Shown: positions 1 through 64,000 of the stretch, piece by piece
Layout: each line of letters opens with the position of its first letter
Position numbering within the stretch: the first letter of the stretch is position 1
Source of the DNA: Schmidtea nova
Taxonomy: Eukaryota
Direction of reading: 5' to 3'
DNA: 64,000 nt
Assembly (NCBI GenBank): GCA_044892505.1
Contig: CM097884.1
Location: 6,572,001 to 6,636,000, forward strand
Program-made: the position numbers and the translations under genes
Notes under the pieces: model-generated
Told to the model about the DNA's origin: nothing
The model's database searches: none
Seen by the model: only the letters and a program-made list of their open reading frames with translations

Positions 1-263
1 GAGCATTGATATTTCTAATTTCAAAATATTTTCTAGGGGTTTTAAAAGTTAATATGAACGTGTGAATTGTGAGGCTTTGATGATAAAATCATTTAATCCA
101 AAAATAAACATACAAAATGCAATATCTACATGCATTTTGAGAGTTCTTAATTAAGTTTACTAGAGTAAATAAAAGTTTTATTGGATTGTGCATATGTGAT
201 TATGTAATCACTTATAAACATATAAATAAGGTCAGTTTTTATTTTATTGAGATTGTGTAAAGC

Positions 264-297
264 CTGATGATGATAGCTGAGCTGTTGAAATATATTG
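264..297 (+). ncRNA. Hammerhead-ribozyme-like core of Penelope-like-element type (probably degenerate)
   Basis: CTGATGA-T-GATAGC-tga-GCTGTT-GAAA-TATATTG: both conserved core boxes flank a 6-bp stem II with G:U pairs. Stem I pairing is not convincing. Confidence 0.45.
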
Positions 298-1778
298 CAA
301 TAATATATTTAAAAAATGGTGTTCTTTTATTTATTTGAATAAATTGCCATTTTTATTTAATAGTTTAATTAATTAAATAAATTTATATACAATAAATTTA
401 AGTAAATTAAAAGTTCTAAAAAAGTGCCGCAATATCAAAGGAGTGCTCCATAAGAAAGAATGTTATGTAAGAATAATGGGTTTTGATTTAATTGTCGGAT
501 GCACTTTTATTAAATCTCACTCAGGAGACTCTACTAAAAAATTAATACCTAATTCCCAAACAAATTGAAACTTTATTTGCTATCACTAAAACAAAATTGA
601 AGTAGTTTTATCATCAAAAGCTTATTATACAACTCTCAACACAAATTAAACATATCATTGGGAGTCAACATGACTTTGCAAATATTATCTTGTACCATAT
701 AGTTGAGAATTAATTAAATTTTGTGCAAATTAATTAAAAATTTAAAAATTAAAGTTCGAGTATAAAATTGACATATTTGAGAGTGGAAAGGAAAACAGGT
801 AATAATTGAAAATCTAAATGTATATCAAGTAATTTCAAATTGATGAAAGTTCATAGGAGGGTGGCCGGACAAAATGGTTCGGTCAATTTGGTATTCGGAT
901 TAAGCTCTCGATAAAATTTTTACTACCTCCTAAAACATTATGTTACTTAACAAAAGGATAAAAAATAGTGAACTTAACTAAAAGATACCAATAAAAATCG
1001 ACTTTTATGAAATAGATTGACATAAGATAGACTATTTGTTATTAAGAAATTAGTTCGACTAAATTCTTGCAACTTACATATTTAAAACGAAGGCCAATTA
1101 TTAAATAACATTAAGTTTTTTATTGTCAGAAATATGAATCAACAAAATCAATCATCTATGAACGGAAGCAAATGAATCCAATACGCGAGCAATAGTCCGT
1201 AACTCCAACTCATGACTAATCCATTAAATATCCTTGAATTTATCCTTAATCTTTCGCACTAGAAACCTTCGGAGATGTAATTAATTAAATAATTTTAAAA
1301 GTTTATGATTTCATGGTTTAACAATTTTGCAAAATTAATTAAGATTTATCATTTTGGTTAAAAATAGCACTTTGATTAAAGAAAGAGCGTCATGAGATTC
1401 ATAAAAACTAACAGTAAGATTTGTGAAAACGGAAGTTTTCCTAAGAACGACTTAAAGATTTGTAGATTACAGGAGAAAGTTTTTATCTCAGTGATATTTA
1501 TAGCAAAATTGTAAAAGCCTTTGTCAAAAAATTAAAGTTTCAATATTGTTGGGTCCAGGTTATTTTATATGGAACACGTGAAGTCAGACTCAAATTACAT
1601 TCATGAACCGAATCTCTAAGAAGGCTGAGAACCTCGCTAATTCTGAATATGTCATTCTAAACTGCTGATTGTGAAAAATTTAAAATCAACCTTTTTAAAA
1701 ATATTTCTTTACCCCACTTGCCATGAAAATATAAAGAACCACATTAGAGAGTTATTTCTATACAAATAACAAACCGAC

Positions 1779-4700
1779 CTTGAACACATCATCAATTTCC
1801 GCCGCCAGCTTATCCTGTACACTAGGGTTCACAACCAATGAATACAAGATATAGGACATTGCCGTAGAACTCGTGTCATACCCAGCAAATACAAACAAAT
1901 TGGCCTGTGCAATAACTTCTTCCGTGGTCAATTGTTTGGAAGTAATCTTTGGTGTTGGGTTATTTGCAATGGTTTCCTTTTCGTTTTCCAATTTCGAAAG
2001 GTTGTTACTCTCTTCTGCATCCTCATCAATCATTTTTTTATCAGTCACTTCTGAATCTAGAAGCAGCTACAATAGAAAAATAACTAATTAATATTAAAAA
2101 TTGATTTTTAAATTAAATTATTCATTTAAATTAAATTATTAAATAATGAATAATTAATTGTCAATAAAGATTTAATTTTATTGTTAGTTGTTCATTTCGC
2201 ATGAAGGGAGATTCTATAAGTCTAATAAAGATACAATTCATAGAATCTCGCGCATGAGAGTTTCTAAATGACAATTCTCAAGCAGTAAATATGTCCCAAT
2301 TCCCACAAAATATTACTTTGAGAGACTTTGGAAGTTTTCTAAGTTGTGAATTTATATGTTTGTTACTGATTAATTAATAGCGCATAAAACAGGTAAGCTG
2401 TTTCTGCTTAATAATATATAATTAAAATAAACTCACTTGTAATAGATCAAATTGTCGTTCTGAGGATTGCTTGCGAGCGTTGATGATCTGCATTAATGTT
2501 GATCTAATTTTCAACATATTTATCCTTTGATCTAGTCCTCTGTTAAATTTTTCCATCAAATAGATATATACAGATTTGATTTCTGGAAATGTAAGGAGAA
2601 ATGCCATTTTCAATGATGAAAAATTCTGCAAAATATTTCAATTAAATTATTAATTAATTTACCGAAATAAATTTTAATTAAAATAATTAGNNNNNNNNNN
2701 NNNNNNNNNNNNNNNNNNNNNNNNNNNNNNNNNNNNNNNNNNNNNNNNNNNNNNNNNNNNNNNNNNNNNNNNNNNNNNNNNNNNNNNNNNNNNNNNNNNN
2801 NNNNNNNNNNNNNNNNNNNNNNNNNNNNNNNNNNNNNNNNNNNNNNNNAGCAGCATTAAGTATTAACCCCTTAACGCACGTTTTCTTTTGATACGACGGC
2901 AAAAATAAATCATTTTTTATTTATGCAGCTTTTTTTCGGACTTCTTTTTCATAAATTTATTACACTGCCCGAGATATAATCGTTAGTGAATCTTAAACAA
3001 AACTTTATATTTCGTAAACCCGAGTCTCTCTCGGGAATGCACAAATTTGCCAGTAACACTTAACCGAGTTACGCTTTAAGGAGTTACGCGTTAAGGAGTT
3101 AAATTAATTAATAAATAACCAAATAAGCCTTGCTGCAAAAACAATATTATTATATGAGAAAATTGTTTTTGCAGCAAAGGCTTATTTTGTTAGTTANNNN
3201 NNNNNNNNNNNNNNNNNNNNNNNNNNNNNNNNNNNNNNNNNNNNNNNNNNNNNNNNNNNNNNNNNNNNNNNNNNNNNNNNNNNNNNNNNNNNNNNNNNNN
3301 NNNNNNNNNNNNNNNNNNNNNNNNNNNNNNNNNNNNNNACAATATATTTCGAGAACTTAATTCTCTTCATCAGGTGCTACCCAAACTTACATTCAAATAT
3401 AAATCAAATAAATCGATTTTTTCAAACAAATTAGTATTAATTTTTAAAATAAAATATATATTTTAAATTTCATATTGTAGTCAACAAATTTAAATCGATT
3501 AAATAATAATAATAATAATAATGTTCAATTTATATTTGTAAGTTGGCTGTTATTTTCAAAATTCAATATTACCCTACACAAAAACTTTTATTTGAGTTTA
3601 ACACAAAATCTACAATTCTAAATTACACTTTTCTTTATCTGATCTTTCCAGAATTAGCGGCAAGTATACCCAAATGGAGATCGCCCTTTTTGTTACACAA
3701 TAATTAATTTGATTTGGTGATATTATTTTACACTTTCTAATATACCAACCTCTTCGTTAATTCTGAATCTGTGACAACAAATTTGTTATCTTCGACCAAT
3801 TAGCAATTTGTTGAGTGTTTTGATTTCGTATATAGGGTTCCCATTAAATCTTAATGGGAGAATTTCCTACGAATCTCCAAAATAACACACTTGATAAAGG
3901 CTGTGCCGAAATATTGTGTATTTATTTAAAGAAATTTTGATCAATAGTCATTCATTATGGGAATTATTGATATTAAAAATAATTATGTTGAGATTGTTTA
4001 GATTCGAGTAAAAAAAAGTGAAATACACAAAAAATTGTACATGGAACGATAGAAAGGATAGATTCGTAAAAATTTAATAATTAACAAAAAAAGTACAAAA
4101 ATTAATTAAAATTTTGGAAAAATTAAAATTAAGATTTTCTGGGGAAACGTGTATAAGCGGATGCCTAACGATGAGACAAGAACAAATATAATAATATAAA
4201 ATCAATAATAGGGCCCCAGAAAAAATTTTTATGAAAATACAAATTAATTACAAATTATAAATCAACTTAATTGGCTAATGACAAACACGAGTTAATAAAG
4301 AACTCTAGTGGTAATTAAAAATAATGAATTAATTAAATTGTAGTAAAAGCGTTAGACCTGGCTGATCGAGAAAAATAACAAAATTAGGAGATTACGGAGG
4401 TGCAACAATAATCGAAAGAGCTCCATTTTTAGATTATTTTTAGAAGGATTCTTAAAGCAGCATAATTTAATTATTGTGTTGTTTTAGAAAGCGATTCCAA
4501 AATTTGCAAATTACAAGATAGTCAAAAATAAATTTTCAAAGTGATTAAATAAATTCGAAAAAGTCAGAATAAAACGCATAAAGCAGAGAATATCAGCCAA
4601 ATCAAATGAATCATACCCCGGCCTACCAAAAGTTTCCAGTCAGGCAGTTATTTACATATTGCATTTGCAAATATGAACAGCTATGGAAACAAAGGTCAAC

Positions 4701-7700
4701 AACACCTTCAACATGCTGCATGCGCACATGTACACACATACAGAATATGACTACGCACACCAGACACACAACAGTGATAACAGTGAGTCATGTTAATGAA
4801 GGATTGTCATTTTCTTAAAATATGGCTACTCGGAGAGAGCTTACAAACTTTCAGAAAGGCATTATTTACGGATGTTATCTTTGTGGAAAAAGTCAGAGGG
4901 AAACTGCTGCATTGACTGGCCATCCCAAAGGAACTATTAACTACTTCCTGAGAAAGTACCACCAGGAGCAGACACATGTAAACAAGCAACGTTCAGGGCA
5001 CCCTAAACTTCTGAGCATCCGTACACAACGGCAACTGAAAGGATTTGTGGTGGCTCATCATCGGTTCCCCCTGTCCAAGTTAGTGTCCACATTTAACACT
5101 GGCCCTGTGCATGCCAGCATGCCTACCATTCGTTGAGCATTATATTTTCATGATTTCTATGGCATATACTGCGCAAGGAAACCTTTGATTACAAAAACAA
5201 TTCATCGTGTTCGCTTGAAGTGGTGCCAGGAGAGAAGGATTTGGACAGCAGAAAAATAGTGTTTAGTCATTTGGAGTGATGGATCACATTTCACTCTTTT
5301 CAAATGTGATGGACAGCACTTCTGCTGGCGTCGTGTATAAGAACGATGTTATTTTGACTGCATTCAGCCAACTGTGAAATATGGAGGAGGCTCCATCATG
5401 TTTTGGAGTCTTTTATCAGCTCGTGGAACTGCCCATCTAGTGAAGTGCAGCAATCACATGATGTCAGTGGAATACAGTGCCATTCTGGAAAATGAGCTTG
5501 TTCTCTTTTTCCTAGAAATTGAGGGGCTCATTTTCCAACAGGATAAAGCACCAATCCATACTTCGCACATTCTGAAGAATATATTTCTGCAGCACAGCAT
5601 CACCGATTTGGATTGGGTTCCACAAAGCCCTGATCTGAATCCTATTGAGTTTCTGTGGGGCGTCCTTAGTAGACGAGTTAGCAAAAAGATTCCCATTGCC
5701 CTTAACGCCTCCGAACTAAAAACACATCTGCATGAGGAATGTTCACACATCTCCCTTGATTTCCTGGCAAAAGTGGTCGATAGAATACCTAAACAAGTGC
5801 GCCTTGTTATCCAGATAAAAGGTAATATAACGAAGTACTAACTCTCTCAGCACTTCAGACATTCAGTATTCGTGTGTGTTTGTGACTTTGTGTACCAGAA
5901 AAAGGGATATTTCGTTAGAAAAAAAGAGTAGATAAAGAAAAAAGTGTTATTGAGAATTTTAGATTTTGTTTTGAACTCAAATAAAAGTTATTGTGTTGGG
6001 TACAAGGAGTCAAAAGATTTATACCGACTTAAAAAGAAATACATCAATTATATTAATCATTAAACAGAATCAGTATAGGGTACTTTTCCTACTTCTCCTG
6101 CCATCATCTTTGTCTATGATAATTAAATTTATTATCAAATTTCTCTTCCAAGTAATTGGATTTATTAACAATCTACCGCTCTGGCTCTCCATGTCGTTCG
6201 GGTTTCCCATTAGTTCGTTGCTTTTATTAACTCTAGTTTTCCACTACCTCAGAGAATTGAATTTTTCTGACAACTCGGGTTTTCCATTAGGCAATTAATT
6301 AGTTTGTATTTTTAATATTTATTTTTGAAGACCCCCGTTGATTTTCTATTTTTATAATTGAATTCGTCTCATAATTTGGCATCGCCCATATCAGTTTCCC
6401 CGAAAAATATTTATTTTTAATTTTTAAGATTTTAATTAATTTTTGCACTTCATTCATTGCTTTTTGAATTTTGTTGTTTTATTGATTTAAATTTAGTTTT
6501 CTGTGCATTTATTTTATTTTTTCTNNNNNNNNNNNNNNNNNNNNNNNNNNNNNNNNNNNNNNNNNNNNNNNNNNNNNNNNNNNNNNNNNNNNNNNNNNNN
6601 NNNNNNNNNNNNNNNNNNNNNNNNNNNNNNNNNNNNNNNNNNNNNNNNNNNNNNNNNNNNNNNNNNNNNNNNNNNNNNNNNNNNNNNNNNNNNNNNNNNN
6701 NNNNNNNNNNNNNNNNNNNNNNNNNNNNNNNNNNNNNNNNNNNNNNNNNNNNNNNNNNNNNNNNNNNNNNNNNNNNNNNNNNNNNNNNNNNNNNNNNNNN
6801 NNNNNNNNNNNNNNNNNNNNNNNNNNNNNNNNNNNNNNNNNNNNNNNNNNNNNNNNNNNNNNNNNNNNNNNNNNNNNNNNNNNNNNNNNNNNNNNNNNNN
6901 NNNNNNNNNNNNNNNNNNNNNNNNNNNNNNNNNNNNNNNNNNNAATTACAATATTGATCAGTATGTACTCAATTGGACTTTAGCCATTTAATCAATGAAG
7001 TGTGAACTGTTTTGTGTAGCACTTGTGAATATAAAATTATAGATTTAAAATAAATTGTCATTCAATACTTCAATAAAAGTCTTACAGTTCCACCAAGAAA
7101 AGCCTTCAAAGAAACAATGAATGGATCATTGGCATTTAACTGACAGTTGGTCTCAATACCAAACACGCATTTACAAATGATATCCATAGTCAATCTCTGC
7201 ATTACATCCATAATTTCTATACTTTCGACCTTCTTGTTAGTTTCACCTTGAAGTTTTGACACGAGAACTTTAATTGACTCGTCAATCAGAGGTAACATTC
7301 GACGCATTTTAGAGTCAGAAAAGGCTGGATTAATAGCTGTTCTTAGTCGTTTCCAACGTTTACCTCTCGCAAAAAACATATTTACCTAAAAAAAATAATA
7401 ACAATAGGGATTTTTCTCAATAACCTTTTCATCTTCATCGGGATTTTTTTGGAAAGGAAACAATTTTCTGCCATGAAAATTACTGAACTGTCTCACCAGC
7501 ACGTCTTGTATGATATCCGGATCGGCAATCACAACATTTGGGGTTGGGCCTTCAAAATAAACAAAAACCTTTCCGTATTTTTGTTCCCATTTATTAAATA
7601 GCTCGTAGAAAATATTGTTTCTGTATTCAATCAAATTTCCGAAAATGAAATTCGGCGGGGGACCTGAAATGTTATATTGACTAAATACCGAAATTCTCCT

Positions 7701-7760
7701 CCGGCGATATATATAAAATAGCGAGCAAAAAATCACGATCAGAGAAATAAAAATAAACAT
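1779..7760 (-). CDS. Cytochrome P450, clan 3 (CYP3/6/9-like), 5' four exons; 3' part not found in window
   Basis: Exons 7760-7425, 7385-7086, 2625-2437 and 2066-1779 join in frame through phase-0 GT-AG introns (first intron 39 nt, 7424-7386). The product has an N-terminal TM anchor, proline hinge GPPPNFIFGNL, WKRLR (C-helix), DLLQ|LLLDSE and I-helix FVFAGYDTSS. K-helix ExxR and heme FxxGxRxC exons were not seen in 1-1778. Confidence 0.92.
2867..3098. mobile_element. piggyBac-type MITE in P450 intron 2
   Basis: TTAA at 2863-2866 and 3099-3102; terminal inverted repeats CCCCTTAACGC / reverse complement CTCCTTAACGC; 232 bp, non-coding. Confidence 0.75.
3340..3376 (-). ncRNA. Hammerhead-ribozyme-like core of Penelope-like-element type
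   Basis: Minus strand CCTGATGA-A-GAGAA-ttaag-TTCTC-GAAA-TATATTG: perfect 5-bp stem II and the same TATATTG tail as 264-297. The remainder falls in the N gap. Confidence 0.55.
3885..3975 (+). repeat. Dispersed Penelope-like terminal repeat (CTTGATAAAGGC-TGT-GCCGAAATATTG)
   Basis: Same sequence occurs twice in the 44499-44696 palindrome, and its downstream tail occurs at 16541-16616. Confidence 0.55.
4822..5841 (+). pseudogene. Tc1-family DD34E transposase pseudogene in P450 intron 2
   Basis: Single frame of ~339 codons with in-frame stops at 5134, 5257 and 5338. Motifs: paired-like HTH, RSGHP, ARKPL, WSD, KYGGGSIMFW, QQD-(34 aa)-E in SPDLNPIE. TIRs not identified. Confidence 0.93.
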
Positions 7761-7919
7761 TGCCGAGTTTGGTTTGTGAGTTTAATTTATAAATTGTTCC
7801 AAAATATAAATAATCTCAAATTAGACAAGTAAAACAAAATAAAATGAAATAATAACATTTGAATTGGATTAAATTTGTTTTAAAATATATAATATGCAAA
7901 TTGGTGAATTAGAACGGGA

Positions 7920-9374
7920 TGGACATGGAATCATTTGAAAAAATAATTTAAATATTTATGATGCAATTCCAGAAAAAAGATCTACAATAAAAAATCATAA
8001 TTGAGGGAAACATCAATTAACCCGGATTCTTTGACCTACATTTTTGAAAAAGTTAAGAAGGTAAATACACTCATACTTCGCTATACGGCTGCTCTTTATA
8101 CGGTTTTTCGCTATAACGGCCTACTTTAATTACGGCACTTTTTGAATTTACGGCCTAAAATGTTTCGTTATACGGCCAAAAAAAGTGTGAAAAAAAGGTG
8201 CGAAAAAAAACATGAATGTACATATTTTCAAAACGAAATTTTATTAATTTGAGTACAAAGAGAAAAACATGGATGTACATATTTTCTTGCGTTGTCGCCA
8301 CAGTGTAGTTTACATAGAAGTTTATGTATTCTTAAAAGTAGACGTGTTTATTCTTGTTTGGTAAATCTTGTTTGTTTATTTTTTATTACTATTTATATAA
8401 AGTGGAAAATTTGAATCGTTATGATTCGTTATGCGGCGTTTCGCTTTGCGACCAACTTTCCTGGAACGTATCTAGGCCGTAAAGCGAGGTATGAGTGTAA
8501 TTGATTTTTATGCATTGTTTTGAAGAAGATGATTTGACTTGTAATCACATAAATTAAAAAGAAATAAAAAAGAGAAATGTTAAAGAAATTGAAAAAGTCA
8601 ATTCAATAAACAAAATAAATTTAACATTTGAAAAAACAAATTCATTATTGTGATAGGAAAAATAAATAAAAATAAAATTCAATATTTATATTATTAAATA
8701 AATTTCTGGGAAATACTCACGTGAGAAGTATTGCTATTGAACGGCACACCTAATGGTGCTATTGTGGATTTGTCTGCAAATTGCACTGCCAGTAAATCAA
8801 TAAACAAATACTCAAATATTCTGGATCTCAATTTATGTGCGCAAAACAATAAATTCAAATAAGCAAAATATATTTGTGCTCCTAAATATTCTATTTAAAC
8901 AATGTGAAATACGAATTCTGCCATTAATGAAACATTTTTATAAATCCAAAAGCAATGTAAAAAGTAAAAAGTAATTTGTTAATTTGTTTTTTTGATATTT
9001 ATTAAATTTCATCTTATTAATTTCATTAATCTTGTTATATAATTATTTCATTTTTAAAATTTTATGCATTTCAGTTTTATAATGAGATTTAATTGATAGT
9101 TGATATGATGAAATCAGGAACAGTTGGGACATGAAACGGTCTTTTGAGAACTATAGCTTATATATAAATATCAGTAATATAAAACAGTGCAATCCTTCAA
9201 TAGAACTTATTACCGTATGCTCCCAGTGATTTGGCATGGATAAATCAAAAGAAAGGAACATCAAATTTGATTCCGAAATCCCACAAAACGTGACATATTC
9301 TGGTGAAAATAATACCGGAATCGCTTTAATTTGTGGATTTATAATATGAAAGTATTACCAATTAACATCTTTAA
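7920..9374 (+). repeat. Dispersed repeat of unknown class, left part (inverted paralogue at ~45484-46485)
   Basis: Long co-linear similarity to the reverse complement of 45484-46485 (e.g. GATGCAATTCCAG, GGCACACCTAATGGTGCTATTGTGG, CCCACAAAACGTGACATATTCTGGTG). Continues at 22854-23330. Confidence 0.85.
8068..8497. mobile_element. Tc1/mariner-superfamily (pogo/Tigger-like) MITE
   Basis: TIRs CACTCATACTTCGCTATACGGC / CACTCATACCTCGCTTTACGGC with TA duplication (8066-8067, 8498-8499). The paralogue near 46345 shows the empty site (gataaa-TA-aatgattttt). Confidence 0.88.
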
Positions 9375-10249
9375 CCGATTGGAGACGCATGACATACATA
9401 TACAATAAATTGATGTCTGCCAACTAGCCGGATGACGTATATATACGCAGGTCACTTTCTACGCACACACAAACGTTTATTATTTGAAACATGACTACAT
9501 ATGGAAATTATTTCAGCAAAGTTTTGTGATAAGTACTTTAATACGGCACTTTTCGGTGAAATAACGTCTCATGAATCAATGAATGAACAATAACTGAATA
9601 AATGTACTATTTGTGCAAACATAGAGAAGTAAGCATACGTCTATGCATCCTTAAATCTTTTGTCGCTAAGTACCTTCGTTATATAGTAGTAGTAAGTGCA
9701 CATTCGACAGGATTTCCGTACACACAGCTAACTGCTGTTTCTAGCACGTATAAATACCTACTGTGCTGGATATGAGTAGTAGGAGGAAGTGAGCGTTATA
9801 ATTATACAGTTTACCACAATATTTTTTTACAGTATTATATATTACTTTCGTAATAAAATTACTAAAGATATATCTAAATAAAAATTAAAAATAGAAATTT
9901 TTATAAGAAATCAATTAAATGTAAAATCAAATTAATAAAAAATTACTTACATAGTAATATCATTTTAAATAGAAAACACTTTACCAATAATAAAAATAAT
10001 TAAATGAATTACAAATATAAGTTTAAAAAAAAGCAATTTAATAGGAAATATTTGCAATGTAATATTATTATTTTAATTAAGAGACAATAAAAGTAATAAT
10101 TAAACATGAATTTCAAAGTTGAAATAATAAAAAGTCCCCGGGAAATATAATATAATTTCTAATTAAAAACAAACAAACTGTAATGACTATTTTATTTTAT
10201 AAAACAATCATTCAATATCAAGCAAAAACTCTAGAAATTCTGCATCTGT

Positions 10250-10545
10250 AATCAATATAGATCAATAGTCATTGCATGATATTCTAGAGTTTTTATTCAA
10301 AGAATAACTATTTTACCACTGGGAAACACATAAACACATAATGAATTAAATTTCAGCACTCTCAAACCAGGGGAATATTTCTGGTTCATAAATACAATTG
10401 GTTTTTCTTGTCAATTCATTTAAATCAAGTCTCAATCCAATGTCAACAGTTTCGGTAAGTGATTGTAATTGAATAACTTTTATTTTGTATGGCAAATCCC
10501 CAATTAACAATGGTTGTTTACACCCCATTATTCCCTGGCATCAAT
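10250..10545 (-). pseudogene. TBP-like (TATA-binding-protein fold) gene fragment, copy 1
   Basis: IMGCKQPL...VDIGLRLDLNEL...YEPEIFP, then after a frameshift LCVYVFPSGKIVIL; matches the TBP second-repeat motifs YEPELFPGL and LIFVSGKVVLTG. Confidence 0.75.
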
Positions 10546-11509
10546 AATTAAAGAAAATTAATTAGAATTTGAATTGTAAACGTATAATCAATTATTAAAA
10601 CTAAATCAATTTAGAATAATTATGATAATAAATATTAATTTATTTTTTAATAAAAAACTAATCGATTTAAAGTACGTGGTAATAAATTTATCACATTAAA
10701 TACTTGTTATTAAAAATTTTAATCAACCAAAACAAAAAATTATTATGAAAAGACAAGATTTGAGAAATAAAATTAATTCACGTATATTTGTTTTGATAAT
10801 TTTCCAAACAGGTTTGACTACATGATTAGATTCTTTGAAGCCTTGAATCTTTATCTAAATTTTATATATCGAATTTTCATCAGAATTTTTCAAATTGCAA
10901 TCTTTATTGCAATTCATATAGGTAAAAGCTTCATTAAATTGTATTTCTTTGTTGATTGCAAACAAAATTTCTGAAATATTTCTTCTGTCAATATCTCCAT
11001 TTTTCAAACTTGAAGATTGTTCATACATTGTTTCAATGTAACTGGTTCCTATAAAGAAATTATTAGAAATTGATTTTAATTAAATAAATTTATAATTTAA
11101 ATGAATAAATGATAAGAAATTTCAAATATTTCATCTAGTAATGCAGAAATCAAACTGCCGGATTCCTAACCAAATTTGCTGCCTAAATAAAATTTTCTTG
11201 AAGAATAATTTTCATAACTTCTTATTTCAACATCGGTTTGTTTGAAGATTCTAGAATAAAATATTAAAAATAATCATTTAAAATTAATTAAACCTACTTT
11301 TAAGTTGATACATTTTTTAATGAACTCTGTATATTATTAATCATTTATATATGTTTTCATAATTTAAAATTAACCAACCAGATTTCGTTTAACATTTTAA
11401 TTAATTTTTATTTATCGATATTTATGTGTGCAGATACACACTTTATTTTAATATATGATAATTAATTATTTTTGCAAAGTCTTTTAATAAGCATATTATA
11501 TCCAAAATA

Positions 11510-11690
11510 CTGTAATGCATCGATTCATGAACTAAACTGTCACAATTCGATTAAAAGTTACTACTCCCACATTCATAACCGCATCACATACCGGATTTGC
11601 CCTTTGTGTAAAATAAATTAGTCATTCTTCTTTTAGCGACTTTTATAATTTTCATAAGAAATATTTGAATCAAATTTAATGTTCCAAAAA
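11510..11690 (+). pseudogene. Decayed homologue of the Maverick PolB N-terminal Cys/His region
   Basis: YCNASIHELNCHNSIKSYYSHIHNRITYRICPLCKIN aligns with YCNSTLHNYCHQIMEKYYSYKYSRVTFLICPICKIN at ~34830-34730 (minus). Confidence 0.65.
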
Positions 11691-11827
11691 TAGATCTTTA
11701 AAATCAAAACATAGTAATAATAAAAATAATAATAATAATAATAACAATAATTCACTGAAAAAAAATTTTAAAGTGAAAATCAATAAAGATTTAAGTTAAA
11801 TTTGTTATTGCCAATTATATTCACTAT

Positions 11828-12170
11828 CAGAACTTTTCCACTAGAACCTTAGTAGCAGAACCTTGGTAGCAAAACGTTGGTAGAAGAACCTCTTTTGTGA
11901 TGGTTTTGTGTGCAAAAGCTTCAAACTGTATATTTTCACTCATTTACCATTATTGTAAGATTTTCATCAGTTTTATTCGGTAAAAGAACTCTTTTAGCAG
12001 AACCTTGGTAGAAGAACCTCTTTTGTGATGGTTTTGTCTGCAAAAGAATTATACTATATATTTTTCGCTCATATATCAATCAATTATTTCCAGTATCAGA
12101 ACCTTTCTAACAGAACCTTGATAGCAGAACCTCTTTTGTGATGGTCTTAATCTGTAAAAGCTTCATACTA
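11828..12170 (+). repeat. Composite tandem repeat (AGAACCTTGGTAGC subunits followed by TGTGATGGTTTTGT-TGCAAAAGCTTCA)
   Basis: Three copies near 11880, 12010 and 12125; related copies at ~18815-18900 and ~20415-20495. Confidence 0.75.
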
Positions 12171-12897
12171 TCATACGATATCTTATGGATAAATAGGTGT
12201 GTGATGGAGCTTTAAAAATGTTTTTAAAAGAATTGATATACTGGGTCCCGTAAATTATACCATTTCGAATATGGATGTCAACGGGAATAGATCTCCATGT
12301 TGCTTCATTGAATGATTTATAGGCGATTGATATTGAACTAATGATAGATAAATATCTAAAGGAATAAAATAAAACTAATGGTAAACTGTTTCAAATGACA
12401 AAACGTATAATGAAAATGTCAATTAGGATGGGAATTTCTCAAGGGTAAAATAGTGAGAATTATTAAAATGAAATTATAAATATAAAATATATTGAAAGGT
12501 AGTAATTCAGATGAGAAATTTTACTGAAAGTTATTTCTTACGGAAGATATATTCAAATTGAGGAATTATAATTGGAAAGTCAAGAAAAATGATGTTATTC
12601 ATATGATTGAAAATATTTTTCAGAGTGATGACATATAATGAAAAAATAACTTTATTGGTGAAAAATTTAATTCAAAAGTTTCTTTCGGGTTTTAAACAAT
12701 TACATTTAAAAACAGAATTTTATGGAATATTTTTATTATCATCTGATTTAGAGAAAACTACTTGTAGTTGATGTTCATTTTTGATATAAAATAATGTATC
12801 TAATTTAGTTGTCAATTGTAAAGAGTCATCCAATCAAATTCGAGTATTTATCAAAAGAAAATACTATAAATACCACATCTTTGAAAATATAAATCAA

Positions 12898-13410
12898 ATG
12901 TTGTGCAATATAAATTATAAAGCTAAATGTTTAGTTCACAGTATGATATTCCCGAGCGTAAAGCCATAACAAGGTGTAGATAGAAGCAGAAAGTATCCCA
13001 TTGTATTTTTCAGATCAAGGAACTGTTGGATAATGGGATGTAAACAACCATTGTTAATTGGAGATTTACCTTAAAAAATAAAAGATATTCAATAACAATT
13101 ACTTACCGTAACTGTTGACATTTGATTGAGAATTGATTTAAATGAATTGACAAGAAAAACCAATTGTATTTATGAACCAGAAATATTCTCCTAGCTTGAG
13201 AGTGCTGAAATTTAATCCATTATGTGTTAATATATTTCCTAATAGTAAAATATTCTTGGAATATTCTTGGATATTATTAAAATTGTATATTATTGTATAT
13301 TATTATAAAATATTCTTGGAATAAAAACTTTAGAATATCATGCTTTGGTTGATGAAATTGTAACCTACATAAGATCAATGATTATTGATCCTATATTGAT
13401 GACAGATGCA
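12898..13410 (+). pseudogene. TBP-like gene, copy 2 (near full length, multiple stops and frameshifts)
   Basis: MLCNINYKAKC...FPSVKP*QGVDRSRKYPIVFFRS..C.IMGCKQPL...YEPEIF...LKFNPLCVNIFPNSKI..ILGIKTLEYHALVDEI; CCAAT at 12830 and TATAAATA at 12865 upstream. Confidence 0.75.
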
Positions 13411-13731
13411 TAATTTCTAGAGTTTTTGCTTGATATTAAATAATTGTTTTGTAAAATAAAATTTTTATTACAATTTGTTTGTTTTCAATTAGAAATTATT
13501 TTAGTTTTCCCGGGGATATTTTCTATTAAACTGCTTTTTTTTAAAAACTTATTTTTTGTAATTCATATTTAATTATTTCTATTATTGTTAAAGTGTTTTC
13601 TATTTAAAATGATATTACTATGTAATGAATTTTTTATTCATTTGATTTTTCATTTAATTGATTTTTCATTAAAATTTCTATTTTTAATTCTTATTTAGAT
13701 ATATCTTTATTAATAATTAATACGAATTATA

Positions 13732-14585
13732 GGTGTACCCAAAATTAAGTGCATTTTTTAAATGTAATGGGCATTGTTGATAAAATGTCAGAAATCTATG
13801 TGCATATTTATATTGAAATTGAACTAATTAAATAATATAACTAAAAATAATATATACATAATATATATTGTTTAACTAAATTCATTTCGTCAGTTTTTCA
13901 TACGCAGCTTCAAATAATGCAGGCAACTGAGGAGAATGTGAATTTCTTTATTGCGACGTTAACAAAGAATAATTACAAGGCTCAGGATATTCTCTTTTTA
14001 TTGGCGAATGCTTGGGGCGAAGACAACATTATTAAAGTTCGACAAATCCAGAAAAAGATGAATCAGTTTGTCACTGGCGAGAGAGTAGAATTTACTCATA
14101 AAAAAGGACAAGGCCGACCAAAAGAAGTGAGAACTGTTCAGAATGTTACTGCCATTAAGGATTTTGTAGAGAACGATCCCTGTATGTCGATGAGTGACAT
14201 CTCCCATGTAGTTGGTCTGAGTTGGTCTACCGTTCAACGAGTTTTGATTGATGATCTCGAGAAGATATCTGTCTACGCCAGGTGGTTGCCCCACAAGTTG
14301 ACCGAGAACATGAAGCAGAACAGAGTTGCAAGAGCAGATGTTATTATGAAGGAGCTGCATGGCAATGTTATGGTAGTTGATGAGAAATGGCTTTATAGTG
14401 TTCCGATACCACACAAAGAGAGTCACCGAGCATGTTTCGATCCCGGGGGTGACAGACCTGAGCAGGCTCATCGCAGAATTTCTGATAAAAAGTTCCACAT
14501 CATTGTGTGAATTTCTTTCCGAGGAGACTACTACTTTGAAGTTTTTCAACATGGAGAAACGGTAAATGCCCACCGATATATTACT
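13732..14585 (+). mobile_element. 3'-truncated mariner-type transposon
   Basis: TA at 13730-13731 followed by GGTGTACCCAAAA. ORF 13917-14510 has an HTH, GRP, YARWLPHKLT and VVDEKWLY, and continues past a TGA to GETVNAHRY. The third catalytic residue and right TIR are absent. Confidence 0.85.
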
Positions 14586-14822
14586 GTAAATAATCTCTAT
14601 AAATTTTTAATTATTTTTTTCAAATTATTCAACTTTATGTTAAGAATTGATAAATTAATTTAAAACTTTTAAAATTAATTAAGAACTTTGTCGTAAAGTT
14701 TGTATTCAACTAACAATTTTATTTAAAATTATCTTGAATGTATTCGTAATTGATTCATTGTTTTTCCTCTAAATTTATCTTTATTTTTATTTTAAAAAAT
14801 AAATTATCTATTTTCTTATAAG

Positions 14823-15900
14823 AGTAGGTAGATGTGTGGAGTCAAACACAAAGAAATGCGTAGGCGAAAAAAAGAACAAAACATAACTCTCGGGGGAGGT
14901 AAATTTTTCTTATGACTCAGCGATGACTCATCGATGACTCATAATATTTTTCGAAAAATTTTCTGTTTTTCTTTAAATTTCTTTTTATCTTATTTTTTTA
15001 ACCTTTTTTACCTTTTATTTTCGAAATATTTTCTATCTTTTTTTAAAATTAATTTTAGTTTTTTTACCTTTTTTTAACCTTTTTTAATTTTTTTCATTAT
15101 TTTTTTATTTTCGAAATATTTTCTCTTTTTTTAAATTAAATTAAATTTATTTTTTTACCTTTATTTTTTATTATCTTTTTTTTTCGAAAAATTTTCTAAC
15201 TTTTTTAAAATTTATTTATATTTATTTTTTTACTTTTTTAAAATTTTTTTTAAAATTTTAAAACTTTTTAATCTTTTAATTTGGGAAAATTTTCTGTTTT
15301 TTTAATAACTTTTTATTTGACTAATCGAATATTCATTGATGACTCATCCAAAATTTTTATGAATCATCGAAAAATAAGCAAATCTTTTCAACTTTCTCAA
15401 TTTTCATTATTTTGTATTTTTTTGGTTTGTATGACTCATCGATGATAAAATTTTAAAAGTTAAAAAAAGTTTAAGCCGATAACTCATCTCAGTTATGACT
15501 CACTCTTATGAGTCATCCATGATTCATTTCAAATTTGAATTATATGATTTCATCGATGACTCATTTCAAATTAAAATAAATTTTTAAAAATTTTAGAATA
15601 CAAGTATCAAGGTCAAATTTGGTATCGTTCTCAAAGCATTTCAGTGACGCACACGGTGGTATTAATTTTAAAGGTGTCTGATCAAAAAATAAAAATTTTT
15701 GAAACAAAAAGAAAAAAACTTAAAGTACCAAGGTTAAAATTGGTATCGTTCTCAAGGCTTTTCCCAGACACACACGGTGTTATTTTTTGAAGTTGACTGA
15801 TCGAAAAAATAAAATTTTGTACCAAAATTTTAAAAATTTCAAATCCCAAGGTCAAATTTAGTATCATTCTAAGCGCCTTCGCTATATGAACACGATGCTA
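14823..15900 (+). mobile_element. Maverick-family terminal region (left-end type)
   Basis: AGTAGGTAGATGTGTGGAGTCAAACACAAAGAAATGCG, whose reverse complement occurs at 43465-43503. Followed by a TGACTCA cluster and three ~120-bp repeats containing AAGGT(C/T)AAA..TGGTATCGTTCTCAA; same architecture as 40420-41379 inverted. Confidence 0.7.
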
Positions 15901-15904
15901 TATA

Positions 15905-16300
15905 ATTTCATACCTTTTTGAAACAAAGACATTTTAATGCCAAACTAACTAAACAAAGACATTTCAATGCCAAAATAACTAAACAAAGACATTTCATTGC
16001 CAAAAACCTTAACAAAGACAATTCAATTCCAATATAACTAAACTAAGACATAACTAAACTAAACATTTCAATGCCAAAAAAAACTAAACAAAGATAATGC
16101 AATGCCCAATTCCTTAACAAAGACATTTCAATGCCAAAAAAAACTAAACAAAAACATTTCAATGCCAAAAACGTTAACAAAGACATTTCAATGCCAAAGT
16201 AACTAAACAAAGACATTTCAATGTCAAAGACCTTAACAAAGACATTATAATGCCAAAAAACCTTTACAAAGAAATTTAAATCCTAAAACCTTCAAGATGT
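15905..16300 (+). repeat. ~30-bp minisatellite AACAAAGACATTTCAATGCCAAAAACCTT (reads NKDISMPKTL in one frame)
   Basis: About 12 contiguous imperfect units; degenerate units at 16378-16450 and 16963-17215, and inverted at 21625-21830 and 40420-40485. Confidence 0.88.
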
Positions 16301-16471
16301 CAAAAAAATAAACTACCTCAAGGTAATATATATTTATTTTCCTACTCATTTTGACACTGCAATTCATTTGCAATATTAACAAAGACATTGCAGTACAAAT
16401 GCAAGTAAACAAAGACATCGAAATCCAGAACTACAAAGACATTCATGCAAGTTATTATTAATAATAATAAT

Positions 16472-16540
<69 letters not shown>

Positions 16541-17558
16541 TCGTGTTATTGTTTATAAAAAAAAATTTGATCTATAGTCATTATGAGAATTATTGATAAT
16601 AATAAAAAAAGATCAAANNNNNNNNNNNNNNNNNNNNNNNNNNNNNNNNNNNNNNNNNNNNNNNNNNNNNNNNNNNNNNNNNNNNNNNNNNNNNNNNNNN
16701 NNNNNNNNNNNNNNNNNNNNNNNNNNNNNNNNNNNNNNNNNNNNNNNNNNNNNNNNNNNNNNNNNNNNNNNNNNNNNNNNNNNNNNNNNNNNNNNNNNNN
16801 NNNNNNNNNNNNNNNNNNNNNNNNNNNNNNNNNNNNNNNNNNNNNNNNNNNNNNNNNNNNNNNNNNNNNNNNNNNNNNNNNNNNNNNNNNNNNNNNNNNN
16901 NNNNNNNNNNNNNNNNNNNNNNNNNNNNNNNNNNNNNNNNNNNTATAATATTAACAAAGACATTGCACTACAGATGCAAGTTAACAAAGACATGCAATAT
17001 TAACAAAGACATTTCAATGCCAAATCAACTTAACAAAGACATTTCAATGCCAAAACACCTTAACAAATACATTGCAAGCTAGAATTACAAAGACATACAT
17101 ACATCCAATTTAATTATAATATTAATTATAATGTTTACATTGCAATCCATGTGCAGTATTTACAAAGACATTGCAATACATGTGCAAGACATATTAACAA
17201 AGACATACATGCAAGGTTATAATAATATAATTATTCCTATACCTATAAATTGATAATATTGTTGAAAATAAATTCTAAAAAAAATAAATATGTGTATCAA
17301 TAAAAAGCTAGGTGAAAATTTATTAAATTAATGACCATTTTCTCAGTATCATTGGTAAAATATTACAATTATAAATAAATAAATAAATAAATAAATAAAA
17401 ATATATATATATATATATATCAGATAGTAACTCGAGCTACGAATTCAGTAAATTTTATATCATCTTATCAACTTTTATTAATTTTATGTTTTAGTGAAAA
17501 GCATTTTGACAATCTGTTTTAGTAAAATTATATGAAAATGCATATATTTTGTAAAACA

Positions 17559-17786
17559 TTATAAATATATCACATGATATTCATCAATATTTATACCAGA
17601 AGATTCACACTTAGCAGAGTTTTTTAAACATTTTGAACAAATAATGACATGTCCACAAGGTAAATATAAAATGAAAACTCTATTTGTATTACATATTAAA
17701 CATGTGAGAAATATTTGTTTGGTTTCTTCCGATTTATTGTTGACATTTGATAGCAAGGTTCTGTCACTATGATAAATACATGACAA
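17559..17786 (-). CDS. IAP/MDM2-type C-terminal RING finger (partly degenerate)
   Basis: CLIC-x11-CGH-xx-CSKC-x6-C..IDEYHVIYL*: the LPCGH motif and terminal hydrophobic tail are typical of IAP RINGs. The last CxxC is reduced to CESS. Confidence 0.7.
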   Translation of the reverse strand: MSCIYHSDRTLLSNVNNKSEETKQIFLTCLICNTNRVFILYLPCGHVIICSKCLKNSAKCESSGINIDEYHVIYL

Positions 17787-19947
17787 ATTGTCATACTATT
17801 GATATAATCACAGAAATTATTCTTAAATTATAGAAGAAATATATCAAAAATACACGAAATATAAATTGAATACATGAAGTATCATCAGTAAGTATCATTA
17901 CATACATGAAATATCATTATACTATTGTGCAAAATACATACAAAATGTCATCATACTATAGTGAATAAATATACAAACACAAAATATCAGAAATACAAAC
18001 AAACATATATACATAAAATTTCATATATATAATCACAAATTATTTTAATATAAAATCATCACAAAATACATAGAAAATATCAAATATACATTAAATACAC
18101 ACAAATATCAAAGATTTATAGAAATTCAATACACAAACAAATAAGAAATATTATCATATATGAAATTCCATCACAAAATATTATTACCCTACACACAAAA
18201 TAATAAGAAAATCTTCATACACACACTAGAAATACATACAATAATAATCATAAAAGAAATATTATCACACCAGTGCAAAATTTTACACAAAATATAATCA
18301 CATTGCATAANNNNNNNNNNNNNNNNNNNNNNNNNNNNNNNNNNNNNNNNNNNNNNNNNNNNNNNNNNNNNNNNNNNNNNNNNNNNNNNNNNNNNNNNNN
18401 NNNNNNNNNNNNNNNNNNNNNNNNNNNNNNNNNNNNNNNNNNNNNNNNNNNNNNNNNNNNNNNNNNNNNNNNNNNNNNNNNNNNNNNNNNNNNNNNNNNN
18501 NNNNNNNNNNNNNNNGGAAAATACAAACATATACACAAAATATTATCAAATTTTAGTGCCTAAACATTAGAACTACACACAAAATATATGAAATATGATC
18601 ATAAAATATCAAAGATTCACAAAGAAAATACACAAAAGATTATCATATTATTGTTTGATAACATAGAAATACATAGAAAATTAAAATACATACAAGTATT
18701 ATTACATACATGAAATACCATTACACAAAGAATTTACTGTAATATTTGAAAGATTTATTTTCATTAATAATGTATTGTTACATTTTCATCAATTTTAGTC
18801 AGTAGCAGAACATTGCTAACAGAACATTGCAAGCAGAACACTAGTAACAGAACATCTTTTATGATGGTTTTTATCTGCCAAAGCTTCATACTTGAACATT
18901 TATTACTGTTACATTAAAGTATGATGATATATGTGATTATATTTTGTATGTGATGATTTTCTAAGTATATGATTATATCCTTTGTATGTATATATGATGA
19001 TATTTCATATTTGTTGATATTTATGATTATATGTCATATATCTTTGATATTTCTATATTTTATATGTAATTGCACTAGTATGTAAATATTTTTTTAATGA
19101 CTATTGTTGTGAATTTGATTAATTTCTGTGTATTTTTGATGATTTTCTATATAATTGCACTATAGTATGATGATATATTATGATGATAACCTTTGTATCT
19201 ATGAAGCAGTTTTTTAATATTATGAGTATTTGCATTATAGCATGATGATATCCTGTCTGTATGTCCATTAAAGTATGATGATATTTCATGTATGTAAAGA
19301 TATTTTGTGATGACTTTTCATATATGTAATGATATCCTTTGTGTATAGGATTTATTTCTATGTACTTTTGATAATTTGTATGTAGATATTTCATATATGT
19401 TAAAAATATTTGTGTAATGATATTTCATGTATGTAATGATACTTGTATTATAATTTTATATGTATTTCTATGTTATCAAACAATAATATGATAATCTTTC
19501 GTGTATTTTCTTTGTGAATCTTTGATATTTTATGATCATATTTCATATATTTTGTGTGTATTTCTAATGTTTAGGCACTAAAATTTGATAATATTTTGTG
19601 TCTATGTTTGTATTTTTCTTTGTATTTTACATTAAAGTATAATAATAATAATATTTCATATATGTGAAAAGGTGCAAAGTGATAATATTTTGTGTATAAT
19701 TTTGCACGGGTGTGATAATATTTCTTTTTATGATTATTATTGTATGTATTTCTAGTGTGCGTATGAAAAATTTCTTATAATTATGTGTGTAAGATTATGA
19801 TATTTTGTGATGAAATTTCATATATGATAATATTTCTTATTTGTGTGTGTTTTGAATTTCTATAAATCTTTGATATTTGTGTGTATTTAATGTATATTTG
19901 ATATTTTCTATGTATTTTGTGATGATTTTATATGAAAATAATTTGTG

Positions 19948-19992
<45 letters not shown>

Positions 19993-21044
19993 TTGTATGT
20001 TTTTGCACTATAGTATAATAAGTTCATGCACGTGATAATCTGTAATAATATTTTTATATGTGATTTTTTGTATGTGTGATGAATCTATATATCTTTGATA
20101 GTTTCTGTATTTTGTGGATAGTTCATGTATTTCTGTTATCAAACTATAGTAAGATGAAATCTTATGTATGTATGTATATTTGTATTTATGATATTTTGTG
20201 CGTATGTATTTATTAATTATAGTATGATGACATTTTGTGTGTATTTTGTACAATAGTATAATGATAATTCATGTATGTAATGATACTTTGTGATGATACT
20301 TTATGTATGTAATTTATATTTCATGTATTTCTGATATATTTGTACTATAATTTAAGAATAACCTGTGTGATTATCTCAATGCTATGATAATCTTTCATGT
20401 ATTTATCATAGTGACAGAATTTTGCTATCAGAACCTTAGTAGAAGAACGCACTGTGATGGTTTTTATGTGTAAAAGCTTCATACTTGAACATATTCCTAA
20501 TAAAAAATAAACTGTTACCTAATTTTCATTGTTCCCTATCATCATTTAATGTAATAGTTTAGCAAAACTTTCGATCATTGATTGGTAACTAAAATGGTTG
20601 GTTATTAAAATGGTTGATTTGTGCAATATAAATACAACTTGTAAATAGTATTGATTGACATAAATGAATAAAAGAACAAATAACGTTAGTTTTAAAAATA
20701 TATATTTAAATTATTTATTTTAAACTAGGTTACTGATAATTTCATTACTTTGGACAATTAGAACCAATCATCTTTAATACTTCGATTGAGAAATGCGATA
20801 TCGACATTCTTTCAAAATTATTCAAATCCTTCAATAATAATAAATTAATTATTGGTTTAACAGACTCATTTGGATATGATAAATCAATGATGAAATTATC
20901 CAGTTTTATTATGATTCTTATTGATATCGATTCTACTGAATTCAATCTGAATACCATTTTTTGATCTTGCTTGGAATTTCGACTTGGAAAATATCGTACT
21001 CTTATTCAAACTTTCATGCTGAATGTGGATATTTTAGAGGTAAA

Positions 21045-21174
21045 TGTCAGCAATAAATCGGAAGAAACCAAACAAAGATTTCTCACATGTTTAATATGTA
21101 ATATAAATAGAGTTTGCATTTTATATTTACCTTGTGAACATGTCATTATTTGTTCAAAATGTTTAAAAAACTGA
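21045..21174 (+). pseudogene. Second RING finger copy, truncated at a (TA)n run
   Basis: CLICNINRVCILYLPCEHVIICSKCLKN*; inverted paralogue of 17559-17786. Confidence 0.7.
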
Positions 21175-21185
21175 TAAGTGTGAAT

Positions 21186-21270
<85 letters not shown>

Positions 21271-21393
21271 ACAAAATATAAGTATTTTCATAGATTGTCA
21301 AAAACCTTTTCACTATAACATAAAATTAATAAATATTGATTAGATGATATCAAATTTACTGAATTCCTAGCTTGATTTACTATCTGATATATA

Positions 21394-21468
<75 letters not shown>

Positions 21469-21837
21469 GTAATATTTTACCAATCATACTGAGAAAATGG
21501 TAATTAATTAAATAAATTTTCACCTAGCTTTTTATTGATACACATATTTATTTTTTTTAGAATTTATTTTCAACAATATTACATTATCAATTTGTAAGTA
21601 TAGGAATAATTATATTATTATTATTAACTTGCATATATGTCTTTGTTAATATGTCTTGCACATGTATTGCAATGTCTTTGTAAATATTGCACATGGATTG
21701 CAATGTAAAAATAATAATAATAATAATAATAATAATAATTATTATTATTAACTTGTTTGTATATATGTATGTCTTTGTTTACTTGCATCTGTAGTGCAAT
21801 GTCTTTGTTAATATTGTATATGTATTGCATTGTCAAA

Positions 21838-21900
<63 letters not shown>

Positions 21901-22559
21901 AACTTTCATGTATGTCTTTATAATTCTGGATTGCAATAAATCGATTTATCAAACAAATTAATATTAATTTTTAGAATAAAATATATATTTGAAAAGTTAA
22001 ACGAGTATAGAACACAAATCAAAAGAAGAAAATAAACATAATCAACAATCACATCAGTTAATTTACTTAAACCGCAAAAAATGAGGCAAACACACGCACT
22101 CAAAACTCTCACACTCACATATTCACAAACATCGATATGACTGAAGACAACTCTAAATCCCATTAATTGATTCCGCTCTAAAACTCGAATACAGAGAAGA
22201 CGGGCAGTCTTTTCAAATGTATGTGTCATGTCAACAATGACGTTTGAAAATATAAACGAGAACAGAGCAAAGACGATTACATAATAAGCAAAGTTTTATG
22301 CAATGATTGTATAGTATGTAAAGTATTGCACAAAAAGTATTACGCATTGGCTACGTAATACATACAGTATTGTATAATGTATAAAGTATTATACAAAAAT
22401 TTCGTAAAATATGAAATGTTTCGCAAAAAATGAAGTAGTGTATAATAATTTCGCAACATACCGATCATTACATAATAATATATAGATTTTATGGGTATTG
22501 GCAATTATTATGCAATTATTATGTATAATTATTACGTAATATGTACAGTTTAGGGATAA

Positions 22560-22697
22560 ATGGTTTTTGCTAGATCATTCACTTTCATTTACCGACATAA
22601 TACCCGAAAAGAAGCAACCTATCAATGTGACAGTTGTCAAGTTCCTTTCTTTAGAATACCCTGTTTCAAAGACTATCAAACTAGGGCAAAATTATGA
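22560..22697 (+). pseudogene. piggyBac transposase C-terminal cysteine-rich domain fragment
   Basis: TRKEATYQCDSCQVPFFRIPCFKDY*, lying ~160 bp inside a CAGTCCTTAAGTGG-TTAA right end. Confidence 0.75.
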
Positions 22698-22853
22698 AAA
22701 AATACTTTGCATTTGCAAATAATTGTTAAATCATCATTGGTTGTATAAGTCTTTACTCATAAAAATTAAAAAAAAATATTTTTCATCTTATTTTTCAAAA
22801 TTAATACAGCCTGGATAGTTATCTTAGGTCCACAATAATCAGTCCTTAAGTGG

Positions 22854-23330
22854 TTAAGATTGAATATTTGAAGTGAAGAAAAATGATAAACTTTTATATA
22901 GCGTTTATCAGTGCTTCTATACGATAAATTGTAAATATTTCACTTGATTTTAATTTTTTCTCTGAAAATAGCATCAAACCAAAACGCCTAAATGCACACT
23001 AAAAGTCAAGGATAACATGAAGAGGTTTATAAATTGGAGGCTATGAGGAGTCTGGATCTTTCATTTAACTTTACTTATTTAATTTTGAAATTTTATATGG
23101 CGCGATTTTTAAACTGTATCGTTTTACTGTTTGGATTATTTTTTATTTTTAAATTTATTTATTAATAACTAATTTATTTTTTTTATTTATAAATTTACTT
23201 TTTTTTATTTATTTTTTAATTTTTTTATTCACTTTACTAATTTATTTTTAATTTTAATTGTATTTATTTATTGTAATATTATTAATTATTTAATTAAATT
23301 TATTTTCTAATTTATTTTTTTATTTATTTA
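22854..23330 (+). repeat. Right continuation of the 7920-9374 dispersed repeat (inverted paralogue ~45040-45487)
   Basis: Shared GTTTATCAGTGCTTCTATA, GTCAAGGATAACATGAAG and AATTGGAGGCTATGAGGAGTCTG. Confidence 0.85.
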
Positions 23331-23339
23331 TTTTTAAAT

Positions 23340-24050
23340 AATAAACTAGATATGTTATTTATTTATTATTATTTCATTTATTTATTTTATTATAATAATT
23401 ATTTTTATTATTAAGTAGTAATTAGAGTATGACATTTATTGATTATTATTATAATTATTTTATTTATTCATTCACTTTATTTATTTAATTTAAAATTATT
23501 ATTTATTTAATTTAATTTTCTTTTAATAATCTATTTATTTATTTTTTTAAATTTTATTAATTTTATTAATTTTATTAATAATTTAATTAAATTTATTTTT
23601 TTATGTATTTTTATTTATTTATTTTTAAATAATAAACTAAATATGTTATTTATTTATTATAATTTCATTTATTTATTTTATTAAAATAATTATTTTTATT
23701 ATTAAGTAGTAATTAGAGTATGACATTTATTGATTATTACTATAATTATTTTATTTATTCATTCACTTTATTTATTTAATTTAATATTATTATTTATTTA
23801 ATTTAATTTTCTTTTAATAATCTATTTATTTCTTTTTATTTATTTCTTTATTAATATTAAACTAGATATTGTATTTATTTATAATTAATATTTATAATCA
23901 TTTTAGTTATTTTTTATAATAATAATAATAATTATTTTTTATTATAATAATAATTATTTTTTATTATAATAATCATTATTTTTTTATTATTAAGTAGTAA
24001 TACTTTTTATTATTTTTATTGATTATTACTCTAATCTTGTATTAATTAAT
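23340..24050. repeat. Extremely AT-rich ~290-bp tandem duplication (about 2.5 units)
   Basis: TAAGTAGTAATTAGAGTATGACATTTATTG occurs at ~23412 and ~23703; partial third unit near 23990. Confidence 0.75.
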
Positions 24051-25649
24051 TTATTTTAAATTTTATATATTTATTTTAATATTAATTTTAATTATTTAAT
24101 TTAATGATTTATTTTAATTTCCTTTTTATTTATTTATATTTATATCTAAACTAAATTAATATCATTAAGTNNNNNNNNNNNNNNNNNNNNNNNNNNNNNN
24201 NNNNNNNNNNNNNNNNNNNNNNNNNNNNNNNNNNNNNNNNNNNNNNNNNNNNNNNNNNNNNNNNNNNNNNNNNNNNNNNNNNNNNNNNNNNNNNNNNNNN
24301 NNNNNNNNNNNNNNNNNNNNNNNNNNNNNNNNNNAGACACGGATATAATTATAATTTAAAACTAATTTTCTATATTTTGATTATTGATATCATGTGATTA
24401 AATTATTTGTCTTGTTTTCGTTCATTTTTCTAGACCACATTCTGGTTTTTATTTTCATATACCTTTGTGGAACTGGATTATCTACAATGTTCAATAATAA
24501 AAATATGTATTTGACTCGAAATAGACTCTTGCGTACGAATAGCACTTTGAAATGTGATTGGATAAATTAGCTAAGTGTGTTCAACTACAGAAGTCACATT
24601 TAATAAGCAGATTAGGCGTATTAACTTTTAACATTTCGATTTTTTAAAGTTATTTAACTCTTTCTTTTAACTTCCAATTTCTGTTTGTTTTCTTGTCAAA
24701 CTTTGGATCGATTTTAAAGCCACTTCCCGATATCCAATCGATCTGAAAATTTGCGAGCAGACTCGTGGTGGCCCATAAATTATTCCATTGAAAAATTTTG
24801 AAACAATGTGATTTTTCAATTCACTGTTGCCAAGAAACTACCAAACAATGAAACAACAATAAAATTAACCGAGAACATGAGAAAAAGAAAGAGTTACATT
24901 AAAAACTTGTTTTTATGGGTTCCTTTTTTTTTATTAAAAATTAAAATCTTAGTATTGCGAAATTATTTCCGTATGTTAAATAAAATATCATAGAATGCTG
25001 TGAAAGAGATTTCCAATATTTTGTGTCTGTTTTTAAAAATTGTTTTTATTTGATTGTAAAGTATTTGCCCAATTATTCAAGCGTGATTGGTTCTTTTTGA
25101 ATCTGAACAACTTATCAGAGGTATTCTTGTTCATTGCATTTCGTTTAAAGATTTTGTCGCTAGATCCAATCATTCTTCATTATAATCTTTGTTCTTTCAT
25201 CCTACAATATTTCTCAACTAAAAACATTTATAAATTTTTATTTCTCGAGCCATCTAGCGAGACTCCTTGTTTCTGAAAACAAAAATACTAAATAATTATG
25301 GCATTTCTAAATTTATATAAAGTATTACCAAATTTTACTAAAAGAGGAACTTTGTTAACTAATCGTTTTATTAAAGCTGTTTTCTAAATTTATTAGTTTT
25401 TATTTAAAAATATCACTACCGTTTTTGACAAGCATTTAAAATAATTTCATTCAAAACTTTGTTCAAAATTAAATATTAATATTCAAGTTTAGCATGAAAA
25501 AGCAAAAATAATGAAAATATCTCTAGTCGGGACCTCTTGGAAATTTGCTTTTCTAATATTATTTGTTTTAACTGGAAATATTTAATAATAAAAATTAATG
25601 TAAACATTGTTAAAAAAGAAAAGTTGTAAACCTTTTATTAAATTTTAGC

Positions 25650-26451
25650 ATGATTGCATCAATAATTTATCTTATGGTTGCTGCCATCCAGTGTAAATCT
25701 TCCAACTTGAGGGACTCTTCGGTTCATCCAAATTATGAATCCTTGGAACCGCCTTTGAACATAGAATTGAAAATTAAATTAAAGAAATTAGAAGGAAATT
25801 TATTATATCTGGATGACAAAAGGAATATGCGATTGCGGATCTCTCTTGTTAACACGGATAAGGTTTATGTAAAAATTGAATTCAACGAAGATTTTTCAAT
25901 GAAACCAAAAGATTCTTACTCACTCTCTGAACAATGTTAGTGTCATATTACATCATAAATATTAATAATTTTTGTGATATATTGTGTAGGTGGGTGCCAG
26001 GAATGTTTGGATCAGCTCCTCACTTTAACATTGAATTTCACGGCTAATCTCACTTTTCAGTGCAATGGTGGAATTGGAGTTCTCGGGCCTACCATTACTA
26101 GTAAATTTATTACATAATTACTTAAAATCTAAAAATAGAGGTAATTGAGGACGTACAAATTCCAACAGCATTTACTTTCACAATACCTAGTATCGCCACA
26201 TTATCATCAATAAAACATTTTTATCCTCCCTCCTAAAAGCGAAATATTCCATAAACACCATATCGGCTACAAAAGTTTTTGCCTATAATCTAAAATCGGC
26301 ATAATTAATCTAGCACACGAATGCGCATATCTTTTGATAAATATAAGTAAGGAGAAGTGCGGACTCCCGAACAAATAAAATGACATAATCAATAAGTTAA
26401 TGTGTCATCCAATATTTTATTTACAAATAAGAGATTATATGTATGTGTGTA

Positions 26452-26524
<73 letters not shown>

Positions 26525-28068
26525 AATAATTAATAAATAAAAAATAAATAAGCTTTTCTTGCAAAACATTTTATTAAGTGAAAATATTTAGAGTATTAGG
26601 ATTATTAATAATCGATAAGTTTCACTTAATAAAAAATTTGCAGCAAATACTTATTTTCCTATAATTAATATTTAATTAATGCTACTGCCAAGAAATCAGG
26701 ATTTATTTAATTTAATTTTATTAGATTTATAAAATATATTTAAGTGTGTGGGGTTGTTTTCATCATTAGTTTTAGTTTTATTATTAAAGCATGCCAGTTA
26801 TTGTAGTAAACGACCGCGATTTAATGTAAGCGAATCAATGTTTTACAATTAAATAAATAATTTCGGTCATAATGTTTATGATGCTGTCTTACAAACACAT
26901 TTATGGCGTATGAAAAACTACGTTATGGATGATATTTTGGTAGCTGGTTGTTTTTGACAAGCCCAGGTATGATCGCTATAGATAGAGAATTATTGATGTC
27001 CAGGTCTTATTGACTCCAAATTTGAGGGTGGCAGTGACGACCTTTATGGAAACGATCACTTGTTCAGTGTGTCTTTAGGTAAAGGCATTTAATAATTACT
27101 CTTTAAAATTGGTAATATTAAAGCACGTGTTCTTTATCTTGTCTTCTCTTTTATTTATATAAATTAATAATAAGTAATAATAATAATAATAATAATGCAA
27201 TAATAAAAATAAAAATAATAAAAAATTAATTATAAGAATTTTAATACTTTGAAAAAATAATAATTAATAAAAAATAATAGTAATTAAAAAAAATTAATAA
27301 TAATAATAAATATTTAAAGAAATATGTAATAATAAAAATATTAAATAATAAAAAATAATTATAATAGATAATTATTACAAATAATGTTAATTAATAAAAT
27401 AGTATTAATTATTAAAATTGTATTATTATTAATATCAAAATTTATAAGTAATATTACATTATTCAAAATGATTAATTCAAAATAAAAATAGAGGAGGAAA
27501 ATATATCATATATTGAAAGTTTTAAATTATTTGAATTTTTTAAAAACGTTTTTAAAATTAAAGTATTACGTGATCGATAACGCAATAAAATATTTTATAT
27601 TACATCATATATTTATAGAGCTATGCAAACGAATTTTGGGGTCACTCGGTTTTGATTGGTTATGACTCATCGATTATGTAACTTTCTTTATTCGTAAGTC
27701 AAAACCTCGCCCTACTGATATATTATTATATTAATATATACATAATTATATAAGTTTTTGACTGAAAGTTTACTTGTTTTACTATTTCAGAATATCCAGT
27801 AAAAGATTCCAAAGATGACTACAAGGCTCGCTTGTATATCTTCAAGGATTCTGATTCCCATAATTATTCAAATCTTCCACTAGACGGTTGCATCCAATCC
27901 GTAAGTTATAATGACCAATCTATCCATGTGGATAGCTCTGGAAACGGAACTCTGAAGAAGTGTCCAATGAGGAATGAACCGAATTCTAGTAGACTTTCTA
28001 GAATATCAATGAAATTGGCACCAATATTAATATTATTTAATTATTATTTTAGTGAATATCTAATTTAA
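25650..28068 (+). CDS. Probable secreted, GPI-anchored laminin-G-like host protein
   Basis: Signal peptide MIASIIYLMVAAIQC. Exons 25650-25935, 25990-26100, 26139-26189 and 27791-28068 join in frame (introns 54, 38 and ~1600 nt, all phase 1). LamG-like segments GNLLYL..LRISL and LYI-x13-DGCIQSVSYN, closing KKCP, and a hydrophobic C-terminal tail. The third donor (GTATCG) is weak; reading through it gives a stop at 26236. Confidence 0.58.
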
Positions 28069-29406
28069 ACGATTTTATAACTGAAGCAACTATTTAATAA
28101 ATAAATATTTTTATATATTGAAATTATGTGTTCCTAGGGATTTATTTGCAATTATTTTAATCGTTTTTATCTTTGTTTTTATCCCCTGATTACACCAAAT
28201 ATATCCAATGACAGACATTCGATCAAAACCGTGTTTGGTCTCGCTATGCCTTGAATTCATAAAAAAGATCATTGGTGATCATTTACCTAGACAAAATCTC
28301 AGAAGTCAAAATCAGTCCTAAATCCTTTAAAAATATTCCCATTTTCTAAACAAGATTAATCTTAACTTATCAATTTGAGATCCTTACACTATTTAACAAT
28401 GAAATACAAAGGGACAAATCCAACCGTTGTCCATGAGAATGAAAATGCTGACAATTAGTGAAAGCCAGTAAAGAACAAATCCTAACAGTTTCCTAAAAAT
28501 GTTTATATAACTATTTTGTAAGCTAAAGTGACAAGGGGAATAGTTGGTTCTTACAGGAACTTTCTGCTATTATTAGTAAATAAATCTTGAACTCGCAGTA
28601 AATAAACGTCAAAAGCAAAGGATATGCAAGGTAAACGATTCGGATAAAACGCAATTCATGGCTAGATGATGCGCTCTAAGGAATCCAAACAGTCAATATG
28701 TACCAAGGCTAGGATTGTCATTTAGTTTATGGTATTATCCTGAAATTCTGAGTGAATAATTCTTTCCAAAAAGCTTTTCAGGTCTTCACTATCACAAATC
28801 TTCGGACACGTCTATGAATATTATATAAAATGCCATAGAAGAAATCAGAATGACATTTATTATCCGTGAACGACTGCAATGATATGAAATTTGGGATCTC
28901 CATTGTCACCTCGAAGAAGGTTCATGTAAAAAACCATTTCAGTGAATGTTAGTAGGAGGAAGCGTGGACGGGGGAACAAAGACATATGACGTCATTGCGT
29001 GTGTGCATCCAATCAAAATCAAGTGCCCCCGGGGAGGGGTACTTTTCTTTTTTTTTTGCGACCCCCCCAAAATTTTTTTTACACACACAAACGATGAGTC
29101 ATAAAACTTTTTTAAGCTCAAATTTTAAGGGACACTTTAAGGACATTTTGAGGACACTTTAATGTCAAATTTTAAGGACAAGTTAAGGTCAAGGTCACCA
29201 TGAGGTCAAGATTATGTTAAGGTCAATTTTTAAGGTCAAATTTTAAAAATTTTCAAAAATTCAAAAATTTTTCCAAAAACATAAAAAACTTAACAATTCT
29301 TTAAAAAACATAAAATTTTACAAAACATTTTTTCAAAAACACCAAGTGAGAATTAATCAACATTTATTAATAAATACACATATACATGACAACAATGTTA
29401 TTCCAT

Positions 29407-29850
29407 CTATGCAATTCTTGCGCTTTTTATCTTCCAAATTGGAAACATTGATTCTTTTGGATCGATTTTATATCCGTGGATGGATATATCAATAAACCAA
29501 TTTTCATTATCCGTATATTCAACTAATTGAAATGCATCATGAAATTCGGTGTTCCTGTTGTTGATGAATATTGTTTCATTGCAAGATAATTTCTTGTTGA
29601 TTTTCGTCAACAGTTTATTGATTGCAACAACATATTCTTTATAAATCTGATCAATTAAGTTGGAATATTGCGAAGTCGACAGCTTTACCGGATTTGAGAC
29701 CTTGAAAGAGATTTCGTTTACCAAGAAAAACATTTGGTAATCGTGAAACATCTGAACCGGTCGTAAATCAAATTTGTTTTGAGTTGATTTGTTATCGTTC
29801 CTAACTGGTTTCATTATAATTGGACTCGATTTACTGAGAAGATTTTGCAT
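29407..29850 (-). CDS. Intact 147-aa Maverick accessory ORF of unknown function
   Basis: Open ATG-to-stop frame with ordinary composition; TATA and CCAAT boxes upstream. Confidence 0.7.
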   Translation of the reverse strand: MQNLLSKSSPIIMKPVRNDNKSTQNKFDLRPVQMFHDYQMFFLVNEISFKVSNPVKLSTSQYSNLIDQIYKEYVVAINKLLTKINKKLSCNETIFINNRNTEFHDAFQLVEYTDNENWFIDISIHGYKIDPKESMFPIWKIKSARIA

Positions 29851-29878
29851 TTTATGAACAATACTATTTTTGTTTTCT

Positions 29879-29967
29879 TATTTATACTCGTCATCGTCTA
29901 TGTGCAGCCAATCAGATTCTTGCATATGTCTTGTAAATCAATTACACATGTCTTGCTAATCGATTGG
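29879..29967 (-). promoter_or_regulatory. TATA box plus two CCAAT boxes upstream of ORF 29850
   Basis: TATAAATA (minus, 29886-29879) about 30 nt before the ATG; CCAAT at 29908-29912 (plus) and 29967-29963 (minus). Confidence 0.55.
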
Positions 29968-30057
29968 ATATGTATTAATAATTGACTTTGTATGCATGTT
30001 GATGATTATCTACTGCAATTTCTTTCTATATATATTGTAAATTATTTACATATCACA

Positions 30058-30147
30058 ATTTTATTGTCTATCACAATTTTCTTGTCTATCGCAATTTTTT
30101 GTCTATCGCAATTTTCTTGTCTATCGCTATTTTCTTGTCTATCGCAA
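30058..30147. repeat. 18-bp minisatellite TTTTCTTGTCTATCGCAA running into a gap
   Basis: Five visible units. Confidence 0.85.
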
Positions 30148-30626
30148 NNNNNNNNNNNNNNNNNNNNNNNNNNNNNNNNNNNNNNNNNNNNNNNNNNNNN
30201 NNNNNNNNNNNNNNNNNNNNNNNNNNNNNNNNNNNNNNNNNNNNNNNNNNNNNNNNNNNNNNNNNNNNNNNNNNNNNNNNNNNNNNNNNNNNNNNNNNNN
30301 NNNNNNNNNNNNNNNNNNNNNNNNNNNATTATTTTACATTATTATTTTCAATAAATATTCAGCATCAACATTTTATAAAAATTTATTTTAACTACAAAAC
30401 ATCTTTCATAACTCGGTACGTTTTAAGAAAATAAATACTTTATAAAAAACACAATAAAAAGACATTTTTACTTTAAAATGACAAACAACTCGTAACATCG
30501 CATAAAAATCAACAAAATTAAAAACAAATGTTTTGGCTTTTGATAAAAAATTTATTAAAATAACAAAGTGCTTCTTATAATTTCTGGTGGGACATGCAAA
30601 TCAATCGGCATTTCCCAAACTATCAT

Positions 30627-33600
30627 CTATTCGGCATCTGGCCATTCGGCATCTGTCCATTCGGCATCTGTCCAATCGGCATCTGTCCATTCGGTATCGG
30701 GCCATTCGGTATTTGCTCACTCATCAGGATCATCTATAGTAGAGTCACCTCCCCCCCGATAATGACCATAGGCTAAACTTTTATTTTTACCCACCCAATT
30801 TCGTTTATCATCAGCGTTTGTTAATGCTTTTTTATTACTTTTTACACTAAACAACTGATGATCTTTGCTGGTTATGCGAAATCGGGGCACAGTGTAGATT
30901 TTATTATTTAAATAACAATCAAGATATGATTGGTGAGATAATTTAGTATCTTTGATTGATATACCTTTAGCCTTCATACTAGCTTCAATACCCGATAAAC
31001 TGTAGCATTTAGGTCTCAAAAATACCCATTCATCATATCCAAGGCCTTTACTCTCATCCTTAAATTTACCAATCACCGAGTCAAGGTTTCTTTAATATAA
31101 CAAATGAGTCGGATCATAATTTGATGTATCTAATAGATTATCTCTTATCATTGCTGGTAAGAGACAATCTAATTTACAATTTTTTATTTCTAGGAAAATT
31201 GAGCCGGTGTCCCTAGCAATAATATTGATTTGGCAATTAAATTCATTCCTGTATTTCTCCAAATCAATATACTGCAGCTGATACATGCGCAGTTTGGATA
31301 GATCTAGTACAGTTTGACCTATGTAACTAGGTCTATCCAAACACACCGACTCCTTTCTCAATAAAACTGAAATTAAATTATTATCTATTTTTGTACTCTT
31401 CCGAAAAGCCGGTTTAGAGCAATATGTTAATAGTTTTTGTGCAGAATTGCACAATCTTAAATTAATTCGTTTTTAGTGGTTTTCTACGGTTTTACCGTAT
31501 AAACTGTTATTTAGTAGTTTATAATAATTTTTATCAAGTTTATTTATGGCTGAAGCTCTTAATTGTGTATTTGTGTCAATATATTTTTTGAATATATTAT
31601 TTTGATTGAATTTTATGGCACGATGTACCTTAGATATTTTGACTCCTATATTAATAAATAATTGGAGAAGCCTCCAATGCAGAACGTAGTTTTTCTTGGA
31701 GTGGTACGTGAGCAAATGCTTCTCTACCTTTGAATTTGGCGCGCACATCTTTTCAGCTGCAACTGGAAAATCATCCAGTTTGTCGTGAATCGACGACGCT
31801 AAATCTACCTCTATGGTATAGCCATATGTAAGTAAATCTAAATCTAATGTTTCACACTCTAATAATATATTATTTAATAAAAAATCATCCGCTACCCATT
31901 TAAAATTACCCTCGGGGAGCTTTTGACTCAAAGTCCATCCATACAGGTTGTTGATGTTAATATACAACAACTCATTATCAGCGCTGGTTTTGACATAGTG
32001 CTTATTAACAAAGGTAAGCCCCCCACGAATCCCTTCCTCAAAGAAATTATAAATTTCCATGTCTTGGATCAGCTCTATAGGTTTGTCTAAAGTCATTAGT
32101 GCCGAACTCCAAGACATGACAGGAATGCCCAAGAAATTTAAGGGCTCAAGTTTATTATGAGCAAGTGATTTTGCTCTGAATTGCTGAAAGAAGTCAGCCA
32201 ATAGAAAAACATCTAATTTAAGATAGACCAACATGTAATCAAAAAGATTATTACAGTTGGTCTCTCGCCAAATATCTTTTGCCATTGAATAATCGGCCTC
32301 AGTTACATCTTTTCAAATTGGAGGCAATTCAGTAATAGATAAAAGAGCATCTAAGCTAGTGGCAACATCATATGGGAAAATCCCTTTTGAATTTATGATA
32401 GTGCCCTGAAATTCCATTGAAGTTAAAGGTAAAGTATTTAAGGTCTTTACAGCTTTATCTAAAGATTCACTTACAAATTATCAAGAGTCAATAAACTTAA
32501 CTGTAAGTGAATCTATTCGCGCAAACAGTGAAAGAAACTTTTCACTGGTAATTGGAATAACGCTAATATTCCATGACTCATATTTTGAAAGCCCGAATTT
32601 GAGGATATGATGTACATCATACCCTCTCAAATTATGGAAGACAACTGGTAAGGTATGTCGGACTTACCTCGAAGCATTACATTTCATGCAAGCAGCGCCA
32701 ATGAATCGACCAGTAAAATGATCATGATCCCTAACTAGGTTATTTAAAATTTTCTTACACAAATAACAGTTAGTAGAAGCATCAAAAATTAACTTATCTG
32801 CGTCACTAAAAATTATTTTCTTTTGATAATTACGGTAAAAGAAAGGTGTTACAATTCTCTTACTAATATTTTCTACCTCTGAAAGAAACTCATCAACATA
32901 ATTAAGACCTAAAAAGTGTTTATAAGTTTTTTCGCCGGTAACATTATTGATGAGTAACAAGCCAGCAGAAATCGGTAAGTGACGTTGAAAGTATTTAACA
33001 TCTTTTGGTAATATTGCCTCAAAGTCGGCATAGATAACAAAGGGAGGAGTGACAGTTATCGCTTAATCCTCGAATTCAAGATGTTTATTTTTAGGCAAAG
33101 TGTACAAAGTTGTACCTAACTGATTTTCAGCACATAAATCTATATGACTATTAAAAGAATCATCGGTTCGAAAACCATTAAGACATCTGGGACACCATTC
33201 ATTACAAATACGGACGGCTGTAAAGGCAGGATTCCTGCAATTTAAAAATTTATTTAAGTTAGTTATTGCAGCATAATGATATGTCTGAGAATTTTCAAGT
33301 AATAATAAATTAATTGGTTTTCCCCATACAACTTTGGAACGATAAATTATATCTATGAAGGGGTGTTTCATTACTTTCTCCTTATTTGTGATATCTACTA
33401 AAGCTTTTTCGTCATAAGAAAGGACGTTAATTGTTAAGCCGGGATTTTGCATTTCAAATTTAGAAATGCTCGAAAGTTTCATCGGCATTTGTGAAGGATC
33501 AAATTTAAGATCTGAAAGATTATACGATGAAGGTCTATTTCGAGTTTAACGTGTAATTGTATCATATTTTAAAATAGCCAAGACGCTATACACGAAACAA

Positions 33601-34793
33601 AAGTTATCATTATTAATTACGTTAACAATACAAAATTTATTTTTTAAAGTTTTTGGGGTATCTATAAATTTTTGGCCGCTTAACCTACTTATTTCCGCAA
33701 ATTTTGTGACAATAAAGCTGATATACTCTATTTTATTAATGGTCCAATTACTGTCCTTCTGATTAATTTTAATAATTTTTTCGTTTAATAAAGCAATACC
33801 TTCATCAATGAAATTATCACTCATGGGTCTGGCAGAATTTGAAATGACAAAAGATTGTAATTCGTCATCTTTCTCAAACTCCACCTTCAGACAAAATTTA
33901 ATTTTGACTTACCCCATTTGACTAATAACAGTATTTAATTTATTTAATAAGACATAGGGAACCGATACAGTTTTTAATATTAAGGATGAAACATCCATTT
34001 TAATAATTGAATGGGTACTGTTTAAATCAGTACTTATTTCAGGTTCTAGTGAACCGCATCCGATCTGATTATTAATAATATTATTATTATTATTTGTTGA
34101 CATATTAATTATTGATGTGATATTATTATTATTATTTGTTGACATATTAATTATTGATGTGATACTATTATTTTCATTTGGTGACATATTAATTATTGAT
34201 GTGATATTATTATTATTTTCATTTGGTGATATATTATTTATTGATGTGTTATTTTTATCATTATTAACATTATTTGGATGTATAATAGAATACGAATTAA
34301 TAATTACAGGAGTAATTTCATCCTCCTCGTCGGAAATATTAATTACTTCATTTTTAATAAATTTACAAGGAATTGATTCCTCGTTTAAAATTTTTCGTTT
34401 ATTGTTGTTACTGGAAAAATTATTATTATTATTAATATTATTAATATTATTAATATTATTACTATTATTTCTATTGTTGTTTGAGAAATTATTGACGTTG
34501 TTGTTGTTGGAAATATTAGTATTATTAATATTATTATTTCTATTGTTGTTTGAGAAATTATTGATGTTATTGTTGTTGGAAATATTATTATTATTTATAT
34601 TGTCGTTATGTATATTATTTTGAATATTTATTTTATTATTATTAAAAATAGCTTTTTTAGAACCAATATACGGAGTATAATGATATCGGTGTTTATCATA
34701 AAACTCAGTATATGAAAGGGTTTCGTTGATTTTACAAATAGGGCAAATGAGGAAGGTGACTCTACTATATTTATACGAATAGTACTTTTCCAT
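30627..34793 (-). pseudogene. polB: Protein-primed family B DNA polymerase (pPolB), disrupted
   Basis: ORF-track fragments 34793-33909, 33884-33546, 33488-33063, 32960-32664, 32285-31473, 31454-31092 and 31076-30717 chain through stops and frameshifts. Motifs: YADFE, DHDHFTG..ACMKCN, FHNLRGYD, YLKLDV, GIRGG, YININNLYG (D>N), KLLNNSLYGK, ARDTGS (degenerate GDTDS), LRPKCYS. Confidence 0.95.
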
Positions 34794-35254
34794 AATTTGA
34801 TGGCAATAATTATGTAAAGTACTATTACAGTATAAAGGGTAATTTGAACCTTTAGAATAAAAAATAATGATAAAATAATTATAAAATAATTATAAAATAA
34901 GTGAAAAATAAATTCAAAATAAACATAAGTTTAAATTATTACGAATAGTTTAATCTATTTTATCAGTTTAAACTATTACATAATATGATAATCAAATGTC
35001 AACACAAAAATAATTTTTTTGTTCAAAAGATTACGTCACTGTGTGAAGTGCGATTAACTAAATATGATAATTTATATTTTATTTATTAAATCACCGTATA
35101 AAATATGATAACGTGTTTTAATTGACATTAAATGTATTGAAGGGTAGGTATTAATATCAACTTTTAAAAGATTATATAATTATTATAACTAAATTAATAT
35201 CATTAAGTTAATATTATTTATTAAAAACTATTATTATTATTATTATTATTATCG

Positions 35255-35288
<34 letters not shown>

Positions 35289-35598
35289 CTAATAAAAACT
35301 ATAATAATCAAATAACTAATATTATTTTCAATAAGATATTAAATGTTTTTTATTATAACTTTTATTAATACTTTATATTATTATTGAAAATTAATACCAT
35401 TACGTTTCTTTTATAAAATATAATATTATTTTTATTATTTTATTGAATGTAAATGATATCAGTTTTTTGAAAATATTATTGAATATATTCATAGTTAATT
35501 GAGAATATTATTTAATTAAGGTAAAATATTAATATTAAAATATCATAAAAACTATTATAAAACTATTATAAAACCTTATAAAAAATTAAAAATCTTAC

Positions 35599-35936
35599 AT
35601 TTTGTTCTACCATTCGTCAAGGAATTTATCGATGCATTATTATAAAAATTTTCACCATTTGAAGCGTCATTAAAATTTGTTGCTGATACATTTGGGGCAT
35701 TAAATTCTATCGCCGATACATTTTGTGCATTTAAATGTTCTATAAAACATGAAATAAAATAATAAATTTACAAATATAATTTTACCGTTTCTATAAACAC
35801 CATTATTGTTATCGTTTCCAGATACATTTATAACATTTCACATATTATTTCTTGAAATTCCTAAAATAAAAAATAAATCCTTACCATTGAATCCATTGAT
35901 GTTGGTATTTTTAACTTTATTGATATTATTGTACAT
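35599..35936 (-). pseudogene. Putative spliced Asn-rich Maverick accessory gene
   Basis: ATG at 35936; phase-1 GT-AG introns 35884-35861 (24 nt) and 35785-35740 (46 nt); next donor GTAAGA at 35598. Product MYNNINKVKNTNINGFNG..NVSGND..EHLNAQNVSAIEFNAPNVSATNFND with one TGA in exon 2. Confidence 0.45.
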
Positions 35937-36260
35937 TTTTAATTAACGATTATAAGATGAATAAGAAATTTTGGGCTATAGTAAAAAGTGACTAAAATAT
36001 TGAAAACATATCTTTATATAAGATATATTGAATAATATTAATTGAACCAATGAAAATCGTTTATGAGAAGAAAATATTCTCTCACACACATACAACATAA
36101 ATTTACCAGCTGTGTGTGTATTATCATACACGTATGTTATACATACATGTTAACTCATTATAATTTTCATTAATACACACATGATTACTCATACACGATG
36201 ACCGCAGAGGTCATGCATTTCAATTGCAAATTTTGTAATTCAAAGCAATTAAGCATATAA

Positions 36261-36530
36261 TTAATTTTTTAAATAATCTAAAGCCCCCACAAAACACCCT
36301 TTATATGCACAATTTGTATGATCTCGATATGGGCATGAAATATTGTAATATAATAATCTTAGGGAGGGGAAATATCTTTTTAAAACAGCAAGTTTATCTT
36401 GATCAGTGACATAGAAAATTGCACCAACATCTTCAATTTCTTTCAAAACACAAGTTGGACAAAAGTACCATTCATACAATTCTAATCTATCAGGTTCACC
36501 AATTCCAGCCCAAAAAGGAACATCATTATA
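36261..36530 (-). pseudogene. Maverick accessory protein fragment with Cys/His C-terminus (possibly exonuclease-fold-derived)
   Basis: YNDVPFWAGIG...IFYVTDQDKLAVLKRYFP...NISCPYRDHTNCAYKG resembles, from memory, a recurrent YVKG..K..WL...C..H...CA Maverick protein. The 5' end is replaced by 12-bp repeats (36530-36620). Confidence 0.4.
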
Positions 36531-36738
36531 TATCCGAAAATTATATATATCCGATTATATATATTATTATATATATTATTATATATCCGATTATATATAT
36601 TATTATATATCCGAAAAATATTATTAACATTCATAATACATAATTCTTTAATAATTATCCCATCGCAATTATCATTATAACCATAAATATCAATAAAATA
36701 ACAAATTATTTTCTAAAACATTTATTAAACTACATTGT

Positions 36739-37121
36739 TTATACTTTTAACATTGAATTAAGCCATGCAAGACAATGTTGACAACAAGTAATTGTTAATG
36801 GATGTTGATACCGAATTCGATTATATACAATCGGTTTACCCAATGTTTGTAGTTTACTAACTAATAAACCAGGGTAATAGCATCCGAAGGGATCGAATGC
36901 ATACACCTTGCTTGGTTTCACATATACAGCAATCCAATGTTCTCCGCCTAGAGTAGATGATTGAGTATTGGCAACTATGGCTTGGTTGACATCTAAATAA
37001 GGGATTTTGTCTAGTGGATATACTCCAATAAATTCATTTCCAATAATTGTTTTCCAATTCGATTAACCTGAATAGAACTATATAAATAGATTTATTTAAT
37101 AAATAATAAAACTTACTCCAT
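36739..37121 (-). pseudogene. Adenain-like cysteine protease with a 39-nt intron and a 1-nt frameshift
   Basis: ATG GA|GTAAGT...TATAG|T TCT ATT CAG gives MDSIQVNRIG; then FIGVYPLD, GEHWIAV, FDPFG, YQHPLTITCCQHC. Confidence 0.88.
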
Positions 37122-37161
37122 GAAAATTGTTAACTTTGACTTGTACATTTATATTGATAGT

Positions 37162-38040
37162 TTAAACCAAAACTGTTCGATTAGCAGTAATTTGAATTTC
37201 ATTTTCAAATACTCCATATATTATTACATGTACTGGTTCTTCAATAGCTTTAGAAAACTTTATGTCCAATCTCAAAATTTCGTTTTGAGGTAATTGACTT
37301 TGATTTAAATCGAAATCCGGATCCAAAACAAATGTAAAGAAAGGGTATTTGTTTTTAAAATCGGCTAGTGTTATACCACAATTCAAATTCTTATCTAAAT
37401 ATCCCATATCTCTGACCATCGACTGCATATATGTAGTACAATAATTATCATATTCAAATACTTGAGTATATGTTTCTCGATAATCAGTGTTTTTCGATAG
37501 AGATAGGGAAGTTACATTGAAATGTTTGAATTTCGAACTTGATGCATTATATGATCCATTGTATTGAGTTTCACTTTGAAATGCAACCAGAATGAAATTT
37601 GGCATTATTCGATCTCCAAATAATTTTTCCTTATAGAAAGATGACGCACCTTTACCTATTGCAAATTGTACTATTTCTTTGGTTTTCATTGGATAAATAG
37701 CGTGTTTTGAGTTAAGTCCAACTTGATGTCCAGCTAATACAAATGGTTCAACGCGAACGCGACGAATCATTAACTTTGCATCAACTAATTGACATTTTGG
37801 TGCAACGTTTTTTGAATATAGTGATAGTGCAGAATCCGAACGCTTCAGTCTGATGTGAACATTGACACCTGGTAATAAATATTTCGGTTGATCCATGAAA
37901 TCCAGTTGTAGAGATGAACACATTGTAAATAGCTTTGAGCCTTTGATCCACGCTTTTCTCTTGTCAGAATCTCCATATCCCATTGGAGTAAAACAAGTTT
38001 CTTTAGTATCACCATTATAATTTAAAATAGTTTCGATTAT
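37162..38040 (-). pseudogene. Major capsid protein (PY/hexon-like), C-terminal ~290 aa
   Basis: IIETILNY, LQLDFMDQPKYLLPGVNVHIRLKRS, MPNFILVAF, YNGSYNAS...FKHFNV, YPFFTFVLDPD, LRLDIKF and VIIYGVFENEIQI are typical of Maverick MCP. The N-terminus is lost at the junction with integrase. Confidence 0.88.
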
Positions 38041-38628
38041 TGCCTTTATTACCTTGATACACAAAATACTTTTTCAATCGATCTCTTAATGTACGATTAA
38101 ATTGTTCAATTTGGGCGTCTTTGAATTGAGAGAACACAGAATAATGATTAATCCCGGCCAAAACTTCTTTAACTTTACTATTCTAAAATTCTTTACCTAA
38201 ATTATAATTAACAATGAACAAAATTAGTATATATTCTTACCCAAATCAGTTTGTAAATTCTTTGGGCGACCGGACTTAAACATAGTTTTGATTGTAACAG
38301 CCATTTCATTTGCTGATTTAGTTTTAGTAGGAATAGCCCGAGCAAATCTATTGAAAACATCGATACATGTTAAAATATATTTATATCCCTTGTTAATATT
38401 TGAATAGGGAATCATTTTCATCAAATCCATTTGCCACAAGTCATTATTGCCATATGTTTTATATGCTCTTGTTGGAAATTGTTTCAATGCCGGTTTGTTT
38501 AGACTGTATATCAGTTGCCCCGATAACCATTTTTGAGTTTCTTTTTTCGAGTTTGGGACTTTTTTCTTTAGCTTTTCGACTCCACCGAAACCGGCGGGAT
38601 CTTTTGGGTTTGTCCATATCTTCTCCAT
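38041..38628 (-). pseudogene. Retroviral-like (rve) integrase with a 44-nt intron, C-terminally deleted
   Basis: PAGFGG, DLWQMDL, YKYILTCIDVF, LQTDLG|KEF, NHYSVFS and IEQFNRTL (D-D-E triad); intron 38240-38197; TAG at 38185. Confidence 0.9.
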
Positions 38629-38695
38629 TACAACAAGAAGAATTAAAATTCAATTTAAGATTAGGAAAATGAACAATCGGTAATTGACCCATTGT

Positions 38696-39241
38696 TTATG
38701 ATTTTGAGGGTTTTCCTAGTAATCCTACACCACCTAATAAAGATAATGCTAATGGTACCAATGCTGCAATAAACCCTCCGTGTTGTTTATATATTATTTT
38801 GCGCATTTGTTTTTTATTTTTAGTATTTACTAGTGATAATAATGGTTTCTTGTGTTTGTTCAACACATTTTTATTTGATTTACTGATATTAATTTTACCT
38901 TTGACAACTTTAACTATAACATCAAGTAAATCATCAATTACATAATTGGGAAACGATTGTAAAATACTCATTCTTCTAATGCTTGGAGCCTTGAGTAATG
39001 CATTGAAAAATGGAAAACTGCGATGATTTTTTGATTTTTTACTTGCAGTTGCCTTTGATATCTTTGGTGTATCGGGTTTTGAATTGTGTGAAATTAGATT
39101 CATTTTGGGAAAATTTTCGGTGATTAATTTCTTCGGACGTGTAAAACTCGTTTTAGGTGGAATTATTGTTTCACGATTCTTTTTAATAACTTTTCTAAGT
39201 TTTGATATCTTTGGATGTTTGGCTCGTGCTTTAAATATCAT
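38696..39241 (-). CDS. Basic Maverick core/pX-like protein with a GGF protease-cleavage motif
   Basis: Lys-rich 181-aa ORF ending KIIYKQHGGFIAALVPLALSLLGG. Confidence 0.75.
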   Translation of the reverse strand: MIFKARAKHPKISKLRKVIKKNRETIIPPKTSFTRPKKLITENFPKMNLISHNSKPDTPKISKATASKKSKNHRSFPFFNALLKAPSIRRMSILQSFPNYVIDDLLDVIVKVVKGKINISKSNKNVLNKHKKPLLSLVNTKNKKQMRKIIYKQHGGFIAALVPLALSLLGGVGLLGKPSKS

Positions 39242-39872
39242 GATTAATTTCGAACATGAATTTAACTTTGTTTATAAACCATTGCTCCTTCTTTGTAAAA
39301 ATATCAGTTCTAACACGTAATTCATCACTACATTGTTGAGTAAAATCGAGAAAAATATATCCATGTGGGAATTTAGTTGCATCTTGAAATGCATTGATCA
39401 AATATTTCCGATTATTAGGGTTTGCCTGTCTTGCAAGAAAATCAATAACGGTAGCATCTCTAGGATTTTTAAAATAACTAGATATTGAACATTCAAATTT
39501 CAAGTTCGATGACTACCACCCTGATGAAATAAATTCTGAGTAATAAAAATAACTGTAACTCCTTTATGTCTAGCAATTTTTGTGAATTAATTATTGAAAT
39601 CCTTCTCTTTATTTGCTTCTTGATACAAATCATCAATAATAATTACATCACCACTTCGTAATCTAGACGACCAGGTTTTATCGAATCCTTTTATTATTGT
39701 CATTTTAATCTTACAGAATTGATCTTGAGTCATTCCATATTCATTATCAGCTCCCTATGCCAATAAAGTTTGATTTGAATAATTTTGATTGTAATAATTT
39801 ACAAACAAATAAAGTTTTTCCACTTCCACATGGACTGACAATTTGATAAACTGCATCATTTCTTAACTCCAT
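39231..39872 (-). pseudogene. Packaging ATPase (FtsK/A32-like), disrupted
   Basis: Walker A SPCGSGKT, Walker B VIIIDD, RHKGVTVIFITQ, FKNPRD, PHGYIFLD, LRVRTDIF; two stops and several frameshifts. Confidence 0.9.
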
Positions 39873-39968
39873 TTTCAAAATATTAAGAGTTTATGGATAT
39901 TGTTTATATTTGTTTTAATTAATTGTTATACTTTTACGAAAATTATTTAAAAAATAATCAGACTTATA

Positions 39969-40274
39969 ATGTTAAGCAACATAAAGTACAAAGGAAAATG
40001 TTCTGTTTCTCGTATGAAATTTCCAAATGGTAAGCCACAGCAGATTGTAGATAGGAAAGGTAAGTATCCTATAATATTTTTCAAGTCCGGTAAATGTAGA
40101 ATAATGGGATGTAAACAACCTCTTAAAGATCAAGATTTATTATATGAAATAAATGATTTACAAATACAATCGATTACAGTTACTACAGATATTAGGAAAT
40201 GTGTTAATTTACATGAATTGTCACAAAATCTCTCATGTTCTTATGAGCCAGAAATATTCCCAGCATTGAAATAA
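39969..40274 (+). CDS. TBP-like gene, copy 3 (3'-truncated by an (AAT)n tract), inside the Maverick
   Basis: PIIFFKSGKCRIMGCK resembles TBP TALIFSSGKMVCTGAK; LQIQSITVTTDI resembles FKIQNMVGSCDV; SYEPEIFPAL resembles SYEPELFPGL. Confidence 0.8.
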   Translation: MLSNIKYKGKCSVSRMKFPNGKPQQIVDRKGKYPIIFFKSGKCRIMGCKQPLKDQDLLYEINDLQIQSITVTTDIRKCVNLHELSQNLSCSYEPEIFPALK

Positions 40275-40297
40275 ACAAAGTATAATAATAATAAAGT

Positions 40298-40383
<86 letters not shown>

Positions 40384-40499
40384 AATTGTGTGTTAGATAT
40401 ATTTATTAATTTTGCTTCTTTGTTACGATGCACTGACATTGCAATGTCTTTGTTAAGTTGCATCGGCATTGCAATGTCCTTGTTTAAATTGGGGTAGGA

Positions 40500-41012
40500 A
40501 ATTTTTTAAAATAGTGATAGAAAAATTTTTCAAATACACACATAAACACCATCTCTCATACTCAGCTGTCAATTACCTTTTGTTTGATATACATATTATA
40601 TAGTTTTAAAAATTTGAACATTGGACCCTTTATATAACCTTCAAGGGTATGACCTTCAAACTCATATGTCAATTACCTTTTGTTTGATATACATATTAAA
40701 AAGTTTTAAAAATTTGAACCTTGGACCTTTGTAGGGTATGACCTTCAAACTCACCATCAAAAGTCCTTATGAATGATATACAACTTGTAAGGTTTAAAAA
40801 ACATTTAAGTTTTGACACCCTTGAAGGTAATTGACCCACCATAGACCTTCGAAGGTATAACCATCATTCTTACCTCTGAAATACCTTTCGAATAATATAT
40901 AACTTGTAAGGTTTAAATATCTTTGAAGGTTTTGTATCCTTTGAAGTTTGAGCTCCCACTATAAATGTTCTAAAGTATGACCATCATGCACATCTCACAA
41001 ATACCTTTCGAA

Positions 41013-41083
<71 letters not shown>

Positions 41084-41379
41084 GAGGTTTGAAAAGATTT
41101 GAAGGTTTTGCACCCTTTGAAGGTTCAGGACCCTCCACAAACCTTCAAAAGTATGATCATTGTATAAACCTTTCCAAGACCTTTCGAATGATACCCTTGT
41201 TTGAAGGTTTGACCTTATTTGAGCTCTGGAAAGTCAAATTTAAAATCTGAATTTGAAATGAGTCATCGATCACGTCATAAAGAAAATCTTTCTACCCGGG
41301 GGGTTGAGTCATAATGTCTTTGTGTGAGTCATCAATGAGTCATCATGTCTTTGTTCCCGGCTCCACACTTCTACCTTCA
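40500..41379 (-). repeat. Maverick right subterminal region with ~100-120-bp imperfect tandem units and a TGAGTCA cluster
   Basis: TGTCAATTACCTTTTGTTTGATATACATATT twice; AATGATATA...AGGTTT...TTTGAAGG-type units about four times; TGAGTCA at 41259, 41305, 41325 and 41336. Confidence 0.7.
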
Positions 41380-41384
41380 GACAA

Positions 41385-42644
41385 ATAAATTAGATCGATA
41401 CTTTTATAAATTAGTAAACAACAGTCTTCACGGCAAGACTGTTGAAAATTTGAAAAAACGCATCAACTTGCGTTTATGCAATTCTGCCGGCAAATTATTA
41501 ACATACTGCTCGAAACCCACGTTTCGTAAAACAAATAAAATTGATAGCGATCTGATTTGTGTTTTGTTGCGAAAGGAATCAGTATGTTTAGATAGACCCA
41601 GCTACATCGGTCAAACTGTACTGGATTTATGTAAACTAAGAATGTATCAGCTACAGTATAAAGAGTTACAAAAATATCGTGACGACTTCAACTGTAAAAT
41701 TAACATTGTTGCTGGGGATACTGATTCCTTTTTTTAAGGTAAAAAACTGTAGTCTGGACATTCTTTTACCGATTATGATAAATGATTGCTTGCTGGATAC
41801 TTCTAATTATGACCCAATGAATCCTTTATACAGCAGAAACCTTGATTCTGTCATTGGCAAGTTCAAAGGTGAGAATAAAGGGATGCTGTATAAAGATTTG
41901 GTGTTTCTTCGACCGAAATGCTACAGCTTAATGGTTGATGAGGTGAGTATGAGGGCTAAGGTGATTGGCAATAAGGATACTGGACTAACACATACTGGAC
42001 TAACACTATATAAATAATAAAATCTATGCGGTTCCCAGTTTAGAATAACATCTAAAAACCACCAAAATTTTAGTGTTAAAAATCATAAGAGGTCATTAAG
42101 CTGTAGGGACAACAAGCGGAATCGGGTAGGCAAAAATAAAAGCCTGGCATATGGCCATTATAGAGAGCTAANNNNNNNNNNNNNNNNNNNNNNNNNNNNN
42201 NNNNNNNNNNNNNNNNNNNNNNNNNNNNNNNNNNNNNNNNNNNNNNNNNNNNNNNNNNNNNNNNNNNNNNNNNNNNNNNNNNNNNNNNNNNNNNNNNNNN
42301 NNNNNNNNNNNNNNNNNNNNNNNNNNNNNNNNNNNNNNNNNNNNNNNNNNNNNNNNNNNNNNNNNNNNNNNNNNNNNNNNNNNNNNNNNNNNNNNNNNNN
42401 NNNNNNNNNNNNNNNNNNNATGATCCCTGCTATTTTTATGAGGAGCCGGATCATAATTATTTGCGATGATGGCGGAAAACAAGATTGACGAACAGAAAAT
42501 CAAAAAAAGAACATTCAGATAATGAAAAACAGAAAATCACAAAAAAAAAGAAAATCAAAGCAAATATAGTCAAAAAGTTTATTATTATATTTTTATAAGT
42601 TTATTATTACTATTATCAATATTATGTTTATAAGTTTATTATTA

Positions 42645-42724
<80 letters not shown>

Positions 42725-43503
42725 TTTAAGTTTATTATATATATGTTCACTTAAACATTGAATGCAGCCAAATACGATTACAATGTGATCAGTGTCTTTC
42801 AAAAAATGATTTGATTAAAAAGGAAATCGAAAAAATGATTACCAAAATCTATGAAAGAGTCAAATGTCTTAATCAAACATTTGTTAAAAAACAATATGAA
42901 CAAGTCAGATGTCAAAATCAAACAGTTGAAATTGAAAACGAGAAAACAGCATTAGTATTACATTATATCAGTTTATTGATATTAATCGTGAGCTTGATTT
43001 TATCAACTTCGATAAGGTTAGAGAAAATATCGAATATTCCTAAGAATAATATTCCTATAAGTAATATTCCAGTAAATAATATTCATATGAGTCATCAATT
43101 TAAACTTTTTTTAATTTTTAAAATAAAAAAAAATTATAACTTCTCAAAAATTAGCTGAGTCAACGTTGACTCCGAAAAATAAAAAAAAATTTCAAATCAT
43201 TCAAAATTGAAAAGGTTTTAAAAAAATACTTATTTTTCGATGAGCCATAAAATTTTTTGATGAGTCATCGATGAGTAATCGATTGGTCAAATAAAAAATT
43301 TTTAAAAAAACAGGAATTTTTTCGAAAATAAAAGATTAAAAAGTAAATAAAAAACTTTTTTAAAAAACAGAAAATTTTTCGAAAAAAGATTATTTGGCAA
43401 AAAATTATTTGACTCCCCTCCCGGGGAGAGTTCGGTAACTCATAGTCTTAGTTTTAATTTCCCGCCCACGCATTTCTTTGTGTTTGACTCCACACGTCTA
43501 ACT
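41385..43503 (+). mobile_element. Second Maverick fragment: pPolB C-terminus plus right terminus
   Basis: KLVNNSLHGKTVEN, AGDTDSFF, FLRPKCYS and LAYGHY (41385-42170); terminus 43465-43503 is the reverse complement of 14826-14860. Confidence 0.88.
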
Positions 43504-44498
43504 TTTGTAGTAAGTGGGCTATTTCGCTAACTTATTCTTTAGAATTAATTTTTGTGTGGTTGTCTCTAATGCGAAAAGCTTCTTTAAGTCTGATATTTCT
43601 TTCATCGTTTTCACTGGTTAATATTTTCACTGATAAAAAATTTTCATTATTATATGTGTGACAAGGTGAAGATGTTTATAAACAGAAGACTTTCTACAAG
43701 GAATTTTTGTTACTTACTACTATATCCTTAAAAAACAATGTAATGTATTTAATCAATTCTAGTAAAACTATAGTAAAACAGAAACACATTTGTAGATGAA
43801 TTTTTAATATAAAATTAATATCATAGGAGATTTAGATTATTACATTTTGGTCAGTAAAATATTTTGGAAATTATATTTAGAATTGAAAAACAATCTACTT
43901 TTAAAAAATTATTATAACAAAATTAACATTTTTTTTAAAATATTCATAATTTGGAATGAATAAATGATTTGAGCATTTCGTAAATAAATTTAAGTAAAAA
44001 ATTTATTATTAATTATTTTTCTTAAAATATAAAATTTTATAACAATTATATGATATTTTACGAGTCGGAATACAATAAAATGCATACATTTTACTATATC
44101 GAAAAGGATTAATAATTAAAGTAATGCATGAAGTATATAAGAATGTCTCATATTTTTATGAAATATCTGTTATTGATTTAGTTTAAATAAATGAATATTT
44201 TATTTCATTCTCAGAGTATAAGGATTTTAAATTGCGATTTTAATGAAATCCGAAATAGGTGATTACTATAAATCATTCAGTAAAAGATATCTTATTGTCA
44301 GAAAAAAATGTGGTCTAGAAAAATAAACAAGAAAAATACAATAATAATAAACAAAAGAAAGAACATAATAATTAACAAAAAAGTAAATAAAAAATGGTAG
44401 TAAAAATAAGTTAAACACTTAGTAATAGTAATTTAAAATAAAATAATTAATGAGACAATTAAATAAAATTATAATAATAAAATAAAAACATTAAAGAA

Positions 44499-44696
44499 TT
44501 ATTATTATTATCAATAATTCTCATAATGACTATAGATCAAAATTTTTTTTTTATAAACAATAACACAATATTTCGGCACAGCCTTTATCAAGTGTGTATA
44601 CACACTTGATAAAGGCTGTGCCGAAATATTGTGTTATTGTTTATAAAAAAAAATTTTGATCTATAGTCATTATGAGAATTATTGATAATAATAATA
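44499..44696. repeat. ~198-bp spacerless palindrome of a Penelope-like terminal repeat
   Basis: Perfect mirror about GTGTGTATACACAC (centre 44598/44599), apart from a 1-nt homopolymer difference. Confidence 0.92.
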
Positions 44697-45039
44697 AAAA
44701 AAGATCAAAGGTGAAAAAAGATAATTATGATATTAAAGAATTAATAAATAATATAATAAATAATAAAAAAAGAATTAAATGAAATGACATTAGTACAAAG
44801 TATTAAAATATAATTAACAAAAAAAAACAAAAAAACAAATTAAATAACCAATATAAATTATCTATAAAAGTTAATAATTATAATATAAAAAAATATTTAG
44901 TTTAATATTTATCATATTTGACCATGTAATTTCATGTGTTGTGCAGAGTTGTCTCACTTCTTTAATTTTAATAATTTGAGTAGTGTTCTCATTGAATATT
45001 TATCATTGTAGTGGTTCAATAATAATAATAATTATAAAA

Positions 45040-46485
45040 ATAAATACTTATAAAAATAAAATAAAGATATGAAAATAAATAAATAAATACAATAAAAAAT
45101 AAATTAGTAAAGTGAATAAATAAATAAAATAATAAAATTAATAATAAAAAATTAATTTATAAATTAATTATCTAATTATTAAAAAATAAATTTAAAAATA
45201 AAAAATTTAAAACAGTAAAACAAAACAGTTTAAAAATCGCGCCAAAAAAAATTTCAAAATTTCATAAGTAAAATAAAATAAAAGATTCAGACTCCTCATA
45301 GCCTCCAATTTACAAACCACTTCATGTTATCCTTGACATTTGTGCACATTTAGACGTTTTGTTTGATGTTATTTTCAGAGACAAAATTAAAAACTAGTGA
45401 AATATTTTCAATTTATCCTATAGAAGCACTGATAAACACAATATAAAAATTATATCATTTTTCATCACTTTAAACATTCAATCTTAAAGATGTTATTTAG
45501 TAATACTTTTATGCTATAATTCCACAAATAAAAGCAATTTAGGGTTAATTTTCACCAGAATATGTCACGTTTTGTGGGATTTCGGAATCAAATTTGATGT
45601 TCCTTTCTTTCGGTTTACCCATGCCAAATGACTGGGAGCATACGGCAATAAGTTCTATTGAAGGATTGCACTGTTCTATGTGACTGATATTTAATTATAT
45701 AAGTTATAGTCCTCAAAAGACCGTTTCATGTCCCAAGTGTTCCTGATTTCATCATATTAACTATCAATTAAATCTCATTATAAAACTGAAATGCATAAAA
45801 TTTAAAAAGTGAAATAATTCTATAACAAGATTAATAAAATTAATGAAATTAATAAGATGAAATTTAATAAATATCAAAATACAAATTAACAAATTACTTT
45901 TTACATTGCTTTTAGATTTATAAAAATGTTTCATTAATGACAGAATTCGTATTTCACATTGTTTAATTAGAATATTTAGGAGCACAAATATATTCTGCTT
46001 ATTTGAATTTATTGTTTTGCTCACATAAATTGAGATCTAGAATATTTTATTGATTTACTGGCAGTGCCATTTGCAGACAAATCCACAATAGCACCATTAG
46101 GTGTGCCGTTCAATAGCAATACTTCTTACGTGAGTGTTTCCCAGAAATTTATTTAATAATATAAATATTGAATTTTATTTTTATTTATTTTTCCTATCAC
46201 AATAATGAATTTGTTTTTTCAAATGTAAAATTTATTTTGTTTACTTAATTGTCTTTTTTCATTACATTTATTATTTATTCAATTTTTTTCTAAAAATTAC
46301 GAAGTCAACTCATCTTCTTCCAAACAGAGATAAAAATCATTTATTTATCTTGTTAAATTTTAAAAAAATGTAGATCAAAGAATCCAGTTTAGTTGATGTT
46401 TCTCTCAATAATGATTTTTTATTGTAGATCTTTTTCCTGGAATTGCATCAAAAATGTTTAAATTATTTTTTCTAATGATTCCATA
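45040..46485 (-). repeat. Uninterrupted copy of the dispersed repeat (empty sites for the MITE and the piggyBac-type insertion)
   Basis: Reverse complement joins the 7920-9374 and 22854-23330 homologues through a single TTAA. Confidence 0.85.
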
Positions 46486-47339
46486 GCTCACCATGAGTAC
46501 GAATCCTTTTTTAAAAATTCCACAAAATAAGCAACAGATCAACAAAATATCTCACATAATAAGACGAATAACACAATTAAATTCAATATACAAACCTCAT
46601 CAAACTCATCATCTCTATTTGAGCTCATATTCTTCATTTGGCACATCCGCAGTCAGATAGAGATATAAGGTTTTATCTGACATTTTCACTGACAATGTCA
46701 CGGATGAAAATAAATGATAGTTTGTGTTATTAAACGCACATATAAATTTATTATACATCAAAGGGCATAAATTAAGGGCCAGAGAGGCAACAATTTAGGA
46801 TTCTATAATAACAAATAAAATAATATATTGAAAAAATATACATACCTACTGAAGATTAGAAAAAAGAAAAAAAGCACAGTCGTAAATAATTGGCCTATAC
46901 TATAGAAAAGAAGAAAAATAAATTAGGTCAAAAAGACACGCTGACACAACACACAAAAAAACATATAATGAAAAGTACAAACACATGGACATAATTTAAG
47001 TGACAATCTTAAATTTAAAAAAATCATGATTTATGAAGATATTTCAGAAGCTTCGTTGGAATCAATTGTTCCATTTATTGGAGAGGATCAAGGAGAAATG
47101 TAAATTTACAATTAAATTAAAAAAATTAAAAAAAAAGATTTTTTGAAATGCAGAAAATGAAGCTAATAGCTCAAATTACCGAAACTGTAGAATGAAAACA
47201 TCGAAAAACGTAAAACTAATTTGAATTTTCAATTTTTAACTTAAAATCTTATAGATATTCTGAACATGACAAAAAATTACTAAAAGAAGTAATGAAAAGG
47301 CGTGAAAATCATGAAGAATTCTGGTCAGGCAAATGGGTT

Positions 47340-47580
47340 TTGAACCTAAAATTATTAAAGACAGTGTCGAGGTAAAAAAAACTGGCATTCTTACAGCAGG
47401 GAAAAGAGGCAGATAACTTGTTAGCCTAATAATTGAAGAAAATGGAACACAATTAAATGATTTTGTGGACCACAATTATTGGACTACTTTGGAAGAAATG
47501 AAAAACTCGGATACAATTAGCTGCAATGTACACACAAAAACAATATCCAGATGTTTAAAAGATAAGCTGCTAAAATTATA
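47340..47580 (+). pseudogene. Possible decayed Tc1-like transposase N-terminal HTH
   Basis: KKTGILTAGKRGR*...FVDHNYWTTLEEM...VHTKTISRCLK resembles the GRP...T..EL...TI.R.L pattern; no catalytic domain follows. Confidence 0.35.
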
Positions 47581-47887
47581 AAGACTTACTTTTTTCTGTA
47601 ATTCATAAATATCTAAAAAATATCTAGATAAAATAAATTGGTATTTAACTTAAAATATTAAATAAATTTAAAATATGCTAAAATAGCTTAAATACATAAT
47701 TAAAAAATTAAATTAAAAAAATAAGTAGTTAATAAATACTAACTGCTTGTATTAAGTATCTTTTGGCCCTTAATTATAAATTGTTAGTGTTGATCAGTTT
47801 TTATAAATTATTGAAATCTAAATTGAAATCTAGGATCTAATTAAATGTATTTTAGTACACTTAATGGTATGTATGTGTGTTTTTATG

Positions 47888-47962
47888 TTAGCAACAGTCG
47901 CCTGGTGAAAAAGGTGGTGTTGTCATCTCACTTTGTACTACTTTATAATAATGATAATGATA

Positions 47963-48015
<53 letters not shown>

Positions 48016-48688
48016 TGAATCGATCCAAGAACTCATCGAATAAACTTTTTATTTTATCAGCAAACAATTCATCTGTCATATTGTCAAAGACATTACTATT
48101 TAACCATCGGAAATTCATTTTGTCCACACATTGTATTAACTTGTCAAGATCAAAGTCATAATCATACACGTCCACACCAATATCATTTTCATTCAAGATT
48201 TCTGACATATGATCTCCTGACAACACCATTAATTATACACAGTTCTTTCGAGATTCTCGAGAAGCAGTACAAAACTCAGCCGAACTAGCTTTCTGTTCAT
48301 TGAGATAACCTTCGACGTTGTAGACATCATAGAATTGCAATGCGATTAATTTTTAAGATTCATTGGAAATTGTGCTGGAAATCACGTCAATGTCTTTTAT
48401 TTTACAATTGAATTTGGTTCTTTCAATACTTTCATCTTTAATGTTGACAGCTGTTACGATTATTTTATGTGATAAATCTTTCCTCCATTGAATTACGAGC
48501 GAACCAGATGCAGACAAAGCATCTAAACATTCAACAGGATTTTCAGATGAACTGCAAAATGTGTTGAGCACCTCGAATACCAATTCTCTATTCATTGAAA
48601 ATTTGGGTTTGAAAGATACATCAGCACTTTTAGAAGATTGACATTCACCATCTGATAATCTATTTGCAATTTTTTCAGAATACAGCAT
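47888..48688 (-). pseudogene. Decayed ORF of unknown function (mirror copy from 63215 on + strand)
   Basis: ORFs 48688-48353 and 48229-47888 share one frame broken by two TAA stops; a (TAT)n expansion lies in the 3' part. Confidence 0.45.
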
Positions 48689-49679
48689 TGTCTGATTTAT
48701 TTTTAAAAACTTCCAATTTAAATCTCAACTTTGTCAAAAAACACTCAGCAAAATTTAAATCAACCAAAAAATTCCAATTGCCGAAAAGGTGCTATAATAC
48801 AAAAATCAAAATCAAAAATATGAATCGAGAATTAAAATTCCAATCTGAATCCAAGAAAATCAAAATAATTCGACGAAACAAATCAGTCAAAGCTTCATTG
48901 ATTCCACAACTCCACAATCTTTAATCAATTCCTAAGAATTCGAACAAACCCGCACACAGACGCGAGAAAAGTAAGTCATAAAAATAAATGATGCGCACAC
49001 AGAAGTCTAGAAAATTGACAACGCGCACACAGACGCGACAAAAAAAACAAATCACGCCCACAGTAAGCCTTCTATCTGAGCTACCNNNNNNNNNNNNNNN
49101 NNNNNNNNNNNNNNNNNNNNNNNNNNNNNNNNNNNNNNNNNNNNNNNNNNNNNNNNNNNNNNNNNNNNNNNNNNNNNNNNNNNNNNNNNNNNNNNNNNNN
49201 NNNNNNNNNNNNNNNNNNNNNNNNNNNNNNNNNNNNNNNNNNNNNNNNNNNNNNNNNNNNNNNNNNNNNNNNNNNNNNNNNNNNNNNNNNNNNNNNNNNN
49301 NNNNNNNNNNNNNNNNGAGAAACAATACTCATGTGAAATTTCTTTGGCCACAATTTCGATAATGTGTTTTTGAGGATTTATTGGTAAATTGTGTCATTTT
49401 CTCTTTTATAACTGTAGAAAATATATATATGAGAGATAAAATACATTCATTTTTTTATAAATATATTTTATAAGCATTCAAATACACAACTTATCTGAAG
49501 ACAGATTTGAAGATAATTTTCTTTTTTAACCTTTAATTGTCCAAAGATTGTAGAGAATTCTAAGAAACGACTTAATTTGTGACTATGTAATTCAGCGTCG
49601 AGACTGATTATATCCACTTTTAAACCGACTTTTCGAAAAAATATAAAATTTATAATGATATTATCTCAAGGTATATATG

Positions 49680-50345
49680 TTTAGATAGACCGAGCTATAC
49701 TAGACAAACTGTACTGGATCTATTTAAACTTAGATGTATCAACTCCAGTATGAAGAATTACAACAATATTGTAATGAATTCAACTGTGAAATTAATATAG
49801 TTGCTGTTGATACAGACTCTTTTTTTCTCGAAGACTAAGAATTGTAAGTTGGAAACTCTTTTGTCATCTATCGTTTATACTTTAAGACACTTCGAATTAT
49901 GATCCAGATCATCCTTTGTACTCGAAAATTCTTAATTCTGTCATTGGTAAATTCAAAGATGAGAATAAAGAATCCAATTATGATGAGGGGGTGTTTCTTT
50001 GATCCAAGTGTTATAGTCTTTTACGGGAAAAAAGAGCATTAAGACTAAGGGTATAACACTGAAGGGTACTGACCTGAAACATCAGTCATACCTGGATTGT
50101 TATAATAATAATACAATAGTTTCGGTCGACTAGTCGAGAATAGTTAGTAAAAATCATCAACTTTTAACTAATAAATCTCGTAAAAATGCTTTGACTAACT
50201 TTGGCGATAAAGTACTTTGAATAGGAAAAAATGAAAGTATTGAATGTGGTCATTATATGAGTATAGATGGGGTTATGGGTGCGTAAAAATGATGAAATCG
50301 ATGATGCCGATGAAGCCGAAGAATATTCAGATGTTTTTTATATCT
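49680..50345 (+). pseudogene. Third pPolB C-terminal fragment (degenerate)
   Basis: LDRPSY..QTVLDL, NIVAVDTDSFF, SNYDPDHPLYS, IGKFKDE, KCYS, GHY. Confidence 0.85.
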
Positions 50346-53300
50346 AAAATATTATTTTAAAATTTTGTGTTTTTCATAATTTATATGATTTTTATCAGTA
50401 GTGTTTTCAAATTGTTAGTTTTTGCTGCTTTTTATAATTTTTTATGAATTTTCTATTGTTTGCAGTTAAACTGTGAGTATTTTGATATCAAGATTATTGA
50501 ATTTTGACTGTTAGTTGCAATTACATTGCACTTGGTTTCTTCTTTAGACATTGTTTTTTATTAATAACAAGATTTAATTCCAAAAATTATATTCAATAAA
50601 TCAAATTATTCAAACAATATTAATCAATAATACTATTCGAATATTTCTTCTGAAGCATCGATAATTTTTATGAGCTATGATTCAAACATTATGTAATTCA
50701 CCATACCGATTAAATGTTATATTTGAAATTTTATTTAAAATTAAAATGTTTGAAATTAAAATTTTAAACTCATTTTTGAATTTAATAAAATTTTATAACA
50801 TTAATTTTTAAAACAATATTTATTAAACTTATTTTTTCAAATTTTTAAATATTTATATCAACACTTCACACTGACCATCTTTGGAAATTGTGAGAGTGGA
50901 CTCTTTTTACGTATACAATGGTGTCGGATGAGACCAATTTTTTATGTTTTGACTTATTTACCCTTTTTTGTTTGTCATTCAATTCTCAATAGATTGGTAT
51001 AAAAATTACTGAATTCTGAGCAGATTTTATTTTGTCGGTGGACACCGACTTTTTCATATTTTACATTTATACCTTTTTGTTCTTCATTTAATTCTCAGTA
51101 GAATGGTAAAAAAATTATTGAATTTGTGAAATTGTGAGAGTCGACCCATTTTGCTTGTAAATTGTCTGTGGGCTTTAAATTCTTCATGTTTTCCCTAATT
51201 TTTTGAAAAGATTTGAAAAATTAAATGACTATAAAAATCGGAATTACATCATCATTTCCATAACAAAAATTATCGTGTCATCGATAACAAAATAAAATAG
51301 ATTATAAAGTATTATGTAAAATAATGAGATTACATGAGACCTAAGTGTTATATAACTTTGTGAAACCCCAGAAAAACTTTAGGGGACTACTGTTAATTAT
51401 TATGTAATTTATGCAGTTTAGGAATAAATGGCTTGCGCCAGAGCGCTTGCTTCTCCTTACCATTTAATAATATAACTAGACATATTTCTGTTAATTAAAT
51501 TCGCTTTCACTTGTAAATTTGTTTTTAGATTTTTTATTTGTGATTTGATTTTAAAATCAGTTCCTATTATGTAACTCAATTAACCATTTTTATGAGAATA
51601 TTTTTTCTTTTCTTTTTTGAGAAATATAGAATTGGTGATTTTTACATGATTTCTGAAAAAAAGAGAGTTTCCCGTTTTTATTGATGGTTTTCTTGTAAAT
51701 ATTTTTTTTTGTTTACAAATTTATGAGAGTTGTCCTATTTTGTATGATCAATTGATGATGTTGACGCTTTTTACTTGACAGTGTTTATTTCATTTTTAAG
51801 AATTGTAAAAGTCCAAACTTTTCAAGTGAATATTTTGACGGTGGAGAATAATTTATGCTGGAAAATTGGAACTTGTTCATCCCTCAAAATATACCGGATG
51901 TTATTGTTTTTTCATTTAGGAATTGTGAAGGTCCACCCTTTTGCTCTAGATAACTATTGTGGATCAGTTTTTTTCTAGCAAACCATTTGGGAAACATGCC
52001 GGATAAAATTACAAAATTTATGACAGACTGAGTGAACGATTCTTATTAATATAAACATTTGCATTTGCATGTAACAACACGCTTTTTTTACTCTAGCTTA
52101 TAACTTACGCATGTGAAAAAGTGACAAGGATAGCTTTGCACAAAAATCAAAATATGCAAATCAATAAAACACTTTATTCGAAAAAAATATTTTTTAGTGT
52201 CAAAAGTGCGCTTTTATATATTTTTAATAAAATTTCCAAATTTGTATCAATTATACGCGTTTAATATTTTGAATAAATAATGTATTTAATAAAATTTAAT
52301 TTTAATTTAATAATTGAATAAATAAAGGACGGGCCAGATAAAAATCATTCTTGGCCGTAGTTTGGTGGGTGGCGAATTTGTTATGTCTATTGTAAATTAT
52401 AAACAAAAGAATTTTGATTTTGTTTTCCAGCCGATTTTATATTCATAGAATATTGAACTTTGAGGAGGAAGGGTAAAAATGTTTTATGAATGATATTGTG
52501 GAAATGTGAGGCGTTGTGAAAGCATGTTCTGTAACTTTTATATGCTCTCAACTAATTCCCGGTTGTGCAGTTTTCAATCAAAAGGGTTCAACTGTAATTT
52601 ACTTATCCATTGATGTGCTGCCCGTTCTATCCGATAAAGGTGTCGATGTATAAATGCTTAAAATAAGATACATGAGGAACTATAAACCTTCTTAATTCTG
52701 ATTATTTACATGTTATCTTAGGTTAGGGGTTATGAAGAAACCTTGAATTATTGAAAGACTATTGCTGACATCCATCTCGAATCTGATACTTCCATTGCAT
52801 AGGATAGTGAAACTAATCCGATCAGTTCTGGCAGCCACCTACATAATATATCGCAAAAAATATTATTATTTTATGATTTATTGTAATATTGATATAGTAT
52901 TATAAAAGTTTAGTAATCATTTTAAATTTTTTCAGATTTGTCATATATAATGATATAAAAAAGAGACTTGCGGAATGAATATATAAATAAGAGGTCAGAA
53001 ATGTCATGAAATGTTGCCAAGTAAAAGAAATAATTAAACGACACCTTGTGAATATATTGGAGAATGATTCTATATAATGATAGAATTTATATACAAATAC
53101 AAAATAAATTTCCACCTCTCCACATCCTAATATTCCCTAAACATCCTAGCTAGTGTACTTGTTTGGACAAAATAATTACACAGGTAAAGACGTCATATAT
53201 CATTGACAGAAGTGTGCATATAGTTATATTTTAATTAATATTATTTTTATTGAAATAAAAATAAAAATAATGAAGAAAATAATTTTACATTTTGTCATAT

Positions 53301-54406
53301 GAAAGCACTGATAAACTTAATAAAATATTAAATAATTATTTCTAACTTTAAAATATGTGTTCTTGATGGGGTCAAGATAAAATAAATAAAATATTTTATA
53401 AATTTAAACAACTACAAGTTTAACCTTCATATGACATTGACCTCCATCAGTTATTTTTTTATCCTAAAAATATAAAGATAAAATACAATAAATCTACATA
53501 TAAAGTGGTCAAAGATATTTTGTTTAGAACTGAAACATATTTTATAAAAATTCTTCAATTTGTTTTAATTTATTCATGACAGAATTGCATAATTTAGTAA
53601 TTGCTATGGAAGGTGACCGCTTTTATAGAAGGAAGCAAAATATGAAAGAATATAAATATGACATTTGTCAGATTTATGCGATTCTGGAACTAATTTTTTA
53701 AAATTATTTGTTTTGTTTATTGGCATATACTTTTAACTGAAAGTGTAATATTTTGACTTATAACAGTTGATTATGGCAATTTATTTCGATGACAATATAA
53801 TTTTGTTTATAAATAATCATAACATATTTGTGGTAATTTTTATTTATTTTTTGAGATTATCTTGAGTAAGGGTAAATTTTATATTTTATTTGTATTTATT
53901 ATATATAATATAGATTTATATTATTTGCAATTGAATTACAAACATGAACACACACATACACAAAAACACACACATACACAAAAACACACACATATATACA
54001 CACACTTATATATATTTAGCTGGGAAAACTTTACATAGTATAATTATATTATTAAATATCGCATAATGCTTGTTTGAATGTCAAAATTATAATTTGTTTG
54101 AATTAATAAAGTTTCACTTCAGGAAATTAGGCCAAATGCCTGTAAAATTATTTTTGTTGCGATATATTGTAAAACTCGTGAATTTGATGTATTTGTTGTG
54201 AAAATAATGATTTGTTATTTGTTGTATTGAGAAAGAGTAGAAATTCTACTAAATTCTTTACAAGCACAATAATAATAAAAACTGAATGCACATTTATCCC
54301 GATATTTATATTCGTGATCTGACGAAATAGATTTTATTAACGTTTGACTAGTGGACAAAACAAGTGAAAGAATCAACAGTTCGGTTGTTACAGCTTATCA
54401 AATTCT

Positions 54407-55641
54407 CATAAAAATGAGAAACAAATAAAAAATAATTATATTATTGAAGTTGATAAAACTGGATCTGTATAGCCATTCACAAGAGGGGAGGTTTTGCCCT
54501 TTCATTGTCAATTCGTCAATTTGACAATAATAACTATGACAACTTACCAAGGTTACAAATAAATATTTACAAATAAATAATTAACAAGGTTACAGTATAA
54601 ATGAAATATTACCATTATTGGCTTTGGAAAATTTTTGAGGTAAGTTTTATTTATTATTATCAATAATATTTTAAAGTTTTTATAGATTTTTGTTTATAAT
54701 GAGTTTTTAATTTATATAATTCAGTCGTCATTCCAATATTTGTGAGTTTTTGATAAAAATATTTAGATAAAAATTCTTTATTTGAAAAAAACTTGTTCAA
54801 TAATATCTAAAATTAATTTTGTGAAAAGGACTGCTATCATAATCTGTCTACTGAAAAANNNNNNNNNNNNNNNNNNNNNNNNNNNNNNNNNNNNNNNNNN
54901 NNNNNNNNNNNNNNNNNNNNNNNNNNNNNNNNNNNNNNNNNNNNNNNNNNNNNNNNNNNNNNNNNNNNNNNNNNNNNNNNNNNNNNNNNNNNNNNNNNNN
55001 NNNNNNNNNNNNNNNNNNNNNNNNNNNNNNNNNNNNNNNNNNNNNNNNNNNNNNNNNNNNNNNNNNNNNNNNNNNNNNNNNNNNNNNNNNNNNNNNNNNN
55101 NNNNNNNNNNNNNNNNNNNNNNNNNNNNNNNNNNNNNNNNNNNNNNNNNNNNNNNNNNNNNNNNNNNNNNNNNNNNNNNNNNNNNNNNTTTTTCAGTAGA
55201 CAGATTATGATAGCAGTCCTTTTCACAAAATTAATTTTAGATATTATTGAACAAGTTTTTTTCAAATAAAGAATTTTTATCTAAATATTTTTATCAAAAA
55301 CTCACAAATATTGGAATGACGACTGAATTATATAAATTAAAAACTCATTTTAAACAAAAATCTATAAAAACTTTAAAATATTATTGATAATAATAAATAA
55401 AACTTACCTCAAAAATTTTCCAAAGCCAATAATGGTAATATTTCATTTATACTGTAACCTTGTTAATTATTTATTTGTAAATATTTATTTGTAACCTTGG
55501 TAAGTTGTCATAGTTATTATTGTCAAATTGACGAATTGACAATGAAAGGGCAAAACCTCCCCTCTTGTGAATGGCTATACAGATCCAGTTTTATCAACTT
55601 CAATAATATAATTATTTTTTATTTGTTTCTCATTTTTATGA
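54407..55641. repeat. Nested inverted repeat (~450-bp arms) centred on an N gap
   Basis: 54407-54858 mirrors 55189-55641 with about one mismatch. Confidence 0.92.
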
Positions 55642-58600
55642 AATTGAATAAATTGACCAAATTTATCTCCTAAACCTTGCATCCAATAACCATATAATGC
55701 GTAACCACTCTAGGATTTTATCTATTGCTATATACAGATATTCAAAATATAAATTTACAGTTAATATTATTTTTTTACTTCCATTGAAAGTTATTAGAAC
55801 AAATTGCATTATTATTGTGATTATAAATATCCCTCGCGCCTGCCAGCCCCAAGTTATTGTCACGTAATGGTAAGCTATAAACCATTCATGGCTTACAAAG
55901 TGTCAGTGGAAAGCGCTAACATAATGTTTTTTCTATTTTGAAAATTTTAAAAGAGGTCAACAGTAAAAATTCGTCAAGATCTTTTTTCTGTATTTATAAT
56001 AATTTCTATTAAACATGAACTCAGCCGATTTTCGATAATTCGGTCCCTCTTGGAGAAAGTAGGGAAAGTGAGATTGATATAAAACCACTTGTAAATGGCA
56101 TTGACAACATATATATTTGTATATGAATACTTCACAGGTGAAATTCTTTTTGTGAAGTATTATTAATAATTATAATTTTACTCGTAATTATGATCATTAT
56201 TTTGTTAATATAACAAATAAATTAATCATCTGTATTGTCTTAATGTTGCTCAGTGAAACATTTAAAGAGAAATCTTTTCAAGTGACCGAAGTGTACGCAT
56301 GAATTAATAAATATCATTTAAATTATATTAAAGAATTCTGAAAAAATCTCAAATTTTTATTTTCGATATATTTTTCCTATTTTTTTTTTGTTTTAATTTA
56401 ATTTAAATTTTATTGCCGATAAAATACACAAATAAATCACAATTAGTAAGTCCACCAACAAATAAAACATTTAAATTACAAATTATTTCTAGCAAAACAA
56501 TTTCAAAATTCCGTATTTTTCTTATTGCCAATTGAAATAATTAATAAAACAATTAATCTAAAATATTCAAAGTAAAAATTTGTTCACATTTTATATCATT
56601 CGATTTTGATTAGAAGCAAGATTTAAACAAAATTTGTTAGTATATTTGGAAAGTCTATTACAAATAATGAAAATTATGAGAATAATTAAATAGAAATATC
56701 ATTTAATTTTGGGATAAATAGATATAAAAACCATAATAAAAATAAATAATAATATTATAAATTAATATTATAAATAAAATTTAGTTATTATTTGGCTTCA
56801 TTGTAAATTTCATATTTAAGAATGATTGGAGAATGAAAATATAAAATATTTATTGAACGCTTGTATATGAATATTCATTAATCAATTATTAACTCATGCT
56901 TGCTAAAATATACTCAAATATAAATACGAAATTGTTTAAATTTTGTGTTGTGTTTAAAAATATAGATTTCTGAAATCATGCCGGTTTTTAATTTAAGAAA
57001 CCAAACTAATAATAGTAATATTCCATTTTGATAAAATATTTCAATGACAAAGTAGCAGTTAAAGTCCTAGAAAGATAAATTAAAAATTTTTATGAAATTT
57101 CTATTTGAAAGTAATAATTTACCATATAATAATATTTTNNNNNNNNNNNNNNNNNNNNNNNNNNNNNNNNNNNNNNNNNNNNNNNNNNNNNNNNNNNNNN
57201 NNNNNNNNNNNNNNNNNNNNNNNNNNNNNNNNNNNNNNNNNNNNNNNNNNNNNNNNNNNNNNNNNNNNNNNNNNNNNNNNNNNNNNNNNNNNNNNNNNNN
57301 NNNNNNNNNNNNNNNNNNTAATTTCTCCCACCATTTATTTATTTTTGATACTTTTTCACTTATAAAGAAGTTTGCAATAAAATTTATATTCCATGCTTGA
57401 ATGAAATTCAGCATTTGTTTACCTAAGAACAAAAAGTGCCATATTCATGTTCATTTACTCCCAAAATAACAAAATTAAATATCATACATTATTAAAAATT
57501 TGATAAGCTGTAACAACCGAACTGTTGATTCTTTCACTTGTTTTGTCCACTAGTCAAACGTTAATAAAATCTATTTCGTCAGATCACGAATATAAATATC
57601 GGGATAAATGTGCATTCAGTTTTTATTATTATTGTGCTTGTAAAGAATTTAGTAGAATTTCTACTCTTTCTCAATACAACAAATAACAAATCATTATTTT
57701 CACAACAAATACATCAAATTCACGAGTTTTACAATATATCGCAACAAAAATAATTTTACAGGCATTTGGCCTAATTTCCTGAAGTGAAACTTTATTAATT
57801 CAAACAAATTATAATTTTGACATTCAAACAAGCATTATGCGATATTTAATAATATAATTATACTATGTAAAGTTTTCCCAGCTAAATATATATAAGTGTG
57901 TGTATATATGTGTGTGTTTTTGTGTATGTGTGTGTTTTTGTGTATGTGTGTGTTCATGTTTGTAATTCAATTGCAAATAATATAAATCTATATTATATAT
58001 AATAAATACAAATAAAATATAAAATTTACCCTTACTCAAGATAATCTCAAAAAATAAATAAAAATTACCACAAATATGTTATGATTATTTATAAACAAAA
58101 TTATATTGTCATCGAAATAAATTGCCATAATCAACTGTTATAAGTCAAAATATTACACTTTCAGTTAAAAGTATATGCCAATAAACAAAACAAATAATTT
58201 TAAAAAATTAGTTCCAGAATCGCATAAATCTGACAAATGTCATATTTATATTCTTTCATATTTTGCTTTCTTCTATAAAAGCGGTCACCTTCCATAGCAA
58301 TTACTAAATTATGCAATTCTGTCATGAATAAATTAAAACAAATTGAAGAATTTTTATAAAATATGTTTCAGTTCTAAACAAAATATCTTTGACCACTTTA
58401 TATGTAGATTTATTGTATTTTATCTTTATATTTTTAGGATAAAAAAATAACTGATGGAGGTCAATGTCATATGAAGGTTAAACTTGTAGTTGTGTAAATT
58501 TATAAAATATTTTATTTATTTTATCTTGACCCCATCAAGAACACATATTTTAAAGTTAGAAATAATTATTTAATATTTTATTAAGTTTATCAGTGCTTTC

Positions 58601-61557
58601 ATATGACAAAATGTAAAATTATTTTCTTCATTATTTTTATTTTTATTTCAATAAAAATAATATTAATTAAAATATAACTATATGCACACTTCTGTCAATG
58701 ATATATGACGTCTTTACCTGTGTAATTATTTTGTCCAAACAAGTACACTAGCTAGGATGTTTAGGGAATATTAGGATGTGGAGAGGTGGAAATTTATTTT
58801 GTATTTGTATATAAATTCTATCATTATATAGAATCATTCTCCAATATATTCACAAGGTGTCGTTTAATTATTTCTTTTACTTGGCAACATTTCATGACAT
58901 TTCTGACCTCTTATTTATATATTCATTCCGCAAGTCTCTTTTTTATATCATTATATATGACAAATCTGAAAAAATTTAAAATGATTACTAAACTTTTATA
59001 ATACTATATCAATATTACAATAAATCATAAAATAATAATATTTTTTGCGATATATTATGTAGGTGGCTGCCAGAACTGATCGGATTAGTTTCACTATCCT
59101 ATGCAATGGAAGTATCAGATTCGAGATGGATGTCAGCAATAGTCTTTCAATAATTCAAGGTTTCTTCATAACCCCTAACCTAAGATAACATGTAAATAAT
59201 CAGAATTAAGAAGGTTTATAGTTCCTCATGTATCTTATTTTAAGCATTTATACATCGACACCTTTATCGGATAGAACGGGCAGCACATCAATGGATAAGT
59301 AAATTACAGTTGAACCCTTTTGATTGAAAACTGCACAACCGGGAATTAGTTGAGAGCATATAAAAGTTACAGAACATGCTTTCACAACGCCTCACATTTC
59401 CACAATATCATTCATAAAACATTTTTACCCTTCCTCCTCAAAGTTCAATATTCTATGAATATAAAATCGGCTGGAAAACAAAATCAAAATTCTTTTGTTT
59501 ATAATTTACAATAGACATAACAAATTCGCCACCCACCAAACTACGGCCAAGAATGATTTTTATCTGGCCCGTCCTTTATTTATTCAATTATTAAATTAAA
59601 ATTAAATTTTATTAAATACATTATTTATTCAAAATATTAAACGCGTATAATTGATACAAATTTGGAAATTTTATTAAAAATATATAAAAGCGCACTTTTG
59701 ACACTAAAAAATATTTTTTTCGAATAAAGTGTTTTATTGATTTGCATATTTTGATTTTTGTGCAAAGCTATCCTTGTCACTTTTTCACATGCGTAAGTTA
59801 TAAGCTAGAGTAAAAAAGCGTGTTGTTACATGCAAATGCAAATGTTTATATTAATAAGAATCGTTCACTCAGTCTGTCATAAATTTTGTAATTTTATCCG
59901 GCATGTTTCCCAAATGGTTTGCTAGAAAAAAACTGATCCACAATAGTTATCTAGAGCAAAAGGGTGGACCTTCACAATTCCTAAATGAAAAAACAATAAC
60001 ATCCGGTATATTTTGAGGGATGAACAAGTTCCAATTTTCCAGCATAAATTATTCTCCACCGTCAAAATATTCACTTGAAAAGTTTGGACTTTTACAATTC
60101 TTAAAAATGAAATAAACACTGTCAAGTAAAAAGCGTCAACATCATCAATTGATCATACAAAATAGGACAACTCTCATAAATTTGTAAACAAAAAAAAATA
60201 TTTACAAGAAAACCATCAATAAAAACGGGAAACTCTCTTTTTTTCAGAAATCATGTAAAAATCACCAATTCTATATTTCTCAAAAAAGAAAAGAAAAAAT
60301 ATTCTCATAAAAATGGTTAATTGAGTTACATAATAGGAACTGATTTTAAAATCAAATCACAAATAAAAAATCTAAAAACAAATTTACAAGTGAAAGCGAA
60401 TTTAATTAACAGAAATATGTCTAGTTATATTATTAAATGGTAAGGAGAAGCAAGCGCTCTGGCGCAAGCCATTTATTCCTAAACTGCATAAATTACATAA
60501 TAATTAACAGTAGTCCCCTAAAGTTTTTCTGGGGTTTCACAAAGTTATATAACACTTAGGTCTCATGTAATCTCATTATTTTACATAATACTTTATAATC
60601 TATTTTATTTTGTTATCGATGACACGATAATTTTTGTTATGGAAATGATGATGTAATTCCGATTTTTATAGTCATTTAATTTTTCAAATCTTTTCAAAAA
60701 ATTAGGGAAAACATGAAGAATTTAAAGCCCACAGACAATTTACAAGCAAAATGGGTCGACTCTCACAATTTCACAAATTCAATAATTTTTTTACCATTCT
60801 ACTGAGAATTAAATGAAGAACAAAAAGGTATAAATGTAAAATATGAAAAAGTCGGTGTCCACCGACAAAATAAAATCTGCTCAGAATTCAGTAATTTTTA
60901 TACCAATCTATTGAGAATTGAATGACAAACAAAAAAGGGTAAATAAGTCAAAACATAAAAAATTGGTCTCATCCGACACCATTGTATACGTAAAAAGAGT
61001 CCACTCTCACAATTTCCAAAGATGGTCAGTGTGAAGTGTTGATATAAATATTTAAAAATTTGAAAAAATAAGTTTAATAAATATTGTTTTAAAAATTAAT
61101 GTTATAAAATTTTATTAAATTCAAAAATGAGTTTAAAATTTTAATTTCAAACATTTTAATTTTAAATAAAATTTCAAATATAACATTTAATCGGTATGGT
61201 GAATTACATAATGTTTGAATCATAGCTCATAAAAATTATCGATGCTTCAGAAGAAATATTCGAATAGTATTATTGATTAATATTGTTTGAATAATTTGAT
61301 TTATTGAATATAATTTTTGGAATTAAATCTTGTTATTAATAAAAAACAATGTCTAAAGAAGAAACCAAGTGCAATGTAATTGCAACTAACAGTCAAAATT
61401 CAATAATCTTGATATCAAAATACTCACAGTTTAACTGCAAACAATAGAAAATTCATAAAAAATTATAAAAAGCAGCAAAAACTAACAATTTGAAAACACT
61501 ACTGATAAAAATCATATAAATTATGAAAAACACAAAATTTTAAAATAATATTTTAGA

Positions 61558-62223
61558 TATAAAAAACATCTGAATATTCTTCGGCTTCATCGGCATCATC
61601 GATTTCATCATTTTTACGCACCCATAACCCCATCTATACTCATATAATGACCACATTCAATACTTTCATTTTTTCCTATTCAAAGTACTTTATCGCCAAA
61701 GTTAGTCAAAGCATTTTTACGAGATTTATTAGTTAAAAGTTGATGATTTTTACTAACTATTCTCGACTAGTCGACCGAAACTATTGTATTATTATTATAA
61801 CAATCCAGGTATGACTGATGTTTCAGGTCAGTACCCTTCAGTGTTATACCCTTAGTCTTAATGCTCTTTTTTCCCGTAAAAGACTATAACACTTGGATCA
61901 AAGAAACACCCCCTCATCATAATTGGATTCTTTATTCTCATCTTTGAATTTACCAATGACAGAATTAAGAATTTTCGAGTACAAAGGATGATCTGGATCA
62001 TAATTCGAAGTGTCTTAAAGTATAAACGATAGATGACAAAAGAGTTTCCAACTTACAATTCTTAGTCTTCGAGAAAAAAAGAGTCTGTATCAACAGCAAC
62101 TATATTAATTTCACAGTTGAATTCATTACAATATTGTTGTAATTCTTCATACTGGAGTTGATACATCTAAGTTTAAATAGATCCAGTACAGTTTGTCTAG
62201 TATAGCTCGGTCTATCTAAACAT
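61558..62223 (-). pseudogene. Mirror copy of the third pPolB fragment
   Basis: Reverse complement of 49680-50345. Confidence 0.85.
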
Positions 62224-63887
62224 ATATACCTTGAGATAATATCATTATAAATTTTATATTTTTTCGAAAAGTCGGTTTAAAAGTGGATATAATCAGTCTC
62301 GACGCTGAATTACATAGTCACAAATTAAGTCGTTTCTTAGAATTCTCTACAATCTTTGGACAATTAAAGGTTAAAAAAGAAAATTATCTTCAAATCTGTC
62401 TTCAGATAAGTTGTGTATTTGAATGCTTATAAAATATATTTATAAAAAAATGAATGTATTTTATCTCTCATATATATATTTTCTACAGTTATAAAAGAGA
62501 AAATGACACAATTTACCAATAAATCCTCAAAAACACATTATCGAAATTGTGGCCAAAGAAATTTCACATGAGTATTGTTTCTCNNNNNNNNNNNNNNNNN
62601 NNNNNNNNNNNNNNNNNNNNNNNNNNNNNNNNNNNNNNNNNNNNNNNNNNNNNNNNNNNNNNNNNNNNNNNNNNNNNNNNNNNNNNNNNNNNNNNNNNNN
62701 NNNNNNNNNNNNNNNNNNNNNNNNNNNNNNNNNNNNNNNNNNNNNNNNNNNNNNNNNNNNNNNNNNNNNNNNNNNNNNNNNNNNNNNNNNNNNNNNNNNN
62801 NNNNNNNNNNNNNNNNNGGTAGCTCAGATAGAAGGCTTACTGTGGGCGTGATTTGTTTTTTTTGTCGCGTCTGTGTGCGCGTTGTCAATTTTCTAGACTT
62901 CTGTGTGCGCATCATTTATTTTTATGACTTACTTTTCTCGCGTCTGTGTGCGGGTTTGTTCGAATTCTTAGGAATTGATTAAAGATTGTGGAGTTGTGGA
63001 ATCAATGAAGCTTTGACTGATTTGTTTCGTCGAATTATTTTGATTTTCTTGGATTCAGATTGGAATTTTAATTCTCGATTCATATTTTTGATTTTGATTT
63101 TTGTATTATAGCACCTTTTCGGCAATTGGAATTTTTTGGTTGATTTAAATTTTGCTGAGTGTTTTTTGACAAAGTTGAGATTTAAATTGGAAGTTTTTAA
63201 AAATAAATCAGACAATGCTGTATTCTGAAAAAATTGCAAATAGATTATCAGATGGTGAATGTCAATCTTCTAAAAGTGCTGATGTATCTTTCAAACCCAA
63301 ATTTTCAATGAATAGAGAATTGGTATTCGAGGTGCTCAACACATTTTGCAGTTCATCTGAAAATCCTGTTGAATGTTTAGATGCTTTGTCTGCATCTGGT
63401 TCGCTCGTAATTCAATGGAGGAAAGATTTATCACATAAAATAATCGTAACAGCTGTCAACATTAAAGATGAAAGTATTGAAAGAACCAAATTCAATTGTA
63501 AAATAAAAGACATTGACGTGATTTCCAGCACAATTTCCAATGAATCTTAAAAATTAATCGCATTGCAATTCTATGATGTCTACAACGTCGAAGGTTATCT
63601 CAATGAACAGAAAGCTAGTTCGGCTGAGTTTTGTACTGCTTCTCGAGAATCTCGAAAGAACTGTGTATAATTAATGGTGTTGTCAGGAGATCATATGTCA
63701 GAAATCTTGAATGAAAATGATATTGGTGTGGACGTGTATGATTATGACTTTGATCTTGACAAGTTAATACAATGTGTGGACAAAATGAATTTCCGATGGT
63801 TAAATAGTAATGTCTTTGACAATATGACAGATGAATTGTTTGCTGATAAAATAAAAAGTTTATTCGATGAGTTCTTGGATCGATTCA

Positions 63888-63952
<65 letters not shown>

Positions 63953-64000
63953 TATCATTATCATTATTATAAAGTAGTACAAAGTGAGATGACAACACCA

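Follow-up and report, generated by a model that had tools for sequence, protein, structure and literature searches.

The window analysed here, a 64,000-nt stretch of the Schmidtea nova genome, carries a Maverick, identified as such because the genes flanking the segments discussed below match the rve, Peptidase_C5, DNA_pol_B_2 and TBP profiles. In order of position, the element comprises the following features.

28951..30072, no strand assigned: remnant of a terminal inverted repeat, matching both ends of sibling copies
30717..34849, minus strand: polymerase-containing frame (protein-primed family B; PF03175, E=3.2e-17; PF02945, E=4.1e-6)
34850..35936, minus strand: predicted 5′ exon–intron structure leading into the polymerase frame, drawn by eye, with the start at 35936
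35598-34850, minus strand: predicted GT-AG segment of 749 nt, by eye, its acceptor kept in copies
35785-35740, minus strand: predicted GT-AG segment of 46 nt, by eye
35884-35861, minus strand: predicted GT-AG segment of 24 nt, by eye, probably damaged
36261..36712, minus strand: conserved small gene after the protease, broken here and about 150 aa long in siblings
36739..37077, minus strand: protease part 2, with EHW and CC/CG motifs (Peptidase_C5, PF00770, E=7e-5)
37078..37116, minus strand: phase-2 GT-AG insert of 39 nt in the protease, a likely intron, found at this position in other families and metagenome relatives too
37117..37121, minus strand: protease part 1, the start codon and two bases, from the sequence
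37162..38045, minus strand: 3′ part of a putative major capsid protein gene
38046..38196, minus strand: integrase part 2, truncated here, holding the E of EQFNRTL by alignment to homologues
38197..38240, minus strand: phase-1 GT-AG insert of 44 nt in the integrase, a likely intron judged from the sequence and siblings
38241..38628, minus strand: integrase part 1, 129 codons and one base (rve, PF00665, E=1.8e-8), with the first and second acidic residues of the DDE triad placed by motif
38696..39271, minus strand: basic protein between ATPase and integrase
39231..39872, minus strand: packaging-type ATPase with a Walker A motif, carrying stops and frameshifts here
39951..40274, plus strand: TBP-like gene (PF00352, E=1e-8)

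The window copy is dead, a point absent from the initial annotation. Integrase part 2 contains an in-frame stop (38185-38183), protease part 2 is frameshifted early, near 37050, and about 2.2 kb is deleted at around 38045, which fuses the capsid gene to the integrase remnant; the ATPase and polymerase genes are likewise interrupted by stops. Because the copy is decayed, the window alone could not settle whether the two inserts are introns. We take 37162..38045 to be the 3′ part of the major capsid protein gene from gene order and size; the putative jelly-roll major and minor capsid frames have the expected size and place and no Pfam match, and the putative minor capsid gene occurs twice in tandem in two relatives (L100:188-1830 and L101:5577-7684). 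No Pfam match was found for the small gene after the protease either. Homologues of the ATPase (L101 and L094, 71–73% identity) match Pox_A32 (PF04665) above the cut-off, and the TBP-like gene is also found in four Maverick relatives (L101, L104, L116, L117). The element terminates in AGTAGG at 28951, and its other repeat end survives as pieces only, near 40417-41281. Siblings with 95% identity in the integrase region match the polymerase region (30726-34030) with only about 70% DNA identity, which suggests module exchange between Maverick subfamilies. Just outside the element lies a second polymerase 3′ fragment (41339-42165, plus strand), 72% alike to the first.

Elsewhere in the window there is a host cytochrome P450 gene with several exons (1758-7781, minus strand; a 74% homologue matches PF00067) and two frames (4819-5841 and 13851-14510) that, by eye, are presumably Tc1/mariner transposase remnants. 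A near-perfect palindrome of about 16 kb (47945-63958, arms 100% complementary, centre near 55023) is either an assembly artefact or a very recent inverted duplication.

The two inserts in the core genes have canonical intron ends. The integrase insert (38240-38197) runs from GTAAGA to TTTAG and the protease insert (37116-37078) from GTAAGT to TATAG; they are 84% and 90% AT, respectively, with GTAAG donors and TAG acceptors. The 44-nt insert splits the Gly codon of the TDLG-KEF motif, which is in one piece in 107 of the 120 integrase homologues listed (74 read TDLGKEFY), and its removal carries the frame on to the catalytic E in part 2. The 39-nt insert sits directly after base 5 of the protease coding sequence, and its removal yields a start that falls in the same alignment column as the M-N/D/H-S/T start of uninterrupted homologues. 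Both coordinates and ends given in the initial annotation, along with the restored motifs and starts, were borne out, and the flanks of the inserts are exactly colinear with intronless homologues. Such matching ends arise rarely by chance, in three of about 121,000 random 44- or 39-nt stretches of this window. If retained, the integrase insert would end the frame before the catalytic E, and the protease insert would bring in a stop at the third codon. The best uninterrupted homologue of integrase part 1 in a protein search is 72% identical, so no spliced product of this Maverick family was found there; partial integrase matches start at internal Met codons and give no hint of other intron sites.

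A DNA search of the 1.25-Gb genome with the integrase region returned 4,121 candidates, and the element is present in thousands of copies. The integrase insert occurs in all 30 of the top genome matches that were fetched. Across 60 sibling loci (a set in which two places are counted twice) GT...AG is kept at 57, one end is changed at two and one is unmatched. Exact patterns, which give lower bounds, found at least 1,206 integrase junctions and at least 3,310 protease inserts, with a count of 0 in the reversed-pattern control. Among 10 longer copies, nine have terminal inverted repeats of 1.3–1.7 kb that are 85–99% identical, seven have an exact 6-bp target-site duplication, and in three all core frames are open apart from the inserts, an intact fraction that is biased upward because these copies were picked from the top integrase matches. 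Judging from these repeats, duplications and open frames, insert-bearing elements have been integrating recently. We give next to no credence to the reading that the inserts are assembly or chance artefacts: the very high AT content of the genome and the 16-kb palindrome in the window could favour it, but the same structure recurs in thousands of genomic copies and in independent metagenome contigs, and the latter refute it.

In subfamilies about 80–84% identical in the integrase, its insert lies at the same base and is 40, 41, 43 or 44 nt long with differing interiors; protease inserts are 37–43 nt among the genome matches listed. These lengths fall in all three frames, and read-through therefore cannot explain the inserts. 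Their interiors are not conserved (19–25 of 31–36 bases alike, in AT-rich sequence). For three pairs of insert-bearing subfamilies, dN/dS (Nei-Gojobori, each gene part taken alone, dS 0.29–1.4) was 0.10–0.16 for integrase part 1, 0.075–0.17 for integrase part 2 and 0.105–0.168 for protease part 2, values that place both integrase halves and the protease under purifying selection. Since part 2, with the catalytic E, is linked in frame to part 1 only after removal of the insert, its conservation points to splicing. A different reading is that the inserts are inactivating and that this is a non-autonomous family moved by the integrase of intron-free sisters. Sister families with an uninterrupted integrase do exist in the genome and the window copy is decayed, but the purifying selection between insert-bearing subfamilies, the preservation of GT/AG and of position while length changes, and the presence of the protease insert in a sister family as well make this reading very improbable. 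The same sister families bear on the need for splicing, since in principle their integrase might act in trans on this family.

The sister families with an uninterrupted integrase gave 164 matches to a degenerate motif, and none of the 100 of these matches that were listed is an insert-free member with this family's codon form. A narrower insert-free motif had three genome matches, all rejected as insert-free members of the family: L189 (76% identity) and L190 (under 50%) come from other families, and L152 is part of a decayed copy with about 60% identity. One sister family (e.g. L169-L171, G000:C1:17245000-17256000) often has a fold-back structure, in which the ATPase-to-protease block is followed by the same block inverted; in these copies the integrase motifs are about 7.2 kb apart with no polymerase between them.

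Introners, mobile introns that are known in dinoflagellate Polinton-like elements (PMC12166617, available in part), suggest another origin, in which introner copies hit the Maverick after integration. Such copies would place the same insert at many unrelated sites. For the integrase insert, to which this comparison was applied, that was not seen: 440 of the 445 genome matches to its 5′ part lie directly behind the end of the integrase exon. The two inserts also have different sequences, each inherited at its own fixed position, and we regard post-integration insertion as highly unlikely, while an ancient introner origin is conceivable. A tandem duplication of the flank was rejected as the origin, as the resemblance between the start of the insert and the next exon is, by inspection, lost in other subfamilies.

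Taken together, these comparisons make it very probable that both inserts are U2-type spliceosomal introns of the element lineage and not of this copy alone, with GT...AG ends, a host-like donor, an AT-rich interior, flanks colinear with uninterrupted homologues, and a fixed position with variable length; from the same comparisons we infer that they are removed from the RNA. An intron-bearing Maverick lineage, as the initial annotation had proposed, thus has strong comparative support from siblings, metagenome relatives, trees and dN/dS, as does the likely dependence of integrase and protease on splicing.

More distant relatives probably separate the two introns in time. A metagenome scan yielded 47 loci, of which three begin inside the gene and 44 have a readable start region, with one further start region cut too close to call. 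At 11 of the 47 loci, ATG and two bases are followed by a GT...AG segment of 37–43 nt and then by the conserved Ser/Thr; these loci represent seven lineages with 48–70% mutual identity, and nine of the 11 loci have no in-frame Met ahead of the EHW motif in part 2. The remaining readable loci have an in-frame ATG and no protease insert. Protease matches in a viral-contig scan reached only 34–36% identity.

Trees were obtained by quick searches with SH-aLRT support and without bootstrap. The capsid-protein tree has 38 rows, and three of its outgroup labels were checked once it was built; the 18 rows that carry the protease insert all fall, together with L099, in a single clade (SH-aLRT 100). L099, in the clade, and L102, outside the tree set, lack the protease insert; L099 has inserts near the polymerase start. 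In the integrase tree (44 rows), the five insert-bearing rows form one clade (SH-aLRT 99) nested among 39 uninterrupted rows. Among the latter are sister families from this genome, and also L094 and L101, which have the protease insert and an uninterrupted integrase. In the rows compared here, the integrase insert is seen only in this genome. The placement in both trees and the pattern of L094 and L101 indicate that the protease intron is likely old, gained early in the clade, and that the integrase intron is likely a later single gain. The two introns had been presented as one lineage trait; both are indeed inherited, but their ages differ.

The size of the inserts had been likened to that of host introns, which roughly holds. 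The P450 gene in the window has a 39-nt intron (7424-7386), and host chaperonin genes have 10 distinct introns of 44–51 nt, found in a scan limited to 30–100 nt across 13 loci, of which seven had matches and two are the same gene; the element introns thus lie at the short end of the host short-intron class (39–51 nt measured). Relatives from other sources also have introns of 37–43 nt, so that size lends no support to an adaptation to the miniature-intron spliceosome of this host in particular. Among the chaperonin-family matches, 71 of 92 are a multi-copy C-terminal fragment (profile about 345-488, e.g. L224-L230), in some cases inside long open frames, resembling a piece of a host gene carried by a repeat.

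The element lineage probably contains further introns. In nine of the 10 longer copies a small reverse-strand gene is interrupted by a 54-nt insert, which has a counterpart at the equivalent site in two other subfamilies. The polymerase-containing frame has no start of its own ahead of the conserved Cys/His region; in nine of the 10 longer copies, and likewise in other subfamilies, it begins at an AG acceptor, and where the frame of the window family meets this acceptor, the sequence of relatives shows a Met and a Cys. Further intron-like segments were found in the polymerase-start region of L093 (five) and L096 (four), and in L103 (3026-3075) the small gene that follows the protease is, by eye, interrupted by another GT-AG segment, about 43 nt long. 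A rough count of intron motifs, with thresholds set after inspection of the data, found 21 of them in the 56 kb of 13 contigs of the clade, against 4.1 in block-shuffled sequence; six of the 21 are protease inserts. For 34 other contigs it was 3 in 130 kb, against 1.5.

We propose that the host spliceosome would remove both inserts from RNA polymerase II transcripts of the element, and that full integrase and protease would be made only after this removal. A single early gain in a clade of AT-rich Mavericks probably gave rise to the protease intron, and the integrase intron probably came later, in one branch, which then multiplied in this genome. Mavericks copy as DNA, so the introns would not be purged, and their small size and strong splice sites may also have helped them to persist.

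A more elaborate possibility is that the introns are real and also act as a regulated switch, in which retention shuts off the protease, and with it virion maturation, or truncates the integrase to a possibly repressing form; the third intron of the P element is the model for cell-type-dependent retention. The position of the protease intron is kept across lineages at 48–70% identity, retention leaves a two-residue product, ended by a stop at codon 3, in all 11 metagenome relatives, and the retained integrase frame stops ahead of the catalytic E. However, donors and acceptors are of strong consensus, the interiors are not conserved, any phase-2 GT(A/G)A donor creates the codon-3 stop by itself, and L099, L102 and the sister families manage without one or the other intron. 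The control switch raised in the initial annotation gained no support from these features, and we consider it unlikely. Equally doubtful is the wider version, that the whole Maverick clade depends on splicing and that the intron just behind the protease start codon gates virion maturation; if it were true, host splicing would decide between the transposon life and the virus life of Mavericks.

The sources on known systems were available in part, and what follows holds for those parts. The element resembles animal Mavericks/Polintons (Eupolintoviridae, adintoviruses) in its terminal inverted repeats, 6-bp target-site duplication and length of about 16 kb, and in its pPolB, rve integrase, ATPase and adenovirus-like protease. 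Unlike published animal Mavericks, it carries inserts at inherited positions in the integrase and protease genes, and probably also in the polymerase frame and a small gene. That Maverick core genes are usually called intronless is correct: no introns are reported in intact vertebrate Mavericks, the core genes being intronless (PMC8097293), and in Caenorhabditis nematodes the core genes are intronless and introns occur only in cargo genes (bioRxiv 10.1101/2022.07.12.499685). Intronless core genes are a described, non-defining trait of Mavericks, and the element studied here lacks it. The available portions of PMC10748475, PMC8502044, PMC11296320, PMC9356565, PMC6431247 and 10.64898/2026.10.13.758929 mention no spliceosomal introns in core genes. 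In the parts of the literature covered, we came across no animal Maverick described as having inherited spliceosomal introns in its core genes.

Other systems share single aspects of the arrangement. The mobile introners of dinoflagellate eupolintoviral elements are mostly inferred to have arrived after integration and to avoid coding regions (PMC12166617); the likeness is in having intron-type inserts inside Polinton-like elements, and the difference is that the inserts described here are fixed, inherited, located in core genes and, for the integrase insert, not repeated elsewhere. Adenoviruses, which are related dsDNA viruses, use the host spliceosome and join pTP from two exons (PMC11304566), which resembles the 5′ exons predicted ahead of the polymerase frame; unlike the element, they have long leader-to-body splices and do not integrate, and a 40-nt intron inside the adenovirus protease coding sequence was not found in the accessible part of that source. 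Ginger1 integrase-like transposase genes have 1–4 GT-AG introns, some at conserved positions, in what is, unlike the present element, a simple cut-and-paste transposon without such polymerase, capsid or protease genes (PMC2836005). Given adenovirus splicing and the Ginger1 introns, the intron trait is known in relatives. In addition, group I introns are described in PLVs (PMC12220804), and in a planarian, loss of PIWI is followed by Polinton expression (PMC8532177).

These introns matter for how such elements are counted. Surveys count a Maverick as intact if its core genes form open frames free of introns (PMC8097293, in the part available), and viral genes are assumed to be without introns in PMC9356565, as far as its accessible text goes; survey pipelines of this kind would score this very abundant, recently integrating family as broken. 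Gene callers already give relatives false protease N-termini, five of the 12 protease protein matches beginning with residues that resemble translated intron tails. The nested gains, with an old protease intron, a younger integrase intron and several lineage-specific introns near the polymerase start, would constitute a datable series of intron gain in a virus-like element. Finally, the introns would imply nuclear transcription by RNA polymerase II and would limit the host range of these Mavericks to organisms able to splice out introns of about 40 nt.

Follow-up and report, generated by a model that had tools for sequence, protein, structure and literature searches.

TBP homologues are found in nucleocytoviruses, which also encode their own RNA polymerase. 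Among herpesviruses, KSHV ORF24, EBV BcRF1 and HCMV UL87 combine a viral TBP fold with structural genes that follow a non-canonical variant of the TATA box. These TBP mimics read TATT late promoters, and ORF24 is polar at the positions of V122, T124, V161 and L205 (PMC12529657, available portion). A TBP-labelled gene is also drawn on the map of a MELD virus with an adintovirus-like PolB (Starrett et al. 2021, PMC8502044, Fig. 5 legend, from the available part of the paper). The word "promoter" is absent from the main text of that paper, and "TBP" and "TATA" are absent from one supplement. The initial annotation of the locus studied here did not know TBP homologues as standard Maverick genes; a TBP-like gene was already labelled in print on the map of this related virus. 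Our search of the literature on Mavericks, Polintons or adintoviruses together with TBP, TATA or late promoters, with subscription papers and bioRxiv supplements outside its range, returned no paper on the gene family or on the DNA box described below, and the papers found did not address the timing of animal Maverick capsid genes. Here we describe a conserved Maverick gene with a paired DNA motif, which is well supported, and from the sequences we infer a functional link between the two.

The window analysed is a stretch of 64,000 nucleotides of Schmidtea nova DNA, in which a Maverick element spans about 28951 to 40286, with a TBP-like piece (copy 3) as its broken end (Table 1). The Maverick core set of protein-primed PolB, integrase, packaging ATPase and protease was identified by Pfam, and the polymerase, protease, putative capsid, integrase and ATPase remnants all lie on the minus strand. 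The names capsid, minor capsid and core protein are labels that we assume from size and position. The putative capsid gene, which encodes 406 aa and is conserved in eight elements without a Pfam match, is truncated in the window by a deletion that runs into it from the integrase (junction near 38045). The putative minor capsid gene was seen in two tandem copies in two unrelated elements (L150:4926-6978 and L083:5616-7687). The terminal inverted repeats of a natural copy are 1,380 bp long and agree at 98.7% between its two ends. Copy 3 had been placed between the packaging ATPase and the right terminus. It does stand head-to-head with the broken ATPase gene, but the element's own right end is absent there, and the DNA at 40736-41244, although terminus-like, agrees with that end at only 77-85%. 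The predicted structure of the 147-aa protein encoded near the left end (window 29410-29850; L073:1788-2135; pLDDT 91.6) resembles the single-strand DNA-binding proteins of phage Enc34 and T7 (gp2.5), with weak E-values, none below 0.001. This neighbour was considered as a possible cofactor and rejected, as it looks like a single-strand DNA-binding protein instead.

Table 1. Features of the window, in order of position
Feature	Position	Strand	Remarks
Cytochrome P450 exons	1758-7781		DDE transposase inside
TBP-like copy 1	about 10220-10588	-	3' part only, broken; inverted duplicate of copy 2
TBP-like copy 2	12865-13431, gene from 12898	+	older family, stops and frameshifts; canonical TATAAATA 33 nt before ATG
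Transposase-like helix-turn-helix frame	13851-14510
Left terminus, likely	28951-28975	+	AGTAG start; terminal motif that we take to be the Maverick end
147-aa gene, likely single-strand DNA-binding protein	29407-29886	-	in terminal inverted repeat; canonical TATAAATA at 29886
Protein-primed DNA polymerase B	30717-34793	-	PF03175 E 3.2e-17, PF02945; broken by stops
Conserved 139-aa gene, broken	36267-36709	-	TATAAACA box at 36736-36743 (-), 34 nt before
Adenovirus-type protease	36739-37062	-	PF00770 E 7e-5, above cut-off
Putative major capsid gene	37162-38046	-	first 112 codons missing; no Pfam match
Integrase, N-terminal part	38224-38649	-	PF00665 E 1.8e-8
Basic 181-aa gene, core-protein-like	38696-39241	-	further boxes at 38791 and 38700
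Packaging ATPase gene, frameshifted	39265-39872	-	tblastn pieces; PF04665 on unbroken copy
TATAAACA box	39269-39276	-	inside ATPase 3' end (codons Y-K-Q), 35 nt before next gene
TATAAACA box	39901-39908	-	36 nt before ATPase start, spacer shared with TBP gene
TBP-like copy 3	39969-40274	+	open 101-codon frame, stop at codon 102, broken
Inverted duplication, near-perfect (99-99.9%), about 6.5 kb	47915-64000		tRNA methyltransferase exon and polymerase remnants inside; could be recent or an assembly effect

Copy 3 matches PF00352 (E 1.1e-8, 35.2 bits, cut-off 22.9), and of its 35 matches among solved structures, 34 are TBP or chains that contain it. It is 94% identical to natural 156-aa copies, with the similarity ending at codon 106, at the start of an AAT microsatellite. 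Copy 1 is 89% identical to 13030-13263 within copy 2. These two form a single local inverted duplication, which leaves two families in the window instead of three independent copies. The initial annotation was right about three homologous copies, but not about a Maverick context for all of them, as copies 1 and 2 have no Maverick core gene near them within the window. None of the 29 nearest genomic relatives of these two has an ATPase within 1.5 kb, as opposed to all 29 of the copy-3 family, and an unbroken frame was found in only two of the former. In ten wider neighbourhoods, the older family often lay amid other Maverick debris.

The genome (1.25 Gb) gave 16,502 candidates, of which 150, all about 95% identical, were scored, and the counts are lower bounds. 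Among the best 29 loci, which as best matches are biased toward intact copies, 27 have an unbroken frame of at least 150 aa and all 29 have a head-to-head ATPase. The unbroken natural copies are intronless and 156 aa long, in agreement with the roughly 155 aa predicted from the merged window copies, and one of them scores 58.8 bits against PF00352 with the same cut-off of 22.9. At least four diverged TBP-like families exist in the genome (62-66% identity to the first). The dN/dS ratio was 0.105-0.35 in 11 of 12 TBP-like pairs, with one pair saturated and some dS values near saturation, and 0.04-0.08 for the ATPase. At loci L124, L125 and L165/L166, the TBP end of the element is duplicated in inverted orientation, giving fold-back copies. 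The host itself possesses two TBP genes, the second accompanied by a partial duplicate in inverted orientation, plus two divergent TBP-related genes (L128:1222-1818, L129, L127/L130); its TFIIB gene is split by introns.

Elsewhere, 83 of 97 candidates were homologues, with 37-72% identity. The query and 70 of them were aligned (71 sequences), leaving out 13 that were mostly short. A core Maverick gene accompanied 24 of 55 metagenome loci and some element gene 37; for the 20 metagenome contigs of at least 3 kb, the numbers were 15 and 18. Linkage to Mavericks, on which the initial annotation had made its claim depend, was thus observed both there and at the best copy-3 loci. A tree was built from 30 element proteins (26 of the 83 homologues and four of our own), four host genes, nine of 80 archaeal loci and three viral-contig TBPs. 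The element proteins formed a single clade on a long branch with a support of 100/100, and the viral-contig TBPs grouped with the cellular ones, apart from it. Host TBPs share only 24-29% identity with the element protein, in partial matches, compared to the far higher values of the element homologues. Because the element proteins form one clade far from host TBPs, rather than nesting among them, the gene is not a host retrocopy. Together with the TBP fold described next, these data support the proposal of a Maverick family with its own TBP-like factor.

The predicted model (pLDDT 97.2) has a two-lobed saddle fold that spans the whole core. It matches TBP, as had been anticipated, with a Z of 12.7 and an rmsd of 2.5 over 141 aligned residues (model 1-142), compared with a Z of 6.4 for the next unrelated row; hhalign to TBP gave 99.3%. 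Repeat 2 is complete in the model, and repeat 1 keeps its strands without the long helices. No helix of four or more residues precedes residue 81, and the canonical H1 and H2 are thus not present in both repeats. Two stretches of repeat 1 are shortened by 13 residues each (34 versus 47 and 21 versus 34 residues between anchors). The initial annotation held it plausible that all four DNA-intercalating Phe residues of TBP were kept. Three are, namely F38 (70 of 71 sequences), F97 and F113 (71 of 71 each), but the first is most likely replaced by Pro23 (70 of 71), with the Phe of "KFP" aligning to a structural Tyr of TBP; the Pro23 register was set manually, one position off the ungapped alignment print, at a place where hhalign is gapped. 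The acidic loop is kept at the sequence level (E93 in 67, P94 in 71 and E95 in 70 of 71), and N4 is kept as well.

Eight base-facing positions differ from host TBP, each in 66-71 of the 71 sequences, and the new residues are mostly polar. In yeast numbering (taken from the available portions of PMC12529657, Table 1, and PMC1636458), the changes are V71 to N6, V122 to R44, T124 to M46, N159 to S68, V161 to T70, I194 to R101, V203 to C109 and L205 to N111. I194, V203 and L205 are the positions of a yeast altered-specificity mutant and lie near the second base pair (PMC1636458, available portion). Assuming the canonical orientation, repeat 2 would sit upstream, and repeat 1, with N6, P23, R44 and M46, would lie on the downstream half of the box, which contains the C.

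Like cellular TBP and its paralogues (PF00352), the element protein has the saddle fold and retains the equivalents of F116, F190, F207, N69, P191 and E186/E188. It differs from them in these base-facing positions and in a repeat 1 that is about 25-30 residues shorter and without long helices. The best viral fold matches were the nucleocytovirus TBP homologues (E 6e-8 onward); unlike in those viruses, no RNA polymerase gene was seen in these elements. The herpesvirus rows were weak fold matches (E about 1e-3 to 1e-2) with no sign of common descent. As far as the accessible descriptions of the herpesvirus proteins go, the polar replacements at V122, T124, V161 and L205 are shared with ORF24. 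In contrast, the element protein keeps the acidic TFIIB loop, likely has three intercalating Phe instead of four, is paired with TATAAAC, and stands alone at 156 aa, whereas the herpesvirus protein has 752 aa and several domains and works in a complex of six. The element protein is an analogue and not a member of the herpesvirus TBP mimics, whose large size, Pol II-binding and additional DNA-binding domains and lack of acidic TFIIB residues it does not share.

In nine elements (47.5 kb), all 59 occurrences of YATAAAC[AG] were on the strand of the virion genes and none on the opposite one. TATAAAC was the top 7-mer in these elements (51 versus 14.4 expected), and TATAAAT and TATAAAA were not enriched. 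The polymerase genes contained one box in 14.2 kb. The box lies 32-48 nt before an ATG in 31 of the 59 cases and 96-107 nt before it in 11, with no ATG within 130 nt in five; canonical TATA boxes in these elements stand equally far from the ATG. No conserved initiator was found downstream of the 59 boxes. In non-redundant upstream windows, the box was present for ATPase (14/15), capsid (8/10), 139-aa (8/11) and core-like (1/3) genes, or 31 of 39, against 2 of 40 for TBP, SSB-like and polymerase genes (TBP genes alone, 2/36); shuffled windows averaged 2.0 and never exceeded 7. This four-gene set was picked after the motif was seen, and the fit was poorer in the same window for the protease (0/5), the 132-aa gene (1/7) and the putative minor capsid gene (4/8). 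P values are overstated because the elements share ancestry. Boxes also occur before the integrase region. The ATPase is the first gene of its block, and the box precedes it even in layouts without an upstream gene on that strand.

The box also fixes codons inside upstream genes, as Ile-Asn pairs are spelled exactly ATAAAC in 25 of 39 cases near gene ends versus 4 of 57 elsewhere. A Y/H-K-Q/H footprint of the box was found in 78 of 80 parsed ATPase tails among the 120 listed, and in 43 of 65 parsed tails among the 120 listed for a second lineage, where it is missing in most distant rows; this conservation in relatives is only suggestive. A second Maverick type in the same genome, in which no TBP was found, had the box in 0 of 20 upstream windows, with a weak sense bias (8 versus 0) and TATAAAC at 10 versus 6.6 expected (P 0.13). 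It is a distant control of four elements with undefined ends and the only TBP-less comparison, and hence does not amount to co-variation of box and TBP. This type (L149-L156) carries a jelly-roll capsid (PF21738) and a phospholipase-like domain on its integrase, and has A/T runs directly before its ATGs in place of the box. A TBP-type element harbours one nested copy of this type. A screen of viral contigs by alignments of the capsid and the ATPase and by a single degenerate pattern yielded no Maverick.

The initial annotation had suggested that the protein could drive its own TATAAATA promoters at 12865 and 29886, which was not supported. TATAAATA occurs 49 times in the window, so these two sites are not rare. 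Both lie 33-36 nt before an ATG, that of the TBP gene and of the likely single-strand DNA-binding gene, respectively, and resemble ordinary promoters read by the host. It is TATAAAC(A) before particle genes, and not TATAAATA, that is specific to the element. Among 33 TBP-gene upstream regions, a canonical TATA was found in 14, in 11 of them with a TCA initiator 28-30 nt downstream. In 12 of the same 33 regions, a reversed TTGTTT(T/A)A box was observed; no region had both boxes and seven had neither. The reversed box possibly reflects self-regulation.

Taken together, the TBP-fold protein likely binds TATAAAC(A) and would switch on the particle-building genes as a late-gene promoter factor, comparable in action to the TATT-binding mimics of herpesviruses, a reading that we hold to be probable. 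It is the simplest account that joins two oddities, an altered DNA face in the TBP and an altered base in the TATA box. Host TBP and Pol II would first read the TBP and replication genes, as many of these early genes have a TCA initiator about 30 nt downstream of a canonical TATA. The viral protein would then occupy TATAAAC, whose seventh base C falls outside the host consensus. Its acidic loop (E93, E95) would recruit host TFIIB and Pol II, and the loss of the repeat-1 helices would free it from host regulators that act on the outer face of TBP. These steps combined would form an early-to-late cascade. Against this reading, the likely loss of one intercalating Phe could weaken DNA bending, and the three invariant swaps near base 2 map to where the box is canonical.

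Host consensus YWTAWADN excludes C at position 7 (PMC1935006, available portion). However, there is a crystal structure of wild-type TBP on a TATA variant with C(-25) (1qn3, listed among Hoogsteen-pair structures in the part of the source available), and host TBP may therefore read the box. An alternative is thus that a host factor, whether TBP, a divergent paralogue or a forkhead protein, reads the box and that the viral TBP, say, represses or fine-tunes. The several TBP and TBP-related genes of the host would provide candidates, and the only TBP-less comparison is a distant Maverick type. Forkhead proteins recognise RYAAAYA, with GTAAACA as the best site, and ATAAACA fits this pattern. However, GTAAACA was not enriched in the nine elements (9 versus 10.5), the box is strictly oriented and positioned with a base outside even the degenerate host consensus, and the positioned box is absent from the second Maverick type in the same host. 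We regard this alternative as unlikely.

The protein might instead not activate the TATAAAC genes at all but serve as a decoy or competitor, lowering host or early viral transcription by its binding to TFIIB or to host TATA boxes. The retention of the TFIIB-side acidic loop, when one Phe and the repeat-1 helices were lost, would suit such a role, as would the older family, which carries the gene without adjacent virion genes. A pure decoy, however, needs no invariant new residues on its DNA face and leaves the box unexplained, which makes this reading improbable. Still less probable is that the box is an oriented signal other than a promoter, acting in transcript end formation or processing, replication or packaging, and paired with the TBP through shared ancestry. 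Many boxes do coincide with the 3' end of a gene upstream, a downstream initiator is not conserved, and some boxes are far from any ATG; against this stand the box's presence before the first gene of the block, its resemblance to a TATA box and its promoter-like distance to the ATG. Finally, a decayed host TBP retrocopy or functionless passenger, which the lack of introns and the breakage of all three window copies might suggest, is refuted by the low identity to host TBPs, the separate clade, dN/dS values far below 1 and the mostly unbroken top copies of the family.

Returning to the late-gene promoter factor, a bolder version of this reading is that a widespread Maverick lineage carries an orthogonal pair, in which a 156-aa TBP reads TATAAAC alone, recruits TFIIB and ignores host TBP regulators, as a one-protein early-to-late switch. 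We give this version somewhat less than an even chance; if true, the very many unbroken copies could switch on host genes that carry the box. If these elements do encode a promoter factor together with its matching box, this would speak for a viral life cycle that proceeds in stages. The late-gene strategy of herpesviruses would then have a second, independent origin in minimal form, and the protein, as a TBP whose specificity was altered in nature, would reveal what TBP can do without.
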